A stretch of 64,000 bases of DNA from an uncultured Gammaproteobacteria bacterium (GCA_964418585.1 CAYQMG010000137.1:13327-77326); one strand, 5' to 3'. Counted from the first letter of the stretch, positions 1 to 64,000 are shown. Numbers and translations: made by a program. The notes: generated from the sequence alone by a model not told the origin.

Positions 1-270
1 CACCCCGTCCCACGGCTCGGGTGACTGAGGCGGGCGCCATCGCCTTGGTCCCACCGGGGGCGCGGCATAGGGTACCCCCTTCCACACACATGTCCCCGTC
101 TCCAGATCCGCGTCTCCCTGCACGAGGCCGGCCGCGGTCTGGACCGGATCGATACACGGGGCGAGTTCCGCGGGGAGAGGCGCTTGCTCCTGGGCAGGCG
201 TTGAAGGGGCGGTCAAAAATGGGAGCAACAGGACGAGGAACCAGGTCGGAAGGCGTGACCGTGTACGCAT
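1..270 (-). CDS. Type-B carboxylesterase family protein, 5' part only (runs off the left edge)
   Basis: Not in the ORF track. Hand translation from ATG at 270 (GAGGAGG upstream) gives MRTRSRLPTWFLVLLLPFLTAPS...VQTAAGLVQG...WKGVPYAAPPVGPRRWRPPQSPEPWDGV: a signal peptide plus the conserved type-B carboxylesterase N-terminal motif G(I/V)PYAxPPVGxxRWxxP. Confidence 0.85.
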   Translation of the reverse strand, partial: MRTRSRLPTWFLVLLLPFLTAPSTPAQEQAPLPAELAPCIDPVQTAAGLVQGDADLETGTCVWKGVPYAAPPVGPRRWRPPQSPEPWDGV

Positions 271-457
271 CAAAGGTGGCCTCCTCGAGTCCATGACCGG
301 CCAAACAGACCCAACGAGGAATATACTTGTCCTGTGCCGGACTCGCAAGTCTGTCGCGCCGCCGGTCCGGTGTGATTGCTTTTGACCGCGCCCCTCCCCG
401 ATGGTACCCTGGCTCCCCTGGCTCCGGCCGGCAGGCCGGGAGACACGAGGCGCCTGG

Positions 458-1052
458 ATGAGATCGCTTCTGATTTCGTGCTGCCCATGTGTGGCAGGGT
501 GCATGGCGGCCTGCAGCGGTGGGGAGCCCGAACCGGTGGAAACGCCAAACCCGGAAGGCACGGCGCGGGTCACGGCAACCCCGGAACCGACACCTGGGCC
601 AGCGGGTCCTCCGGCGGTTACGGGACCCCCTGGATCGCCCCCTCCGGTGGGCTCCACGGAGACGCACCGGAGAATGCCACGTCCGGCCCGGACTGCCACC
701 TGTTCGCCATCGACGAACGCAGTGGTCGTATCTCGTGGTGTTCCGACAGGATGAACGCCCACGCCGTCACCTCCTCACCGGTCGTGGACGTGGACGGAAA
801 CATCTATCTTGGCGACAACCGGGCCATGGTGAGCTTCACGCCGCCTTCGACGCGCTCTCCAGCGCGGGGCTGGACTCGGAGCCGTTCGGTCAAGGCACCC
901 TCACGGTCGGAACGACCATCGCTGCGACCGGCCGTGTCCTCTTCGGTACGTTGACCCATGGCCTGGTGGTCTGTGAACCGACCTCGTCCCGGACGGTCCG
1001 CACCCGGGCGTCGAGCCATGCCTCCAATCGTCCAGCCAGGAGGAAGAATTGA
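458..1052 (+). pseudogene. Degraded PQQ/BamB-like beta-propeller lipoprotein gene (fragments in three frames)
   Basis: One frame gives a lipoprotein signal and Pro/Thr linker (MRSLLISCCPCVAGCMAACSGG...). A second gives propeller-like blades (CHLFAIDERSGRISWCS..VTSSPVVDVDGNIYLGD). A third gives a C-terminal blade (GTTIAATGRVLFGTLTHGLVV). Frame changes occur near 650 and 840. Confidence 0.6.
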
Positions 1053-1076
1053 CATCAAACGGGCGGGCCGTATACT
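1049..1076 (+). promoter_or_regulatory. sigma70-type promoter TTGACA-N16-TATACT
   Basis: TTGACA at 1049-1054 and TATACT at 1071-1076; the ATG at 1084 falls at the expected transcription start. Confidence 0.7.
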
Positions 1077-1083
1077 TGAGGGC

Positions 1084-1536
1084 ATGAATGATCGGCATGC
1101 CACATCCGATGGACCGGGCCTCCGTGCCTGGTGGATGCGCCTCGAGAAACTGTTCCCGCACACGGCCGGAATCGGGCCGAGGGCGGGCGGGGCGGCGTGG
1201 CGTGGCGGAAGCGGCCGGCGGTTCATCATGCTGGTGGTCGCCGCAGCGGTCCTTCTGGTCGCGTTCGGCCACGTGGCCGGAGCCTGGGCGTTCCAGCCTG
1301 GAAACGCGCCGATCTGTTGCACCTCACAGGCGCCTCTACCCGGAGGCGCCGAGCCCGGCTTGCCCGGTGACGCCGGCTGCGCTTGCTGCTGCACCGTGTG
1401 TGGTACCATGCTGGAACCCCCGGTGTCCCGCCCCGAAGGTCCGCCCCAACTGCTCGATGCCGGCCTCGTAGACCTGTCCGAATCCATCTACCTGGACGAC
1501 GTGGTTCAGTCCATCTTCCATCCTCCACGGTTCTGA
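1084..1536 (+). CDS. Cys-rich small exported/membrane protein (CzcI/DUF2946-like) upstream of the metal efflux genes
   Basis: Hydrophobic segment (FIMLVVAAAVLLVAFGHVAGAWA), Cys clusters (ICCTS, GCACCCTVC), C-terminal IFHPPRF, and position before czcBA-like genes. Confidence 0.6.
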   Translation: MNDRHATSDGPGLRAWWMRLEKLFPHTAGIGPRAGGAAWRGGSGRRFIMLVVAAAVLLVAFGHVAGAWAFQPGNAPICCTSQAPLPGGAEPGLPGDAGCACCCTVCGTMLEPPVSRPEGPPQLLDAGLVDLSESIYLDDVVQSIFHPPRF

Positions 1537-1713
1537 CTCCTCACCATCGTTTCGGTCCTCGGGTCCTTCCGCCAGGCGGAAGGGCGGAGCAGGTCGTCGT
1601 GTCGCCCGAGCAGGCGTGTGGAACGTGATTGAAGCGCGTTGCAACGGGCGACCAGGATAGGAGCGCGGGCGCAAGGGTCCGTCCAGTATTAAACAGCTTG
1701 GAGAGACACAGAA

Positions 1714-3189
1714 ATGATTAGTTATAAACGTCGTGGGTGGTCCGGGGGCCGAACCCTGGTTTGGGTGGTGTGGCTCGTGTGGGCCGCTCCGGCCGGGTGC
1801 GGTCCGCAGGAGCGTGCGCTCCAGGTGGCCGATCGCGAGGGAGTGGGAGAGCGCGTCGAGGCCTCGAGTGGAGAGGTTGTCAGGAGCGGAGCAAGGGAGC
1901 GGGGATCCGAGGCGAGTGGGTCCGGCGGAGAGCATGAAGGGGAGGGCGGGGCGGGCCATGAGTCGGAATCGGGTCACGAATCGGGTCACGACCATGGGTC
2001 GGGGCACGGGTCGGAGGAGGCGTCGGATCTCGATCTCTCGGTGGACGCGCTGTTCGAGCTCGAGTGTGAGCACGGGTTGAAGACACATGAATGTGAGGAG
2101 TGTCGGTACGAGGTGGGCGTGGTGAAGGCGCCGCCGGAATTGTTCGAGCGTGGTCTGTTGAGTTCTGTTGTCCCCTCGAAGCGGCCGGTGGTGGTACCGC
2201 TGCGGGTGACCGGCGAGGTGCAGTTCGATGAGCGGCGGGTGATCCACGTGAGCACGCAGGCGGAGGGGATAGTGAGGCGCGTGCGTGTGACGTTGGGCGA
2301 CCGAGTGGAGAAGGGTCAACCCATGGTGGAGCTGGATTCGGTGCGCGTGGGAGATGCCGAGGCGGCCTACCTGGAGGCGCGGAGCATGCTGGAATTGGCG
2401 CGGCGGAATCTTTTGCGTGTCAAGGCGCTACGAGAGGAAGGGATTGCGTCTGAGAAGGAGTTCCTGGTGGCGGAACAGGCCGAGCAGGCGGCGAGGATTC
2501 GAGTCGACGCCGCCCTGGGGCGTCTGGTGCGACTGGGCATGCCGGAGGCGGAAGCCCGTGCGTTGACGCAGGCCAACGCAACCGGGCGGTTGGTGCTTCG
2601 GGCGCCCATGGGCGGGACTGTGCTGAGGCTTCACGCGGTTCCCGGGGAGATTGCCCAGCCCAACGAATCCCTGGCCACGGTTGGCAACAGTGAGACGGTT
2701 TGGGTGTGGGCGGACCTGTACCAGCGGGATCTGGCGCGTGTGGTGCGGGCCCAGGCGAGTGCGCCGATCGAGGCGCGGGTGATGGCGCGCGCCTATCCCG
2801 GGGAGCAGTTCCGGGGAGTGGTGGATTTCATTTCACCGGCCATGGACGAGGCGTCTCGGACCGCCCGGGTCCGGGTGAACGTACCGAATCCGGACGGGCG
2901 TTTGTTGGCCGGCATGTTCGTGGATGTGGACCTGTTCGTGCAGGATGACCGGGAGGCGATCGTGGTGCCCGAGGACGCGGTGTTGCAGGACGAGGGGCGG
3001 GAGTTCGTATTCGTGCACCACCGTGGGGCCTACTACGTGCGGCGGCCGGTCACGGTGGGTGCGGTGGTGGGAGACCTGGTGGAGATCACTCGAGGACTGG
3101 ACGGGACCGAGCGGGTGGTGGCCAACGGGGCGTTTCTCATGAAATCGGACGTGCTGCGCTCGAAGATGGGCGCGGGTTGCGCGGACTGA
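1714..3189 (+). CDS. czcB: Heavy-metal RND efflux periplasmic adaptor (CzcB/CusB family) with His-rich N-terminus
   Basis: Lipobox-like PAGC; membrane-fusion-protein motifs (LGDRVEKGQPMVELDS, LRAPMGGTV, ISPAMDEASRTARVRV, LLAGMFV); His/Glu-rich tract and CEH...HECEEC motif. Confidence 0.88.
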   Translation: MISYKRRGWSGGRTLVWVVWLVWAAPAGCGPQERALQVADREGVGERVEASSGEVVRSGARERGSEASGSGGEHEGEGGAGHESESGHESGHDHGSGHGSEEASDLDLSVDALFELECEHGLKTHECEECRYEVGVVKAPPELFERGLLSSVVPSKRPVVVPLRVTGEVQFDERRVIHVSTQAEGIVRRVRVTLGDRVEKGQPMVELDSVRVGDAEAAYLEARSMLELARRNLLRVKALREEGIASEKEFLVAEQAEQAARIRVDAALGRLVRLGMPEAEARALTQANATGRLVLRAPMGGTVLRLHAVPGEIAQPNESLATVGNSETVWVWADLYQRDLARVVRAQASAPIEARVMARAYPGEQFRGVVDFISPAMDEASRTARVRVNVPNPDGRLLAGMFVDVDLFVQDDREAIVVPEDAVLQDEGREFVFVHHRGAYYVRRPVTVGAVVGDLVEITRGLDGTERVVANGAFLMKSDVLRSKMGAGCAD

Positions 3190-3203
3190 GAGGGGAGGGG
3201 AAT

Positions 3204-6200
3204 GTGTTTGCCTTGCTTGAATTCCTGTTGCGTCGCCGGATGTTGCTGGGAATCGGAACCATCATACTCGTGGTGGCCGGTGCGATTTCCTGGATGCGGC
3301 TTCCGATCGATGCGTTTCCAGACGTCACCAATCAGCAAGTAATGATCCTGACCGAGGCCGAAGGACTCGGGCCTCTCGACGTGGAGCAGCAACTTACCTT
3401 CCCGGTCGAATGGGTGATGGGGGGACTGCCCAACGTCAAGATGGTGCGTTCTCTGTCCAAGACCGGGCTTTCCCAGGTGGTGGTCATTTTCGAGGACGAT
3501 GTGGATACCTACTTTGCCCGGCAACTCGTGTTCGAGCGCCTTCAGTTGGCCAAGGAGCAGTTGCCGGAGGGAGTGGAGCCCGAAATGGGTCCGATCAGCA
3601 CCGGGTTGGGGGAGATTTTCCAGTACACTTTGACCAGCGACCGGCACAGTCTGACCGAGTTGCGGACCTTGCAAGACTGGATGGTGGCTCCCCGACTTCG
3701 CATGCTACCAGGTGTCAACGAAGTGAACAGCATGGGAGGATTCGTTCGGCTCATTCAGGTGCGCGTAAGCCCGGAGCGGCTTCTGGAATACGGATTGACC
3801 CTCCCGGAAATCGTGGACTCGGTGGCCCGCAACAACGCCAACGCAGGCGGCAGTTTCATCACTCGAGGCTGGGAGCAGGAAAACGTGCGGAGCGTCGGCC
3901 TGTTTTCGACCATGGACGACATTCGCGACGTGGTGGTTCGAGCCGAAGATGGAACGCCGGTCTACCTGTCCGAGGTTGCCGACGTGGTCGAGAGTTCGAT
4001 GGCCCGGATGGGTGCGGTGACCCGCGATGGGCAAGGGGAAGCGGTGGCCGGGATGGTCATCATGCTCAAGGGCGAGAACTCCAAGGAGGTGGTGGAGCGG
4101 GTCAAGGCGGCTCTTCCATCCATTCAGAAAGCGTTGCCGGAAGGAGTCCAGATCGATGTCTACTATGACCGGACCGATCTGATTGAGGCCGTCATCGGCA
4201 CGGTCACCGGTGCGTTGCTCCAGGGCGGCATCTTCGTGGTCCTCGTCCTGTTCTTGCTCATCGGCAACCTACGTTCCGCCCTGGTCGTGGCGACCAGCCT
4301 GCCACTGACCGCGCTCGCCGCCTTCATCGCCATGGACGGTGCCGCGGTAACCGCCAACCTGATGAGCCTCGGGGGACTGGCCATCGCCATCGGAATGGTC
4401 GTGGACGGCTCAATTGTGGTGACCGAGAACGTGGTGCGTCACCTCAAGGAGAACCGGAACCGACCCTTGCTCGAGGTCGTGATCGGGGCCACTCGGGAGG
4501 TGGCCCGCCCGGTGCTTTTCTCCATTCTCATCATCGTGCTCGTCTTCGTGCCGCTGCTCACCCTGGGCGGCATGGAGGGCAAGATGTTTGCACCGCTGGC
4601 CAAGACCATGGTGTTCGCCATGCTCGGCTCCCTCCTGGTGGCCTTGACCATCGTGCCCATGATCCTCACCTTCTTGATGGGCAAAGGGGTGGGGACCCGG
4701 GAACCCAGGGCGTTCCTCTGGCTCCAGCGACTCTATCTGCGCGGCCTCCGAAAGGTGGTCGCCCGGCCCGGCATCACCGCAGCCGTCGCCGCCTTGCTCC
4801 TGGTTGGCACCATTGCCGCCATTCCACTGCTCGGGACCGAGTTCCTGCCACAACTCGACGAGGGCGCCATCGCCATCAACGCCGTGCGCCTCCCCAATGC
4901 ATCGGTGGAAGGTTCCCTGGAGGTCAGTTCGTTCATCGAAAAGGAATTGCTCTCCTTCCCCGAGGTGCAGACTGTGGTCAGCAAGACCGGACGGGCCGAA
5001 ATCTCCGAGGACCCGATGGGACCGGAGCAGAACGACATCCTCGTCATGCTTCATCCAGAGTCGGAATGGACCACCGGGCGAACCAAGGAAGACCTGGTCG
5101 CGGCCATGCAGGACCGCCTCGCCAGCATCCCGGGACTCCGGTTGTCTTTCAGTCAGCCCATTGCGCTCCGGGTCAACGAACTCATCTCAGGCGTGAAAAG
5201 CGACCTGGCGGTCAAGATCTTCGGCGAAGACCTGGATGTGCTCAAGAAAAACGCCGACCGTATCGCCGCTGTCCTCGGTGGCATCGAGGGCGCCGAAGAC
5301 ATCCGGGTGGAGCAAGTCACCGGGTTCACCCAACTCGACATCGTCCCGGACCGGCGGGCCATGGCCCGGTACAGACTCAACATGGCCGACATCAATGACG
5401 TGGTGGAGACCGCGGTGGGTGGAAAGATCGCCACCACCTTCATTGATGGCCAGATGAGATTCGGCGTCCAGGTTCGTTTCCCCGAAGACGCCCGCCGGGA
5501 CATCGCCACACTGGAACGTATCCTGCTCCCCACCCCTTCCGGCGCACGTGTACCCCTCGGCGAGGTGGCCTCGATCGTGCGCGTCGAGGGACCTGCGCAG
5601 GTGAGCCGGGAGAACAACATGCGGCGGGTGGTCGTGGAGGCGAACATTCGCGGACGGGATCTGGGCGGATTCGTCGCCGAGGCACAGGAAAAGTTGGCGG
5701 ACATCACCGAGGCTCTGCCCCCCGGCTACTGGATCGAGTATGGCGGCACATTCGAAAATCAGCAGCGGGCCATGGCCCGGCTCGCCGTGGTCGTCCCCCT
5801 CTCCGTCATGCTCGTCTTCTTCATGCTCGTCTCCGCCCTCGGCTCCTTGAAAACCGCTGGCCTCGTGCTCGTCAACCTCCCCTTCGCACTCGTCGGCGGA
5901 ATCGCATCCATGCTGCTCCTCGGTATCACCCTCAACGTCCCCTCCACCGTCGGATTCATCGCCCTGTTCGGCGTCGCCGTCCAGAATGGAACCGTGCTGG
6001 TCACCTTCATCAACCAGCTCCGCCAAAGGGGACGTTCGGTGGACAACGCCGTGATCGAGGCGTGTGGACTCCGCTTCCGCGCACTCCTCATGACCGCCGC
6101 CACCACCGTGCTCGGACTCCTCCCCATGGTCTACGCCGTCGGCCCCGGCGCCGAAGTCCAGAGACCCCTCGCCGTCGTGGTCATCGGAGGCCTGTTCACC

Positions 6201-6290
6201 GCCACCACCCTCACCCTCTTCGTCCTGCCGTCCTTCTACCGATGGATCGCTCCGGACCTCCCACAGATCCCGGCGGCAACCCGGTCCTGA
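3204..6290 (+). CDS. czcA: Heavy-metal efflux RND permease (CzcA/CusA family)
   Basis: About 1028 aa; LPIDAFPDVTN, GPISTGLGEI, AIGMVVDGSIVVTEN, PFALVGG, GAEVQRPLAVVVIGGL. GTG at 3204 follows a GGAGG RBS. Confidence 0.93.
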   Translation: MFALLEFLLRRRMLLGIGTIILVVAGAISWMRLPIDAFPDVTNQQVMILTEAEGLGPLDVEQQLTFPVEWVMGGLPNVKMVRSLSKTGLSQVVVIFEDDVDTYFARQLVFERLQLAKEQLPEGVEPEMGPISTGLGEIFQYTLTSDRHSLTELRTLQDWMVAPRLRMLPGVNEVNSMGGFVRLIQVRVSPERLLEYGLTLPEIVDSVARNNANAGGSFITRGWEQENVRSVGLFSTMDDIRDVVVRAEDGTPVYLSEVADVVESSMARMGAVTRDGQGEAVAGMVIMLKGENSKEVVERVKAALPSIQKALPEGVQIDVYYDRTDLIEAVIGTVTGALLQGGIFVVLVLFLLIGNLRSALVVATSLPLTALAAFIAMDGAAVTANLMSLGGLAIAIGMVVDGSIVVTENVVRHLKENRNRPLLEVVIGATREVARPVLFSILIIVLVFVPLLTLGGMEGKMFAPLAKTMVFAMLGSLLVALTIVPMILTFLMGKGVGTREPRAFLWLQRLYLRGLRKVVARPGITAAVAALLLVGTIAAIPLLGTEFLPQLDEGAIAINAVRLPNASVEGSLEVSSFIEKELLSFPEVQTVVSKTGRAEISEDPMGPEQNDILVMLHPESEWTTGRTKEDLVAAMQDRLASIPGLRLSFSQPIALRVNELISGVKSDLAVKIFGEDLDVLKKNADRIAAVLGGIEGAEDIRVEQVTGFTQLDIVPDRRAMARYRLNMADINDVVETAVGGKIATTFIDGQMRFGVQVRFPEDARRDIATLERILLPTPSGARVPLGEVASIVRVEGPAQVSRENNMRRVVVEANIRGRDLGGFVAEAQEKLADITEALPPGYWIEYGGTFENQQRAMARLAVVVPLSVMLVFFMLVSALGSLKTAGLVLVNLPFALVGGIASMLLLGITLNVPSTVGFIALFGVAVQNGTVLVTFINQLRQRGRSVDNAVIEACGLRFRALLMTAATTVLGLLPMVYAVGPGAEVQRPLAVVVIGGLFTATTLTLFVLPSFYRWIAPDLPQIPAATRS

Positions 6291-6551
6291 CCCGCAACAC
6301 AGGCCGTGCCGCAATACGCCACCCTTCACCTCCAGTCCTTCGGGGCGGGGTGAGAACCTTGCATCTCCTTGCCCGGCATCGGATATTCCATTCGGCCCTT
6401 GCGCATGGCAGATAAAGATGCTAAAGATCGAGAGGATTTGTCGAGCTTTCTCGAAAAATCACTGGTCCGCGTTCCCCCGGTCGCCGCGCACGCCCTTTCC
6501 CACGACACGACACCGGTCGAATGCCACCAGCGCAACCCAGCGTGGCATCTG

Positions 6552-7976
6552 ATGAAAACCCCTGTTAGCCTGTTCATGCCGGCCATGTTCGTTCCGTTGC
6601 TGGTCTGCACTGCGGCCTCGAGGCGCCTGGAGGGCGCCGAGGGGGCGAGTGAGGGGGAGCATGGGGTCACCTGGGCCACGGTTCAGGGGTCCTACCGTGT
6701 GAGGGCGGCGGTCGGGGGTGTCGAAGACGAAGGGGGGGATGGGGCATATCTACCGGCCGAGGCGGTGCCGGAACGCGATCATGATGTTCGGTTGCTGGCC
6801 GACGGAGGTTACACCGGGCCGGGTGAGCGCTTTACGTTCACGGCGTCTGTGGGGATCTGGTACGACGTGGACGGTGTGACTCCGGGTGCAGTGGCGACCT
6901 TTGCCTCCCTGTACGACACTCCGCAACCGTGGGCGAACGTGCTGTCACTCGTTGCCGGGTACCGTTTTGCGGGTCGGGCGGGCGAGGTTTGGGGCGGACG
7001 GCTGACCACGCCGATGGGGCTTCCAGGTACGTTCGATGGCGCGTCTGTTTCGGTGGCGCCTGGGTCTGGTCGGGTGAGGTTCGTGGCTTTTGGAGGGCGG
7101 AGCGTTCACTTTTTCGAGATGGACGCAGGATTGTTCGAGGACTGGCTGGGTTCGTTGGGAGCGGTCGTGGACCTGGGGGAGCGGGCGAGGCTGGAAATCG
7201 ACTACCGGTATACGCGGGAGGACGTTTCGTCGAGCGTGGACGATCGGGCGACGGTGGTCGATCATACGTACGGAGTCCAGCTTTTCGGGCGGTGTGGGCG
7301 GGGGGTGATGGGGCGGGTCTTTGTCCGGGGGCTCGGGGGGGCCGTGTCTCACGCCGGGGGGCGCGGCCGACTCGTGGCCTCGAGTGGCTTTTTGGGGGTG
7401 GACCTGTCCTTGGCGGCCCAGTTGGTGGCGCTCGACGAGGTCAATGAGCAACTGGATCCCTACTATGCGGTGCTGGGCCGGAGCAACCCGAACATTCGTT
7501 GGGCCATGGATGCCTGGCGCCGGGAGGATACGGGGAAAGGGGTCGTCGCGCTGCACGCCGGATGGAGTGGACGACGTCTGCTGTCCGGGGAAGAAGGGCC
7601 GTTCAACCGCAATCTGTCGCGGTTTTACCTGCTTGGAGACGGTGCAGACCTGTTTGGAAAAGGGGTGGGCCTCGGCGCGTCGTTGGCGCGACACCAGGCG
7701 GGGCGGTCGGACGCGGGCACAGAACAAGGGGTGACCACGGTGGGAGGGTGGCTGTCCTGGGCACGGTCGGGATGGCATGTTGAGGCCGGAAGCGATTACC
7801 AGTCGTTCAAGTACGACTATTTTCAGGACATCCAGGAACAGGAATCCGTCCGCACCTGGTTTCTCCGGCTTGGCTGGGACCCGCTTCCAGGGCTGCGGGT
7901 GAGTGCGCGCTACACGTTCGAACGGTCGGACCGGGATTATCATACGCTGTTCCTTGCCCTGACCAGACGTTTCTGA
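6552..7976 (+). CDS. Outer-membrane beta-barrel, probable porin of a porin-cytochrome complex
   Basis: Signal peptide, alternating aromatic/hydrophobic beta-strand pattern, C-terminal LFLALTRRF ending in Phe, directly upstream of multiheme cytochromes. Start codon uncertain. Confidence 0.7.
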   Translation: MKTPVSLFMPAMFVPLLVCTAASRRLEGAEGASEGEHGVTWATVQGSYRVRAAVGGVEDEGGDGAYLPAEAVPERDHDVRLLADGGYTGPGERFTFTASVGIWYDVDGVTPGAVATFASLYDTPQPWANVLSLVAGYRFAGRAGEVWGGRLTTPMGLPGTFDGASVSVAPGSGRVRFVAFGGRSVHFFEMDAGLFEDWLGSLGAVVDLGERARLEIDYRYTREDVSSSVDDRATVVDHTYGVQLFGRCGRGVMGRVFVRGLGGAVSHAGGRGRLVASSGFLGVDLSLAAQLVALDEVNEQLDPYYAVLGRSNPNIRWAMDAWRREDTGKGVVALHAGWSGRRLLSGEEGPFNRNLSRFYLLGDGADLFGKGVGLGASLARHQAGRSDAGTEQGVTTVGGWLSWARSGWHVEAGSDYQSFKYDYFQDIQEQESVRTWFLRLGWDPLPGLRVSARYTFERSDRDYHTLFLALTRRF

Positions 7977-7988
7977 CTGGAGGATCTC

Positions 7989-8819
7989 ATGCAACCATCC
8001 CCCTTGCGTGTGTTCGCCTTTCTTTTGACCGCCTTGCTGGTGATCGCCGTGGCGGTTCAGGCGGAAGAGCCCGAGGGTGGGGTTGTGTTTCATCACCGGG
8101 TGCACCTGGACGAGGGACTCGAGTGTCAGGACTGTCATGATGTCAGCCGGAATCGACCGGTGCTGGACCGGGAGATATGCACCGACTGTCACGACGAGAC
8201 GCCGACGGGTTTCCGACTGCCGCTCCGGGCGTTGAGGCTTCCGTTTCAGTTCTTGCACGTGAAGCACTCGAGGCGGTTTGATTGCCGGACGTGCCATCAG
8301 GGCACGGTGGCGGAGCAGCAGGCGGCAGGGCGGGTGATGGTGGAGTATGGTGCCTGCATGGCATGCCACCGGGCACGGGGGGCGCCGGTGGTGGGGACAC
8401 GTTGCGTGCAATGTCACGGGGAGGACCGCGCTCGAGTGCGGCCTGGTGATCACCGTGCAGGATGGCTGGAACAGCACGGGAAAGAGAGTCGGTGGCGGTC
8501 GGTGAAGGCGCACGGAAAAACGTGTGGTCAGTGTCACCGAACCGACACCTGCCGTTCTTGTCACCGGACGCGGCGTCCGGCGAGTCACACCGCGTTGTGG
8601 CGGAATCGTCTTCATGGGCTTGAAGCCGGGTGGGATCGTGATGGGTGCAAGACCTGTCACGAGACGGGCACGTGCGTGCAGTGCCACCGTACGACGCGGC
8701 CGCAAAACCACGCGGGGTCGTGGTTGTCTGTGCATCCGTTGGTGGCCGGTAGTGTTGGCAACGAAACCTGTCGAGTCTGTCACACCCCCGGTTTTTGCAC
8801 CGGGTGCCACGAGGGGTGA
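7989..8819 (+). CDS. Periplasmic multiheme cytochrome c (11 CxxCH), cytochrome c3-like N-terminus
   Basis: Signal peptide; 11 CxxCH counted (CQDCH, CTDCH, CRTCH, CMACH, CVQCH, CGQCH, CRSCH, CKTCH, CVQCH, CRVCH, CTGCH); VFHHRVH and FLHVKH c3-type distal-His motifs. Confidence 0.93.
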   Translation: MQPSPLRVFAFLLTALLVIAVAVQAEEPEGGVVFHHRVHLDEGLECQDCHDVSRNRPVLDREICTDCHDETPTGFRLPLRALRLPFQFLHVKHSRRFDCRTCHQGTVAEQQAAGRVMVEYGACMACHRARGAPVVGTRCVQCHGEDRARVRPGDHRAGWLEQHGKESRWRSVKAHGKTCGQCHRTDTCRSCHRTRRPASHTALWRNRLHGLEAGWDRDGCKTCHETGTCVQCHRTTRPQNHAGSWLSVHPLVAGSVGNETCRVCHTPGFCTGCHEG

Positions 8820-8830
8820 AGAGGATGTGC

Positions 8831-10039
8831 ATGGGGCTTGACGCCGCATGGCGAGGGGGATTGTTGGCGCTGGGCGCTGGTGCGGTGGCGCTCGGTCTTG
8901 GGATTGTGCTGACGGGTTGTCCCTACGATCCCTTGGCCGACGGGTTGCCCGGATCCATCACCTGTCACGATTGCCATGGGAGTGAGGCCGGCCCGGCGCC
9001 TCCCCGGTCGGTGGAAGGGGCGACCGAGACCACGGACATCGCAGTGGGCGCACACCAGAGTCATTTGTTCGGAGACGCCGACCAGCAAGCTGCCATGTGT
9101 GCAGAGTGCCACGTGGTGCCCGAGCGTGTGGACGACCCGGGTCACGTGGACGGGTATCCACCGGAAGTGACCTTCGGGGTCCTGGCGGGCGCTGGTGGGT
9201 TGAATCCTGAGTGGGATCGGGAAGCGGTGCGGTGTACCAACGTTTACTGTCACGGTGCCTCCCTGGGAGACGGTGGCGCCGTGCCGATCTGGACCGTTGT
9301 GGACGGCACCCAGGCCGCCTGCGGCACCTGTCACGGAACGCCTCCCGAGGTGACTTCGGGGGGCGCAGCACACCCTCCATATTCGAACTGCTGGACCTGC
9401 CATCCGGACACCGTGCTGGCAGACGGGGCTCTCGATCCGGAGAGTGGGACCCACATCGACGGTGTCGTCGAAATTGGAGACCTGGCATGCAATGCCTGTC
9501 ATGGAGACGATGAGAGTCCAGCGCCTCCTCCGGACACCTCGGGCAATACAGATACCTCGGCTCCAGGCGTCGGGGCACATCGCTCTCATCTCGGACCTTC
9601 CGACTGGCATGCGGAGGTGGCGTGCAACGAGTGCCACCTGGTGCCCGAGGCCATGCCCGACCCGGGTCACGTGGATTCCGCCCTGCCTGCCGAGGTCGTC
9701 TTCGGCGACCGTGCCACCGCTGGTGGGACTGCCGAGCCGGTCTACGACCCGAACGCGCATTCCTGCAATGGCATGTATTGCCACGGTTACACCCTGTTCG
9801 ATGGCGGTCCTCCCTCGCCTCCTGTGTGGACGGCCGTGGGGACCGGGGTGGCCGATTGTGGTACCTGTCACGGGCTTCCACCTGCGGCGCCGCACCTCCA
9901 GTTGGACACCTGCGACGTGTGCCACGGGTGTGTGGTGGATGACCAGCAGGCGATCGTGCCCGGGCGAGCCTACCTTCACATCAATGGTGAGGTCAATCTG
10001 GAGCCGGTGGACGCCTGTCCCGGACCACCCCAGCCGTGA
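8831..10039 (+). CDS. Lipoprotein multiheme cytochrome with CxxxxCH/CxxCH repeats (8 CxxCH + 2 Cx4CH)
   Basis: Lipobox LTGC; duplicated unit (GAHxSH..CxECH..P..PGHVD..EVxFG..CxxxYCHG..CGTCHG) typical of Geobacter-type CxxxxCH...CxxCH cytochromes. Confidence 0.88.
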   Translation: MGLDAAWRGGLLALGAGAVALGLGIVLTGCPYDPLADGLPGSITCHDCHGSEAGPAPPRSVEGATETTDIAVGAHQSHLFGDADQQAAMCAECHVVPERVDDPGHVDGYPPEVTFGVLAGAGGLNPEWDREAVRCTNVYCHGASLGDGGAVPIWTVVDGTQAACGTCHGTPPEVTSGGAAHPPYSNCWTCHPDTVLADGALDPESGTHIDGVVEIGDLACNACHGDDESPAPPPDTSGNTDTSAPGVGAHRSHLGPSDWHAEVACNECHLVPEAMPDPGHVDSALPAEVVFGDRATAGGTAEPVYDPNAHSCNGMYCHGYTLFDGGPPSPPVWTAVGTGVADCGTCHGLPPAAPHLQLDTCDVCHGCVVDDQQAIVPGRAYLHINGEVNLEPVDACPGPPQP

Positions 10040-10204
10040 CGACCGGGACAAACAACGGCCCGGGGCCTGCGGGACCCGAATGAGGCGCGGTCCGTGCCCG
10101 GCCATGGTAGACTGCGGGCGTTCGGGCATTTCGGGTGGACGGGCGGTGGGCCGGTCCCTGATCCACGTCCGGTCTGAGGCTGTGGCCTGGAGGAGGAAAA
10201 ACAG

Positions 10205-11659
10205 ATGATGGAAAACGACGAACCCGAACCTTCCTCGAGTCCCTGGTGGGCCCCGGTGTTTCGCGCGGTCATGGCCAGTCGGGTGGCTCTGGGCGCTGTT
10301 GCCACGGTCACCGTGAGTGGGTGCTTGCTGGCCCTGGTGATCGTTGCAGAGTTCAGTGGCTTCGAGATCGACCAGTACTCAGCCCTGGTCGCCTACACGA
10401 TGCTCCCTGCCTGTTTTGTCGCCGGCCTGCTCGTGCTCCCGGGCGGTATCTTGCTCGGACGGCGGAAAGCGGCCAGGCAGCAGGCCATCGGCGACCCGCT
10501 CGTGCTCGATCTTCGGCAGCCCTGGTTGTGGCGTGCCGCCGGGTTTTTCACCGTGGCCACGGCGGTCAACATCGTGCTCCTCGCGTCGGCGTCCTACCAG
10601 GGCTACCACTACACCGAAACGGTGGCATTCTGTGGAACGCTTTGTCATACGGTGATGAGGCCCGAGTACACCGCCTATCAAGGGTCCCCGCACAGCCGCG
10701 TCAAGTGTGTGGAGTGCCACATCGGTTCCGGCGCCTCCTGGTTCGTCAAGTCCAAGTTGTCAGGACTCCGGCAGGTTGTTGCGGTGGTGACCGGAGACTA
10801 TCATAGGCCCATCCCAACCCCGGTCCACAACCTCCGGCCGGCAAGGGATACCTGCGAACAGTGCCACTGGCCCGCCAAGTTCCACGGAACCAGTATCAAG
10901 GCCTGGCGAAGATACCGCGATGGTGCCCTCGAAACGCCGCTGGTCTCCGCGGTCATGCTCAAGGTGGGCGGGCGCAACCCAAGAACCGGTAAGTATTCCG
11001 GTATCCACTGGCATGTCTCGGACGACAATCAGGTCTACTATCGTACCGACGACCCCACCCGGGAGGTCATCCCGGAGGTCAAGGTGGTGCGCAGTTCCGG
11101 AAAGGAAACCCTCTTTCGCCACCTGGACCTGCCTTCGCCTCCTCCCGAAACGCCTTGGCGACGGATGGACTGCATCGACTGCCACAACCGGCCCACCCAC
11201 GGGTTCGACACCGCCGAGGATGCGGTGGATCGGGCATTCTTCGAAGGCGACCTGGACCGGTCCCTTCCCAACATTCGGGCCGCCGCACTCGAAATCCTCG
11301 GCGCCGAGTATCCCACCAACGACGCCGGCAGAGAAGGCGTCCGAAAGGCGCTCCATGCCTATTACCTGGAACACTACCCGGAGGTCGCTGCGACCAGGAA
11401 AGAAAACATCGACCGGAGCGCCGAGGCACTCGCTGCGATTTACGGGCGCAACGTTTTCCCCGAAATGAAGGTGACCTGGGGGACCTATCGGAGCAACCTG
11501 GGTCACAAGCGCGCCCCAGGCTGCTTCCGGTGCCACGACGAGGAACACGAGTCGGAAGACGGCGTCGTGATCGCCCAGGACTGCGACCTGTGCCACGAGA
11601 TCCTCGCCGAGGACGAAACCGGGGTTCCCCCCCTCCTCAAGACCCTCGAGGGCACCTGA
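10205..11659 (+). CDS. imcH: ImcH-like inner-membrane multiheme quinol oxidoreductase (NapC/NirT-related)
   Basis: Three N-terminal TM helices, then FCGTLCHTVMRPEYTAY..SPHSRVKCVECHIGSGASWFVKSK..LRPARDTCEQCHWP, CIDCHNRP, WGTYRSNLGH..PGCFRCHD, CDLCH (5 CxxCH + 1 Cx3CH). Family assigned from my recollection of ImcH motifs. Confidence 0.72.
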   Translation: MMENDEPEPSSSPWWAPVFRAVMASRVALGAVATVTVSGCLLALVIVAEFSGFEIDQYSALVAYTMLPACFVAGLLVLPGGILLGRRKAARQQAIGDPLVLDLRQPWLWRAAGFFTVATAVNIVLLASASYQGYHYTETVAFCGTLCHTVMRPEYTAYQGSPHSRVKCVECHIGSGASWFVKSKLSGLRQVVAVVTGDYHRPIPTPVHNLRPARDTCEQCHWPAKFHGTSIKAWRRYRDGALETPLVSAVMLKVGGRNPRTGKYSGIHWHVSDDNQVYYRTDDPTREVIPEVKVVRSSGKETLFRHLDLPSPPPETPWRRMDCIDCHNRPTHGFDTAEDAVDRAFFEGDLDRSLPNIRAAALEILGAEYPTNDAGREGVRKALHAYYLEHYPEVAATRKENIDRSAEALAAIYGRNVFPEMKVTWGTYRSNLGHKRAPGCFRCHDEEHESEDGVVIAQDCDLCHEILAEDETGVPPLLKTLEGT

Positions 11660-11769
11660 TTCCAGCCCCTCGAACCCTTTTCCCTTTCACTCTCCCATCC
11701 GGATCGGCTATCCGAATGAAGTCGAACAGAGGGTACTCACCCAACCTCGCAACGACTCGGGAGGATGCC

Positions 11770-13005
11770 ATGGACTCCACCAACCTTCAGGTCGACACGA
11801 CCCGCGCCACGCGACCCGGTACCCGAAGCCACAAATTTCGCCTCGGGCCCTTCAGCCCCTGCTTGGTCTTGCTCCTCGCCGGAATCAGCACCTCCGCGTT
11901 CGTCGCCGCCGGGTGTCACACCAACGAAAGCGACGACGCGGCAGTAACCACAGCGCCGACCACCAACACGCCCTCGTCGCCAACGGCCACACCCACTCCC
12001 TCGAGCGCGGGCGATGACGATTGCCTCTCCAATCCAACGCCTCCGCCAGGGGATGACGACACCACCCGGACGCCGGAAAACACGCCGGGCGCTTCGACGG
12101 CGACCCCCACGCCGCCTCCCTCCACGCCTCCCCCGTCCGGCACCCCTTCGCCCTCCCCGTCAGATACCCCGGGACAGGGCACGCCTGCACCTTCCCCCAC
12201 TCCGACGCCTGCCGGAACCCCCACACAGGACGCGGACGGAGACGGGTTTCCCGCTGCATCCGATTGCGACGACGCAGACCCGGCCGTCTATCCCGGGGCG
12301 GAAGAACAATGCGATACCAAGGACAATGACTGCGACGGCCTCACCGACGAGGATGCAGGCTGCCCTGCGCCTTGCCCAGAGGACATGGTGGCGTTCAGCG
12401 ACCGGGTATGTATCGACCGGTACGAAGCCTCTCGCCCCGACGCCACCGAGAATTCGGCTGGAACCGACGAGAGCCGTGCCACGAGTCGTCCCGGCGTCCT
12501 CCCGTGGATGGTGAATCCCATGTCCAGCGAACAGTTGGAAACGTTTGCCAGTGCCTGCAAGGCCGCAGGGAAACGCCTGTGCACGGCCGATGAGTGGCAC
12601 GATGCGTGCACCGGCCCTGACCCCGGCACCTACTATGTCTATGGCGACTCCTTCGACCGCGAAGCGTGCAACTGCGTCGATTCGTTCTGTGACGACTATT
12701 GCGCCGACCACGGGATCCAGGATGCCGAGTGCAGTCTGTCCCCCAACTGCGGCTACGAGTACAACTGTTTCCATGTGGTCCCAACCGGTCAGTTCGAATC
12801 GTGCACCAATGCGTTCGGCACGTTCGACATGAACGGCAACGTCTGGGAGGCGGTATCTTCCACTTCGGACGCTCGAGGCTACGAACTGCGAGGCGGCGCC
12901 TTCAATTGTGCCTCGGCTTCCTCGAGGGTGAATTGTGCCTACAATGCCACCTGGGAGTCTCTCTACGCCGGGTTCCGGTGTTGCCTGGACAGAACGCGCG
13001 GGTAA
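11770..13005 (+). CDS. Lipoprotein: Pro/Thr linker + one MopE-related (DxDGDG..DCDD..P..P...C) motif + FGE/SUMF1-like domain
   Basis: GGGAGGA RBS; AAGC lipobox; DADGDGFPAASDCDDADPAVYPGAEEQCDTKDNDCDG; CIDRYEAS, FGTFDMNGNVWE, LRGGAF, GFRCC. Confidence 0.82.
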   Translation: MDSTNLQVDTTRATRPGTRSHKFRLGPFSPCLVLLLAGISTSAFVAAGCHTNESDDAAVTTAPTTNTPSSPTATPTPSSAGDDDCLSNPTPPPGDDDTTRTPENTPGASTATPTPPPSTPPPSGTPSPSPSDTPGQGTPAPSPTPTPAGTPTQDADGDGFPAASDCDDADPAVYPGAEEQCDTKDNDCDGLTDEDAGCPAPCPEDMVAFSDRVCIDRYEASRPDATENSAGTDESRATSRPGVLPWMVNPMSSEQLETFASACKAAGKRLCTADEWHDACTGPDPGTYYVYGDSFDREACNCVDSFCDDYCADHGIQDAECSLSPNCGYEYNCFHVVPTGQFESCTNAFGTFDMNGNVWEAVSSTSDARGYELRGGAFNCASASSRVNCAYNATWESLYAGFRCCLDRTRG

Positions 13006-13063
13006 CCCCGGTTCGGCACGGTCGCACCCGGAACCACGCCACACCCGGAAGCCCCGCTCCCGG

Positions 13064-13978
13064 TCATTCCTCTGCGTTGAGTTGCTCCACGGTCTCCAGC
13101 AAGTCTCCTATCAAGTAGAAATCCACGGTCACGAAGTTGGGCCGTTTCCCTGTCTCGTTCCAGCATTGATAGGCACGGTTCACCAGGAACGGGTTGTAGT
13201 TGACCTGTGCGGCGAGGGAGCGCCTGGCCAGGGGCCAGGTCAGGAAATGGTTCAGGATGAACAGGCTGTTGCTGGGATCTCCACGATTGTAGTCACAGGT
13301 GAGATCCTCGGGAGACCGGGCCGAGTAGTCGGTTTCAACCGCAAAGTCCCACACATCCAGGTACCAGTCCCGGAGTCCTCCATCGCGGTCGGTGAAGACC
13401 ACGAGGCGGCGGTTCTGGTCGATCATCTCTCCGAGCGTGGGCCAGGGGGCTCCCACCGGTTGCGGGTAGGCGTAGTCGATGAGGCCGCTGTCGATGAAGG
13501 CCTGTTCCATCCGATCCACGGTGACGTAGCTTTCGAAAATGATGGTGACCACCTCACGGGAGTAGGTATCGAGAAATTCTCGGATGCTCCGCAGGACATC
13601 GGTGAGTGGTTCGGCGCCCAGGTCGCAGAACTGGTGGCAGACGCAGACCTTCCCGGCGAGGGTGGGGTCATGGCCGTTGTATTCATGGGCGTCGATCATG
13701 AGGCCGCGGACCCCGCCGCGGAGCTGGTGTGGGATATCCACCTGCTGATTTGGAAACCAAAATTGTGTTGGTCCGTAGGCGTAGTTGAACGCATTGTGTG
13801 TGGTGGCGTAGGACACCTGGTCGTATCGGCGGGCACACAGGTGTGGGCTTCCATTGCAAACGGTGGCGGCGGCGATGGAGCCTGGGATGGTGAGGGCGAG
13901 GGAAAGGAGGGCGACCGAGAGGGCAATGGGAGGGTGAACCGGCGTCTTTGTGGTGGACGTGCATTCGAATCGTTGCAT
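13064..13978 (-). CDS. Secreted PI-PLC X-domain-like phosphodiesterase
   Basis: GGAGG RBS; signal peptide; CNGSPHLCARRYDQVSYATTHNA, QLRGGVRGLMIDAH, EVVTIIFE, RLVVF, LFILNHF, KRPNFVTVDFY. Confidence 0.85.
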   Translation of the reverse strand: MQRFECTSTTKTPVHPPIALSVALLSLALTIPGSIAAATVCNGSPHLCARRYDQVSYATTHNAFNYAYGPTQFWFPNQQVDIPHQLRGGVRGLMIDAHEYNGHDPTLAGKVCVCHQFCDLGAEPLTDVLRSIREFLDTYSREVVTIIFESYVTVDRMEQAFIDSGLIDYAYPQPVGAPWPTLGEMIDQNRRLVVFTDRDGGLRDWYLDVWDFAVETDYSARSPEDLTCDYNRGDPSNSLFILNHFLTWPLARRSLAAQVNYNPFLVNRAYQCWNETGKRPNFVTVDFYLIGDLLETVEQLNAEE

Positions 13979-14037
13979 GGGAGACCTCCGTGACATGCCT
14001 GGAACGCGGGCGACCCGGGGACCACGCCGCGGGGGAA

Positions 14038-15285
14038 TCATCGGTCTTGTTGGAGCCTCGTTCGCCAGATGGCCTCGATCAGCCGTTCGCTGAAGTCGAT
14101 GGACCGCATGAGTTGCCCGATGTCGAGGTTCTCGAGGGTATCGCTCGGGTGATGGTAGTGTCTTGGGCACCCGAATTCGGGGTCGACGCACCCGAGGGAG
14201 ATGCCATCGTACCCCTGAGCGCGGAAGGGGAGGACGTCGGTGGCCCCGGAGGGGATCTGGAACGGGGCGACCCCGCCCAGTTCGGGGGTCTGGGCTGCAG
14301 TCCGGGTGGCCAGGTCGGCGAGCCATCGTGGGGTGGGGACAGGGAGGATCTCTCCTTCCTCGAAGAACTTGAGGTCTCCATTTGACAGGCTGTCCAGGGC
14401 GACGACCACGGTTTTCGTCGTCTCCCAGTCCTTTCGGTGTGCCCGGGCCAGGGCTGCGGCCCCGCCTGTGCCGGCTTCTTCACACCCGGTCACCACGAAG
14501 ACCAGTTCCACGGAATCCGGTTTCCTGGGACCCAGTCGCCGTGCCAGTTCCACCGTGGCGGCCGCCCCGGAGAGGTTGTCGTTGGCGCCAGGTACGATTT
14601 CGTCGCGCAATACCACCTCGAGGTTGGCGGCGAACGCGATGGCGGCAGGCAGTCCGAGGGCGAGCGAGACGGGCCACAGGGCGGATCCTCTGGGGAGGGT
14701 GGCGCGGAGGAGCGCGAAACCCGCCGAGGCGAACTGGGACCAGGTGGCGATGGCCAGGGACCGTCCGAGCCAGGCCATGGACTCGGGCATGTCGTGCGGT
14801 GTGAACCGCTTGATCACCTCGGGATTGAAGAGGAACCCGGTATAGGCCGCGTCCGCGTGTCCGATCACCACGATGCGCAGCTCGGGCGTGCCCCGCGCCT
14901 TGAGGGTGGCGAGCAGGTTGTGAGACGTCTTCCAGGGGAGCAGTCGGCGGAGCACGTAGGCCTTGCGCGTCGAGTCCGCCAGGTAGGAGCCGGCCGCAAG
15001 GCTACTCAGGGCCGCGGACAGGCCCGGTCGACGGCCGGCCAGGAGTGTGCCAACCAGCCCGGTGCCGAAATGGAGCGCCAGGTTGGCATAGAGGTGTGCG
15101 TTGAACCGAAACGGTTCCAGGCGGGTCTCGATCCCCATTGCCTCGAAGGCCGATTTGAGCAGGAGTTGCGTCTCGAGTTCCTCCTGGCTGGCAGGGGCAC
15201 GTCGAGGGTAGGCCTCGAGGATACGTTCGATCAACTGTCGTGTTTCCTGAGCCGGATCCCGGCACTCTCCTGTGGTATCGTTCAC
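14038..15285 (-). CDS. M28-family metallopeptidase with membrane segments
   Basis: IVVIGHADAA, GANDNLSG, TGCEEAGTGG, SGATDVLPF, YHHPSDT zinc-ligand motifs; inserted hydrophobic segments; GTG start at 15285 after AGGGAG. Confidence 0.85.
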   Translation of the reverse strand: MNDTTGECRDPAQETRQLIERILEAYPRRAPASQEELETQLLLKSAFEAMGIETRLEPFRFNAHLYANLALHFGTGLVGTLLAGRRPGLSAALSSLAAGSYLADSTRKAYVLRRLLPWKTSHNLLATLKARGTPELRIVVIGHADAAYTGFLFNPEVIKRFTPHDMPESMAWLGRSLAIATWSQFASAGFALLRATLPRGSALWPVSLALGLPAAIAFAANLEVVLRDEIVPGANDNLSGAAATVELARRLGPRKPDSVELVFVVTGCEEAGTGGAAALARAHRKDWETTKTVVVALDSLSNGDLKFFEEGEILPVPTPRWLADLATRTAAQTPELGGVAPFQIPSGATDVLPFRAQGYDGISLGCVDPEFGCPRHYHHPSDTLENLDIGQLMRSIDFSERLIEAIWRTRLQQDR

Positions 15286-15433
15286 GAGCTGCTCCCTGTC
15301 GTTCGGGTGGGGGGGAGGCAACCGGCGCCCGGTTCCATCGGTTCGACCGGACGCCTCGAGCAAACGTACGTCGGGCCGATTCCGGGGCGGGCTCCACCTT
15401 TTTCAAGATTCTGCCTGCTCTTGCGCCGCGGCG

Positions 15434-17476
15434 TCAATCAGCATTGCTCGCCCGGATCCTCCACCGGTCGGACCCGAACGTGTATTCGAGCACTTCAGTG
15501 GCTCCCGGCCGAATGACGGTGACGTAGCTTCCTTGCCGACCGGTGACCGGGTCGTATACCCGAATGGTGCGTCTGCCTGCAGCCACCCGGTAGGTGGCGT
15601 TTTCTCCAGTGGGTCCCAGTTCCCGGCCATCCACGGACAGGGTGCCGGACGGATAGGCAATCACCATCAGTTGGCCGGTCTGAATTCGAGCCGCCGCCCG
15701 CTCCAGGTCGAGCACCACCTCGGTGACCTCGCCCGGCACCAGGGTGACTGTCTGGGTCGCCGCCTTGTATCCGCTCAAGGTGGCACGCACCTGGTGAGGG
15801 TCGCCGGAAAACAGGCCGCCCACTTCCACTGGAGACCGTCCTCGAGCCTTGCCGTCCACGCTGATCCGTGCCCCCGGGGGAAGCGTGAGCACCCGTACCG
15901 TGGCCGGGCCGGGGGGACGCTTCTCGAACTGGAAGTGAAACTCCACCTGGTCTCCCGAGCGTACGGACAACGTCTGGGCAGGCGGGGGGTAGTATCCGCG
16001 AAGCCGGGCCTTGAGCGCCACGGTTCCGTCTTCTGCAACGTGGACCGGGATCTTCAGGGGGGTGGTGCCCAGCACCTTTCCGTCCGGTAGTTCGATGGTC
16101 GCTCCTGCTGGATCGGAAGTGACCACCGCGAGCGCCATCGGACCTCCGGGAGGTTCCAGGAAGCGCGCAAGCCGATCCCGGGCGCCGAACAGGACCAGGG
16201 CCACCAGCACCACCGCCGCAACCGCGACCAAACGTCTCGCACGGGAACTCCAACCGGTCCCGGACTCGGACCCATCTTCCTCCGTCTCCCCGTCTCCGGA
16301 AACCGGGGTCACGGTCATGGTGCTTTCCGAGAAAACACTCTCGTCTCGAGGCACGTTGCGAAGCGCCTCCAGAACCGCCTCTTCGCCGCGTGCCATCTGG
16401 GCGAGTTCCGGCATGGGCGGTGCACTCCCGGCCAGGTATGTGGCCAACGCGCCGCCCGACCCGGGATCCCGCCATTGCTTGAGCGACCGGTGCAAGGTCG
16501 CCATGGGTGGACGGTGCCCCGGCTCCGTGGACACGCAGGATGCGAGCAGGCGCAGGAGGGTATCCGGCAACCGATGGCGCGACAGGAGCGCAAGTTGATC
16601 CTTGTGGGGCAGCTTGAGCTGGACCGGGGTGAGTCGTCCGAGGGCGAGCAGGTGAATGGCCAGGGCACCGACCGAGAACACATCCACCGGTGGAGAGGGA
16701 TTGCTCCAGTGCAGCGCGCGCTCCGGAGCGATGAACTGGCGGCGTGGATCGTGTCGGTCCAGGGCGCGGACCACGAACTCGTTGAGTGGGCCGATCTCGA
16801 AGTCGGATACCCGCACCATGCCCGATACGTCCAGCCATACCGAAGAAGGCTGGAGCGCTCCGTGGACCAGGGGCGTTCCGGGCCGCGCATGGACGCTGGC
16901 GAGCAGGTGGGCCACCGGGAGGACGATGGCGGCCACCACCTCCGGCGGAAAAGACCTCGCCGCATCCTCCTGCGCGTGACACAGTTCACCCAGGTTCCAT
17001 CCGGGCTCGAGGCCGAACACCGCGTGGGGCACGCTCGAGACGATCCCGAATTCGAGCGGTCGCCGCATGCACGGATGGAGCACGGCCTGGCTCTCCCGGC
17101 AGCGGCCTCGAAATGCCTGGACATACTCGGGCCCCTGGCTGTACGGAGGCAGCAGACGTCGTACCAGGCAGGGGACATACGCGCCTTCCGCCCGAACCTC
17201 TCCATACCAGAAATCGAAAATCGCGCTCTGCGTGAGACAGCGTTTCAGCAGGAAGTGTCCGTAGTCCACGAGCGTCGAGCTGATCATGAGCCCACCCGTT
17301 TCCAAACCCGCCAGCCGCAATCGCCAGGCACCGACAAGAACCGCCTCATCCCCGGAGACCCGGTCTCCGCCTCCAGCCCGGGGGCCTCCACGCCTGCTGG
17401 GCGATGTGCCACCACTATCGCACGGGTCCCCGGTCTCGTCAACGCCGTTCGCGTGGCGCGTATTTCCGCCTGTCAT
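15434..17476 (-). CDS. Membrane pseudokinase (degenerate Ser/Thr kinase domain) with C-terminal PEGA domains
   Basis: Kinase-fold remnants HGALQPSSV, VSDFEIG, FIAPE, DVFSVG; TM LVAVAAVVLVALVLFGA; three PEGA-like repeats (VTSDPAGATI, VLTLPPGARISVDG, AYPSGTLSVDG). Start codon uncertain. Confidence 0.78.
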   Translation of the reverse strand: MTGGNTRHANGVDETGDPCDSGGTSPSRRGGPRAGGGDRVSGDEAVLVGAWRLRLAGLETGGLMISSTLVDYGHFLLKRCLTQSAIFDFWYGEVRAEGAYVPCLVRRLLPPYSQGPEYVQAFRGRCRESQAVLHPCMRRPLEFGIVSSVPHAVFGLEPGWNLGELCHAQEDAARSFPPEVVAAIVLPVAHLLASVHARPGTPLVHGALQPSSVWLDVSGMVRVSDFEIGPLNEFVVRALDRHDPRRQFIAPERALHWSNPSPPVDVFSVGALAIHLLALGRLTPVQLKLPHKDQLALLSRHRLPDTLLRLLASCVSTEPGHRPPMATLHRSLKQWRDPGSGGALATYLAGSAPPMPELAQMARGEEAVLEALRNVPRDESVFSESTMTVTPVSGDGETEEDGSESGTGWSSRARRLVAVAAVVLVALVLFGARDRLARFLEPPGGPMALAVVTSDPAGATIELPDGKVLGTTPLKIPVHVAEDGTVALKARLRGYYPPPAQTLSVRSGDQVEFHFQFEKRPPGPATVRVLTLPPGARISVDGKARGRSPVEVGGLFSGDPHQVRATLSGYKAATQTVTLVPGEVTEVVLDLERAAARIQTGQLMVIAYPSGTLSVDGRELGPTGENATYRVAAGRRTIRVYDPVTGRQGSYVTVIRPGATEVLEYTFGSDRWRIRASNAD

Positions 17477-17572
17477 GCCTGAGTGCAGAGCGCTCGAGAC
17501 ACGTATGCGCCGACATTTCTGGACGCGGCCGGCGCCACTCGGCGCCCGGGTTGTGTTTGGGCAACGTCTCGG

Positions 17573-17601
17573 TTGACAATCCAGTGGATGTTTGGCACAA
17601 T
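17573..17601 (+). promoter_or_regulatory. Possible sigma70 promoter TTGACA-N17-CACAAT
   Basis: Perfect -35 at 17573-17578; weak -10 preceded by TG; lies in the divergent intergenic region. Confidence 0.35.
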
Positions 17602-17713
17602 TGGCAAGACGTGTGTGTCCACGTAGCGCGAAGTAGTATATGGCGGGCTGACGTGCCATTCCTGTCCATCGCTGGGCGTTCGGTCCGCCTGTTTTTTTGT
17701 CTGGGAGGTCTCC

Positions 17714-18589
17714 ATGGCCGAAGGACTCGAGAGAGTTCCGCTCGTTGCCGGGCTCATCCTCGGGGTGGCGTTGCTCGGGGTGGACGAGTGTCGCGTGGGG
17801 ACTCCCGTGGTGGTGTCCGTCGTGGACGCCGCGGGCGCGGCGGTGGAGAGCTTTTCGGTCCGGGTGGACGAGCGTGCCCAGTGGACCCGGAGTGTCACCT
17901 TTCAGGTGGACGGAACCGGGTCGTTCGTCTATTTCGTCACCGATCCCGAAGCCACGGTGTTGTTTTTTGTGTCGCACCCCGACTATCATCCCGGAGTGGC
18001 CGTGCTGGACCCTCTGGCCGTTGCCTCGAGTGACCCTGTCGCGGTCACGATTCCGCTGGTGCCCGTCGATACCTGCCTTGGGTTTTCCAACGCCTGTTCA
18101 ACCTCGAGCGGGGGGGGCGCTGCAACTTCCGGGCCTGGAACAGGGACGGTCGTGGTGGGGATGAACGACTGGGTTTATGCGGCTGAGGTACCGCTGATTC
18201 TCGCCCCCTACTGCCTGAGTGTCGAGGTGGAGGAGTCGGTGGACAGCTTCGCGATGTGGACCGACCTGGTGGAGGGGGATCTGGGGGCCACGCTTGCCGT
18301 CCTGGAGTCGAGTGGGATGGTGCTGTGGGCCGACGCTCGGGGGTACTCGGGCGAGTACGAGGGCACGCCCATCCTGGTCCAGTTTCAGGTGGGGGTCTCG
18401 ATCAACGATGCCCAGGCCCTGGTCCAGGCCACGCCGGGACTCGAATGGCTGGAGACGGTCCTGGCCCCGACCTGGGGCACGGTGGAGGTCCGTTCCGGCT
18501 CGGAGTCCCTCTGGGCGTGCACTCTGGAGGAAGATCCGAACATCGAGTATGCGCACGGAGACTTCGTGCTTCCCATCTCCAGCCCCTGA
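17714..18589 (+). CDS. Hypothetical exported protein ending in a subtilase-propeptide-like domain
   Basis: Signal-like N-terminus with Cys (LLGVDEC); C-terminus ILVQFQVGVSINDAQALV...LEEDPNIEYAHGDF resembles S8 prodomains. Confidence 0.55.
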   Translation: MAEGLERVPLVAGLILGVALLGVDECRVGTPVVVSVVDAAGAAVESFSVRVDERAQWTRSVTFQVDGTGSFVYFVTDPEATVLFFVSHPDYHPGVAVLDPLAVASSDPVAVTIPLVPVDTCLGFSNACSTSSGGGAATSGPGTGTVVVGMNDWVYAAEVPLILAPYCLSVEVEESVDSFAMWTDLVEGDLGATLAVLESSGMVLWADARGYSGEYEGTPILVQFQVGVSINDAQALVQATPGLEWLETVLAPTWGTVEVRSGSESLWACTLEEDPNIEYAHGDFVLPISSP

Positions 18590-18673
18590 GGCGGCGGTGG
18601 GTTCCGGAAACAGGCAACGGTTCGCCGGAATGTAGCCATGGCCCCCGATCGAGCGTTCTGGAAAACGGGAGGC

Positions 18674-18715
18674 GGGGTCCGGGCCCCGGTCCGCTTCGGC
18701 TCGAGCCCGGACCCC
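18674..18715. repeat. Perfect 11-bp inverted repeat (GGGGTCCGGGC/GCCCGGACCCC), intergenic hairpin
   Basis: Arms at 18674-18684 and 18705-18715, 20-nt loop, no U-tract. Confidence 0.6.
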
Positions 18716-18774
18716 GGGGGTGGTTTCGACTCATGCCGGTCGTGCCCCCCACCGGCCGCGGAACGGAGGGTCCC

Positions 18775-19554
18775 ATGGGACTGGTCGTCCACGTCGTCCC
18801 CTGTTTGCACGACAACTACGCTTATGTCCTTCAGTGCAGCCGCACCAACGCGCTCGCCGTTGTGGACCCTGGAGAATCCGGACCGGTCATCGAGACCGTC
18901 GCAGCTCTGGGGGGGCGGCTCGAGGCCGTGTTTGCGACGCACCATCATCGAGATCACACCGGGGGGGCGCCGGCGCTCCTGGAGCGGTTCCCGGACGCGC
19001 GGTTCCATGTTCATGTGCAAGACCGCGCGCGTATCGCCTGGTTCGGGGTTGGCCTGGAGGAGGGGATCGATGTTCCGGTGGGAGAGTTGATGGTGCATGT
19101 CTTGCACGTTCCCGGGCACACATTGGGGTCGGTGGCCTACCGGGTGGAGGACGCCGTGTTCACGGGGGACACCTTGTTCGGTGGCGGGTGCGGTCGGTTG
19201 TTCGAGGGAACGGCGGCCATGATGTATCGTTCCCTGAACCACCGACTGGACGGGCTTCCGGGAAGCACTCGAGTCTATTTTGGGCACGAGTACACGGTGG
19301 ACAACCTGATGTTTGCCCGAACCCTGGAGCCGCGCAACGAGATTCTGGCCGAGCGGCTGAAGCGAGCCATGGAGCGTATCAGCGCGGGAGGGACGACCGT
19401 TCCCTCCACGCTGGCGTTGGAGCGCCGGACCAATCCCTTTCTGCGGTGTGGATTGCCCGAGTTGTCGGAAGCGGTGGCGGCGGCGCACGGGAAGCAAGTT
19501 CTGGATCCAGTCGGCCTGTTCGAGTACGTTCGGGCACTGAAGGATCGGTTCTGA
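18775..19554 (+). CDS. gloB: Hydroxyacylglutathione hydrolase (glyoxalase II)
   Basis: DNYAY, VVDPG, THHHRDHTGG, PGHTLG, FTGDTLFGGGCGRLFEG, GHEYT, VPSTLALERRTNPFLR. Confidence 0.95.
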   Translation: MGLVVHVVPCLHDNYAYVLQCSRTNALAVVDPGESGPVIETVAALGGRLEAVFATHHHRDHTGGAPALLERFPDARFHVHVQDRARIAWFGVGLEEGIDVPVGELMVHVLHVPGHTLGSVAYRVEDAVFTGDTLFGGGCGRLFEGTAAMMYRSLNHRLDGLPGSTRVYFGHEYTVDNLMFARTLEPRNEILAERLKRAMERISAGGTTVPSTLALERRTNPFLRCGLPELSEAVAAAHGKQVLDPVGLFEYVRALKDRF

Positions 19555-19774
19555 TCGGGCGTTGAACCGGGAAGGCCCGGCAAAAAACGCACTTCCCTTG
19601 TGGGGCGGGAAGCTATATACTGCAATCCTGACCCGGGAGTCGGGGGGATTGGTCCTGGAGGCATGGTGTCGCCGTGTAGGCCCTGTGTTTTCCTGGAAGG
19701 AACTATATGATTCGAGGTGCTCGGAGGTCCCCTCCAGGCAAAGCCGTGTTCTCACCAGCGAACGGAGCGTTATC

Positions 19775-22700
19775 GTGAAGAAATTTGGTGTGCAGCTATT
19801 GTTGTTCCTGTGGTTCCTCGGCATGAGTGTCGGGGTGATGACTGGGTGTTCTTCCGACGACGATGACGACGCGACCACCTACTACACGTCGGAGACGCCT
19901 CCCATCGAGGATGACGATGCGACGGGTGACGACGACGCGACCGGTGACGATGACACCGGAGGGGTGACCCCCACGCCGCCTGTGCGGCCGGGGCCGACGC
20001 CTTCGCCGACCCCGTTGCCGCCCACGCCGACAGCGACCGTACCTCCGGACCACGACGGGGACGGCTACTCCTTGGCCGAGGACTGTGACGACAAGAACCC
20101 CGACGTTCATCCTGGAGCCACCGAGGTGTGCGACAACGTGGACAACGACTGCGATGGTGTGGTCGATGGGGAGAATGCCCAGGACCGGCAGGAGTGGTAC
20201 CCGGATGCGGACCAGGACGGGTATGGAACGTCGACGGACGCGGTCATGGCCTGTTTCCAGCCGGAGGGGTATGCGGACAACGATCAGGACTGTGACGACA
20301 CCAATGCCGGGGTGAACCCGGGGGCGGAGGAGGTTTGCGACGACGAGGACCTGGACGAGAACTGTAACGGTGTCGCCGACGATGCGGACAGCAAGGCCGA
20401 CCCGGCGACCTTCAACACGTTCTATCCGGACGTGGATGACGACGGATTCGGGGACGAAAACGGGGTGCCGGTGCTCCAGTGCGACGTGCCCAAGGGATAC
20501 TCGGACAACAATCTCGACTGCAACGACGAGGATCCCAGGTTCAACCCGGACGCCCAGGAAGACGACTGCACCGATCCGAACGACTACAATTGCGACGGGA
20601 CCACCGGGTATGCCGATGCGGACGGCGACGGCTATGCCGCCTGTCAGGACTGCGACGACGGAAATCCTGCGGTGAACCCCGGGGCGACCGAGGTGTGTGA
20701 CCCGGACAATGTGGACGAGAACTGCAACGACCTGGCCGACAACGACGATCCCAAGGCGGACGATACCACCAAGAGCGCTTTCTACATCGACGCGGACGGG
20801 GACGGCTACGGTGACGAGAACGGCGTGCGGCTCGTGCTCTGCGATCCTCCCGAGGGTTACGTGGACAACAATGGGGACTGCGACGACTCCGACCCGGCTT
20901 ACAATCCCGGGGCCGTCGAGGACGACTGCACCGACCCGAACGACTACAACTGCGACGGCTCCATCGGCTCGGACGACCTGGACGGTGACGGTGTTCCAGC
21001 GTGTGAGGACTGCAACGACAACGATCCGGACATCAGCCCCCTTGCCACCGAGGTGTGCGACCCGGACAACGTGGACGAGAACTGCAACGGCCTCGCCGAC
21101 GACGCCGACGACACCACCGACCCGCTGACCAAGACCGCGTACTACCCCGACGTGGACGGCGACGGCTATGGAGACGAGACCGATCTGGGCACGCTCTACT
21201 GCGACCCGCCTGAAAACCACGTCGCGGACAACACCGACTGCAACGACGCCGATCCGGCTTACAATCCGGGGGCTGTCGAAGATGACTGCACCGATCTCGA
21301 GGACTACAACTGCGACGGCTTTTCAGGCGCCGCCGACCTCGACGGGGACGGCTTCCCCACCTGCAACGACTGTGACGACACCAACCCGGACATCAACCCC
21401 GGAGCCACCGAGGTGTGCGACCCGGACAACGTGGATGAAAACTGCAACGGCACCGCGGACGACGAGGACGCCACCGTCGATGCCGCCACTCAAGCCACCT
21501 ACTATCCGGACAGCGATCAGGACGGGTATGGAGACATGAACGACGCCGGTACCCTCTATTGCGACCCGCCCGAGGGTTACCTGCTGGACCACAGCGACTG
21601 CAACGACACGGACCCGGCCTACAATCCAGCGGCGGTCGAGACCGACTGTGAGGACCCGAACGACTACAACTGCGACGGGTTCGCAGGCGCTGATGACAAC
21701 GATGGGGACGGCTATCTCTCCTGTGAGGACTGCAACGACAGCGACCCGGCTATCAACCCCGGCGCCACCGAGGTGTGTGACGACGCGAATACCGACGAGG
21801 ACTGCGACGGGTTGGCGGACAACGACGACGACAGCGCCGCTCTCCGCACCAAGATTCGTGCCTACGTGGACAAGGATGGGGACGGCTACGGCGCCTCCGA
21901 CGACTCCGGGATTCGCGTGTGTGACCCGCCGGAGGGCTACGCGGACAACAACGGCGACTGCGACGACGGCGACGCCGGCCGCAACCCGGGCCTGCCGGAG
22001 GTGTGCGACCCGGACAACGTGGACGAGAACTGCAACGGCGTCGCCGACAACCGCGACGACACGACCGACCCTGAATCCATGTACAGCTTCTATCCCGACG
22101 CGGACGGCGACGAATATGGTGACATGAACGCCGAACCCATCGTGCGTTGTGATGTCCTCGGGGCCTACTCCACCCTCGGCACCGACTGTGACGATGCCGA
22201 CCCGGAGATCAACCCGGCGGTACAGGAGATCTGCGATGACGAGACAGACAACGACTGCGATGGGAGCACCGACTGCGACGATGGCGACTGTTCCCAGACC
22301 GCAGAGTGCATCGTGATTCCTTGCCCCTATGACGACCTCGGGTCCGCCATGGGCGAGGCTGTGGTCACCGGCTCCAACGAAGGGATGGGCGCGAACCTCA
22401 GCGGGAGTTGCCGTATCGACAGCACCGGCGAAGACGTGGCCTACAGTTGGACCGCACCGCACGACGGCACCTACACCTTCAATACCGACGGGTCGGAATA
22501 CGACACCGTCCTCTACATCCGCGACACGGACTGCGATGGGGACGAACTGGACTGTGACGACGACAGTGGTGAGGGCACACGGTCTCAGATCGTGTTGGAC
22601 CTTGTCGAGGGCCAGGTGATCGTCATTGTGATCGATGCCTACAGCAGCAACTATTCCGGTACCTACCAGCTCAATATCTTCGAGGAGCTGCCACCCACGC

Positions 22701-25700
22701 CGACCCCCGTGCCTCAGTGCCCCGACTATGACCTCGGGTCCGCGGTGGGAGACGCCGTGGCCACGGGTAGTTCCGACGGGGCCGTCGACCGCTACGAACC
22801 CTCCTGTGTCTATTCCAGCGGTGGCGGCGAAATCACCTTCCGCTGGGTGGCGCCCGAGACCGGGGAGTACGTGTTCGACACCAACGGCTCCGACTACGAT
22901 ACCACGCTCGCCCTGTTCCGGAGCTGTGCCGACCCGGTCGAACTCGAGTGCGACGACGACGGCGGAGACGGCCTCCAGTCCAGTCTCTCCTACACCTTCT
23001 CCGCAGGGGACGAGGTCCTCATCATCCTGGACTCGAGCAGCTCGAGCGCCAGCGGCAGCTATGTGCTGAACATCAACCTCCTGGCCGCGGTGACCCCCGG
23101 CCCCACGGCAACGCCGGTCGCCACCGCGACGCCCGCTCCCACGGCGACCCCGGCGCCCTCCTGTCCACAGTACGACCTCGGATCCGTCGTGGGTTCCGCC
23201 GTCGCCACCGGAAGCAACCTGAACGAGGTGAGCAACTTCGATGGTAGCTGCGCTTACAGCACCGGAGGCAGGGATGTCTCCTTCGCATGGACAGCACCTG
23301 AAACCGGAACCTACACGTTCGACACCATCGGCTCTTCCTACGACACGGTCCTGATGTTGTACGACACCTGCGGAGGGACCGAACTCGCTTGTGACGACGA
23401 CGGGGCCGGCTCCCTCAAGTCGGAGATCACTCGAGACTTCGTCGCTGGAGAATCCGTTATCATCGTCATCGATGGCGCCTTCTCCACTTCCTCCGGGGAC
23501 TATGTGCTCAACATCTCGGGCGGCGCCGTGGTGACCCCCACGCCCAGCCCGACACCGCCGCCCACCGCCTCACCGTTCCCTTCCGTCTGTCCGGACGCCG
23601 ACCTGGGGAGCGCCGTGGGACCGGCAGTGGTAGAAGGTAGCAACGTGGGAACGGGGAACGAGTTCGAGGGGTCCTGCGCCTACAGTACGGGCGGTGAGGA
23701 CGTGGCCTTCACCTGGACCGCTCCAAACAGTGGTACCTATGTGTTCGACACCGTCGGGTCGGACTATGACACCGTGCTCATGATCTACTCGGAATGCGGT
23801 GGAACCGAACGTGCCTGCGACGACGACGGGGCCGGCTCCCTCAAGTCCCGTATCTCCATGGACCTGCTCGCAGGCGACATGATCCTCATTGTGATCGACG
23901 CCGCTTCTTCCTACTCGAGCGGCAACTATGTCCTCAACATCACCCCGCCCTCTCTGGAGACGCCCACGCCCACCCCGATCGGCTGTCCGGAATTCGACCT
24001 GGGTTCTGCGATCGGCCCGGCTGTAGCCATCGGGGACAACACAGGGGCCGGCGATGACTTCGAGGGTGATTGCGCCTGGGCTTTCGGAGGGGAGGACGTG
24101 ACCTACGGTTGGGTCGCCCCTGAGACCGGGACCTACACCTTCGACACCATTGGGAGCAGCTTTGACACGGTGCTCTTCCTCTATGCAGACGGCCAGTGCG
24201 GCGGGACCGAACTCGGCTGCAACGAGGACATCGGTGGGGGTGTGTACCAGTCTTCCGTGACCGTCGACCTCGAGGCCGGAGAGTCCGTCGTCATCGTTGT
24301 GGATGGTTATTCCGGATCCACGAACGGTGAGTACGTCCTCAACATCACCCAGGAGACCACCCCCTCCACGTGCACCTCCATCTACGACATTCAGGATGTG
24401 AGCAGCCTGGCCCATCCTGCCGAGGATACTCTCCTGGACGTGTGTCCCGCCGTGGTCACCGCCGTGCTGAACAGTGGGGCCTTCTACATGCAGGCAGCGG
24501 AGGGAGGAGCCTACAGCGGGATCTTCGTCTACCAGTCGAGTTCCACCGGGATTACCCCGGAGGACCTGGCCATCGGGGATGTGGTGGAGGTCACCGGCAC
24601 TTACGTTGAGTACAACGGCCTGTCCGAAATCAGTCTCACCGCGAACAAGGACAGTTCGTCTGTCACCGTGGTCGGGCAAGTGGCGCCGTTGGCCCCTGAA
24701 ATCGTGGACTCCCCGGCGGACATCGGCACCACCGTGGGGGACTGCAGCAACAAGACTGCGGGACCGTTGGCCGAGGCCTATGAAAGCGTGCTCGTCGCGG
24801 TCGAAAACGTGGTGGTCACCGACACCGACCCCTGCGGGGAAGGGTCCTACGGGATCTGGGAGGTCAGTGACTCCATGCTGGTGGACGACACGTTCGACTA
24901 CCTGTACGTCCCCAACGTTGGAGACGAGATCAACCTCCTGGCCGGTATTTCCACTTACGCCTACGGCGAGTTCAGACTGCTGCCGCGGAGCAACCGTGAC
25001 ATCGATCTGGCGGCCTGGAAGAGCATCGAGTTCAAGGCCACGGTGCCCCCCAATACCCCGGCGAGCGACATGATTTATGTATCCGGCGATGTTGCAGAGT
25101 TGGGAAGCTGGGACGCTGCTGGAGTTCCGATGGAGACTGAGGACGGGGTCATCTGGACCGCCACCGTGCTCATCCCTGCGGGAGTCGAGTTCCAGTACAA
25201 GTACACTCGAGGCACCTGGGACACGGTGGAGGGAACCGCTGATTGCGGATACATGGACAATCGGACCGGTTTGGCGAATGCCAACAAGACCATTGTGGAC
25301 ACCATCGCCGGATGGGAGGACTGCCCCGCGGTACAGTTGGCGTGCACACCGGATCAGGATCTGGGCGCCTCGATCGGCTACTACGTGGCAACCGGGAGCA
25401 ATGCGTCCGCCACCGACGACTACAGTCCCTCCACCTGCGCGTCGGGCAGTGTGGGCGGGAAGGACGTGACGTTCAAGTGGAGCGTACCGGAAAGCGGGTG
25501 CTACTACTTCGATACCTATGCGCCCTATTACTCGTCCAGCTACGACACCGTTCTGTACATCCTCGAGACCGATTGCTCCACGGAGATCGCCTGTGATGAC
25601 GATGGAAGTTACTCCTACTGGGGTGAGTCCGAAATCGAGTCCTTCTGCCTCGACGCCGGCACCACCGTCGTCATTGTGGTGGACGCCTACTCGTCGACCG

Positions 25701-25741
25701 ATACCGGAGACTATTACCTCACGATTCTCGGCCCCTATTAG
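19775..25741 (+). CDS. 1988-aa surface lipoprotein: 12 MopE-related Cys/Asp repeats, 6 PPC-like beta-sandwiches, 2 OB-fold-like domains, CBM20-like domain
   Basis: GTG start with GGAG RBS; MTGC lipobox; repeats DxDGDG..DC(D/N)D..P..NP.A.E.C; repeated DLGS..A..GS..SC..G.DV.F.W.AP..GTY.FDT.GS.YDTVL; SIYDIQ..AVVTAV..FYMQ..SGIFVY and YGEFRLLPR; IEFKATVP..IYVSGDVAELGSWD..FQYKYTRG. Confidence 0.85.
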   Translation: MKKFGVQLLLFLWFLGMSVGVMTGCSSDDDDDATTYYTSETPPIEDDDATGDDDATGDDDTGGVTPTPPVRPGPTPSPTPLPPTPTATVPPDHDGDGYSLAEDCDDKNPDVHPGATEVCDNVDNDCDGVVDGENAQDRQEWYPDADQDGYGTSTDAVMACFQPEGYADNDQDCDDTNAGVNPGAEEVCDDEDLDENCNGVADDADSKADPATFNTFYPDVDDDGFGDENGVPVLQCDVPKGYSDNNLDCNDEDPRFNPDAQEDDCTDPNDYNCDGTTGYADADGDGYAACQDCDDGNPAVNPGATEVCDPDNVDENCNDLADNDDPKADDTTKSAFYIDADGDGYGDENGVRLVLCDPPEGYVDNNGDCDDSDPAYNPGAVEDDCTDPNDYNCDGSIGSDDLDGDGVPACEDCNDNDPDISPLATEVCDPDNVDENCNGLADDADDTTDPLTKTAYYPDVDGDGYGDETDLGTLYCDPPENHVADNTDCNDADPAYNPGAVEDDCTDLEDYNCDGFSGAADLDGDGFPTCNDCDDTNPDINPGATEVCDPDNVDENCNGTADDEDATVDAATQATYYPDSDQDGYGDMNDAGTLYCDPPEGYLLDHSDCNDTDPAYNPAAVETDCEDPNDYNCDGFAGADDNDGDGYLSCEDCNDSDPAINPGATEVCDDANTDEDCDGLADNDDDSAALRTKIRAYVDKDGDGYGASDDSGIRVCDPPEGYADNNGDCDDGDAGRNPGLPEVCDPDNVDENCNGVADNRDDTTDPESMYSFYPDADGDEYGDMNAEPIVRCDVLGAYSTLGTDCDDADPEINPAVQEICDDETDNDCDGSTDCDDGDCSQTAECIVIPCPYDDLGSAMGEAVVTGSNEGMGANLSGSCRIDSTGEDVAYSWTAPHDGTYTFNTDGSEYDTVLYIRDTDCDGDELDCDDDSGEGTRSQIVLDLVEGQVIVIVIDAYSSNYSGTYQLNIFEELPPTPTPVPQCPDYDLGSAVGDAVATGSSDGAVDRYEPSCVYSSGGGEITFRWVAPETGEYVFDTNGSDYDTTLALFRSCADPVELECDDDGGDGLQSSLSYTFSAGDEVLIILDSSSSSASGSYVLNINLLAAVTPGPTATPVATATPAPTATPAPSCPQYDLGSVVGSAVATGSNLNEVSNFDGSCAYSTGGRDVSFAWTAPETGTYTFDTIGSSYDTVLMLYDTCGGTELACDDDGAGSLKSEITRDFVAGESVIIVIDGAFSTSSGDYVLNISGGAVVTPTPSPTPPPTASPFPSVCPDADLGSAVGPAVVEGSNVGTGNEFEGSCAYSTGGEDVAFTWTAPNSGTYVFDTVGSDYDTVLMIYSECGGTERACDDDGAGSLKSRISMDLLAGDMILIVIDAASSYSSGNYVLNITPPSLETPTPTPIGCPEFDLGSAIGPAVAIGDNTGAGDDFEGDCAWAFGGEDVTYGWVAPETGTYTFDTIGSSFDTVLFLYADGQCGGTELGCNEDIGGGVYQSSVTVDLEAGESVVIVVDGYSGSTNGEYVLNITQETTPSTCTSIYDIQDVSSLAHPAEDTLLDVCPAVVTAVLNSGAFYMQAAEGGAYSGIFVYQSSSTGITPEDLAIGDVVEVTGTYVEYNGLSEISLTANKDSSSVTVVGQVAPLAPEIVDSPADIGTTVGDCSNKTAGPLAEAYESVLVAVENVVVTDTDPCGEGSYGIWEVSDSMLVDDTFDYLYVPNVGDEINLLAGISTYAYGEFRLLPRSNRDIDLAAWKSIEFKATVPPNTPASDMIYVSGDVAELGSWDAAGVPMETEDGVIWTATVLIPAGVEFQYKYTRGTWDTVEGTADCGYMDNRTGLANANKTIVDTIAGWEDCPAVQLACTPDQDLGASIGYYVATGSNASATDDYSPSTCASGSVGGKDVTFKWSVPESGCYYFDTYAPYYSSSYDTVLYILETDCSTEIACDDDGSYSYWGESEIESFCLDAGTTVVIVVDAYSSTDTGDYYLTILGPY
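20400..21840 (+). repeat. Intragenic tandem repeat with an exact 360-nt (120-aa) period, about 4 copies
   Basis: GACTACAA(T/C)TGCGACGG recurs at 20582, 20942, 21302 and 21662. Confidence 0.85.
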
Positions 25742-25763
25742 CCACCAGGGCGCCGACCTCTGA

Positions 25764-25790
25764 CAGGGGTGACCACCCCGGTCTCCCCTG
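25764..25790 (+). terminator. GC-rich hairpin after the giant lipoprotein gene
   Basis: CAGGGGTGACC-ACCCC-GGTCTCCCCTG, 10 of 11 bp paired; no U-tract, so the terminator role is uncertain. Confidence 0.4.
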
Positions 25791-25888
25791 CCACCATCCC
25801 TTCCAGAACGTTCCCCGGGGGCGGTCGACGGACCGCGCGCCCGGGCCCTGCCTTCGAAAGCAGGCAACGCCTGTGCGGGCAGGCCCCT

Positions 25889-25916
25889 TTGTTCCTCCGG
25901 TTCTGCCGGGTATACT
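25889..25916 (+). promoter_or_regulatory. Possible sigma70 promoter of the GRE operon (TTGTTC-N16-TATACT)
   Basis: TATACT at 25911-25916, about 43 nt before the ATG at 25959. Confidence 0.4.
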
Positions 25917-25958
25917 GTGCCGAGAGACTTTTCTGGCCCGACGAACGAGGAGCTACCC

Positions 25959-28502
25959 ATGGAGACCACGCTTCACCCTTCGCAGCCAGTTGTCGAACCC
26001 ACCCCGTCCCGGCCGGCGTTGAAGCAACCTCGCAGCCTCACACCGCGGATTCAGCGGCTTCGGGACTACTACTTTCGGGGTGTTTCGCGGAAGTGGAACA
26101 ATGAATTCACAGCCTGGACGACAGGAACGCCCTGGGATGTCCAGTACGACGAGTTCAACTACTACATCGTGCCGGAGACCTATCCGTTTCTGCAGACATT
26201 TCGTTCTTCGTTTCGGCAGGTTGCGAGGCGGGTGGCGCTGCCTCCTGATTTCTGGAAGTGGCGTATCGTGGAGCGTCGTGCCTGGTTCATCAAGGAGGTG
26301 ATGGTCCGGTATCTTCCGCACGAGATCTTGCCGGGAGACCTGCTGGCTGGAGCGCGATTCAACATTCAGGCGTCGCGATGCTTGAATCGTGCGGAAGCGC
26401 GCGAACGGGATCGGCGGCTGTTGGGGCGGCGAGGGGCGCGTGCTCGGGTGAAGTGGTTTCACGATCACGGGTATGGGAATGCAGGTGCCACGAGTGGGCA
26501 TATCATCCCTGACTATGCTCGGGTATTGCGGGAGGGGTGGAAAGGCATTCACGCGGACCTGGAGGCCCGGTATCACGGGTTGTCTGCGCGTGAGCGGCGT
26601 TCGGAGAAGGGGGCGCAGCTTCGTGCGATGATGACGGCGGCGTTGATGCCTGGAGAACTGGCGGTTCGCTATGCATCTGAGTGTCGACGGCTTGCGGACG
26701 AGGAATCGGATCCGGGTCGGAAGGAGGAGCTTTTGACCATGGCCGGCAACCTGGATCGAGTGCCCTGGCAGCCGGCCCGCACTTTTTGGGAGGCGGTTCA
26801 ATCGTTGTGGATGACCCATTTGTTGGTGATGGCCGACGAGAACTACCCCGGGCCCGGGTTGTCGTTTGGTCGACTGGACCAGTACCTTTATCCCTACTGG
26901 AAGGCGTCCATCGAGGAGGGGATGAGCCGCTCGTTCGGCAAGGAGATCCTCGAGTGCTTCTGGGTCCACGCCAACACAGCGTATGACGCGATGATTCGGG
27001 TCGGAGCGAACCAGGGGATCACCGCGGGGTATGGCCAGCTTTTCAACATCGGCGGTCTTGGTCCAGGGGGTCGCGACATGACCAACGAACTCACCTGGGT
27101 GTTGTTGGAAGTGATCGACGAGATGAGCCCCATCCTGGAGCCCAAGCCCAACGTGCGGTTGCATCGAAAGACGCCTGAGCCGCTCCTGGACCGGGTGGTG
27201 GACATGATCGCCGGTAGTCAGGGCGCGCCGTTTCTTCTGAACTTTGACGAGCGGTCCATGGCGGGTCTGCTGCGGGAGGCCAGGGAAGCAGGGATCGAGC
27301 ATCTGATCAACGAGTCGAACGTACACGACTACGCCTCGGTGGGATGTTTGGAGAACACGATGGTGGGGAACGACCGGTCGGGCACGGTCAACCTGAACCT
27401 GAATCTGCTCAAGGCGGTGGAACTTGCCTTGAACGACGGTCGAGACCTGTTGCCCGTCCGGGACATGGTGACCGGCAAGGTGGAGCCGATTCGGCAGGCC
27501 GGGCCGAGAACCGGAGATCCCACCACCTTCACCACGTGGGAGCAGTTCTGGGATGCCTACGTGGCCCAGACCAGATACATCGTGAAGGCGGCGGTGGACC
27601 TGTACGAATTGACCGAGGCGGTGCGGGCGCGGTTTTCGCCCACGCCGTACCTGTCCTGCCTGGTGCGAGGCTGCGCCGAGAAGGCGTTGGACGTGACTCG
27701 AGGCGGTGCCGAGATCAACTTTGCGACCATTGAGGGGGTCACATTTGCGACCACGGTGGACTCGCTTTTGGCGGTGAAGTACCTCGTGTTTGACGAGAAG
27801 CACTGTACCATGGCGGAACTGGTCCGGGCGTTGAAGGACAACTGGGAGGGGCATGAAGTGCTCCAGGCCAAGGCTCGGTTCAAGGCCCCGAAGTATGGGC
27901 GGGACGACGACGAGGCGGACGCGATGGCCGAGCGGGTCATGGCGCTGTGGGCCGGGGAGACGTGGAAGCACAGGACCCGGTCCACGGGCGTTCAGTTCCG
28001 TCCTGGCATGTTGAGCTGGAACTACTGGGTGGGAGATGGCTATGTACTGGCCGCGAGTCCGGATGGGAGGCCCAAGGGGCGCTTCCTGTCCAATGCCATC
28101 TGCCCTTCGAACGGTGCCGACACCGAAGGTCCGACAGCCAACGCGAACTCGGTGGGCAAGGCCCTTGGGGGGAGGGCCGTCGGCAAGCCGGGCGACTGGG
28201 AGAGTTACCTCAACCATTTGCCCAATGGCGCCAGCCACACCATGACCTTCAATCCGTCGTTGCTTCGGGACCCGGAACATCGGGCCAAGTTCAAGGCGTT
28301 CCTGCGGGGCTATGCCGAGAACGGGGGGACCGCACTCCAGATCAACGTGCTGGACGCGGACATGCTCAGGGAGGCCCAAAGACATCCCCGCGAGTATCGT
28401 CACCTCCTCGTGCGCGTGACAGGCTACAATGCCTACTTCACCAGCATCGGGCGGGAGTTGCAGGATGAAATCATCGCTCGCGAGAGCCACAGCAAGTATT
28501 GA
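25959..28502 (+). CDS. Glycyl radical enzyme (PFL superfamily), substrate unknown
   Basis: 847 aa; C-terminal glycine loop LLVRVTGYNAYF; Cys loop YASVGCLENT (single Cys, GCxE); FWEAVQSLW, GRLDQYLYPY, PKYGRDDDEAD, ASPDGR. Confidence 0.93.
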   Translation: METTLHPSQPVVEPTPSRPALKQPRSLTPRIQRLRDYYFRGVSRKWNNEFTAWTTGTPWDVQYDEFNYYIVPETYPFLQTFRSSFRQVARRVALPPDFWKWRIVERRAWFIKEVMVRYLPHEILPGDLLAGARFNIQASRCLNRAEARERDRRLLGRRGARARVKWFHDHGYGNAGATSGHIIPDYARVLREGWKGIHADLEARYHGLSARERRSEKGAQLRAMMTAALMPGELAVRYASECRRLADEESDPGRKEELLTMAGNLDRVPWQPARTFWEAVQSLWMTHLLVMADENYPGPGLSFGRLDQYLYPYWKASIEEGMSRSFGKEILECFWVHANTAYDAMIRVGANQGITAGYGQLFNIGGLGPGGRDMTNELTWVLLEVIDEMSPILEPKPNVRLHRKTPEPLLDRVVDMIAGSQGAPFLLNFDERSMAGLLREAREAGIEHLINESNVHDYASVGCLENTMVGNDRSGTVNLNLNLLKAVELALNDGRDLLPVRDMVTGKVEPIRQAGPRTGDPTTFTTWEQFWDAYVAQTRYIVKAAVDLYELTEAVRARFSPTPYLSCLVRGCAEKALDVTRGGAEINFATIEGVTFATTVDSLLAVKYLVFDEKHCTMAELVRALKDNWEGHEVLQAKARFKAPKYGRDDDEADAMAERVMALWAGETWKHRTRSTGVQFRPGMLSWNYWVGDGYVLAASPDGRPKGRFLSNAICPSNGADTEGPTANANSVGKALGGRAVGKPGDWESYLNHLPNGASHTMTFNPSLLRDPEHRAKFKAFLRGYAENGGTALQINVLDADMLREAQRHPREYRHLLVRVTGYNAYFTSIGRELQDEIIARESHSKY

Positions 28503-28512
28503 ATCGGTCGAG

Positions 28513-29529
28513 GTGGAGACCCTCCAGGATGACGCGCGTTCCCGGGAGGGGCTGGTGCTCAACATCCAGCGCATGTCCACCGAGGACGGCCCGGGCATAC
28601 GCACCACCGTATTCTTCAAGGGGTGTACCCTGGCGTGCTACTGGTGCCACAATCCAGAGAGTATCTCCCCTCGCCCCCAACTCCAGTGGTTCGACGTCCG
28701 GTGTATCGGCTGCCGGACGTGCCTCGACGTGTGCCCGCAGCGCGCCCTCTCCGTTCTGGAGGACGCGGTTTCCATTCGGCGAGACCTCTGTCTGGGTTGC
28801 GGCACCTGCACCGACGCCTGCCCCTCCACCGCGCTTGAACTCCTGGGACGCCCCTGGTCAGTGGATTCACTGGTGCGCGAGGTCTCGAAGGATCGGGCCT
28901 ATTTCGAGCAATCCGGAGGCGGCGTCACGGTTTCCGGTGGAGAACCGGCGGTTCAGGCCCCATTTGTGGCGCGATTCCTCGCCGCCTGTCAGGAAGCGGG
29001 GTTGCACACAGCACTGGACACCTGCGGCATGTGCAGTCAGCGTGCACTCGATCGCCTGCTCGCGCACAGTGATCTGGTCCTGTACGATATCAAGGAGATC
29101 GACCCGGTGCGCCACCGCCGGTTCACCGGACGGAGCAACGAGCGGGTGTTGGCCAATGCGGCGCGGGTGGCGGAGTACATGGAAGGCGAAGGGCGGTCGA
29201 CCGTGCTCTGGATCCGGACGCCGCTCATCCCGGGGGCCACGGCCACGGAGGAGAACATCGACGGTATTGGGAAGTTCATCGCCCGAACCTTCGGGGATCG
29301 CGTGTCACGCTGGGAGATCTGTGCCTTCAACAACCTGTGTCGGGACAAGTACCTCCGACTCGGAGAGGCGTGGCGGTGCGTCGATCAACCGCTGCTCAGC
29401 CGGGAGGAGCTGGAACGGTTCGCAGACGTGGCCCGGGGGTCTGGTGTGGATCCGACCATCGTGGTTCCCACCGGGGCGGTTCGTCCGGACGGGGAGGGAA
29501 CGCCCAACAAGGAGAATGGGCCTGGGTAG
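28513..29529 (+). CDS. Glycyl-radical enzyme activating enzyme (radical SAM) with ferredoxin insert
   Basis: EDGPGIRTTVFFKGCTLACYWCHNPES; two extra CxxCxxCxxxC motifs (CIGCRTCLDVC, CLGCGTCTDAC); GGVTVSGGEP. Confidence 0.95.
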   Translation: METLQDDARSREGLVLNIQRMSTEDGPGIRTTVFFKGCTLACYWCHNPESISPRPQLQWFDVRCIGCRTCLDVCPQRALSVLEDAVSIRRDLCLGCGTCTDACPSTALELLGRPWSVDSLVREVSKDRAYFEQSGGGVTVSGGEPAVQAPFVARFLAACQEAGLHTALDTCGMCSQRALDRLLAHSDLVLYDIKEIDPVRHRRFTGRSNERVLANAARVAEYMEGEGRSTVLWIRTPLIPGATATEENIDGIGKFIARTFGDRVSRWEICAFNNLCRDKYLRLGEAWRCVDQPLLSREELERFADVARGSGVDPTIVVPTGAVRPDGEGTPNKENGPG

Positions 29530-29616
29530 CCGGTGGCATGGGGTCCGATTTCGTCGAGCAATGGTGACGGAGCCTGGACAGAGTGCGGTTCGGGGCGTCA
29601 CAGGGGGAGGAAGTCA

Positions 29617-30480
29617 ATGGCAAGGAAATACCGGTGCTTCGAGAACGGCGACATGGAGAAATTCGAGGCGGAGGCCAAGATTGCCCTGTTGGCCACCATC
29701 TCGGAGAGCCGTCAGCCCCATTTGACCTTCCTCTCGTCCCTTCAGGCCAAGACGACCAACACCCTGATGTTCGGGCAGTTTTCCGAGGGGCTGAGCAAGA
29801 AACACGTCAAGTGGAACCCGAACGCTGGATTTCTCATCATGAGTCTGGAGCGGGAGTTGTGGCGGGGTAAGGCCCGCTGGACTCACGAGGTGGGGGAAGG
29901 GGATGACTTCGAGTATTTCAACCGCAAACCAATGTTTCGGTACAACGCCTACTTCGGCATCCATACCGTCCATTACCTGACGTTGATCGAGGTTTCGAGG
30001 CGGCAGCGTCTCCCGTTGCCCGGTATCGTGGCAGGCTCGCTCAAGACCCTGGTCGCGCGGGGCGGAGCGCGGAGCGGTCGGGGCGGCGGCCGGGACGTGT
30101 CTCCCGTGCTTACTCCCTGGGCGGAGTCGCTGTTTCGGCGCCTGGATACGCTCAAGTTTCTCTCCTGGATAGAATCGGACGGGTACCCCACGATCGTCCC
30201 TGTGCTTCAGTGTCAGGCTGCGGACCCCGGCCGGCTCGTCTTCACGCCCACCCCTTTTTCCCAGGATCTCGAGGCGCTCGAGGCCGGTACCTCGGTGGCG
30301 GTTTTCGGGCTGTCCATGCAGATCGAGAACGTGTTGGTCCGCGGGATCTTCACCGGCTTTCGGCGCAGACGGGGAATCCGGTTGGGCCACATCGACCTCG
30401 AGTGGGCCTACAACTCCATGCCGCCCGTTCCGGGACAGATCTATCCCCCGGTGCCCCTCGAGCCGGTGCTCGAATCCTGA
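29617..30480 (+). CDS. Pyridoxamine 5'-phosphate oxidase-like (tandem split-barrel) protein
   Basis: Two related halves (KIALLATISESRQPHLTFLSSL / KFLSWIESDGYPTIVPVLQCQ) with split-barrel spacing; GGGGGAGG RBS. Confidence 0.72.
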   Translation: MARKYRCFENGDMEKFEAEAKIALLATISESRQPHLTFLSSLQAKTTNTLMFGQFSEGLSKKHVKWNPNAGFLIMSLERELWRGKARWTHEVGEGDDFEYFNRKPMFRYNAYFGIHTVHYLTLIEVSRRQRLPLPGIVAGSLKTLVARGGARSGRGGGRDVSPVLTPWAESLFRRLDTLKFLSWIESDGYPTIVPVLQCQAADPGRLVFTPTPFSQDLEALEAGTSVAVFGLSMQIENVLVRGIFTGFRRRRGIRLGHIDLEWAYNSMPPVPGQIYPPVPLEPVLES

Positions 30481-30680
30481 ACGCTCCACGGATCCGGCCC
30501 CGGAACGGGGCGGCGGCGTCCCGTGACTTCCCAACCCGATGGTGACCCCTGGAACCTCGATCCCGTCCCGGTGCTGTTCCTGCTTGCGTGTCACTTGCGA
30601 CAACATTAAAATCGCACTACTCTGGACCAGGACCCTGGCCCTGGACGAAGCGATCCTCGAGCACGAGACCGGAGAGAAAC

Positions 30681-32912
30681 ATGACCCCCACACAGCCTGC
30701 TCAGACCAAGGTGCCCGCATGGAAGGCCTACTTCAACCGGCTCGCCCGTGACCCCGCCGTGGCCCGGCTCCGGGGACAGGTTGAGAAGCTCCTCGCAGAC
30801 CTGGACGTGGTCATTCCCCTGGAGCATGGCGACGTGGACGGCGCTGCCTACGAATTGCTCAAGCGGCGCAAGGACGCCGACCCAAAGGAACTGGAGGCCA
30901 TCGACTTCATCCTCACTCACCGGCGATTGCTCGACGCTGGAGAAACCTTCTCTCCGCCCCGGTCGTTCCGTCTGCTTGGCACCGGCACACAACTTCACGG
31001 CCCTGCAGACTACGATCCTTCCGACAAGACCTTCCTGGCCACCCGACGCCTCACCCTGCTCGGCATTCCGATCCTCATTCTGGGGGCCTACCGGGTCACG
31101 CGCGACCAGAAGGGCCGGCTCCTCCCCCTGTCTCGAGTTCCTCTCGAGCCCCATCTCCTGGCCGGCAGACGGATCAAGAGGCGGCTCGTCTTCGCCGTGT
31201 TGGCGCTTGCGGTTCTGGGAGGGCTCTTCGTCTCACGCCCGGACATGGTGTCCTTTTCCTCCTTGCCCAGCGCGCTCCACATCGTAAATGGGCTCGAGTT
31301 CCCGGTCTCGGTCGCCGTGGGGGATGAGACGGTGAACGTCCCTGCACTCGGCCACGTGTCTCACCCGCTCAAGAAGGAGTACTACCATCTCGTGGCCCAC
31401 AACCGCGCGGGCGAGATCATGGAGGAGGAGAACGTGGACAACGCCTCGGGCGAAGGGGTGTTCACCTACAACATCCTGGGCGTTGCCCCCCTGTACACCG
31501 AGGTCGTCAGTTACGCTGCCGACGGGATTGCGGAGCGTTCCCGCACCTGGATGGCACTTCAGCGAACGCAGGAAGTCACCGGCGTTCATGGGGTGTTTGT
31601 GGCCGTCCCGGATCAGGTGCGGGTGCCGTTTTGGAAGGAGGCCGTGGAGCGGCGGTTCGTGGAGGTCGGACCAGGCGGTTGGCTGGATACCGTGCGGGCC
31701 CTGGAGAATGTGGATGACGCCTGGACCGTCCTGACCCGGACGATCGTGGCCGATCCGGAGAACGAGGCGGCTTATCGTGCCGGAGTGGATGTGCTCTATG
31801 CGATGGAGCCCAGGGACGCCATTCAGGCCGCGCGGATGTTTTACTCCAACAACTGGGATTCCACCAATGCCCAGCGCATGCTGATGTGGACGATGATCCG
31901 GGCGGCGGGGAGGGAAGGGGCCGTCGATGCGTACCAGCAGCTCCAGAAAATCGAGCCTGCCACCGCGATTGGCGCGTTGCTGACCGCGCAGGTGGAGCTG
32001 CCCGAGGCCGCGGCAAAACGCCTGGTGCCCGCGGTCAAGCTCTACTCCAAGGATTACTTCCTCCGTCTCGAACTCGGCCGGGCCTTCTATCTCCTGGGGC
32101 GGTTCGAGGACGCCGTGCGGGAGTTCGAGACGTTGGAAAAGCAGAACGAACGGGCGATTCGATCCTGTTATCGGGAGCACGCGCTTTCCCTGATCGCCCT
32201 CGGGAAGCGCTCCGAGGCTGCGCACCTGGTGGCGAATGCGGGCGATCTGGACGGCTTCCCGGTGGATTTCGAGTTCGCGCGCTTCTACGCCACTGTGACC
32301 GCAGGCGTTTCCACCGCACTGAAACCCTACCCATTCGATCACTACCTCGACCGGTCGTCGTTCTACCACCAGGATGAGGTCTATGCCGGAACCCTGTTCC
32401 GTGCACTCACTTCCAGGACCGTGCCCGATCAGGAGGTCCTGGACGCCCTCGCCAACGACACCCAGCGCAATCTCGTGCACCTGGCCGGCGTGATTGCGAG
32501 CGACCTGGACCTCGCCGTCGCCCTCACCCGCGACCTGCCGCTCGAGGCCCTGCGCAAGCTCGACGACGTATCCCTCATTCTGCTCGCCGGCGAGTTCCTC
32601 CGGCGCGGCGCAGAAGATGATGCCGGCGTATGCTTGAACGCGCTTCGCCTGTGGGCTCCCTGGCGTTCCGTCGTCGTTGCAGCGTTGAAGGAACAATCGA
32701 ATCCACCCGAGGTCCTCGACCTGGACCTGGAAATCCAGGCTGCCCTCAAGCTCGTGCAGGCGCGCAGGCTCGGAAAAGCACACAAGGAGTTCGACGCGCT
32801 GATCAAGGAAGCCCGGCGGCTGGACGTGGTCAGTGGAATCGTCACAGCAGCCATACGTTGGCCCATCTCCCCCCTACCGGGTCAGGCCCCGGCCACCCAA
32901 GCCGGGCGATGA
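30681..32912 (+). CDS. Hypothetical membrane protein with TPR-like C-terminal region
   Basis: 743-aa ORF with RBS; TM segments (RLTLLGIPILILGAYRV, LVFAVLALAVLGGLF); TPR-like LELGRAFYLLGRFEDAVREFE. Confidence 0.7.
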   Translation: MTPTQPAQTKVPAWKAYFNRLARDPAVARLRGQVEKLLADLDVVIPLEHGDVDGAAYELLKRRKDADPKELEAIDFILTHRRLLDAGETFSPPRSFRLLGTGTQLHGPADYDPSDKTFLATRRLTLLGIPILILGAYRVTRDQKGRLLPLSRVPLEPHLLAGRRIKRRLVFAVLALAVLGGLFVSRPDMVSFSSLPSALHIVNGLEFPVSVAVGDETVNVPALGHVSHPLKKEYYHLVAHNRAGEIMEEENVDNASGEGVFTYNILGVAPLYTEVVSYAADGIAERSRTWMALQRTQEVTGVHGVFVAVPDQVRVPFWKEAVERRFVEVGPGGWLDTVRALENVDDAWTVLTRTIVADPENEAAYRAGVDVLYAMEPRDAIQAARMFYSNNWDSTNAQRMLMWTMIRAAGREGAVDAYQQLQKIEPATAIGALLTAQVELPEAAAKRLVPAVKLYSKDYFLRLELGRAFYLLGRFEDAVREFETLEKQNERAIRSCYREHALSLIALGKRSEAAHLVANAGDLDGFPVDFEFARFYATVTAGVSTALKPYPFDHYLDRSSFYHQDEVYAGTLFRALTSRTVPDQEVLDALANDTQRNLVHLAGVIASDLDLAVALTRDLPLEALRKLDDVSLILLAGEFLRRGAEDDAGVCLNALRLWAPWRSVVVAALKEQSNPPEVLDLDLEIQAALKLVQARRLGKAHKEFDALIKEARRLDVVSGIVTAAIRWPISPLPGQAPATQAGR

Positions 32913-32977
32913 GCGGAAGCGCCTCGGCCTGGCCTCGGACGTTTCCCGGTTGACGTTCCTGACCGGGGCCGCCAAGC

Positions 32978-33015
32978 TGGTGCGAAGGTTGCGGCGACCT
33001 GGCCCGTTTCTTGCA
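32978..33015 (+). promoter_or_regulatory. Two tandem sigma54 -24/-12 promoter matches upstream of the activator gene
   Basis: TGGTGCGAAGGTTGCG (32978-32993) and TGGCCCGTTTCTTGCA (33000-33015), both GG-N10-GC. Confidence 0.6.
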
Positions 33016-33133
33016 CAGTACCGCCCGCGAAAACAGGCAGCCCGCCACCTGTCGTGGCAGGCACGCAGGCAACCCTCGAGTACACGCGGCCCCCGGGAAG
33101 GCCGCCGCGCAGAACCTGGGCGCATGGTAGGCA

Positions 33134-34486
33134 ATGGAAGGCAATCTCGACAAAAAGTTCCTCGAAACGATCCTCAACTGCATCGCCGACGGCGTGTTCA
33201 CCGTGGACAAGGACTGGAGGATCACCTCGTTCAACAAGGCCGCGGAACGGATTACCGGCGTTCCTTCCGCGCTCGCACTCGGCAAACGGTGCTCCGAAGT
33301 GTTCCACGCCGACATCTGCGAGCACGGCTGTGCGCTGCGCAAAACCGTGGAAACAGGCAAGGACCTGATCGACCTGCCCGCCAGGATACTCAATGCCCGT
33401 GGGCGCGGCGTCCCCATCTCCCTCAGCACATCGGTGCTTCGCGGCCCGGATGGTGAAGTCCTCGGCGCGGTGGAGACCTTTCGCGACCTCTCCGCGATCG
33501 AGACTCTGCGGCGTGAGATCAATAGCAAGTATACCTTCGAGGACATCGTCGGACGCAGCGACGCCCTCAAAAAGGTGTTCGCCATCCTCCCTGATGTCGC
33601 GGAAAGCGACGCCACCGTGCTGATCGAAGGTCCGAGTGGTTCCGGAAAAGAACTCCTCGCCCGTGCCGTACACAACCTCAGCCCCAGACGCAACGCCCCC
33701 TACGTCGTGGTCAATTGCGGCTCCCTCCCGGTCAGCCTGTTCGAATCCGAGCTGTTCGGCTATACCCAGGGTGCGTTCACCGATGCCAAGCGCAACAAGC
33801 CCGGTCGCCTCGCCCTCGCAGAAGGCGGCACCCTCTTCCTCGATGAGGTCTCCGAACTTCCACCTCCAACACAGGTAAAACTCCTCCGGGTCCTCCAGGA
33901 ACGCGAGTACGAACCCCTCGGCGCCGTCAAAACCGTCCGCGCCAACGTCCGAATCGTCGCTGCCACCAACCAAAGACTCGCAGAGCTCGTCACCCGCGGC
34001 GAGTTCCGCGACGACCTCTACTTCCGACTCGCCGTCGTCCGCCTCTCCATCCCCAGCCTCAAAGACCGAAGGGAGGACGTCCCTTACCTCGTCGAGCACT
34101 TCATCCGAAGGTTCAACGCAAAACGGGGAAAAAGCATCACCGGCGTCTCCCCACCCGTCATGGACACCTTGATGCGCTACGACTACCCGGGAAATGTCCG
34201 GGAACTCGAAAACATCATCGAGTACGCCTTCGTGCTTTGTCATGGCCGCATCATCGAAATGGTTCACCTGCCCGAAGAACTCCAGTCGTTCGCAAGAAAA
34301 CTCGGCACCAAGGCAGGGAGCCGCAACGGCACCAGACTCCAGTGGGCAGAAGCCGACATGATTCGATCCGTGCTCGAAAAGGTCGGAGGCCGCGTGGGCC
34401 TCGCCGCCAAGGAGTTGGGAATCAGTCGAACCACCCTCTGGCGCAAGATGAAGCGGCACGGCATCACCCTGTACGAGTTCAAGTAG
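33134..34486 (+). CDS. PAS-sigma54 enhancer-binding protein with Fis HTH; PAS carries C-x8-C-x3-C (OrpR-like)
   Basis: PAS (FNKAAERITG); CSEVFHADICEHGC; GPSGSGKE, ESELFG, GAFTDA, LFLDE, LLRVLQ, RDDLYFRL, PGNVRELEN; HTH GISRTTLWRK. Confidence 0.93.
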   Translation: MEGNLDKKFLETILNCIADGVFTVDKDWRITSFNKAAERITGVPSALALGKRCSEVFHADICEHGCALRKTVETGKDLIDLPARILNARGRGVPISLSTSVLRGPDGEVLGAVETFRDLSAIETLRREINSKYTFEDIVGRSDALKKVFAILPDVAESDATVLIEGPSGSGKELLARAVHNLSPRRNAPYVVVNCGSLPVSLFESELFGYTQGAFTDAKRNKPGRLALAEGGTLFLDEVSELPPPTQVKLLRVLQEREYEPLGAVKTVRANVRIVAATNQRLAELVTRGEFRDDLYFRLAVVRLSIPSLKDRREDVPYLVEHFIRRFNAKRGKSITGVSPPVMDTLMRYDYPGNVRELENIIEYAFVLCHGRIIEMVHLPEELQSFARKLGTKAGSRNGTRLQWAEADMIRSVLEKVGGRVGLAAKELGISRTTLWRKMKRHGITLYEFK

Positions 34487-34522
34487 CGCCAATGTTTCCC
34501 CCCGATACGACATCGCACCGAC

Positions 34523-34556
34523 ATGTTGCAATGTCGCAACGTTGTTTCTGAAACAT
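34523..34556. promoter_or_regulatory. Candidate upstream activating sequences (paired palindromes)
   Basis: GTTGC-N6-GCAAC (34525-34540) and TGTTTC-T-GAAACA (34543-34555), about 210-240 bp upstream of a sigma54 promoter. Confidence 0.55.
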
Positions 34557-34764
34557 TGTTCCAATCCTGGTCCACATGGGAACATCCTTCGGGCTGGTGA
34601 ACCCGAAAATCGAGCCGGTCTCGCTGTTCCAAGGCACCGGTGGGGCGCGAGGGGAGGCGGATGGGCGTTTGTGAGCGGACGATGGTGTGGTTCATGGGTG
34701 AGGAGGGGATGTTTCGAGGGAGGAGGGGGCCGATGTATCGAGAGTGGGGTTGGGCGTGGCGAAC

Positions 34765-34780
34765 TGGCCCGGAGGTTGCA
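34765..34780 (+). promoter_or_regulatory. sigma54 promoter TGGCCCGGAGGTTGCA
   Basis: GG-N10-GC with TTGCA, upstream of the two receiver genes. Confidence 0.6.
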
Positions 34781-34928
34781 GGCAATGGGCGGCGGAGCCG
34801 GTGGCCGGCGGGGGGAAGTTGCCGGACTCGGGGTGCCGGGTTTGGGGGAGGGGACGGGGCGGGCTGGGTGGTGCATGGGGGAGGGGGGTCCAGTCGTTCG
34901 AGCAAGCGGGGGAGGGCGAGGCGTTTTC

Positions 34929-35468
34929 ATGGCAAGGGCGAAGGTGAAGACGGTCCTGGTCGTGGACGACGAGCCGCACCTCAGGCACTATCTTCGGATG
35001 GTGCTGGAGGATGCCGGGTACTGCGTGTTGACAGCCGCAGACGGGCTCGAGGGATTGAATCTGGCTCGGGCGCACCGGCCGGATTTGGTGTCGGTGGATC
35101 TGGCCATGCCGCGGAAGACGGGGTACCGGCTGCTCGTGGAGATGCGGCGTGAGGAGGGGTTGAAGGACATTCCGGTGGTGATCGTGACAGCGCATGCCCG
35201 CGATTCGGTGGGGGTACGTGCGCTCACGGAGCTTCGAGCGGCGGGCTACGATCTGTCGCGGAGCGACTACCTGGAGAAGCCGGTTTCGGCCTCCACCTAT
35301 TTGGCGGCGGTGGCGCGTGCACTTGGCGTGGAGGGGCGTGAGGATTCGCGTTCGGTGGGGGAGTTGCGGGAGTTGTTGAGGAACCGCATCGAGGACGCGG
35401 GGCCTGAAGCGCTGAAGCGGGCGCTGGAGGCCCTGGCGAGGAGTTTGCCGGGGGAGGAGGAGCGGTGA
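34929..35468 (+). CDS. Response regulator receiver protein with short helical C-terminal extension
   Basis: VLVVDDE, PDLVSVDLAMP, IVTAH, LEKP. Confidence 0.9.
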   Translation: MARAKVKTVLVVDDEPHLRHYLRMVLEDAGYCVLTAADGLEGLNLARAHRPDLVSVDLAMPRKTGYRLLVEMRREEGLKDIPVVIVTAHARDSVGVRALTELRAAGYDLSRSDYLEKPVSASTYLAAVARALGVEGREDSRSVGELRELLRNRIEDAGPEALKRALEALARSLPGEEER

Positions 35469-35546
35469 TCGAAGGGGGGAGGTTTGTCGGCCGTGGGTCG
35501 GAGCTGAATCCGAGAGACGATCAACTTGATGAAAGGAGAGGAGAAG

Positions 35547-35954
35547 ATGACGGCGAGTGCCGGGAAGAAGAGGATACTCATTGTGGAGGATGAGCCGCAC
35601 GTGGCGATGTATCTGGAGACGTTGCTTCAGGATCACGGCTACGAAACGGAGATAGCGGCGAACGGGCGTGAGGCGTGGGAGCGAGCCCGGAAGAAACGGC
35701 CCGACCTGGTGTCTCTCGACATCACGATGCCGGAAGAGTCGGGGATCCGGTTCTATCGGCGCCTGAAGGAAGACCCTGACCTGGCCGACGTCCCGGTCAT
35801 TGTGGTGACCGCGGTGACCGGCTACGGTGGGGACCCGGAACCATTCAAGAACTTCCTGGACACTCGTCGACAAGTTCCACCGCCTGAGGGCTTTTTCTCG
35901 AAGCCCATCGATCGGGATGCTTTCCTGGAAGCAGTGGCCCGGCAACTCGCCTGA
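35547..35954 (+). CDS. Single-domain response regulator (CheY/DivK-like)
   Basis: ILIVEDE, PDLVSLDITMP, VVTAV, FSKP. Confidence 0.92.
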   Translation: MTASAGKKRILIVEDEPHVAMYLETLLQDHGYETEIAANGREAWERARKKRPDLVSLDITMPEESGIRFYRRLKEDPDLADVPVIVVTAVTGYGGDPEPFKNFLDTRRQVPPPEGFFSKPIDRDAFLEAVARQLA

Positions 35955-36165
35955 ATGGCCGGTCTGGGAAAGGCGCGTTCCAGCTTGTTCCCTGCCTCGC
36001 AAGATGCTACCGTTCGCATGAGTCCGTTTGGCGCTCGTTGCGGTTCCTGTCCAGGCCGCGGGGCCGAGGTGTATGATACGGGCTCGAGGCGGTGGCCGCG
36101 GCGCGGAGAAGGGTCGGCGTGCGGGGTCGCGTGCCGGGGGGGGCGTCGTTTCGAGGAGGATGCGC

Positions 36166-37749
36166 ATGACTGCCGGTGGTCGGAAATACATCCTGGCGGT
36201 GGACCTCGGCACCTCGGGGCCCAAGGTGGCGTTGTTCGATGCGGGTGGGACGATGGTGACTTCGTGTTTCGTCCCCACACCGACCATTTTGCTCCCAGGA
36301 GGCGGTGCGGAGCAACGGCCGGACGACTGGTGGCAGGCCATCGTTCGGGGCACCCGTGAGGTGGTATCGGCGAGCGGGGTGTCTCCTGCGGAGGTGGTGG
36401 CGATCGGGTGTTCGGCGCAGTGGTCCGGCACGGTCGCGGTGGACCGGGCGGGTCGGCCGTTGATGAACGCGATCATCTGGATGGATTCTCGAGGTGCGCC
36501 GTACTTGCGCGAGATCGGGGAGGGGGCGTTCAAGATCGAGGGGTATGCGTTGCGCAAGCTGGTCTACTGGCTGCGGCTTACCGGAGGATTGCCGGGGCCG
36601 TCTGGCAAGGACGCCATTGCCCACATGTTGTTCATCAAGCATGAGCGACCGGAGGTGTACGAGGCCACGGACAAGTTTCTCGAGCCATTGGACTACCTGA
36701 ACTTGCGCATGACAGGAAAGGCCGCGGCCTCTTACCATTCCATCTCGCTTGCCTGGGTCACGGACAACCGGCAGGTCGGCTCGGTGCACTACGACGATCG
36801 TCTCATTGCCATGACGACCATTGACCGGGACAAGTTTCCTGACCTGCTGCCGGTGGATGCCGTGCTCGGGCCGCTCACTGCCGAGGCTGCCGGGGAGCTG
36901 GGGCTGACGGAGGCGACGCAGGTGGTGATGGGTGCGCCGGACCTTCATGCTGCAGCGGTGGGCTCGGGTGCGGTGGACGACTATGATGGGCACCTGTACA
37001 TCGGTACCTCCTCGTGGATCACTTGCCATGTGCCGTTCAAGAAAGTGGATGTGATCCGCAACATTGCCAGCCTGCCATCGGCCATCCCGGGCCGGTATTT
37101 CGTGGCCGACGAGCAGGAGACCTCCGGGGCCTGTCTGAATTTCCTGCGAGACAACGTGTTCTTCCCTTCTGACGAGTTGGAGACCGCGGCGCCGGATGAC
37201 GTGTTCCAACGTTTTGACCGGATGGCGGCTCGAGTTCCGCCCGGGTCGGGCAAGCTCATCTTTCTCCCATGGCTTTACGGGGAGCGGACACCGGTGGAGG
37301 ATCGGTTTGTTCGGGGTGGTTTCGTGAATCTTTCCCTGGATGCCACTCGAGCGCATATGGTCCGGGCGGTGTTGGAAGGTGTGGGATACAATCTCCGGTG
37401 GCTGTGCGGTGCCGTGGAGCACTTCATTGGGAGGCCGTTCGCCCGTTTGAACATCATCGGAGGCGGTGCGAAGTCGGACGTGTGGTGCCAGATTCTGGCG
37501 GACATCCTGGATCGAGAGATTCGGCAGGTGCGTGATCCGATCATGGCCAATGTGCGGGGAGCGGCCTTTCTGGCCGCGCATGCCATGGGTTTTCTCGACT
37601 TCTCTGACATTCCCGGGCGCGTGTCCATTGCGCGAACGTTCCGACCCAACCCGGAGAATCGGGCGATCTACGATGAACTCTACGAACAATTCGGCCGGTT
37701 GTATCGAGCCAACAGGCGCATCTTTGCTCGATTGAACCGAACCCAGTGA
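36166..37749 (+). CDS. FGGY-family carbohydrate kinase (xylulokinase-like)
   Basis: [59 protein letters not shown]; GAGGAGG RBS. Confidence 0.93.
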
Positions 37750-37768
37750 GCCTTCATGGAGCAGGACG

Positions 37769-39277
37769 ATGGACCCAATCGCGTTTTCGACCAGGTATCT
37801 TTCCCGGGTGGACCCTCGAGTGCTGCGTTTTCTGGAGCGGCAGCTACGGAAGTTGCCGCCTGTGCGGCGTATGATTGAAGCGGAATACGACAAGCTTCTG
37901 GGCGACATCGAGGAGGAGGTGAAGCCCTACCGCAAGGAGTATGGGTCCCTGGATCGGCTTCCCAAGGAGGGGCGGAGCCGAGAGGACATCCTGGCGGAGA
38001 TGGAAGCGATTCGGGACCGGGAATCCGCGCGCTGGCGGGACGGGTTGGTGTCGGGCGCGGTCTATCACGGGGACGAGGGGCACGTGGATTTCCTCAATCG
38101 GGTTTATGCGATCAACTCGCAGGCCAATCCGCTTCACTCGGACCTGTGGCCGAGCACCACGCGGTACGATGCCGAGGTGGTCGCCATGACTGCTCACATG
38201 CTTGGGGCGGATCGGACAGGCGACGAGATCTGCGGCACGGTCACCTCGGGCGGGACCGAGAGTATCCTGTTGGCCATGAAGAGCTACCGGGATCGCGCTC
38301 GAGACACTCGAGGCATACGGCGGCCGGAGATGGTGGCGCCGGTGACTGCGCATGCCGCGTTTGACAAGGCGTGCCAGTATTTCAACATCGAGAAGGTGAC
38401 CGTGCCGGTGGATGCGAGTGGGCGTGCGGTGGTGTCGGAGGTCAAGGCGGCGATCTCGAGGAACACGGTGGTGGTGGTGGGGTCGGCCCCCTCTTTTCCT
38501 CACGGAGCCATCGATCCCATCGAGGAGATGTCTGCCCTGGCCGCCGAGCGGGGGATCGGATTCCACACGGACGCCTGTCTCGGCGGTTTCGTGCTTCCCT
38601 GGGCCGAAAAACTGGGCTACGACGTGCCTCCATTCGACTTTCGTCTTCCCGGCGTCACCTCCATCTCGGTGGACACGCACAAGTTCGGGTATGCCGCCAA
38701 GGGGACATCGGTCGTGCTGTATCGTGGACGGGAGTTGAGGCATTATCAGTACTTCACGACCACGGATTGGCCGGGCGGGATCTACTTCTCTCCCACGTTT
38801 GCAGGCAGTCGTCCTGGTGCGTTGAGTGCTGCGGCCTGGGCGGCGATGGTGAGCATGGGAGAGAAAGGGTATCTCGATGCCACGAAAAAGATCCTGGAGA
38901 CGGCGGCCCGGTTTCGAGAGGCGGTGGAGGCGATCCCGGAACTCGAGCTGGTCGGCAATCCACTTTGGGTGATCGCGTTCCGGTCACCATCTCTGGACAT
39001 CTACCAGGTGATGCAGAACATGACGGATCGAGGTTGGAACCTCAACGGGCTCCACAAGCCTCCGTGCGTGCACATCTGCATCACCCTTCGTCACACCCAG
39101 CCGGGTGTGGCCGATCGGTTCGCCCAGGACCTTCAGGCTGCAGTCGCGGAGGCGAAGCAGCGTCCTGGAGTTCGGGAAGGGATGGCGCCGGTCTACGGGA
39201 TGGCAGCCACCATGCCGCTTCGGGGCCTGGTTGGTGAGATGTTGAAGCGGTACATGGACCTGCTCTACAAGGTGTGA
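37769..39277 (+). CDS. spl: Sphingosine-1-phosphate lyase-like PLP-dependent enzyme
   Basis: [59 protein letters not shown] (PLP Lys), FAGSRPG; N-terminal helical extension typical of S1P lyases. Confidence 0.8.
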
Positions 39278-42200
39278 CCCCCCATTCGGGCCTCGAGGCC
39301 GCGCACTTCGTCCGGGCGGTTCAGGGCTTCCCACAGGCGCATGGCCAGGCCGAACGCGCGAGCGGCGCGGATTTTCTCGCCTGCTGCCTCGCACCGCTCC
39401 CCGGCGCCCTGGATCATCCACGCATCATCTTCCTCCACCACGCCCAGGGTCGCCAGGTGCTGGTCAGCGCGCTCGAGGTGGTGGTCGAACGCTTCCCAGT
39501 CCTTGCGCTCTGCGTGGCAGCGGGCAAGGGCCGCGTGGAAGGCACCGAGGACCCGACGGTGGCCTTGCTTCGTCAGCCGTTCTGGCACGCCTGAGAGCAG
39601 TTCCAGTGCCTCGTCGAACCGGCCCTGCCGGATGCGGACCGTGGCCAGGTTGAGGGTGGGAACCGCCCACATGCCGGCCTCGGTGTCGCGTGCCTTTTCT
39701 GTGGCCTTGCGATAGGCCCGGGCGGCGCGTTCCAGGTCTCCGGTGTACCGTGCGATCTCCCCTGCCTCGTTCAGGAAGAAGACCAGGGCGTGCTTGCCGC
39801 CGATCCGGTCGATCAAGGTTTTGGCCTGCCGGAGGTAGGAGAGGGCCTTGTCCGGATCCCGGTCGTCGTACAGGGCCAGGCGTCCCAGACCGCGGAGTGC
39901 ATCCGAGACTCCGGCCAGGTGGCCGTGCTTGCGGCCCAGGGTCATGGCTTTCTGGAAGTAGTCGCGTGCCTGTTCGGTGGCGCCGGTCTGCTGCGCCACG
40001 TGTCCGAGGAACACCAGGCAGGACACCTGGCGATAGGAGTCCCCTTCCTTTTCGTACAGTTCCAGCGCTCGCTCATAGAGTTCCACGGTGCGTCGGGTCA
40101 GGCCCTGTTCCCAGGCCACGTTGGCCAGTCCACGAAGGCAGTGGGCCGTTTCCCTCCCCTCGTTCCGCAACACCAGTTGGGGGAGGGCCGCCTGGTACAG
40201 GGCCTCCGCAGTCACGTAGTCTCCACGGTATCGCGCCAGGTCCCCCTTGAGACGCATCGCGCTCGCGGCAAGACGGTTCCACTCCCCACGCCGCGCAGCC
40301 TCCTCGATCCGGCGGATGTACTGCGCCACCGCTTCCGGCCGCTCCTGGTCCAGGTCCATTTGGGCCAGCAGCAGCCACCCGGTACCAAGTCGGACATCGA
40401 GGCCTTCGCCGCCAAGCGCACGAATCGCCTCCTCTCGCCTTCGAATGAGTACTCGAGCTGCGTGATAGTCACTGCTCTCCCTTCTTTGCTCGGCAGCCCG
40501 TAGGAGTGGCTGGAGACAGCGCTCGAATTCTCCTGCAGCAAAGTAGTGGCGTCCGATCCGCTCTGATATCCCTGGTTCCGACTCCCCGTAGCGCTTGCGC
40601 AGCATGTTGGCGCAGGCAAGGTGATGGCTTCTGGCCCGTCCCCCATCCCGGGCTGAGCGCTCCAGGCTTTCGCGCAGCATGGCATGAACGAAGGACCAGA
40701 AAATCTGTTGGGGCGACCGACCCGCCCGTTTGCCCAGACTGATACGGACCAGTCGATGGGCAAGGAGGTTGTCCAGTTGACCTTCTGGAAAGGTCAGTCC
40801 CGCTTCTGCACAGGCCGCACGCCACTCCTCGAGCAACACGGTCTGGCCCAGGGCTGCGGCCAGCTCCAGCGCGTGGTGTGCAGTCGGTGGTTGGCCCTGC
40901 ATGGCGCGCTGAATCCGGGCGGTCCACACCTGATGGATGTCGTCCGGGAGGGTGAGGGGGACGCCCTGCTTGAGCACGAATCCCTTGTCTCCGGGGACCA
41001 GGACGCCGCGCTGGACCCAGTCGCCGATGAGCTGCACGGCGAACATGGGATTTCCGGCTGTGCGCGCTTCCACCCGGCTTGCGAGGCGCGGCTCGAGGCC
41101 CAGGAGTTCGCGAACAAGCCGGGCATGGTCGGCCGGAGAAAGGGGCGGAACGAAAATGCCTCGAGCGTCGGGGCTTCCCATGAGTTTGTCGAGGAGTCCG
41201 GTCTCGTATGGTCGTTCCGCCAGCGCGTCGTCCTGGGCGGTGATGAGGAACAGGACGCGGGGCAGGGGGTCCTGGAGATGGTTCAAGACGTGGTAGACGA
41301 AGCGAAGCGAGTCCCCGCCCCATTGCGCGTCGTCCAGCCACACGATGGCAGGACGCTCCTCGGTCAGTTTCTCCAGGTAGCGGCCGATGACCACGTAGCG
41401 TTCGGCCGGATTCCGGAATCGTACCGGCCGCTCACGCTCCTCCTGGTCGTCGGACCGGACGAGCAGGGCGGGTTTCATGATTTCCGCCAGAGCTTGCCAC
41501 TCGTAAGAGTCGGTCACTCCCAGGTCGCCAAGCAGGCGCTCGAGGCGTTGCTCGGCCTCGCTCAGAGACAGGCCCACGCAGCGGGTGAATCGTGCCAGCA
41601 TGGCCGGTAGGCCGTGAGCCGGGCTCTGGTCCGGTCCGTGCGTGGCGGTGAGGACTCGAGCGCCACCCACGTCCAGTGCCCGTTCCGTCATCCACTCGGC
41701 CAGGCGGCTCTTGCCGGTCCCCGCAGCGCCGTGGATGAGCACCAGCCGAGGCTTCCGCTCCTCGTGCACCTCGTGCAGCGCCTGCCAGATGAGATCCCGT
41801 TCCCGCTCCCGATCCACGAAGGGGATGGTTCGGATTCCGTACAGGCCGAGCCCGGCTCCTTCGAGCAAGATGGTGTGTTCGGCCGGTGTTTCGGTCCGCC
41901 AGGATTCAGGCAGGGGAGGGGTGACCACCGGAGGGAGATCATAGTCGGATGCGACGCTGCTCGAGGTGGCTTCGCCGGCGACCAGCGTGATGTTCTCCAG
42001 GGCCTCCTCGGTGTCCACTCCCAGGCGCTGAGGACGGAATTCGTCCATCGGCGCATCGAGCGTCGCCGGGGCCGGTCGCTCGACACGGTTCCCCTCCAGG
42101 TCGCTTGAAATGGGGGGAGGTCCCGATTCACTCGTCCTGTCCGGGTCGCCTCGCTCCTGATCGAACCAGAGGGATTGCGGTCGAGGCCCGGGTTCGACCG

Positions 42201-43275
42201 GTTCGGTGATCAACCTCGAGATACCGCGGCGGTCCACTTCGGAGCGCCATGCTGTGCCTTCTGTGCCCGGCAGTTCTCCCGCTTCCGGGTGTATCGTTTG
42301 AATGGCGAGAATTTCTCCTGCTGCTTCCTCTTGCAACGAGTCGTCCGCTTCCTCCAGATCCTCGAGAAGGGAGAGAGCATAGGCAGCGTCTGCAGCGAAC
42401 TGAAACCGATTTGCAGGCTTTTTTTCCAGGAGCCGGAGCACCCAGGCCGCAAACCCGGACGGTATTTCGAACAGGGGCTCGAGCGCCGGAGCGGGATCGT
42501 ACCAGTGGGCCTGGGCGAGTTGGAGCGCACTGGGTCGCTCGAAAGGCGGTTTGCCGCAGACCATCTCGTAGGCGATACAGCCGAGGGCGTACAGGTCGGT
42601 CCACGGACCGAAATCACGCCACTGAGCTGCGAACTGTTCCGGCGCCATGTAGATCGGGGTTCCCATGAGGGGAACCGCGGGGTCCAGGTCATCTTCAGAG
42701 TGAGCGCTGTCGTCGGAGTTCCCGGGGAATCCCGGAAGGCGTGCGTGGCCCATGCGGCGCATGGCGTGGGCGATACCGAAGTCCGTGAGTTTCAGACCTT
42801 CCAGGCTGCGGTCTTTCGGGAGGAGCACGTTGTCCGGCTTGAGGTCCAGGTGAACCACGCCTCGAGCGTGTGCGTGGGCCAGGGCGTCGAGCAGCAAGGT
42901 CAGCACCCCTCGGACCTGTTTCCATCTGCGCATGGGCAAGATCTGGGCGAGCGTGCCGCCGGCCATGAACTCCATTGCGAGAAAAGGGGCGCCCCGGCGC
43001 AAACGGCCCTTGCTAAGCCACTGGGCGTCCGCGGACACGGTGCCGTCATCGTAGATCAGGATGATGTTGGGATGATTCAGCCCCGCAACCGCACGGACCT
43101 CGTTGAGAAACCCCGCTCGATAGGCCGGATTGTCCGTGTGCTCCTCGGTCATCACCTTGATGGCCACAGGCAGGTCGCGGGCAGGATGGCGCGCCTTCCA
43201 GACGTCCGCCATACCCCCTCGTCCAATGGGCTCGAGCAGTTCGAAGGGGCCGAGCATGATGCGGTTGGATGTCAC
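39265..43275 (-). CDS. Ser/Thr kinase + P-loop ATPase (STAND-like) + TPR protein
   Basis: [36 protein letters not shown]; Walker A GAAGTGKS, Walker B WLDD, GNPMF; C-terminal TPRs. Overlaps the spl 3' end by 13 nt. Confidence 0.9.
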
Positions 43276-43428
43276 AGTGCCCCCTCCTGGTTCGCCCAGG
43301 CGATACCACCAGGTACGCTTCTCGGGACGATGGATCTACTATACCTGAAAACCGCTCAATGTCGATTCGAGAAGGTGGAGCCGACCGCGCATCCGGGCAG
43401 GCAGCCCCGGCGGCGCAGGACATTTGGC

Positions 43429-43458
43429 TTGACAACCCGCGAAGCGGGCTGATATGTT
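43429..43458 (+). promoter_or_regulatory. sigma70 promoter TTGACA-N18-TATGTT with extended -10 TG
   Basis: TTGACA at 43429-43434, TG at 43450-43451, TATGTT at 43453-43458. Confidence 0.45.
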
Positions 43459-43579
43459 CGGTCCGCATTTGGGCGCGGCCCCTCCAAGGGCCGGGTCACC
43501 AGGAACGAAAGGCTTCCGGAAGCATGAAGCCGCGTTCGGATACGGCCGGGGAAAACAACCTCCTTCCCGCGGAGGTACC

Positions 43580-45403
43580 TTGCGAATAGTACAATCGTCC
43601 GCGTTGCGCTCGGCCGGATGCGCCTGCGCCTTGGGCGGACTTCTTCTGTTCACATGGGTCACCGGGGAGATTCGCGCCGCGGAGTCGGTGGACCCGGGGG
43701 CGTGGCCGGTGTTGCCGGACTATCCACCCCGCGTGACCAACCTTGCCGAATACCAGGCACGGACGTTGACCGGGCCGTTTCACCGGGGTGCGCCCGCGGG
43801 GTACCCCCGGTCGGATGGGAAACCGGTCCTCCTGCCTTCTGCTGTGCCTGCCGAGATGGCTGAAAAGGGCAAGGTGCCCGATCCGTTCGAGATCTCCAGC
43901 CGCGTGCCGGCTCCGGAAACCATCGACCTCACCGGCCGTGACCTGTCTCGCAAGAAGTGCCTGTCCATCGGGGCCCCCAATCGGGGGCGGCTGGTCAACG
44001 GTATCCCCATGCGGCCGTTTCCTGGTTTCCTCGTTCGTCCCACGGTACACCATGTGTATGGGACCCCGGAGACCATCGCAGCCCTCCACTACGCGGTGGC
44101 TCGAGTGCACCAGCAGTTCCCGGGAGCCCACGACCTCGTGGTGGGAGACCTTTCCAGGCGCAGGGGCGGTCGACTGCCGCCGCACCTGTCGCACCAGTCA
44201 GGTCGGGATGCGGATGTCGGATTCTACCACCGAAATATCGACGCCCCCCGGTCATTCGTTGAGGCCACACCGGCCAACCTGGATGTGGAACGGACCTGGG
44301 CCTTTATCGAGGCCTTGCTCGAGGACCACAAGGTCGAATACATTTTCATCGATTATTCGATTCAGCGGCTGCTCTATCGCTATGTCAAGTATACCCTTGG
44401 AGCCCCGGAAGCCTACCTTCGGATGGTCTTCTCCTATCCCAGACGCTCCAGGACGGCTTTCATTCGCCATGCACCGAAGCACAGGGACCATCTCCACGTC
44501 CGGTTCTGGTCTCCCATCGCAGTGGCGGCAGCTCGAGGGGTTACACTGACACCGGCGGATGGCCGGTGGTTCACCCCCGAGGAGGTCGCAGCCTACACCC
44601 GCGGTGGATACGTGGCCTTGAACCATTTCGACCGCGTGGACTGGGGAGTGGGCCCCGGACACGCCTTGCCGGACCGTAGCCTGTACGCCACGTACCGGGT
44701 GCGGTCGGGGGATACGTTGAGCACCATTGCCGGCCGCTATCACGTTTCCACCGCTGCGCTCATGGAATTGAACGGGCTGCACGCGCGTTCGATCATTCGG
44801 CCCGGCCAGCGACTGTTGCTCCCCATCAGGCGATCAACAACACCCGCGGCCACTGGAAGCTCAAGCGTGGCCGTGGCCAGGACCGGCGACGGGGGGGGAC
44901 CCCCCGGCCGGACCACTCAGGCCTCGGGGAGCGGGAAGGATGGCGAGGTGTGGATCTACCGGGTGGAGCCGGGCGACTATCCGGGCAAGATCGCCCGACG
45001 GTTCGGCGTCCCTGTGGATCGACTGCTTCAGGCCAACGGCTTGACCCGGTCGTCCCGCATCTATCCGGGCCAGCGACTCGTGGTGCCGGCGGATGGGCGG
45101 GTTTCCGCAACCACAGTGGCCACGGCCGAGCACCAACAGGGGGTGGGTGAGGAGAATCAGGCCTACCGGTTGGTGCGAAGAACTTCCTGGGTTACCGTCA
45201 CCCGTGGGGATTCACTCTGGTCCATCGCCCGCCGTCACGGCACCACCGTGGATCGGCTGTGCGCCCTGAACGGTCTTCGCCGCGACAGCGTGCTGCAGGT
45301 CGGCCAGCACCTCAAGGCGGCCGAGTGGTATGAGCGGGTGCCGGTCGCACCTCAACCCGTGCTTACCTCGCAGCCTCAGCCGGACGTTCCTGCAGGACGA
45401 TGA
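43580..45403 (+). CDS. Penicillin-insensitive murein endopeptidase (MepA-like) with three LysM domains
   Basis: TTG start after GGAGG; SIGAPNRGRLVNG, VGDLSRRRGG, HLSHQSGRDAD, HRDHLHVRF; LysMs YRVRSGDTLSTIA, YRVEPGDYPGKIA, VTRGDSLWSIA. Confidence 0.9.
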   Translation: MRIVQSSALRSAGCACALGGLLLFTWVTGEIRAAESVDPGAWPVLPDYPPRVTNLAEYQARTLTGPFHRGAPAGYPRSDGKPVLLPSAVPAEMAEKGKVPDPFEISSRVPAPETIDLTGRDLSRKKCLSIGAPNRGRLVNGIPMRPFPGFLVRPTVHHVYGTPETIAALHYAVARVHQQFPGAHDLVVGDLSRRRGGRLPPHLSHQSGRDADVGFYHRNIDAPRSFVEATPANLDVERTWAFIEALLEDHKVEYIFIDYSIQRLLYRYVKYTLGAPEAYLRMVFSYPRRSRTAFIRHAPKHRDHLHVRFWSPIAVAAARGVTLTPADGRWFTPEEVAAYTRGGYVALNHFDRVDWGVGPGHALPDRSLYATYRVRSGDTLSTIAGRYHVSTAALMELNGLHARSIIRPGQRLLLPIRRSTTPAATGSSSVAVARTGDGGGPPGRTTQASGSGKDGEVWIYRVEPGDYPGKIARRFGVPVDRLLQANGLTRSSRIYPGQRLVVPADGRVSATTVATAEHQQGVGEENQAYRLVRRTSWVTVTRGDSLWSIARRHGTTVDRLCALNGLRRDSVLQVGQHLKAAEWYERVPVAPQPVLTSQPQPDVPAGR

Positions 45404-45473
45404 TAGGGCGTCCCAGTTCATTTGAGCAGCGTGCCCGACGTGGTGTTGCCTGTGTTCCCGGTTCGGACCCGTC

Positions 45474-45502
45474 TTGACATTCAGTTTCCAGGCGGCTACC
45501 AT
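45474..45502 (+). promoter_or_regulatory. sigma70 promoter TTGACA-N17-TACCAT upstream of pilC
   Basis: TTGACA at 45474-45479 and TACCAT at 45497-45502. Confidence 0.6.
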
Positions 45503-45656
45503 GCCCGTAGTGTTCGACAGGAAGGTGTGAACTGCATCCGTCGAGCTGTGCGTGCTCCCTCAGAAGCGCTGGCTGCCGTACCCAACCCCACTCCGGTGAC
45601 CGTCGAACCTTGTGCCTCGTGACTCATGTCCAGGGACAGTCGGAGGGACCCACTTC

Positions 45657-47087
45657 ATGGCAGACCTCAAGAAGGAGGAACAGGCGCTCCGGGCCAAGGG
45701 GGCGGCTCGTGTCTCTTCCGGCGGAGGGAGCGGGCGGGGGCGTACCGCGCGCAGAGTACATCAGGCAAGACAGCTCGAGCGCGCGCGCAAGGCAGCAATA
45801 GCCCGGCGCAACGAAGCGGTTCGTAGAGGCGCCCCCGTTCCGAGGCGCCCTTTGCCCCCGAAGCCCTCCGAGGTCGCGGCCGGAGGGGCGGCGGCCACCG
45901 CGGAGATGGCGCGGCGGCAGAAAGCCGAGGCCTTGATGCGGCGGCTCAAGGCCCAACCCAGGCGGACCGGAACCCCGATCAAGGCGGCTGCCGTGTCGCC
46001 CTTGCGGCGGCTGATCAGTCGTGTTGACATTCCTTTTGTCACCCGGACAGTTTCCGATCGGGACTTGATGGTTTTCACCCGGCAGTTCGCCACCATGATC
46101 AATGCCGGACTTCCCCTGGTCCAGAGTCTGGCCATCCAGTGTCTCCAGGTGCCGAACCCCCTGTTTCGAGAACAGTTGACCGTGGTCAAGGAGCGGGTCC
46201 AGTCCGGGTCCACCCTGGCTGGCGCACTCAAGAAGTTTCCCAAGACCTTTGACCCGTTGTACGTGAATCTGATCGCCGCAGGCGAAATGGGGGGCGTGCT
46301 GGACGAAATCCTCCTCCGCCTGGCCGTGCACATCGAAAAGTCGTCTCAACTCAAGCGCCAGGTCAAGGCCGCCCTGGTCTATCCCGCCGCCATCGTGACC
46401 GTGGCCATCTCCGTACTCATCCTCCTGCTCCTCAAGGTGGTCCCGGTCTTTCAGCGGATGTTCCTGGGCGTGGGCACCGAGATTCCCGCTCCAACCCAGG
46501 CGATCATCGACCTGTCCTACTTCGTCAAGACGAACTTCCTCGGCATCTCGGTGGTCATCCTGGGCCTCATCGTCCTGTTCATCGCATTCTACAACATCTC
46601 GTTCGGCCGGACCTTGATCGACCGGATGATGCTCAAGGCTCCGGTACTTGGAGACATCGTCACCAAGATCGAGGTGGCCCGCTTCGCCAGGACCCTGAAC
46701 ACCATGCTGGCGTCTGGCGTGTCCATCATCGATGCGCTCGAGGTGAGCGCCCGGGCAGCGACAAACATTCACGTGAGGCGTGCCATCGCGTCGGCGATGA
46801 AAGGAGTCACCGAGGGCAAGATGCTTGGCCGGCGCCTGGCCGGGTCGAAGATCATACCCGGGCTGGTGTGTCAAATGATCACGGTGGGAGAGGCGACAGG
46901 CGCGCTGGACACCATGTTGGCCAAGCTGGCGGATTTCTACGAAGGTGAGGTAGAAACCGCGGTCGGCGCCCTGGTCTCGCTCATCGAACCAGCACTGATG
47001 ATATTCCTGGGCCTGGTGGTGGGCGGGTTGCTCATCGCCATGTACATGCCCATCTTCATCATGGCCGGTGCGGTAGGCGGGGTGTGA
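45657..47087 (+). CDS. pilC: Type IV pilus / T2SS inner-membrane platform protein (PilC/GspF)
   Basis: FTRQFATMINAGLPL, LIAAGEMGGVLDEIL, ALVYPA, RFARTLNTMLASGV, VGEATGALDTML, LIEPALM. Confidence 0.92.
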   Translation: MADLKKEEQALRAKGAARVSSGGGSGRGRTARRVHQARQLERARKAAIARRNEAVRRGAPVPRRPLPPKPSEVAAGGAAATAEMARRQKAEALMRRLKAQPRRTGTPIKAAAVSPLRRLISRVDIPFVTRTVSDRDLMVFTRQFATMINAGLPLVQSLAIQCLQVPNPLFREQLTVVKERVQSGSTLAGALKKFPKTFDPLYVNLIAAGEMGGVLDEILLRLAVHIEKSSQLKRQVKAALVYPAAIVTVAISVLILLLLKVVPVFQRMFLGVGTEIPAPTQAIIDLSYFVKTNFLGISVVILGLIVLFIAFYNISFGRTLIDRMMLKAPVLGDIVTKIEVARFARTLNTMLASGVSIIDALEVSARAATNIHVRRAIASAMKGVTEGKMLGRRLAGSKIIPGLVCQMITVGEATGALDTMLAKLADFYEGEVETAVGALVSLIEPALMIFLGLVVGGLLIAMYMPIFIMAGAVGGV

Positions 47088-47116
47088 GGGCGTCCCCTCT
47101 TGTGCCCCCGTCGGTC

Positions 47117-47154
47117 CAGCCGGTCCCGGTGTGCCTCGGTTCCTGGACCGGCTG
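47117..47154. terminator. Perfect 10-bp hairpin between convergent genes
   Basis: CAGCCGGTCC (47117-47126) / GGACCGGCTG (47145-47154). Confidence 0.5.
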
Positions 47155-47167
47155 CCGGTGCGCCGCC

Positions 47168-47209
47168 GATTCAAGATCTGTGATTCAAGAACTGTGATTT
47201 AGGAGTCGG
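47168..47209. repeat. Short AT-rich 14-bp/7-bp tandem repeat
   Basis: GATTCAAGATCTGT GATTCAAGAACTGT GATTTAGGAGTCGG. Confidence 0.6.
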
Positions 47210-47270
47210 GTCTCGCCATTCGTCGCTGCCGCTTCCTCGGTTGCCGGTGGGCTTCAGACCGTGGCGGGGA

Positions 47271-48665
47271 TCATTCGCCCGACTCGAGCGCGGTGAGGGC
47301 CAGAGCTGTTGCCTGTCTCGGCCCGGCCACCAGGAGGACCTGGGTCCCGTGTCGGCGCACTGCTCGCACGGTCCCGGACCGCCCCGCACACAGCCTCTCC
47401 GGGGCGACCGCGCCCAGAGCCTGCTCGAATTCGGTCGCGTCTTGAGGGGTATCCCACACGGTGCGCCAGACGAGGAGAAGGCCTTGTTCCGGGTGACGGA
47501 GCACGACGTACTGGTCCCCACCCCAGCCCGCCGCTGCCTGGACCTTGACCCCCCGGTTGTGCTCGTCAAAGAATACGAGCACCCCTGCCTCTCCAAGCGT
47601 GTTGCGAAAGACCTCGGTCCAGGGTGGGTCCAGGCGCTGGGCCAGGTCGGGAAGCGTGACCTGTCGGGGTTCTTCTCGAGGCGGTACGAGCTTCTCCGGG
47701 TGGAGTACCTGTTCAGTGGAAGTGGGCGGGTTCTGAAACAGGGCGTCCACCCCCGCCCATCCCTGGGCCGCCTGAACCCTGTGGATACAGTACTGGCCTT
47801 TCAAATAGGGCTCCTGGAGTCCCCAGAACAGGTATCCGGGCACCGACGACAGGGCCTCCACTGCCCGACGCACATCGTCCCCATCGGGGCCGGGCGGTTG
47901 GCTGGACAGGGCATTGGTCATCAGGCGTTCCCTGCTGAGGACCCGGAGGGACTGGAAGAACGCTTCCCGCTTCTCCAGGGACAGGGGGTGGCTCCCGTTG
48001 TCCTCCCGGGTCAGGTAGTCCATGGTCATCAGGTAGCTTGCCTCCCCCTCGTAGAGGTATGGAAGGGTTGCCCGTCGATCTTCGTTGGCACTGGCCAGGG
48101 CTGCGTCGCGCATGGCGCCGAGGTCGAAGTACTGGTCCTGGAGAGCGTGGGCCAGTTCGTGGATCAGCAGCACCTCGAGCTGGGCATCGGGCAGGTTGCT
48201 TCTGAGCACGTAGAACGTGTCCGCGTCCGGGTCGTAATACGCCCCTGCCTGGCTCACGTAGAGGTCCTCCAGGCCCTTTCTCAGATCATAGCCGGGGGGG
48301 AGCAGGCCGAAAGCCTGCAGGGCGATTGATTCCTTTTCCGCAAGCTCCGGGGGTAACTGCGCGCGAAGTTCCCGGTCCACATAGGCGCGAAAGTCTGCTT
48401 CGTCCTGAAGGACCACCGGGACTGGATGCTTGAACTTCTTGCCCCGGAGCGCTTCGAGCCGCGCGGTTGCCCTGGCCGCCATGGCGCGAATGGCCTCGAT
48501 CCGGGCGGTGCCGGGCGTGGCGATGGACTCGGTGGCTGCCTGTGGGTCACCGGGGCGCGGCGTCTGCCCGTCTCGAGCCTGGGCGTTGGCGGTTGCCCAT
48601 GAGACCGGCAGGAGGAGCAGCAACGAGAAGACGAGGGACCTGAAGCTGACGGAGCGGTGGATCAT
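47271..48665 (-). CDS. Exported putative zinc metallopeptidase-like protein (HExxH...E)
   Basis: Signal peptide; LRGKKFK..VPV, AGAYYDP, IHELAHALQDQYFDL, EGEA, YLKG, PPTSTEQVLHPEK, AAAGWGGD. Confidence 0.7.
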   Translation of the reverse strand: MIHRSVSFRSLVFSLLLLLPVSWATANAQARDGQTPRPGDPQAATESIATPGTARIEAIRAMAARATARLEALRGKKFKHPVPVVLQDEADFRAYVDRELRAQLPPELAEKESIALQAFGLLPPGYDLRKGLEDLYVSQAGAYYDPDADTFYVLRSNLPDAQLEVLLIHELAHALQDQYFDLGAMRDAALASANEDRRATLPYLYEGEASYLMTMDYLTREDNGSHPLSLEKREAFFQSLRVLSRERLMTNALSSQPPGPDGDDVRRAVEALSSVPGYLFWGLQEPYLKGQYCIHRVQAAQGWAGVDALFQNPPTSTEQVLHPEKLVPPREEPRQVTLPDLAQRLDPPWTEVFRNTLGEAGVLVFFDEHNRGVKVQAAAGWGGDQYVVLRHPEQGLLLVWRTVWDTPQDATEFEQALGAVAPERLCAGRSGTVRAVRRHGTQVLLVAGPRQATALALTALESGE

Positions 48666-48829
48666 GGTGCGCCTTGTGTCTGGCAAGGGGTACCCGACCC
48701 CGGCGGGGACGGGCCTCCAGTTGGTGTTTCGGGGCGACAATCTGCAGGGGTCATTGTACACTAACCCGCTGGAGTCGAGGGGAACGAATTTTGGATCGAA
48801 TCGCTTCCAGCAGGAGGAGAGGGACCAGG

Positions 48830-49810
48830 ATGAAAGCAGTGGTGATCACGCGATTCGGTGGACCCGAGGTACTGGAAATTCAGGAGCGGGCCACGCCTCG
48901 AGCAGGACCGGGGCAGGTACTGGTGGCGGTCCGGGCCGTTGGTCTGAACCGTGCGGATCTGCTGCAGCGTCGCGGGCGCTATCCGGCTCCGCCGGGCGTA
49001 CCTGCGGACATTCCTGGGCTGGAGTATGCCGGTACGGTGCTCGAGGTCGGTTCGGGGGTGACCGGGCGTCAGGCGGGCGACCGGGTGATGGGGATCGTGG
49101 GCGGCGGCGCGTTCGCCGAGTACGTGGTGGTGCACGAACGGGAGACCTTGCCGATACCTCGAGTCCTTTCATTCGAGCAGGCCGCGGCGATTCCCGAGGC
49201 GTTCATCACGGCGTTCGACGCTCTCTGTTTGCAGTGTCGCATGGAGGTGGGCGATCGGATCGTGGTTCACGCCGTTGGGAGCGGCGTGGGTACGGCGGCC
49301 ATCCAGTTGGCCCGGGCTTCCGGTTGTGTGACGGTGGGGACTTCGAGAACGCCGGACAAGCTCAAGGCTGCCGTGGGCCTTGGCCTGGACCATCCCGTAC
49401 TGGTGGAGGATGACCGTTTCCTCGATCAGGCGCTCGGGGTTCTCGAGGGTCGTCGGGCCGACATCGTGATGGACTTCGTGGGGGCTCCCTATCTTGACCA
49501 GAACCTGAACCTGCTCAGGACCGGCGGTCAACTCGTTCTGGTCGGCCTGATGGGGGGGGGTCGAGGGGAGTTGCCGATGGGCACCTTGCTGACCCGGCGG
49601 CTTCAAATCCGTGGAACGACCCTGCGGACCCGACCGTTGGAGGAGAAGATTCGGCTCGCCCGGGCGTTCGAGGCGCGAATCCTCCCCATGTTTGACACTG
49701 CCACGCTTCGACCGGTGCTCGATCGGGTCCTGCCCATGGATGAGGTGCGAAAAGCGCACGAGCAGATGGAGCGGAATCAGACGTTTGGGAAAGTGGTGCT
49801 GACGTGGTGA
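48830..49810 (+). CDS. NAD(P)H-quinone oxidoreductase (PIG3/zeta-crystallin MDR family)
   Basis: MKAVVITRFGGPEVL, GLNRADLLQRRGRYP, PGLEYAG, AAIPEAFITA, HAVGSGVGTAAIQLA, GKVVL. Confidence 0.93.
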   Translation: MKAVVITRFGGPEVLEIQERATPRAGPGQVLVAVRAVGLNRADLLQRRGRYPAPPGVPADIPGLEYAGTVLEVGSGVTGRQAGDRVMGIVGGGAFAEYVVVHERETLPIPRVLSFEQAAAIPEAFITAFDALCLQCRMEVGDRIVVHAVGSGVGTAAIQLARASGCVTVGTSRTPDKLKAAVGLGLDHPVLVEDDRFLDQALGVLEGRRADIVMDFVGAPYLDQNLNLLRTGGQLVLVGLMGGGRGELPMGTLLTRRLQIRGTTLRTRPLEEKIRLARAFEARILPMFDTATLRPVLDRVLPMDEVRKAHEQMERNQTFGKVVLTW

Positions 49811-49843
49811 AGGGTCGGACGGGGGGAGTGGTGGCCGAACGGG

Positions 49844-50995
49844 CTAGAGCACGTCGGTCTGCACGTCGAGCAAGGCGGCCCGGATTCGCCGTGCCTGGTC
49901 GCGGTCTCCCAGCGATTCATACGCATCGGCGAGAGCGTTGAAGGCCTTTTCCAGCATGGACGGAGCAAGGCGCGGGGCCGTGCCGTCCAGCACCGCCTGG
50001 ACGACCGGTCCCATGTAGCGCTTCACCTCGAGCGGCTGGGGCGGCCGATGGCGGTTGTAGCGACCGTCGAAGAACTCCACCGACATGTTGGAGCCCAGTG
50101 CATACCGGGCATAGAAGGCCGCGGTGGTGTCGGGGTAGAGGTTGATGATCTGCCGGAGCGCTGCGATACCGTCCTCGAGGTGGTCGCCTTCGCCCCACAT
50201 CATGAACAGGCCCTGTTCGTTGCCTCCCATGAGCAGGTCGGCAGCTTCCTGATCCAGGTCGGTCCCCGGGTTGACCACGATGGTGACCACATTCGAATCC
50301 AGCCGTTCGGCATCGTCGGTGAGGCCGCGGTAGAGGGCCTGGATACGGTACTCACCCACATCGGAGAACATCCATCCGTCCTTGTCGAAGAAGATGGGAA
50401 TGTCCTCGGTAGCTGATTCGCCGGGGGCCAGTTCCACGTCCAGAAGGTTGCCCCGGGTGCAGGCGATGGTCACGGGCGAGTAGCCCATGAGGCGTCCGGA
50501 AGGGCCGGTGATGATGAAGCGGTTGTACTGGAACTGCGGGTCCAACTTGGTGGGAAGCACCTTCACATAGTCGGACACGTTTTCGATGGTGGCCCGGACG
50601 ATGACCGGTTCTCCGATCACGTAGTCGGTCTTGGGGGTGGAGATGGTGAACCGAAGTCCTTCGGACAGGGGCACTTGCTGGTGCTCCTCGATGATATGAC
50701 GGGCAAAGGATTCGGGGTCGTACGCAGGCACGTTCGGGGTTCGAATGGCCTTGCCCAGATTCTTGGTGGATTCGTGGTACGCGATGGCCGCCTCCGACGC
50801 CTGGTCCAGGTCCCGAACCACGAACCGGTCCGGAGCGGTCGCCAGACGCCCCGCCGCGACCGCGTCATTCAGCACCGACACGGCCTCGTCCTGCACGCGC
50901 ACCGCCTCGGCACTTTCCTGGTCGCTCGATTGACATCCCAGTATCAACACGCCCGCAATGGCAAGTCCACGGGTCAAACTTCGTATGGCTTTCAT
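49844..50995 (-). CDS. Hypothetical lipoprotein with Ig-like domain and helical C-terminus
   Basis: ILGC lipobox; FTISTPKTDYVIGEPVIVRATIENVS...LAPGES...GEYRIQALY...SNVVTIVV; downstream of the metalloprotease gene. Confidence 0.7.
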   Translation of the reverse strand: MKAIRSLTRGLAIAGVLILGCQSSDQESAEAVRVQDEAVSVLNDAVAAGRLATAPDRFVVRDLDQASEAAIAYHESTKNLGKAIRTPNVPAYDPESFARHIIEEHQQVPLSEGLRFTISTPKTDYVIGEPVIVRATIENVSDYVKVLPTKLDPQFQYNRFIITGPSGRLMGYSPVTIACTRGNLLDVELAPGESATEDIPIFFDKDGWMFSDVGEYRIQALYRGLTDDAERLDSNVVTIVVNPGTDLDQEAADLLMGGNEQGLFMMWGEGDHLEDGIAALRQIINLYPDTTAAFYARYALGSNMSVEFFDGRYNRHRPPQPLEVKRYMGPVVQAVLDGTAPRLAPSMLEKAFNALADAYESLGDRDQARRIRAALLDVQTDVL

Positions 50996-51050
50996 GCTCT
51001 CTTCCCTCATCTCGATTGGGTTGCGTTCCTGTTTTCCCACCATGGACTGT

Positions 51051-52580
51051 CTACTGATTGAAGCAGCAGAACCACCGACACGACGTGCTCACGTGCTTCG
51101 AGGCATGCGCATCGGTCATGTTGTAGGAGCCATTGGTGGTGAAGTCCACCCCGTGCCCCGGCCGCGACCACTGCTCGGCCTCGCTGGACATCGTGTAGAT
51201 GCTGCCGGTGCTGAACGTCCAGTAGTTGGTGTTGTTGAACGCATATCCCATGATCGAGGAGCCTTTCTTGAACTTGGACATGGGAACTCGACCAGGACAG
51301 AAGTCCTCGTGATGCTGGTTGTACACGTGCCCGGTCTCATGGGTCATGCTCAGCAAGAGTTCGGCCTGCATGGAATCCCCTTCCGGCCACGACGTATCAT
51401 GAGCCTCATAGAAGACCGCGCAACCCTGACGCGGCTTCCCGTCCGTGTTCGTGGAGCCGTCGTCGAACATGATGCCCAGCACCCCCATGCCGCTCGACGA
51501 CTTGATTACGGTTCCCACCCAGCTATACCACTGGCTCGTGGAGTCCTGATATTCGTAGGTCTTGTTGGCCAGCATGATACTGTGCAATTCGGCGTTCGTG
51601 GTGGACGAGTCATTCGCAATGTTCGACTTGTCCTGCTTCACGTCCAAAATGTTGATCCCGGCCGTCGCAAATCCACTCTGCATCGAACGATACTCGTCGT
51701 ACACGGTCGTGCCGTCTTCGATGAACGAGACCGAGGTCATCTTGTCCTGCTCCACGAGCGCGTTCACCCGGTATGCCGCACGCGCGTACATGTCCGGCCC
51801 GGTGAGCCCGCTGCTCACATCGTGCAGAACGGTTTCGTACCAGAGCACGAAATCGACCGTCCGGCCCTGCCGTTCCAGGGACTCGCCGTCCACCAGGTCC
51901 CGAGGATGCGTGTCGGCCTCGCCCGGGTGGAACGCCACGGTGTAGACGCGAGCACCGTCCGCCGGGTTGGGTTCGAGCTGAAGTTGCGTCCCTTCCAGGT
52001 AGCTGTTCAGGTCGATGATTCCATACGCACGATCCCCGAGCGCCACCACCGACTCCGTCAGCACCGGCGTCATGTCAGCACCGTCCAGCAGGGCAGGCCG
52101 CGTCCCGGTCCGGCTCCCAACGTCCGGATCGAGCCGCCAGAAGAAGTGATAGTCACCGGTTGGACCCTCGAACTGGACCCATGCAGAAACCTGCGAATCA
52201 TCGCTGCCTTCGTCCGCCTGATCCACCAGCGTGTAGGCAATACGCGCAGTCACGGTGCCTTCCGACACAGGAACCGCATAGGTCGCAACCACCTGGGCAA
52301 ATCCATCGGCCTCCATCAAGGCGGGGCCCGCCACTCGGTAGGCATCCTTGAACTCGTATTTCTGTCCGTTCAGCTCGAAGAACGGGGTCGACGCACTGTA
52401 GAGCATGCTCTGACCCCTCAACGACACCTCGGACACCTCCAGTCCATCGTTGTCCGTGGGAAGTACCGATGGAAACGACCACTGCTGGGTGGACCCCATC
52501 GCTGCACCAGCACCCAGGAGCAGCGGCACCGCCAGCACCCCGGTTGCCACGCATTTCAAACTCGCACGCAATCTTGACAT
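51051..52580 (-). CDS. Secreted metzincin-type zinc metalloprotease
   Basis: Signal peptide; HETGHVYNQHH zinc motif (HExxHxxNxxH) and Met-turn SSIMGY. Confidence 0.75.
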   Translation of the reverse strand: MSRLRASLKCVATGVLAVPLLLGAGAAMGSTQQWSFPSVLPTDNDGLEVSEVSLRGQSMLYSASTPFFELNGQKYEFKDAYRVAGPALMEADGFAQVVATYAVPVSEGTVTARIAYTLVDQADEGSDDSQVSAWVQFEGPTGDYHFFWRLDPDVGSRTGTRPALLDGADMTPVLTESVVALGDRAYGIIDLNSYLEGTQLQLEPNPADGARVYTVAFHPGEADTHPRDLVDGESLERQGRTVDFVLWYETVLHDVSSGLTGPDMYARAAYRVNALVEQDKMTSVSFIEDGTTVYDEYRSMQSGFATAGINILDVKQDKSNIANDSSTTNAELHSIMLANKTYEYQDSTSQWYSWVGTVIKSSSGMGVLGIMFDDGSTNTDGKPRQGCAVFYEAHDTSWPEGDSMQAELLLSMTHETGHVYNQHHEDFCPGRVPMSKFKKGSSIMGYAFNNTNYWTFSTGSIYTMSSEAEQWSRPGHGVDFTTNGSYNMTDAHASKHVSTSCRWFCCFNQ

Positions 52581-52944
52581 CTGGTGACCTCCTCAGCCCG
52601 GGACCCCGTCACCACCGGCCTGTCCGGCAGCAGCAGGTACCCCTCGTCCGATGTTGCCAACACAACCTCGAGTCGACGGCCGGACGCTGCCCCCGTGGTC
52701 GCGACGGCAGCGCGGACACAGCTTCGCATCGCTGTCCGGCTACAGTCCAACATAGCATCGTATTTTCGTATGTAAACAAGTCCGGAACTCCCGGGTCAAA
52801 CCGCTGTGCCAACCGGGAGCGCACAGGGACATCCGTAGGGCTTGCTCCCTGGACACGGACTGACCTCGAGGATAGGATCTATCCAGGGCGCCCGGCTGTC
52901 AGGCCGGGGGCTGTCCGTCGCACAAAAAAACCAGGAGTGTCGCC

Positions 52945-54096
52945 ATGAATCACGTTCCCGCTCGCTTCTTCTCCCTCGGGTTCCCATTGATAGCTGCTTC
53001 CTTGCTTTGCTCCACAAGCGCCTTCGCCGACCCCTGCCGGGTCACCGCAACCGACGCTTTCCTCGGCGTCGATGCCTCGGGTACACCCGGGCACCTGGGC
53101 GTCCAGGCTCGAGTCAAAACCTTCCCCAACGACGGCTACCTGGCTGCCATGGGCGGAAAACCCGTGGCCGGCGTCCGCTTGCAGTTCCAGGTCATCTTCC
53201 CGGACGAAAGCGGATTGTGGGCGCTCGGGGAAGCCACCACCAACCGGGCAGGTTGGGCCGCCCTGGATCTCACGCCCCTGTACGGCCGGGATGAACAGGG
53301 ATTCTATCTCCTGGCCGGTGAACCCGGCATGCAGACCAAGCACCGGTTGCGGACCTCCCAGTACATCCAGGTCCTCGTCTGGAGTGTGGACGAGGTGGAC
53401 CAGTGCGACGATGGGGAGGTGCTTCCCGACGTGTACGGCTCCATGTATTTCCGTCATCCGCTGGACACCTCTCCGATACTCTTTTCCGATTTCGATGACA
53501 CCCTGTTCAATAGCTCGGACTTGGTGGACATCTTCCGAACCCTGGCTCGAGGCCACTACCTGCTGATTGACAATGCCGTGGTGGATGCCACGCGCAGTTT
53601 CCGCAATGCCGGCGGGGTGTTCATCGGCGTCACCGCCCAGTTCTCCTCCCTGCGGCCCTTTACCCGCAGCGAGTTGCTCCAGTGGGAGTTCGACGTGGCC
53701 TACGACAGGCAGAACTACTACTATGACGACGCCGGGTTCGACGGCTCCTACCTGGCGCGCACGCTTACTTACCTTGCCAACAACGAATATCCCGGCACTC
53801 GGACCGGGGCCGACTACGATAGCGACCACTGCGCGTACAAGGTGGAAAAATTCACGCAACTGGTGGACGGTGTGTTCGGCGGCCACTGGGAACAGGTGGT
53901 GGGCATGATCGGCGACTCCGAGCACAGCGACGGGTGTGCGGCGCGTGAGACCGGGATCCACTGGTACGCGTTGATGGAGGGAAGCGACCGGGTCGAGGAT
54001 ACGAGCGACCCGGCGAGTTACACGGAGATCCTCGGCGGATGGTCCGAGGCACTCCCCATCCTGTGCGACGACGCCGGCCTGGCCTGCGGATGGTGA
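52945..54096 (+). CDS. Secreted Ig-like + HAD (LNS2/App1-like) phosphatase-domain protein
   Basis: Signal peptide; HAD motif I LFSDFDDTL, VTAQ, K..F, MIGDSEHSD. Confidence 0.62.
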   Translation: MNHVPARFFSLGFPLIAASLLCSTSAFADPCRVTATDAFLGVDASGTPGHLGVQARVKTFPNDGYLAAMGGKPVAGVRLQFQVIFPDESGLWALGEATTNRAGWAALDLTPLYGRDEQGFYLLAGEPGMQTKHRLRTSQYIQVLVWSVDEVDQCDDGEVLPDVYGSMYFRHPLDTSPILFSDFDDTLFNSSDLVDIFRTLARGHYLLIDNAVVDATRSFRNAGGVFIGVTAQFSSLRPFTRSELLQWEFDVAYDRQNYYYDDAGFDGSYLARTLTYLANNEYPGTRTGADYDSDHCAYKVEKFTQLVDGVFGGHWEQVVGMIGDSEHSDGCAARETGIHWYALMEGSDRVEDTSDPASYTEILGGWSEALPILCDDAGLACGW

Positions 54097-54145
54097 CCCG
54101 CGCACCGGCGTTCCCTGAAAGGGGCGACCGGTGTGATCCCGGCCG

Positions 54146-54610
54146 ATGGCAGGCCCGTGCGTGGGACCACTGCTCGATGTGAGGAACGCCGTGCCGGCAG
54201 ACCGCAAACACGAATGGAACGCGCCCGAACGACCCTCGAGGGAGGATACTGGACCGCTTCCGGGTGCGTGCGAGCCCGACCTCGAGTCGGACGGCCTGCC
54301 GTGGGACGACCCGGACAGGGTCGCGGCCATTCCAATCGAGGACGCCATCGACCTCCACACGTTTCGCCCCGGTGAAACAGCCTCGGTGGTGGGCGCATAC
54401 CTCGAGGAGGCGCATGCTCGCGGGTTTCGGGAGGTCCGAATCATTCATGGACGGGGCAAGGGGGTGCAGCGACGGATCGTTCGTAGCGCACTGGACCGCC
54501 ACCCCCTGGTGACCGGCTTCCAGGACGCGCCGCCCGAACGTGGCGGGTGGGGTGCAACGATCGTGTGGCTCTCTTCTCGTCGAAGCAGCCGGGAGGGTGG
54601 TGGACCTTGA
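54146..54610 (+). CDS. Small Smr (MutS2 C-terminal-like) domain protein
   Basis: IDLHTF, EVRIIHGRGKGVQRRIV, GGWGATIVWL. Start codon uncertain. Confidence 0.9.
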   Translation: MAGPCVGPLLDVRNAVPADRKHEWNAPERPSREDTGPLPGACEPDLESDGLPWDDPDRVAAIPIEDAIDLHTFRPGETASVVGAYLEEAHARGFREVRIIHGRGKGVQRRIVRSALDRHPLVTGFQDAPPERGGWGATIVWLSSRRSSREGGGP

Positions 54611-57282
54611 GACGCGGCGGGGACGACCACGGCCGTCCGCTCCCGGGCAGGGGCGCTCGCACCCCGGCCGCTCGACCGCTTCCCGCGGACTCGCTGAGGA
54701 GCGCCTTGCGACGCCTCTACACCGCGGTCCCGGCGGGTCCCGGCCACAACCCGTGTGACAACGACTCCGCCTGCTTCGAAGCAGACCTCCCCTCACCGGG
54801 ACCAACCGGCGAGTGGGTGGGGGACGCTCTGTTCCAACTGGCTTGCCTGCGCATGGCGCTCGAGCGGGGTTGGACAGCGCCGGGGGCCGTGTCGAACGGC
54901 GGGAGAGGGTTGCGCACCTGGCTGGAGAAGGCTCACGCCTGCCTCCCATGGGATACGCCCCTCGTGCCATGGCTTTGCACGATCGAACCTCCGGTGCTGC
55001 AGGAGGTCTGGGACCTGCTCGCGCCCCTGGAAACCTGTTCCCCGGACGCCCTCTTCCGGTGGATCCGACGAGAAAGGACCCGGCTGACTCGAGGCGGTCT
55101 CCAGGCTCAGGCCTCTGAGCGGCTCCAGGGACGCTACTACACCCCGGTCGCGCTGGCCCGCTTCATCGTGACCCAGGCCATTCCGATTACCCCTGGCGGC
55201 GACCCGGTCCGGGTCGACGAGTGGACCGTGCTCGACCTTTCGTGCGGGAGTGGGGTATTCCTCGCCGAGGCTGCGCGGCACCTGGCAGCCGGGCGAGGAA
55301 AAGGCGTTGAATCACCCGGGGAGGTGCTTCAACAGGTGGTGGAAAAGTGTCTGTTCGGCGTGGACCTGGATCGGGAGGCGGTCCGGGCCTGTCGATGGAA
55401 CTTGATGCTCCTGGGCCTTCACGACGGACGCCTTCCCCGGGTGGAGAACCGGATTCTGTTCGGCAACGCGCTGCTCGGCACCAGTCAGGAGACCCTGCCG
55501 TGGTCCGTGGACGCGAAGCATCCTCGTGCCCGGTTGCTCGCAGACGCCTGGACCTGTCGTTGCCTGGATCCGGATCGGAGCTGGCCGCCTGAGGATCACG
55601 GGTGTGATCGATTCCTCGAAGGCCTGGATACCGGGACCCTCGAGTGGGTCCGGGAAACCGCGCACCGGGAACGGTTCATCCATCCCTGGCTCGATTTCGA
55701 GCCTGTGGCCGATGGTGGGTTTGCCGCGGTGGTGGGCAATCCCCCGTACCTGAGCGAATTGCGGCGCGGAGCGACCCAGTCTGCGTTCATCCGTCGGTCG
55801 CCCAGAACCAGCCGGGATTACCAGGCCAAGGGGGACCTGTTTTACTACTTTCTGCTCGAGGGCATGCGTCTGGTGCGACCGGGGGGGCGCCTCGGGATGC
55901 TCATCCCTCCGTACTGGCGGACGCGGGCTTCCGGTCGCCGGGTGCGGGAGGCCCTGGAGGCCTGGGGAAGCGTGCGGTTGCGGCTCGATTTCGGAGATCG
56001 CCGCCTGTTCGAGGACGCGCCGGGACATCATTCGGAGGTCCTGGTGGTCGAGCGTGGTCCGGGAAGGCCGGGAGGCCGGGTTTGCCAGGTGCTGGATTCG
56101 ACTGTGGACCTCGAGACCGTGCTGGCGGCAGTGGAACACCCCGACGAATCGGCGGGGGTGGTGCGGTGCCTGGGGACGAGCGACCAGGCTGCCGGACGTG
56201 GCCTTGTGCCCGGCCCCGGGCCCCGACCGGGCCACGAAACGCGCCCTCACCCGGGTTGGTGGCGCATCCGCTCCTCGAGGGTGAGTCAGGGGCTCGTCAT
56301 GCCCCAGGCGACCCTGTCCCGACGCGGCCTCGCCCGTCTGTCCGATGGCACGGCCCGGGTCGGCGACGGCATCTTCTGGCTCCGGGACAACGAACTCGAG
56401 GCCCTCGAACTCAATCCCGCGGAGCAACGTCTGGTCAAGCCCTATCTCCCGGCGGGATGTATACAACCTTTTCGGGCCGGCGCGCCTCGAGGCTGGGTGC
56501 TCTACCTTGACCAGGCGGCACGCAAGGCGCTCGAGAAGACGCCCGAGCGGTACCCGGCTCTGGTGTCGCACCTGACGCGGTTTGCGCCGGCCATCACGTC
56601 GGAACGAGGGCCGTTTCAACTTCACCGGTCCCGGAGTTCCCATTGGTTCGAGGGGGAGGAGCGCGTCCTGGTGGTGCGCAAGTCGGCGGAAGTATGCGCC
56701 GCGCGGGTGCGTGGGCCTCGATACGTGGACCAGGGGGTGAACGTCATCCTGGTCCCGGACGCATCCCAGGCCCGGTACCTCGTGGGCCTCCTGTGCAGCC
56801 GTCCGGTACAGACGGTGCTCTACGAGACCAAGCGGCAGGGAAGAATGATCCAGGTGGACAAGGAAACCCTGGTCAACTTGCCCCTTCCCCCGGTTCCAAA
56901 ACCCGAACCCGACCACGTGGCCGAGGTGACACACGCTGCCCGCAGCGGAATCGGCCCGGTTGTGGCGCTTGCGCTCCAGCATGCCGAGGACCTATCCGGA
57001 ATCGCTCGAGCCGCACTCGAATGGCTCGTCGCCTCGATCGAGGAACGGCTGGAAATCCTGGCACATCCCGTGGGTCCCACTGTGGCGCGTATCACGCGAC
57101 CAGGACGTGGCGGGCGGTTCGAACCGGAAATTCCCCTGCATGACCCCGTGGTCCAGGTGCTTCGATCCGGGATCGACACGCTGGTAACGCACCTCATGGC
57201 GCGTGCCTCACGCCTCGCCCGTGCGCTCGCACCAGAACCGGATGGCGTTTTTTGTTGGCACGTTCCGGAGAATCGTCGATGA
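54607..57282 (+). CDS. N6-adenine DNA methyltransferase, Eco57I/TaqI-like (gamma class) with TRD
   Basis: GRYYTP, LDLSCGSGVFL, FGVDLD, GNAL, VVGNPPY, GDLFYYFL, LFEDA, TaqI-like C-terminal YLVGLLCSR. TTG start overlaps the Smr stop (TTGA) after GGGAGGG. Confidence 0.85.
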   Translation: MRRGGDDHGRPLPGRGARTPAARPLPADSLRSALRRLYTAVPAGPGHNPCDNDSACFEADLPSPGPTGEWVGDALFQLACLRMALERGWTAPGAVSNGGRGLRTWLEKAHACLPWDTPLVPWLCTIEPPVLQEVWDLLAPLETCSPDALFRWIRRERTRLTRGGLQAQASERLQGRYYTPVALARFIVTQAIPITPGGDPVRVDEWTVLDLSCGSGVFLAEAARHLAAGRGKGVESPGEVLQQVVEKCLFGVDLDREAVRACRWNLMLLGLHDGRLPRVENRILFGNALLGTSQETLPWSVDAKHPRARLLADAWTCRCLDPDRSWPPEDHGCDRFLEGLDTGTLEWVRETAHRERFIHPWLDFEPVADGGFAAVVGNPPYLSELRRGATQSAFIRRSPRTSRDYQAKGDLFYYFLLEGMRLVRPGGRLGMLIPPYWRTRASGRRVREALEAWGSVRLRLDFGDRRLFEDAPGHHSEVLVVERGPGRPGGRVCQVLDSTVDLETVLAAVEHPDESAGVVRCLGTSDQAAGRGLVPGPGPRPGHETRPHPGWWRIRSSRVSQGLVMPQATLSRRGLARLSDGTARVGDGIFWLRDNELEALELNPAEQRLVKPYLPAGCIQPFRAGAPRGWVLYLDQAARKALEKTPERYPALVSHLTRFAPAITSERGPFQLHRSRSSHWFEGEERVLVVRKSAEVCAARVRGPRYVDQGVNVILVPDASQARYLVGLLCSRPVQTVLYETKRQGRMIQVDKETLVNLPLPPVPKPEPDHVAEVTHAARSGIGPVVALALQHAEDLSGIARAALEWLVASIEERLEILAHPVGPTVARITRPGRGGRFEPEIPLHDPVVQVLRSGIDTLVTHLMARASRLARALAPEPDGVFCWHVPENRR

Positions 57283-57369
57283 TTCTCCCGGAAGGAAGTC
57301 GACCGCACCACCGGGCAGCCCCGGCGCAGTGAAGCGCGGGCAAGACCCCGGCAACCAGAGATCCGGGCA

Positions 57370-58134
57370 ATGAGCGACCATTCGGACGACCGCAAGACAC
57401 CGGCAAGGCCGGAACGGAAGCGCCCGTTCGAGGACTACGTCAAGGCCAAACGCGCCGGAGTGCCCGTGGACCTGTATCCGCTGCCACCAGGGGCTCGAGT
57501 GCCTCGAGCACGCCGTGTGTCGCCCATGCAGATCCGCTCCGTTCTGGTACTGTTGGCCGTGGTCGGAGGCGTGTTCGCCTATTTTCACCAGGCCGGCAAG
57601 AAGCCCGAAGCCCCGGCGGTCGGGCTCGAAGGCGCCCCAACCTCCACACCGGGACCCACCCCGGTCCCTCATCCGGAGATCCCCGGCGTCCGCGGTGTAC
57701 AGTACCTCGACCCGTCCAGGGAGGAACACCTCTCCGACTGGCGCAAGGGGATCCTCCGAAAGGGCGATTTCGTCACCGTCATGCCCAATGCCAGGGGCGT
57801 GGAATACCTCTACCTCATCTTGCTGGGCACTCGAGACACCTTCAAGCTCGCCCGGATCTATCCGCCCGAGCTGGTCAAGGGCGTCTCACCTCCTCGCAAG
57901 TTCGCAGTCAAGAGCGCCACCGCAGGACAGTTCCAGATCCTGCTGCTCGGGACCCAGGAGGACGTCACACGAAGGATTCAGGAACTGGCCCAGAAGGCGA
58001 ATGCCATGTTCGGCGTCACCGAAAAGGATGACCGGCAGGCCCGTATCAATCAGTTCATGGCAGACTTGAGCACCGAGTTGCCAAGCGGAACCTGGGCCTA
58101 CCACGCTCTGGACCCCATTCCATACAGGCCTTGA
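57370..58134 (+). CDS. Hypothetical bitopic membrane protein with extracytoplasmic beta-rich domain
   Basis: Single TM VLVLLAVVGGVFAYF, Pro/Thr linker, beta-rich domain; no family recognised with confidence. Confidence 0.65.
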   Translation: MSDHSDDRKTPARPERKRPFEDYVKAKRAGVPVDLYPLPPGARVPRARRVSPMQIRSVLVLLAVVGGVFAYFHQAGKKPEAPAVGLEGAPTSTPGPTPVPHPEIPGVRGVQYLDPSREEHLSDWRKGILRKGDFVTVMPNARGVEYLYLILLGTRDTFKLARIYPPELVKGVSPPRKFAVKSATAGQFQILLLGTQEDVTRRIQELAQKANAMFGVTEKDDRQARINQFMADLSTELPSGTWAYHALDPIPYRP

Positions 58135-58344
58135 CTACATGCCGCACACTCTGAATGATTTTTCCATGAAGACCCGCAATCCATCACCCCATGGAACCCG
58201 GAACCATCGACACCCGGACACAAACTTTTTTTCGTCAGCCGTTTTTTTCGCTTTTGCTCCTGGGCGGATCGCATTAACCTTGCAACGGTATCGCCAGTGT
58301 TCATGTCAACAAGAAGTTATTATGATGTCCTGGAGGCAGCACGA

Positions 58345-59256
58345 ATGACAGTCAGAGTTCTCGTAACCAGATCCCTGTTCTCGATGACCTGCGTGGCCCT
58401 GGCCGGGTTGGTCGCCTGTACACCGGTGGTGAAGGAAGAGGTGGACCAGGCCGAGGTGGTGACGTACAAGCTGGTGGAAAGCGGCACCCTCGAGGTCAAG
58501 TTGCGGGGCCAGGTCGTTGCGACGGAGACCTATTCCATCGAGGCGGGGAGCGACGGCAACTGGGTGGTCACGGCGACGCAGACGCCGAGCCAGGAAGGAC
58601 AGAACGTCCGCAACGTCCGGATGGAGCTTGACAGCACGTACAAGCCCATCCGGTACTCCGAGGATGCGGTGGGGCCGTCTCCGATGGGGATCTTCATCTC
58701 CTTCTTGCCCGACAAGACGGTGTTCAACATCAAGAAGGGGGATGAACCTCAGATATCGAAGACCGTGGAGGGGGAATACGACCTTTACGCCGATCCCAAG
58801 TTGTATCACCAGCAGGCCATTCTTGCCCGGGCCTATCTGTCCAGGAACACGACCGAGAAGGTGGAGTTTGCGTTGCTTGGTGGGGACAAGTTCATCGCCA
58901 AGCAGGAAGAGCCGATCATGGTCGAGACTGATCAGGGGCCGGTGGAGGTTCTTCATCTTCGGTTTGTGCTGAACCATGGGAAGCTGCGGGAGCACGTGTT
59001 CGTGAAGGCCGATGACCATCAACTTCTCAAGATTGAAGCGGGCCGCGGTGCTTTGCAGGTGTATCGTAGCGACATCCCGTACGCTTCCGAGTTGACCAGC
59101 CGGAAGGCGCGCAAGAAGAAGGCGGAAGAGGAGGCCAAGCCTCAGGCCGCGGGGGAGACCGCGGAGAGCGCCGGGGAGCCCGCGTCGAGCGGCGCGGAGA
59201 AGGCCTCGAGCGAGGCGCCTGCCGGGCAGCCTGCGGAGGAAGTTCAGGCCCAGTAG
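58345..59256 (+). CDS. Hypothetical lipoprotein (beta-rich, Ala/Glu-rich tail)
   Basis: GGAGG RBS; LVAC lipobox; low-complexity C-terminus. Confidence 0.7.
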   Translation: MTVRVLVTRSLFSMTCVALAGLVACTPVVKEEVDQAEVVTYKLVESGTLEVKLRGQVVATETYSIEAGSDGNWVVTATQTPSQEGQNVRNVRMELDSTYKPIRYSEDAVGPSPMGIFISFLPDKTVFNIKKGDEPQISKTVEGEYDLYADPKLYHQQAILARAYLSRNTTEKVEFALLGGDKFIAKQEEPIMVETDQGPVEVLHLRFVLNHGKLREHVFVKADDHQLLKIEAGRGALQVYRSDIPYASELTSRKARKKKAEEEAKPQAAGETAESAGEPASSGAEKASSEAPAGQPAEEVQAQ

Positions 59257-59485
59257 CGGCTCCTGCCCCGACGTTTTTTGTTTCCGCCGCCCCCAAATCT
59301 TCTTTCCGCCTCCCGGGGCAGCCTCGGCGCCTCGTGTGTTCGTGTTCGACGCGCGGTCGTGCAGCGTGTCATGCAAGACAATACCAGTGACGTGTGTCAG
59401 AAGGTGTGTGGTCCGTCGCAGGAGCTGAGGGTGATTTTTTGGCGGGAGTGTCGGGAGTGTGGAGCGGGTGAGTGGGCCGGGTGGG

Positions 59486-61330
59486 TCATAGTGTGTCCTG
59501 GAGGATCTCGAGGACCATCTTGACCCGGCCGAAGGGAACGGCGACCTGGGCGCCCTGGGTGTGAGGTCTGAGTTGTCGGAGCGTGTCCCTGGCCACCCGG
59601 GTACCGACTTCGAGGGCCTCCTCCTTGGTGCGCGCTTTTCTCATCTGGGCCATGATGTGGTCCGGCACCGCGGCTCCGGGGACCTCGTTGTTGAGGAATT
59701 CGGCATTTCGGAGCGACACGAGCGGCCAGATACCAGCGATGAGCGGGATGTGCCGGAGGTGTTCGATCCGGCGCAGGAACCGCTCGAAGATGTCCAGGTC
59801 GAACACCGGTTGGGTCACAATGAATTCGGCACCCGCCTCGATCTTGTAGTCCAGCCGTTTCAGTTCGTAGTCGAGGTTGATGGCGCCGGGATTCACGCCC
59901 ACGCCGACCAGGAACCCGGTGGGCGGGCCGATGGGGTTCTGGGCCAGGTCCAGCCCATGGTTCAAGTGGTTGAGCAGGTTGGTGAGACCGATGGAGTCCA
60001 CGTCGAACACGGCTGTGGCGTCGGGATAGTTCCCCAGCTTGGGGGGGTCTCCGGTCACCGCCAGGATGTTCCGCACGCCCAGCGCCCAGGCTCCCAGCAA
60101 GTCCGACTGCATCCCGATCACGTTCCGGTCCCGGCAGGTGTAGTGCAACAGCACCTCGATACCGACTCGTCGTTGAATGAGCAATGCCATCGCCAGCGCG
60201 GACATCCGAGAACTGGCTCGAGGCCCGTCCGGGATATTGATTGCATCCACGCCGTGGTGATAGAGGCGGCGGGCATAGCCCAGTTCCTTGTCCGCACTGA
60301 CGCCTCGAGGGGACACCAGCTCACACAGGGTGACGAAGCGTCCGTCCTCGAGCCGGCAGGCGAGGCGGGATTTTTGGGTCCGGTCGTAGGGCTTGACGTC
60401 TGGTGCCCGTTCCACCGAAGGCACGGTGATCTCGAATCGAGCGGTGGGCCGGGACGGCTCGATGGCCAGCACCGCGCGTCGAATCGCCCGGATGTGGTCG
60501 GGGGTGGTGCCGCAGCACCCGCCGACAATGGTGGCCCCGGTCTGGATGAGCCGTTTGGAGAACTCGGCCATGTACTCCGGAGATGACAGGTAGATGGTGC
60601 GACCCTCGATCACTCGAGGCGTCCCCGCGTTGGGCATGATGGAGATGGGCTTCTCGGTCCGGCCGACCACGTGCTCGAGGGCGTCGAGCATCTCCTTGGA
60701 GCCGAGAGCGCAGTTGAAGCCGACCACGTCTGCACCGAAGGCATCGAGTTTTTCGATGGCCTCAGTCACCGGCGTTCCAACCGCCAGGCTCGTGCCGCTG
60801 CTGAGCACCATCTGGGCGATGACCGGGAGGTCGCACTCGTCCCGGACCGCCTTGATGGCCTGCTCGATCTCCGACAGGTAGAGAAACGTCTCCAGAATGA
60901 TGAGATCCACGCCACCTTCGACCAGTGCGCGGACCCGTCGAGCAAAGTCTGCCCGGGCTTCGTCGAGGCCGACCCGACCCAGTGGTTCGATGGGCACGCC
61001 CAAGGGCCCGATGGATCCTGCCACGTAGCGGTCCTCTCCTGCCACCTCGCGGGCCAGTTCGGCGCCACGTCGGTTGATCTCGTCCACCTTGGCCGCAAGA
61101 CCATGAGGCTCCAATTTGTAGGTGCTCGCCCCAAACGTGTTGGTCTCGATCACGTCCGCACCGGCCTGCAGGTAGGCCTCGTGAATCTGCTTCACCAGGT
61201 GGGGAGCGCTCAGGTTCAGGGCGTCGTAGCATTGATTGACATAGACGCCTTTGGCGTAGAGCATCGTGCCCATGCCGCCATCGAATACGATGGTGCCGCG
61301 GCTCAGTCGCTCTCGGAATGGGATTCTCAT
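59486..61330 (-). CDS. yitJ: Bifunctional homocysteine S-methyltransferase / 5,10-methylenetetrahydrofolate reductase
   Basis: FDGGMGT, AGADVIETNTF, LETF, GFNCALG, PNAGTP, GGCCGTTPDHI; MTHFR half HYTCRDRN, VTGDPP, GAEFIVTQPVFD. Confidence 0.93.
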   Translation of the reverse strand: MRIPFRERLSRGTIVFDGGMGTMLYAKGVYVNQCYDALNLSAPHLVKQIHEAYLQAGADVIETNTFGASTYKLEPHGLAAKVDEINRRGAELAREVAGEDRYVAGSIGPLGVPIEPLGRVGLDEARADFARRVRALVEGGVDLIILETFLYLSEIEQAIKAVRDECDLPVIAQMVLSSGTSLAVGTPVTEAIEKLDAFGADVVGFNCALGSKEMLDALEHVVGRTEKPISIMPNAGTPRVIEGRTIYLSSPEYMAEFSKRLIQTGATIVGGCCGTTPDHIRAIRRAVLAIEPSRPTARFEITVPSVERAPDVKPYDRTQKSRLACRLEDGRFVTLCELVSPRGVSADKELGYARRLYHHGVDAINIPDGPRASSRMSALAMALLIQRRVGIEVLLHYTCRDRNVIGMQSDLLGAWALGVRNILAVTGDPPKLGNYPDATAVFDVDSIGLTNLLNHLNHGLDLAQNPIGPPTGFLVGVGVNPGAINLDYELKRLDYKIEAGAEFIVTQPVFDLDIFERFLRRIEHLRHIPLIAGIWPLVSLRNAEFLNNEVPGAAVPDHIMAQMRKARTKEEALEVGTRVARDTLRQLRPHTQGAQVAVPFGRVKMVLEILQDTL

Positions 61331-61761
61331 TGGCTTTCTCTCCAGGATGGTCTCCCCGCAGCAAGGGCGCACCGCACCCGCCAGGCTCCTCCAGGCCTCG
61401 AGTCCAGGGCCGCACCCCAGCCGTCGGGTGGAATGGATACCGTCCGATTGAACGGCGCAGCCTACTACTGTGCCACAGTGAAAGAAAAATGGCACGCCTT
61501 TCGTAGCGGCGGGCCAGGCGGTCACGTTCAATCCTGTGAGGGGGGGGCCCGGTGCGGTCCGGGCGGCGCGATACGTGCAGTTTGGGGGTCGCATCGGGCA
61601 TGGGGGTGTGTTACCATGCTAGAATGTTGGGGTAGGTGCCCGTAGGAGGCCTGCGGCGGAGACCGGGCGAGGGACGGGAACGCCTCGGCGACGCGGAAAT
61701 CGCAGAAAAGTGTCGAGACGAGTGGTTTGTTGTCGCTGCTCTGGAATTGAGAGGGAACTTC

Positions 61762-64000
61762 ATGCTGCGCGGCGCGGAATGCAACAGCGTCGGCTCGAGC
61801 AAGCCTCGGGCCCGGGCGAAACTGGTTTCGAAGCGAATGTGGATCGCAGGCGAGCTTGGTTTTGGAATCCACGTGGCCATTGCCATCTTGGGCATCCTGT
61901 TCGTTTCCGGGTGTCAGGACCCGGTGCTCGACCCCCCCAACGTCCAGGACTCCGATGGAGACGGATACACCGCCCTCGAGGGGGACTGCGACGACCGCGA
62001 TCCCATGATTGGACCCGATGTCGAGGAGGTGTGCAATCTCATCGACGACAACTGCAACGGTCAGATCGACGAAAACGTCCAGATCGAATACTACCTCGAC
62101 GCCGACCAGGACGGATTCGGCTCCTCATCCATGACCATGGGGGGCTGCACCGCACCGCCCCAGCACGTCGCCAACCGGGACGATTGTGACGACGAGAACG
62201 AGTTCGTCAACCCCAAGGCCGCCGAGATCTGTGACGGTATCGACAACAACTGTGACGGCGTGATCGACACCGACGCGGTGAACCGTATCGTCTACTACGC
62301 CGACTTCGACGGGGACGGATACGGGAATGCGCTTCAGCCCAAGAAGGGGTGTGAGGTGGAGCGCGGCTACGCCGACAACCCCGACGACTGCGACGACTAC
62401 TCGGCCGCCACGCATCCCGGGGCCTACGAGGCCTGCGACTACATCGACAACAACTGTGACGGCCAGATCGACGAGGGGCACGACAAGGACGGAGACGGCA
62501 CACCTGACTGCCAGGGCGTGGAGACCTGTGACGGCGTGGACAACAACGGCGTCGACGGCATCGACGAGGGGTACGACCAGGATGGGGACGGCTACACGCC
62601 TCTTTGGTGCGACTGCCGGGAAGATGCGGTGGAGACGTGCGGCAAGGACTGCGACGACCTGAATCCCAACATCAACCCGGATGCCATCGAGATCTGCGAT
62701 CCAGACAACGTGGACGAGGACTGCGATTTCGTGGCCGACAACGACGACGACAGCGCCGCGGTGAACGGCAAGACCCGTTTCTACGTGGACGCAGATGGAG
62801 ATGGGTTCGGGGACGAGAACGATCCCGGCCGGATGGAGTGCGACAATCCATCCGACGAAACCACCAAGTATGTGACCAACCCCGACGATTGCGACGATAC
62901 CGACCCGGAACGAAACCCGGCTGTCCCCGAGGACTGCGATTTCAAGGACAACGACTGTGACCACGTTGTCGACGAGGACTGGACCTACGTGCAGTTTTAC
63001 GAGGACAAGGACGGGGACGGGTACGGTAGCGACGCGTTCTACGAACTGCGTTGCAAGGCCCCGCCGGGGTACGTGGACAACCCTGATGACTGCAACGACG
63101 AAAACGAGTTCATCTACCCGGGAAGCTACGAGGTGTGCAGTGAGGATCTGGTCGACGAGGACTGCGACGGACTCGTGGACGACGAGGATCCCGACTCCAT
63201 GGTCGGTGTCCCCGAAGGGATCCCCGGTGAGGGGAAACTCCTCTACTATGAGGACGCGGACAACGACGGATTCGGAAACCGCGACGACATGGGAACCTAC
63301 AAGTGTCACGACCCGTCCTCCGACGAAATGCACTACGTCCTCAACAACCAGGACTGCGACGACTCGGACGCAACCATTTTCTACAACGCTCCAGAACTCT
63401 GTGACTACCTCGACAACGACTGCGACGGCCTCGTCGACAACAACGTGGACTACTACATGTTTTTCCCAGACCTGGACCACGACGGATACGGCAACTTCGA
63501 GGAACCAGGTTACCTGAGTTGCACCTACCCGGAGGACCAGTCCACCATACTCGTCGAAGTGGACACCGTGGACAACGACAACGACGGCAGGCCGGACGAG
63601 ATCCTGCACGTCTACAACGTGGAAGACCACGATTGCGACGACACCGCCACCGATGTGCCCCCCGAGGACATCGACTGCTCCATCCCCCCTGCCGACCGGC
63701 CTCCCGACTGGGGCGGCGCCTGCGTCAACCCCTCCGCTCCAGAATGGTGTGACCTCATCGACAACGACTGCGACGAACTCATCGACGAACCAGACGCCCA
63801 GGATGCCATCGTCTGGTACAGAGACCAGGACAATGACGGCTTTGGTGACCCCAATTCCACCACCACCGCATGCCCGGACGAGGCCCCCGACGGCTACGAC
63901 GAACTCCTCCCACCCACCGGATATACCGCCGTCGCAGGGGATTGCAACGACAACGACCCGGCCATCAGCCCCGCCGCCGTCGAACTCTGCAACGACTACA
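61762..64000 (+). CDS. MopE-related Cys/Asp-repeat lipoprotein, partial (runs off the right edge)
   Basis: Not in the ORF track. ATG 61762 after GAGGGA; ...AIAILGILFVSGCQDP lipobox; about 9-10 DxDGDG..DCDD..P..E.CD..DN.CDG units with no stop seen before 64000. Confidence 0.85.
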   Translation, partial: MLRGAECNSVGSSKPRARAKLVSKRMWIAGELGFGIHVAIAILGILFVSGCQDPVLDPPNVQDSDGDGYTALEGDCDDRDPMIGPDVEEVCNLIDDNCNGQIDENVQIEYYLDADQDGFGSSSMTMGGCTAPPQHVANRDDCDDENEFVNPKAAEICDGIDNNCDGVIDTDAVNRIVYYADFDGDGYGNALQPKKGCEVERGYADNPDDCDDYSAATHPGAYEACDYIDNNCDGQIDEGHDKDGDGTPDCQGVETCDGVDNNGVDGIDEGYDQDGDGYTPLWCDCREDAVETCGKDCDDLNPNINPDAIEICDPDNVDEDCDFVADNDDDSAAVNGKTRFYVDADGDGFGDENDPGRMECDNPSDETTKYVTNPDDCDDTDPERNPAVPEDCDFKDNDCDHVVDEDWTYVQFYEDKDGDGYGSDAFYELRCKAPPGYVDNPDDCNDENEFIYPGSYEVCSEDLVDEDCDGLVDDEDPDSMVGVPEGIPGEGKLLYYEDADNDGFGNRDDMGTYKCHDPSSDEMHYVLNNQDCDDSDATIFYNAPELCDYLDNDCDGLVDNNVDYYMFFPDLDHDGYGNFEEPGYLSCTYPEDQSTILVEVDTVDNDNDGRPDEILHVYNVEDHDCDDTATDVPPEDIDCSIPPADRPPDWGGACVNPSAPEWCDLIDNDCDELIDEPDAQDAIVWYRDQDNDGFGDPNSTTTACPDEAPDGYDELLPPTGYTAVAGDCNDNDPAISPAAVELCNDY

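Follow-up and report, generated by a model that had tools for sequence, protein, structure and literature searches.

Genes at the locus

The window, a stretch of 64,000 nt from an uncultured Gammaproteobacteria bacterium, carries a gene for an FGGY-family kinase followed by one for an S1P lyase (SPL) homolog. A glycyl radical enzyme (GRE) cassette, four further genes and a candidate promoter element lie upstream of the pair (Table 1). The kinase stop codon occupies positions 37747-37749 and the lyase starts with the ATG at 37769, which confirms the 19-nt gap seen in the initial annotation. This arrangement would fit co-transcription of the two genes. The longest open reading frame of the kinase begins at 36028. 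The ATG at 36166, which is preceded by a GAGGAGG site, is likely to be the true start; counted from it, the protein has 527 aa, and all kinase residue numbers given below run from this ATG.

Table 1. Features of the kinase-lyase locus and of the region upstream (positions counted from the first nucleotide of the window).
Feature	Position	Strand	Basis
Glycyl radical enzyme, 847 aa, PFL2/dehydratase type	25959..28502	+	PFL-like 9e-125, Gly_radical 1e-21
GRE-activating radical-SAM enzyme	~28513..29529	+	TIGR02494 302 bits, above cut-off; CX3CX2C
PNPOx-like protein, ~288 aa, third gene of the GRE cassette	29614..30480	+	PNPOx_N 1.2e-6
774-aa protein	30588..32912	+	No Pfam family above threshold; faint TPR matches only
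PAS / AAA+ sigma-54 activator / HTH_8 enhancer-binding protein	33134..34486	+	Sigma54_activat 1.7e-64, PAS_4 1.6e-12, HTH_8 (Pfam)
Candidate sigma-54 -24/-12 element, TGGCCCGGAGGTTGCA	34765..34780	+	One mismatch to TGGCAC-N5-TTGCW
Receiver-only response regulator, ~179 aa from ATG at 34930	34930..35468	+	Response_reg 4e-22
Second receiver-only response regulator, ~135 aa	35548..35954	+	Response_reg 3e-22
FGGY-family kinase	36166..37749	+	FGGY_N 1e-37, FGGY_C 2.4e-26 (Pfam)
Spacer of 19 nt, kinase stop to lyase start	37750..37768	+	GGAG-type ribosome-binding site; read from sequence
S1P lyase homolog, PLP-dependent retro-aldolase by homology	37769..39277	+	PDB 3mad (StSPL) match

The initial annotation had placed a redox-sensor module between the GRE and the kinase. 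Regulators are indeed present there, but they are a PAS/sigma-54 activator and two receivers, and the redox-sensor label was dropped. In the closest relative (locus L001), the order of the 774-aa protein, the enhancer-binding protein, two response regulators, the kinase and the lyase is retained. The 774-aa protein is 64% identical there, again upstream of the activator, with no GRE cassette; it has no homology to the 779-aa gene that follows the GRE cassette in locus L168. The enhancer-binding protein is syntenic with 88% identity, the first response regulator is conserved and the second is 81% identical. A sigma-54 activator was not found beside the pair in other lineages. The candidate -24/-12 element sits within the 440 nt that separate the activator gene from the first response regulator and is not clearly conserved in L001, and such matches across the window were not above chance (29 versus 23.7 in shuffles). 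Judging from the synteny with this one relative, the sigma-54 activator and the two receivers may control the kinase-lyase pair in this lineage.

The PLP enzyme is an S1P lyase homolog

The lyase has 502 aa, contains no transmembrane segment and is soluble. Over residues 24-502 it could be aligned with the S1P lyase of Symbiobacterium thermophilum (StSPL, PDB 3mad; E = 6e-205, 685 bits). It also matched human SPL (E = 1e-129, 435 bits), yeast Dpl1 (E = 1e-115, 390 bits) and, within the range set by these two, Burkholderia SPL. Against this protein the S1P lyases of the PDB scored 370-685 bits, whereas MfnA scored ~92 and GAD ~75. Its Pfam family is Pyridoxal_deC, and its top NCBIfam model is the MfnA tyrosine decarboxylase, for which its 217 bits lie under the cut-off of 299.

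Twelve residues of StSPL contact PLP, phosphate or substrate (A103, Y105, N126, H129, G168, T169, H201, D274, H310, K311, K317 and S353; PMC10243590). All 12 are present in the window lyase (in the same order, A97, Y99, N120, H123, G162, T163, H195, D268, H304, K305, K311 and S347), and its active site is identical in these residues to that of StSPL (PDB 3mad, 3maf, 3mau), which is soluble too. They include the complete Schiff-base lysine and PLP-binding set (K305, H304, D268, H195, G162, T163, S347) and the phosphate or head-group contacts Y99, N120, H123 and K311, all four invariant in 123 sequences, together with A97. Among these 123 lyase orthologs, 10 of the 12 residues do not vary; A103 (StSPL numbering) changes to G or S, and T169 to S. 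By scores and residues alike, the PLP enzyme is a genuine S1P lyase homolog and not a decarboxylase-type relative, and its initial identification as S1P-lyase-like was upheld. StSPL is active on S1P in vitro and also in blood, which it depleted of S1P; it was studied in isolation, and its natural role was given as unknown (PMC3148216).

The kinase belongs to a distinct FGGY subfamily

The kinase, which is soluble too, has the two-domain fold, the catalytic Asp and the ATP motifs of the FGGY kinases XylB, GlpK and GntK. D259 corresponds to the catalytic D245 of GlpK; D13 (GlpK D10), T281 (GlpK T267), the G-rich motifs (GlpK G310 and G411), the Mg/ATP motifs DxGT, GTS and GGG, and the equivalent of GlpK W103 are also kept. 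However, the kinase missed all NCBIfam equivalog cut-offs. Its top match, XylB, reached 261 bits against a cut-off of 380, and the GlpK model 122 bits against 590; the identity is 29% to E. coli XylB and 22% to GlpK. At the five FGGY specificity positions, which were taken from Zhang et al. 2011 (PMC3245297), the kinase has W86, S87, Y127, D259 and W284. This W-S-Y-D-W signature compares with M-H-F-D-V in XylB and R-E-Y-D-F in GlpK. The exact string occurs in 93 of the 133 members of the kinase clade, which also has an insertion of ~22 aa behind the specificity Tyr. Membership in the XylB or GlpK isofunctional groups was rejected on the cut-offs and the specificity residues. On these sequence features the kinase represents a distinct FGGY subfamily.

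Membership in the DAGK_cat (PF00781) family of sphingosine and long-chain-base kinases was rejected as well. As the FGGY fold is unrelated to DAGK_cat, we claim only that the kinase may function as sphingosine kinases do, not that it belongs to that family. No PF00781 or DAGK_cat-type kinase was matched in any window ORF scanned, as the initial annotation had maintained.

The kinase and lyase genes are paired across phyla

Of 80 genome loci with the lyase gene, 71 have an FGGY gene next to it. Contig ends truncate five of the other nine, so that the proportion among informative loci is 71/75. Seen from the kinase side, the lyase lies directly downstream in 54 of 71 informative metagenome loci, and the other 17 have no adjacent lyase. 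The median gap between the two genes is 63 nt (122 loci). The paired loci span at least nine phyla, namely Myxococcota, Chloroflexota, Desulfobacterota, Bacteroidota, Spirochaetota, Acidobacteriota, Bacillota, Actinomycetota and WOR-3. In two loci (L075 and L079) the gene order is swapped and the genes are still adjacent; in L075, from a Bacillota MAG, the kinase lies 14 nt downstream of a lyase that shares 87% identity with StSPL. In Anaerolineales, the lyase also has as neighbor an FGGY kinase of a second lineage, which is divergent (31-39% identity). The adjacency of FGGY and lyase genes far exceeds chance. Compared with StSPL as studied in isolation, the ortholog group described here travels with an FGGY kinase. 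Our literature search found no paper on such a pairing, and these observations point to an undescribed two-gene cassette.

No other conserved neighbor of the pair was found in the loci compared: beside it there is no conserved ceramidase, fatty-aldehyde dehydrogenase or acyl-CoA synthetase, and near it no conserved xylose isomerase or sugar transporter. An aldehyde dehydrogenase lies downstream in 3 of 64 loci. In Polyangia, a DUF1295 membrane protein directly follows the lyase in nine loci and a DctP/TRAP solute-binding protein directly precedes the pair in seven; since each context stems from one related clade, it amounts to roughly a single independent case. Downstream of some W-S-Y-D-W kinase orthologs there is a class-III aminotransferase or a saccharopine-DH-like enzyme, and after it an MtnW-like RuBisCO-like protein (2e-78 to PDB 2zvi). 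The RuBisCO-like protein accompanies the kinase in five loci, and this branch is absent from the window. Among these observations, the DUF1295 and aldehyde dehydrogenase neighbors, like the activity of StSPL on S1P, hint at a lipid substrate; the RuBisCO-like partners and the DctP/TRAP proteins hint at a small soluble one.

The GRE cassette is a separate module

The initial annotation had correctly noted a GRE operon on the strand of the pair, some 6 kb upstream: the cassette occupies 25959-30480, with all its genes on the plus strand, and ends ~5.7-6.6 kb ahead of the kinase. The GRE has a GCLE Cys loop at residue 462 and an RVTGY glycine motif at 819, and its activase carries extra ferredoxin-like clusters. 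It shares RVTGY, the GCLE loop and a dedicated activase with the GRE eliminases and dehydratases (HypD, CutC, B12-independent glycerol dehydratase, IslA/HpsG). However, it scored only 250-390 bits against NCBIfam equivalogs with cut-offs of 1000-1100 (best HypD, 390 versus 1100), and it differs from them in its conserved ~282-aa PNPOx-like partner. Identification as HypD, CutC, HpsG/HpfG, indoleacetate or 4-HPA decarboxylase, or PFL was rejected, as the GRE lay below every equivalog cut-off.

Among 160 FGGY/SPL loci, of which 32 reach at least 9.3 kb upstream of SPL, none contained a GRE, activase or PNPOx-like gene. Conversely, none of eight GRE-homolog loci contained an SPL. The homologs in these eight loci are 72-77% identical to the window GRE and have a separate cassette of their own, usually GntR/FadR, GRE, activase and the ~282-aa protein. 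A gene of 280-284 aa follows GRE and activase in L081, L083, L084, L167 and L168; in L169 it is close to the GRE. Terminator-like matches between the modules were no more frequent than in shuffles, and there is none behind the cassette on the plus strand. On this comparison, the cassette is an independent, widespread module from a large uncharacterised clade that lies nearby by happenstance, and the GRE is almost certainly unrelated to the kinase-lyase pair. The proposal that the GRE takes part in the pathway had predicted its co-localisation with FGGY and SPL genes across genomes. No such linkage was found, and therefore a GRE role is unsupported. The lipid-scavenging genes proposed for the window fared no better: no PI-PLC or carboxylesterase was matched by Pfam in the ORFs tested, and for the secreted HAD gene there is a weak HAD-like match alone (52945-54096, E = 0.017).

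Discussion

Our preferred reading is that the kinase and lyase form a two-gene cassette for 2-amino-1,3-diols, with sphingoid bases as the most likely substrate and without the GRE (probability about 0.6). The FGGY kinase would use ATP to place a phosphate on the C1 hydroxyl of the diol, a free long-chain sphingoid base (sphinganine, sphingosine or phytosphingosine) being favored. By close homology to the assayed enzyme, the lyase would then bind the 1-phosphate, form an aldimine via Lys305 and cleave the C2-C3 bond in a retro-aldol reaction, giving phosphoethanolamine together with an aldehyde; from a sphingoid base, this would be a fatty aldehyde. It is very probable that the two enzymes share one pathway, and probable that the lyase acts on the kinase product, a 2-amino-3-hydroxy-1-phosphate. 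Because the pair is kept across at least nine phyla and the kinase is below all cut-offs and has its own signature, the initial idea that a non-homologous kinase feeds the lyase is well founded. Its further part, a long-chain base as the kinase substrate, has about an even chance of being right.

The route resembles that of eukaryotes, in which SphK1/2 or Lcb4/5 phosphorylate C1 and SGPL1 or Dpl1 carry out PLP-dependent C2-C3 cleavage, likewise yielding phosphoethanolamine and a fatty aldehyde. Between the two routes the lyases are true homologs, whereas the eukaryotic kinases have the DAGK_cat fold and the window kinase belongs to the FGGY (actin-like ATPase) superfamily. Unlike eukaryotic SPL, the window lyase is soluble and has no N-terminal membrane anchor. 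In contrast to the eukaryotic genes, the two genes here adjoin, fitting an operon.

The same two steps might instead act on a small water-soluble 2-amino-1,3-diol or aminopolyol, for example an amino-alditol or a short amino-diol, giving phosphoethanolamine and a short or hydroxylated aldehyde; S1P cleavage by StSPL would then be a side activity. We know of no FGGY kinase that acts on a lipid, and RuBisCO-like proteins usually use small sugar-type phosphates. Both enzymes of the pair are soluble, and the DctP/TRAP proteins would suit a small substrate. So would the partnership of W-S-Y-D-W kinases with MtnW-like proteins, whose known relatives use small 1-phosphates; those five loci recall methionine salvage, in which a kinase makes a 1-phosphate for the RuBisCO-like enolase MtnW/YkrW. 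The deaminated kinase product, a 2-oxo-3-hydroxy-1-phosphate, would resemble MtnW-type substrates. However, the kinase is FGGY and not MtnK, and an aminotransferase or saccharopine-DH-like enzyme is interposed. Such partners would also fit a head group with a C1 phosphate, C2 amine and C3 hydroxyl. Characterised FGGY kinases act on small polyols and ketoses (PMC3245297). Against a small substrate, the activity of StSPL on S1P suffices for its depletion from blood (PMC3148216), the SPL active site is reached through a narrow hydrophobic access tunnel (PMC10243590), aromatic residues (W, Y, W) and not charged ones occupy the kinase pocket positions, and the lyase has a DUF1295 membrane protein behind it in Polyangia. 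Moreover, no other natural 2-amino-1,3-diols are nearly as common as sphingoid bases. We consider a small substrate rather unlikely.

It is improbable that the kinase is an ordinary xylulokinase-like sugar kinase, adjacent to the lyase through co-regulation or hitch-hiking, with S1P coming from another kinase or from uptake. XylB is its top family match and 17 informative kinase loci have no lyase, but its score and 29% identity fall short of XylB, W-S-Y-D-W replaces M-H-F-D-V, and neither a xylose isomerase nor a sugar transporter is conserved nearby. It differs from XylB and GlpK (22-29% identical) also in its context, a PLP lyase instead of sugar genes, and the adjacency holds in at least nine phyla and survives inversion of the gene order. 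A single anaerobic sphingoid-base system of GRE, kinase and lyase, with the GRE handling a vicinal diol/amino-alcohol or a 2-hydroxy-aldehyde, would suit an anaerobe with both modules ~6 kb apart on one strand and a GCxE eliminase-type loop in the GRE; it is very improbable in view of the 160 loci, the GRE-free neighborhood of L001, the cassettes of the GRE homologs and the four genes, including one regulator, between the modules. Equally hard to credit is the idea that the PLP enzyme is a group-II decarboxylase whose substrate would be a phosphorylated amino acid supplied by the kinase, since the Pyridoxal_deC and MfnA matches that suggest it are outweighed by the sub-cut-off MfnA score, the far higher scores of the PDB S1P lyases and the invariance of the SPL-specific Y105, N126, H129, K317 and S353 (StSPL numbering).

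Neither step of the kinase-lyase route needs O2, and thus it would run in an anaerobe without a GRE. If this reading is true, sphingoid-type amino-diols would be broken down in two O2-independent steps, by a route that has not been described.

Gene content of the window

ORFs in the window (G+C content 64%) were chosen by third-position GC. The arrangement described in the initial annotation, with a glycyl radical enzyme (GRE) operon, regulators, an FGGY kinase and a PLP enzyme all on the plus strand, was recovered at the same coordinates and with the same 19-nt spacer. The claim that the window has no DAGK-type kinase was also borne out in the ORFs scanned with Pfam. The genes labelled there as a redox sensor encode a PAS/sigma-54 enhancer-binding protein and two receiver-only response regulators, and the label was not established. 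Among the ORFs examined with Pfam, neither the PI-PLC-like nor the carboxylesterase gene previously listed was found, and the sole trace of a secreted HAD gene was a weak HAD-like match (E = 0.017).

Many Cu-binding_MopE repeats were found in two very large proteins. The 2059-aa protein has eight repeat matches together with CBM20 and galactose-binding-like domains, and the other (at least 788 aa) continues past the window end. An RND efflux pair adjoins three clustered genes for multihaem c-type cytochromes (cytochrome c7/c3, Geobacter CxxxxCH motif, NapC/NirT-like). Together with the GRE, these genes fit an anaerobic, metal- or electrode-respiring life of the Myxococcota-like host. A 1336-aa Ser/Thr protein kinase/AAA_16/TPR protein converges on the PLP enzyme gene and overlaps its final 13 nt; a comparable kinase-TPR protein is encoded downstream of the FGGY kinase gene in three comparison loci (L100, L101 and L105). 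In one 702-aa ORF, domains of homocysteine S-methyltransferase and methylenetetrahydrofolate reductase are fused. An Eco57I-type N6-adenine methylase/restriction-modification protein is encoded in the stretch of highest G+C (0.68).

Features of the window and of comparison loci from other genomes and metagenomes (L handles)
Feature	Locus	Positions	Strand	Remarks
RND efflux pair	window	1714-6290		
Multihaem c-type cytochromes	window	7989-11659		three genes
MopE-repeat protein	window	19562-25741	+	2059 aa
GRE cassette	window	25959-30480	+	
Glycyl radical enzyme	window	25959-28502	+	PFL-like 9e-125; Gly_radical 1e-21; GCLE loop at residue 462; RVTGY at 819
Radical-SAM activase	window	~28513-29529	+	TIGR02494 302 bits; CX3CX2C
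PNPOx-like protein	window	~29614-30480	+	
774-aa protein	window	30588-32912	+	without Pfam family
PAS/sigma-54 enhancer-binding protein	window	33134-34486	+	
Candidate -24/-12 element	window	34765-34780		one mismatch
Receiver-only response regulators	window	34930-35468; 35548-35954	+	two genes
FGGY kinase	window	36166-37749	+	ATG preceded by GAGGAGG
PLP enzyme (lyase)	window	37769-39277	+	19-nt spacer 5' of the gene
Ser/Thr kinase/AAA_16/TPR protein	window	39265-43275	-	
Eco57I-type methylase	window	54547-57282		
Methyltransferase-reductase fusion	window	59486-61594	-	
Second MopE-repeat protein	window	61636-63999		
GRE cassette behind glycerol kinase and GlpD-like genes	L084	6869-14410		Syntrophales
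GRE cassettes	L081, L083, L167, L168, L169			
RuBisCO-like gene set	L163	3964-11583		
RuBisCO-like gene set	L164	899-5055		
RuBisCO-like gene set	L165	5995-10145		
RuBisCO-like gene sets	L159, L142			
DUF1295 gene	L038, L044, L045, L048, L052, L053, L058, L063, L064			directly after lyase

The PLP enzyme and the FGGY kinase

The PLP enzyme matched the sphingosine-1-phosphate (S1P) lyase structures of Symbiobacterium thermophilum (StSPL) with E = 6e-205 and 685 bits. The human, yeast and Burkholderia S1P lyases scored 390-436 bits, compared with approximately 92 bits for the closest decarboxylases. Bacterial S1P lyases have already been crystallised and have even been suggested as therapeutics. 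The Schiff-base, PLP-binding and phosphate/head-group residues of StSPL are K311, H310, D274, H201, G168, T169, S353, Y105, N126, H129, K317 and A103 (PMC10243590). All 12 are kept in the aligned window enzyme and 10 are invariant across 123 orthologs, some of which have G or S at A103 or S at T169. The window enzyme has no transmembrane segment, and it belongs to the S1P-lyase family by every feature that can be tested in its sequence. S1P cleavage by StSPL occurs both in vitro and in blood, and the authors described the natural function of StSPL as unknown (PMC3148216).

The window kinase shares 29% identity with E. coli XylB and 22% with GlpK. It misses every NCBIfam equivalog cut-off (261 bits against 380 for XylB) and keeps the catalytic Asp and the ATP motifs. 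The five specificity positions of FGGY kinases are GlpK R83, E84, Y135, D245 and F270 (Zhang et al. 2011, PMC3245297). At these positions XylB has M-H-F-D-V and GlpK has R-E-Y-D-F, whereas the clade of lyase-linked kinases has W-S-Y-D-W, with the exact string in 93 of its 133 members. Where sugar kinases have polar or charged contacts, this clade has aromatic and small residues, and a conserved insertion of approximately 22 aa comes after the specificity Tyr. Judged from its own signature, the scores below cut-off and the insertion, the lyase-linked kinase is a separate isofunctional group among FGGY proteins.

Distribution of the kinase-lyase pair

One genome per GTDB species was scanned with the lyase, and the best 80 loci were retained (54-85% identity, 10-kb flanks). 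Among these, the closest was L001, a Myxococcota MAG (85% identity), which makes a Myxococcota origin of the window probable. An FGGY gene lay beside the lyase in 71 of the 80 loci; five of the other nine end at a contig edge no more than 270 nt from the lyase, and four are true absences. Another 80 loci, from metagenomes, were anchored on the kinase (54-63% identity, 6-kb flanks), and here the lyase was directly downstream in 54 and absent in 17, and the other nine loci were cut. When both sets were combined, the kinase came first in 122 loci, and the median distance between the two genes was 63 nt. The order was swapped, yet the genes were still adjacent, in two loci. One of them, L075, comes from a Bacillota MAG, and its lyase shares 87% identity with StSPL; therefore, the kinase is also carried by the lineage of the crystallised enzyme. 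Carriers of the pair belong to Myxococcota, Chloroflexota, Desulfobacterota, Bacteroidota, Spirochaetota, Acidobacteriota, Bacillota, Actinomycetota and WOR-3.

Clustering of all ORFs in the 80 lyase loci showed that the lyase and the kinase alone were common to them. Neither this clustering nor a Pfam survey of 64 downstream and 77 upstream neighbours revealed a third gene conserved beyond single clades. The single-clade neighbours were DUF1295 and DctP in Polyangia; besides these, an aldehyde dehydrogenase occurred in three loci. The kinase and lyase are a compact, widely distributed cassette, and the kinase belongs to a superfamily with no known role in supplying S1P lyases. The two enzymes very probably act in sequence, and we regard the pair as a novel version of the established route of S1P degradation. 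In the literature, whose coverage was incomplete, we found no prior report of an FGGY kinase, xylulokinase or carbohydrate kinase paired with S1P lyase or sphingosine, no relevant paper on a bacterial sphingosine kinase, and no partner kinase assigned to bacterial S1P lyases.

A second, divergent FGGY lineage (31-39% identity to the window kinase) lies beside the lyase in 10 Chloroflexota loci, from Anaerolineales and others (L030, L047, L056, L060, L065, L070, L073, L074, L077 and L079). Its specificity positions read M-[V/L/T/A]-x-D-[F/W] in seven of eight aligned sequences, and the remaining one starts with Q. This lineage might be either an old split or an independent recruitment. No DAGK-type kinase displacing the FGGY gene adjoined the lyase in the FGGY-less loci L008, L015 and L071 or in the cut loci L027 and L072. 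The lyase locus L057 likewise has no FGGY gene.

Only L001 shows synteny for the sigma-54 activator and both receiver proteins. The candidate -24/-12 element lies inside the 440-nt gap before the first response regulator, and another candidate is at 33000. Matches to the -24/-12 pattern across the window were not above those in shuffled sequences, and the site at 34765 is not conserved in L001. Therefore, the candidate sigma-54 promoter at 34765 is a weak lead only.

The glycyl radical enzyme module

The GRE, kinase and lyase had been proposed to form one anaerobic sphingoid-base catabolic system, and a lack of cross-genome co-localisation had been named beforehand as refuting the GRE link. 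We checked this, and the linkage was absent. No homologs of the GRE, activase or PNPOx-like protein were found by tblastn in the 160 kinase/lyase loci (80 from each set), 32 of which reach at least 9.3 kb 5′ of the lyase. Similarly, S1P lyase was absent from all eight GRE-homolog loci. In L001, the order is the 774-aa protein, activator, two regulators, kinase and lyase, and unrelated opposite-strand genes lie further upstream. GRE homologs (72-77% identity) abound in Spirochaetota, Syntrophales, Anaerolineae, Deltaproteobacteria and others. In the eight loci, the GRE and activase usually form a unit with a GntR/FadR regulator and a PNPOx-like protein (approximately 282 aa); unlike this unit, the window cassette has no GntR/FadR regulator. 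The GRE is a separate, widespread module that should be dropped from the kinase-lyase model. The three-part system was half right: its kinase and lyase stay, and its GRE goes.

The window GRE scored far below each characterised GRE equivalog, and nothing on a GRE-PNPOx pairing was found in the literature. A Syntrophales contig, represented by two near-identical loci (L084 and L085), has the GRE cassette in translational coupling downstream of an FGGY gene and a GlpD-like FAD dehydrogenase gene. This FGGY protein has the GlpK residues R-E-Y-D-F and is followed by the GlpD-like gene, which identifies it as a glycerol kinase outside the lyase-linked clade. There are hints here that the GRE clade may act on a glycerol- or glycerol-phosphate-related substrate. 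The 774-aa protein was considered as a bridge between the modules and rejected. It shows no homology to the 779-aa gene that follows the GRE cassette of L168, and it is present in L001 without a GRE.

Substrate of the pair

It seems about an even chance that the substrate is a long-chain sphingoid base. The activity of StSPL on S1P, the aromatic positions in the kinase pocket and the hydrophobic access tunnel of S1P lyases (PMC10243590) all count for a lipid. So do the aldehyde dehydrogenase downstream of the lyase in three of 64 loci and a DUF1295 polytopic membrane protein that starts a few tens of nucleotides after the lyase stop in nine Polyangia/Myxococcales loci. The DUF1295 protein beside the lyase has a weak ICMT match, and the family belongs to the steroid-reductase/ICMT clan.

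A small soluble compound rather than one with a long alkyl chain might instead be the substrate. Both enzymes are soluble, and the FGGY substrates known to us are all small. DctP/TRAP binding proteins lie directly upstream in seven Polyangia loci, with one to three such genes before the kinase in the same clade that has DUF1295. As DUF1295 and DctP each have their context in a single clade of relatives, each amounts to approximately one observation. The RuBisCO-like partners of some kinase orthologs also favour a small substrate.

These partners occur in five of the 17 lyase-less kinase loci, which have another downstream gene set. A saccharopine-dehydrogenase-like enzyme (L142, L159, L164 and L165) or a class-III aminotransferase (L163) directly follows the kinase, and the next gene encodes a RuBisCO-like protein, nearest to the MtnW/YkrW enolases (2e-78 to PDB 2zvi). 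The five kinases carry the W-S-Y-D-W signature, are 63-67% identical to the closest lyase-linked kinases, which is within the clade spread, and nest inside the lyase-linked clade in a neighbour-joining tree. MFS and TetR genes are additionally present in L163, and an SBF-family transporter in L159. The kinase product would have a phosphate on C1, a neighbouring amine on C2 and a hydroxyl on C3. The lyase could cleave this product; alternatively, its deamination could give a 2-oxo-1-phosphate such as RuBisCO-like proteins handle. The RuBisCO-like gene set may represent another, so far undescribed, route for this phosphorylated intermediate.

Implications

Our most far-reaching reading, to which we give a probability of roughly 0.45, is that the W-S-Y-D-W clade is a sphingoid long-chain-base kinase which forms, with a soluble S1P lyase, a mobile two-gene O2-independent cassette. 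If true, the FGGY superfamily would gain its first lipid kinase, and the clade would take the place of the eukaryote-type DAGK-like sphingosine kinase without being homologous to it. At least nine phyla of bacteria from sediment and soil would catabolise sphingoid bases via this cassette, and the long-unknown natural role of StSPL would be accounted for. The aminotransferase/dehydrogenase and RuBisCO-like branch would handle the same 1-phosphate in some lineages.

Removal of the misleading GRE association leaves the GRE family as a separate, widespread and still uncharacterised group that merits its own study. The presence of a kinase of another superfamily beside the lyase in at least nine phyla provides a directly testable candidate partner for bacterial S1P lyases. 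FGGY kinases would extend past sugars and polyols, and the pair would define one way in which sphingoid bases or similar amino-diols are turned over without oxygen in sediments, soils and anaerobic digesters.
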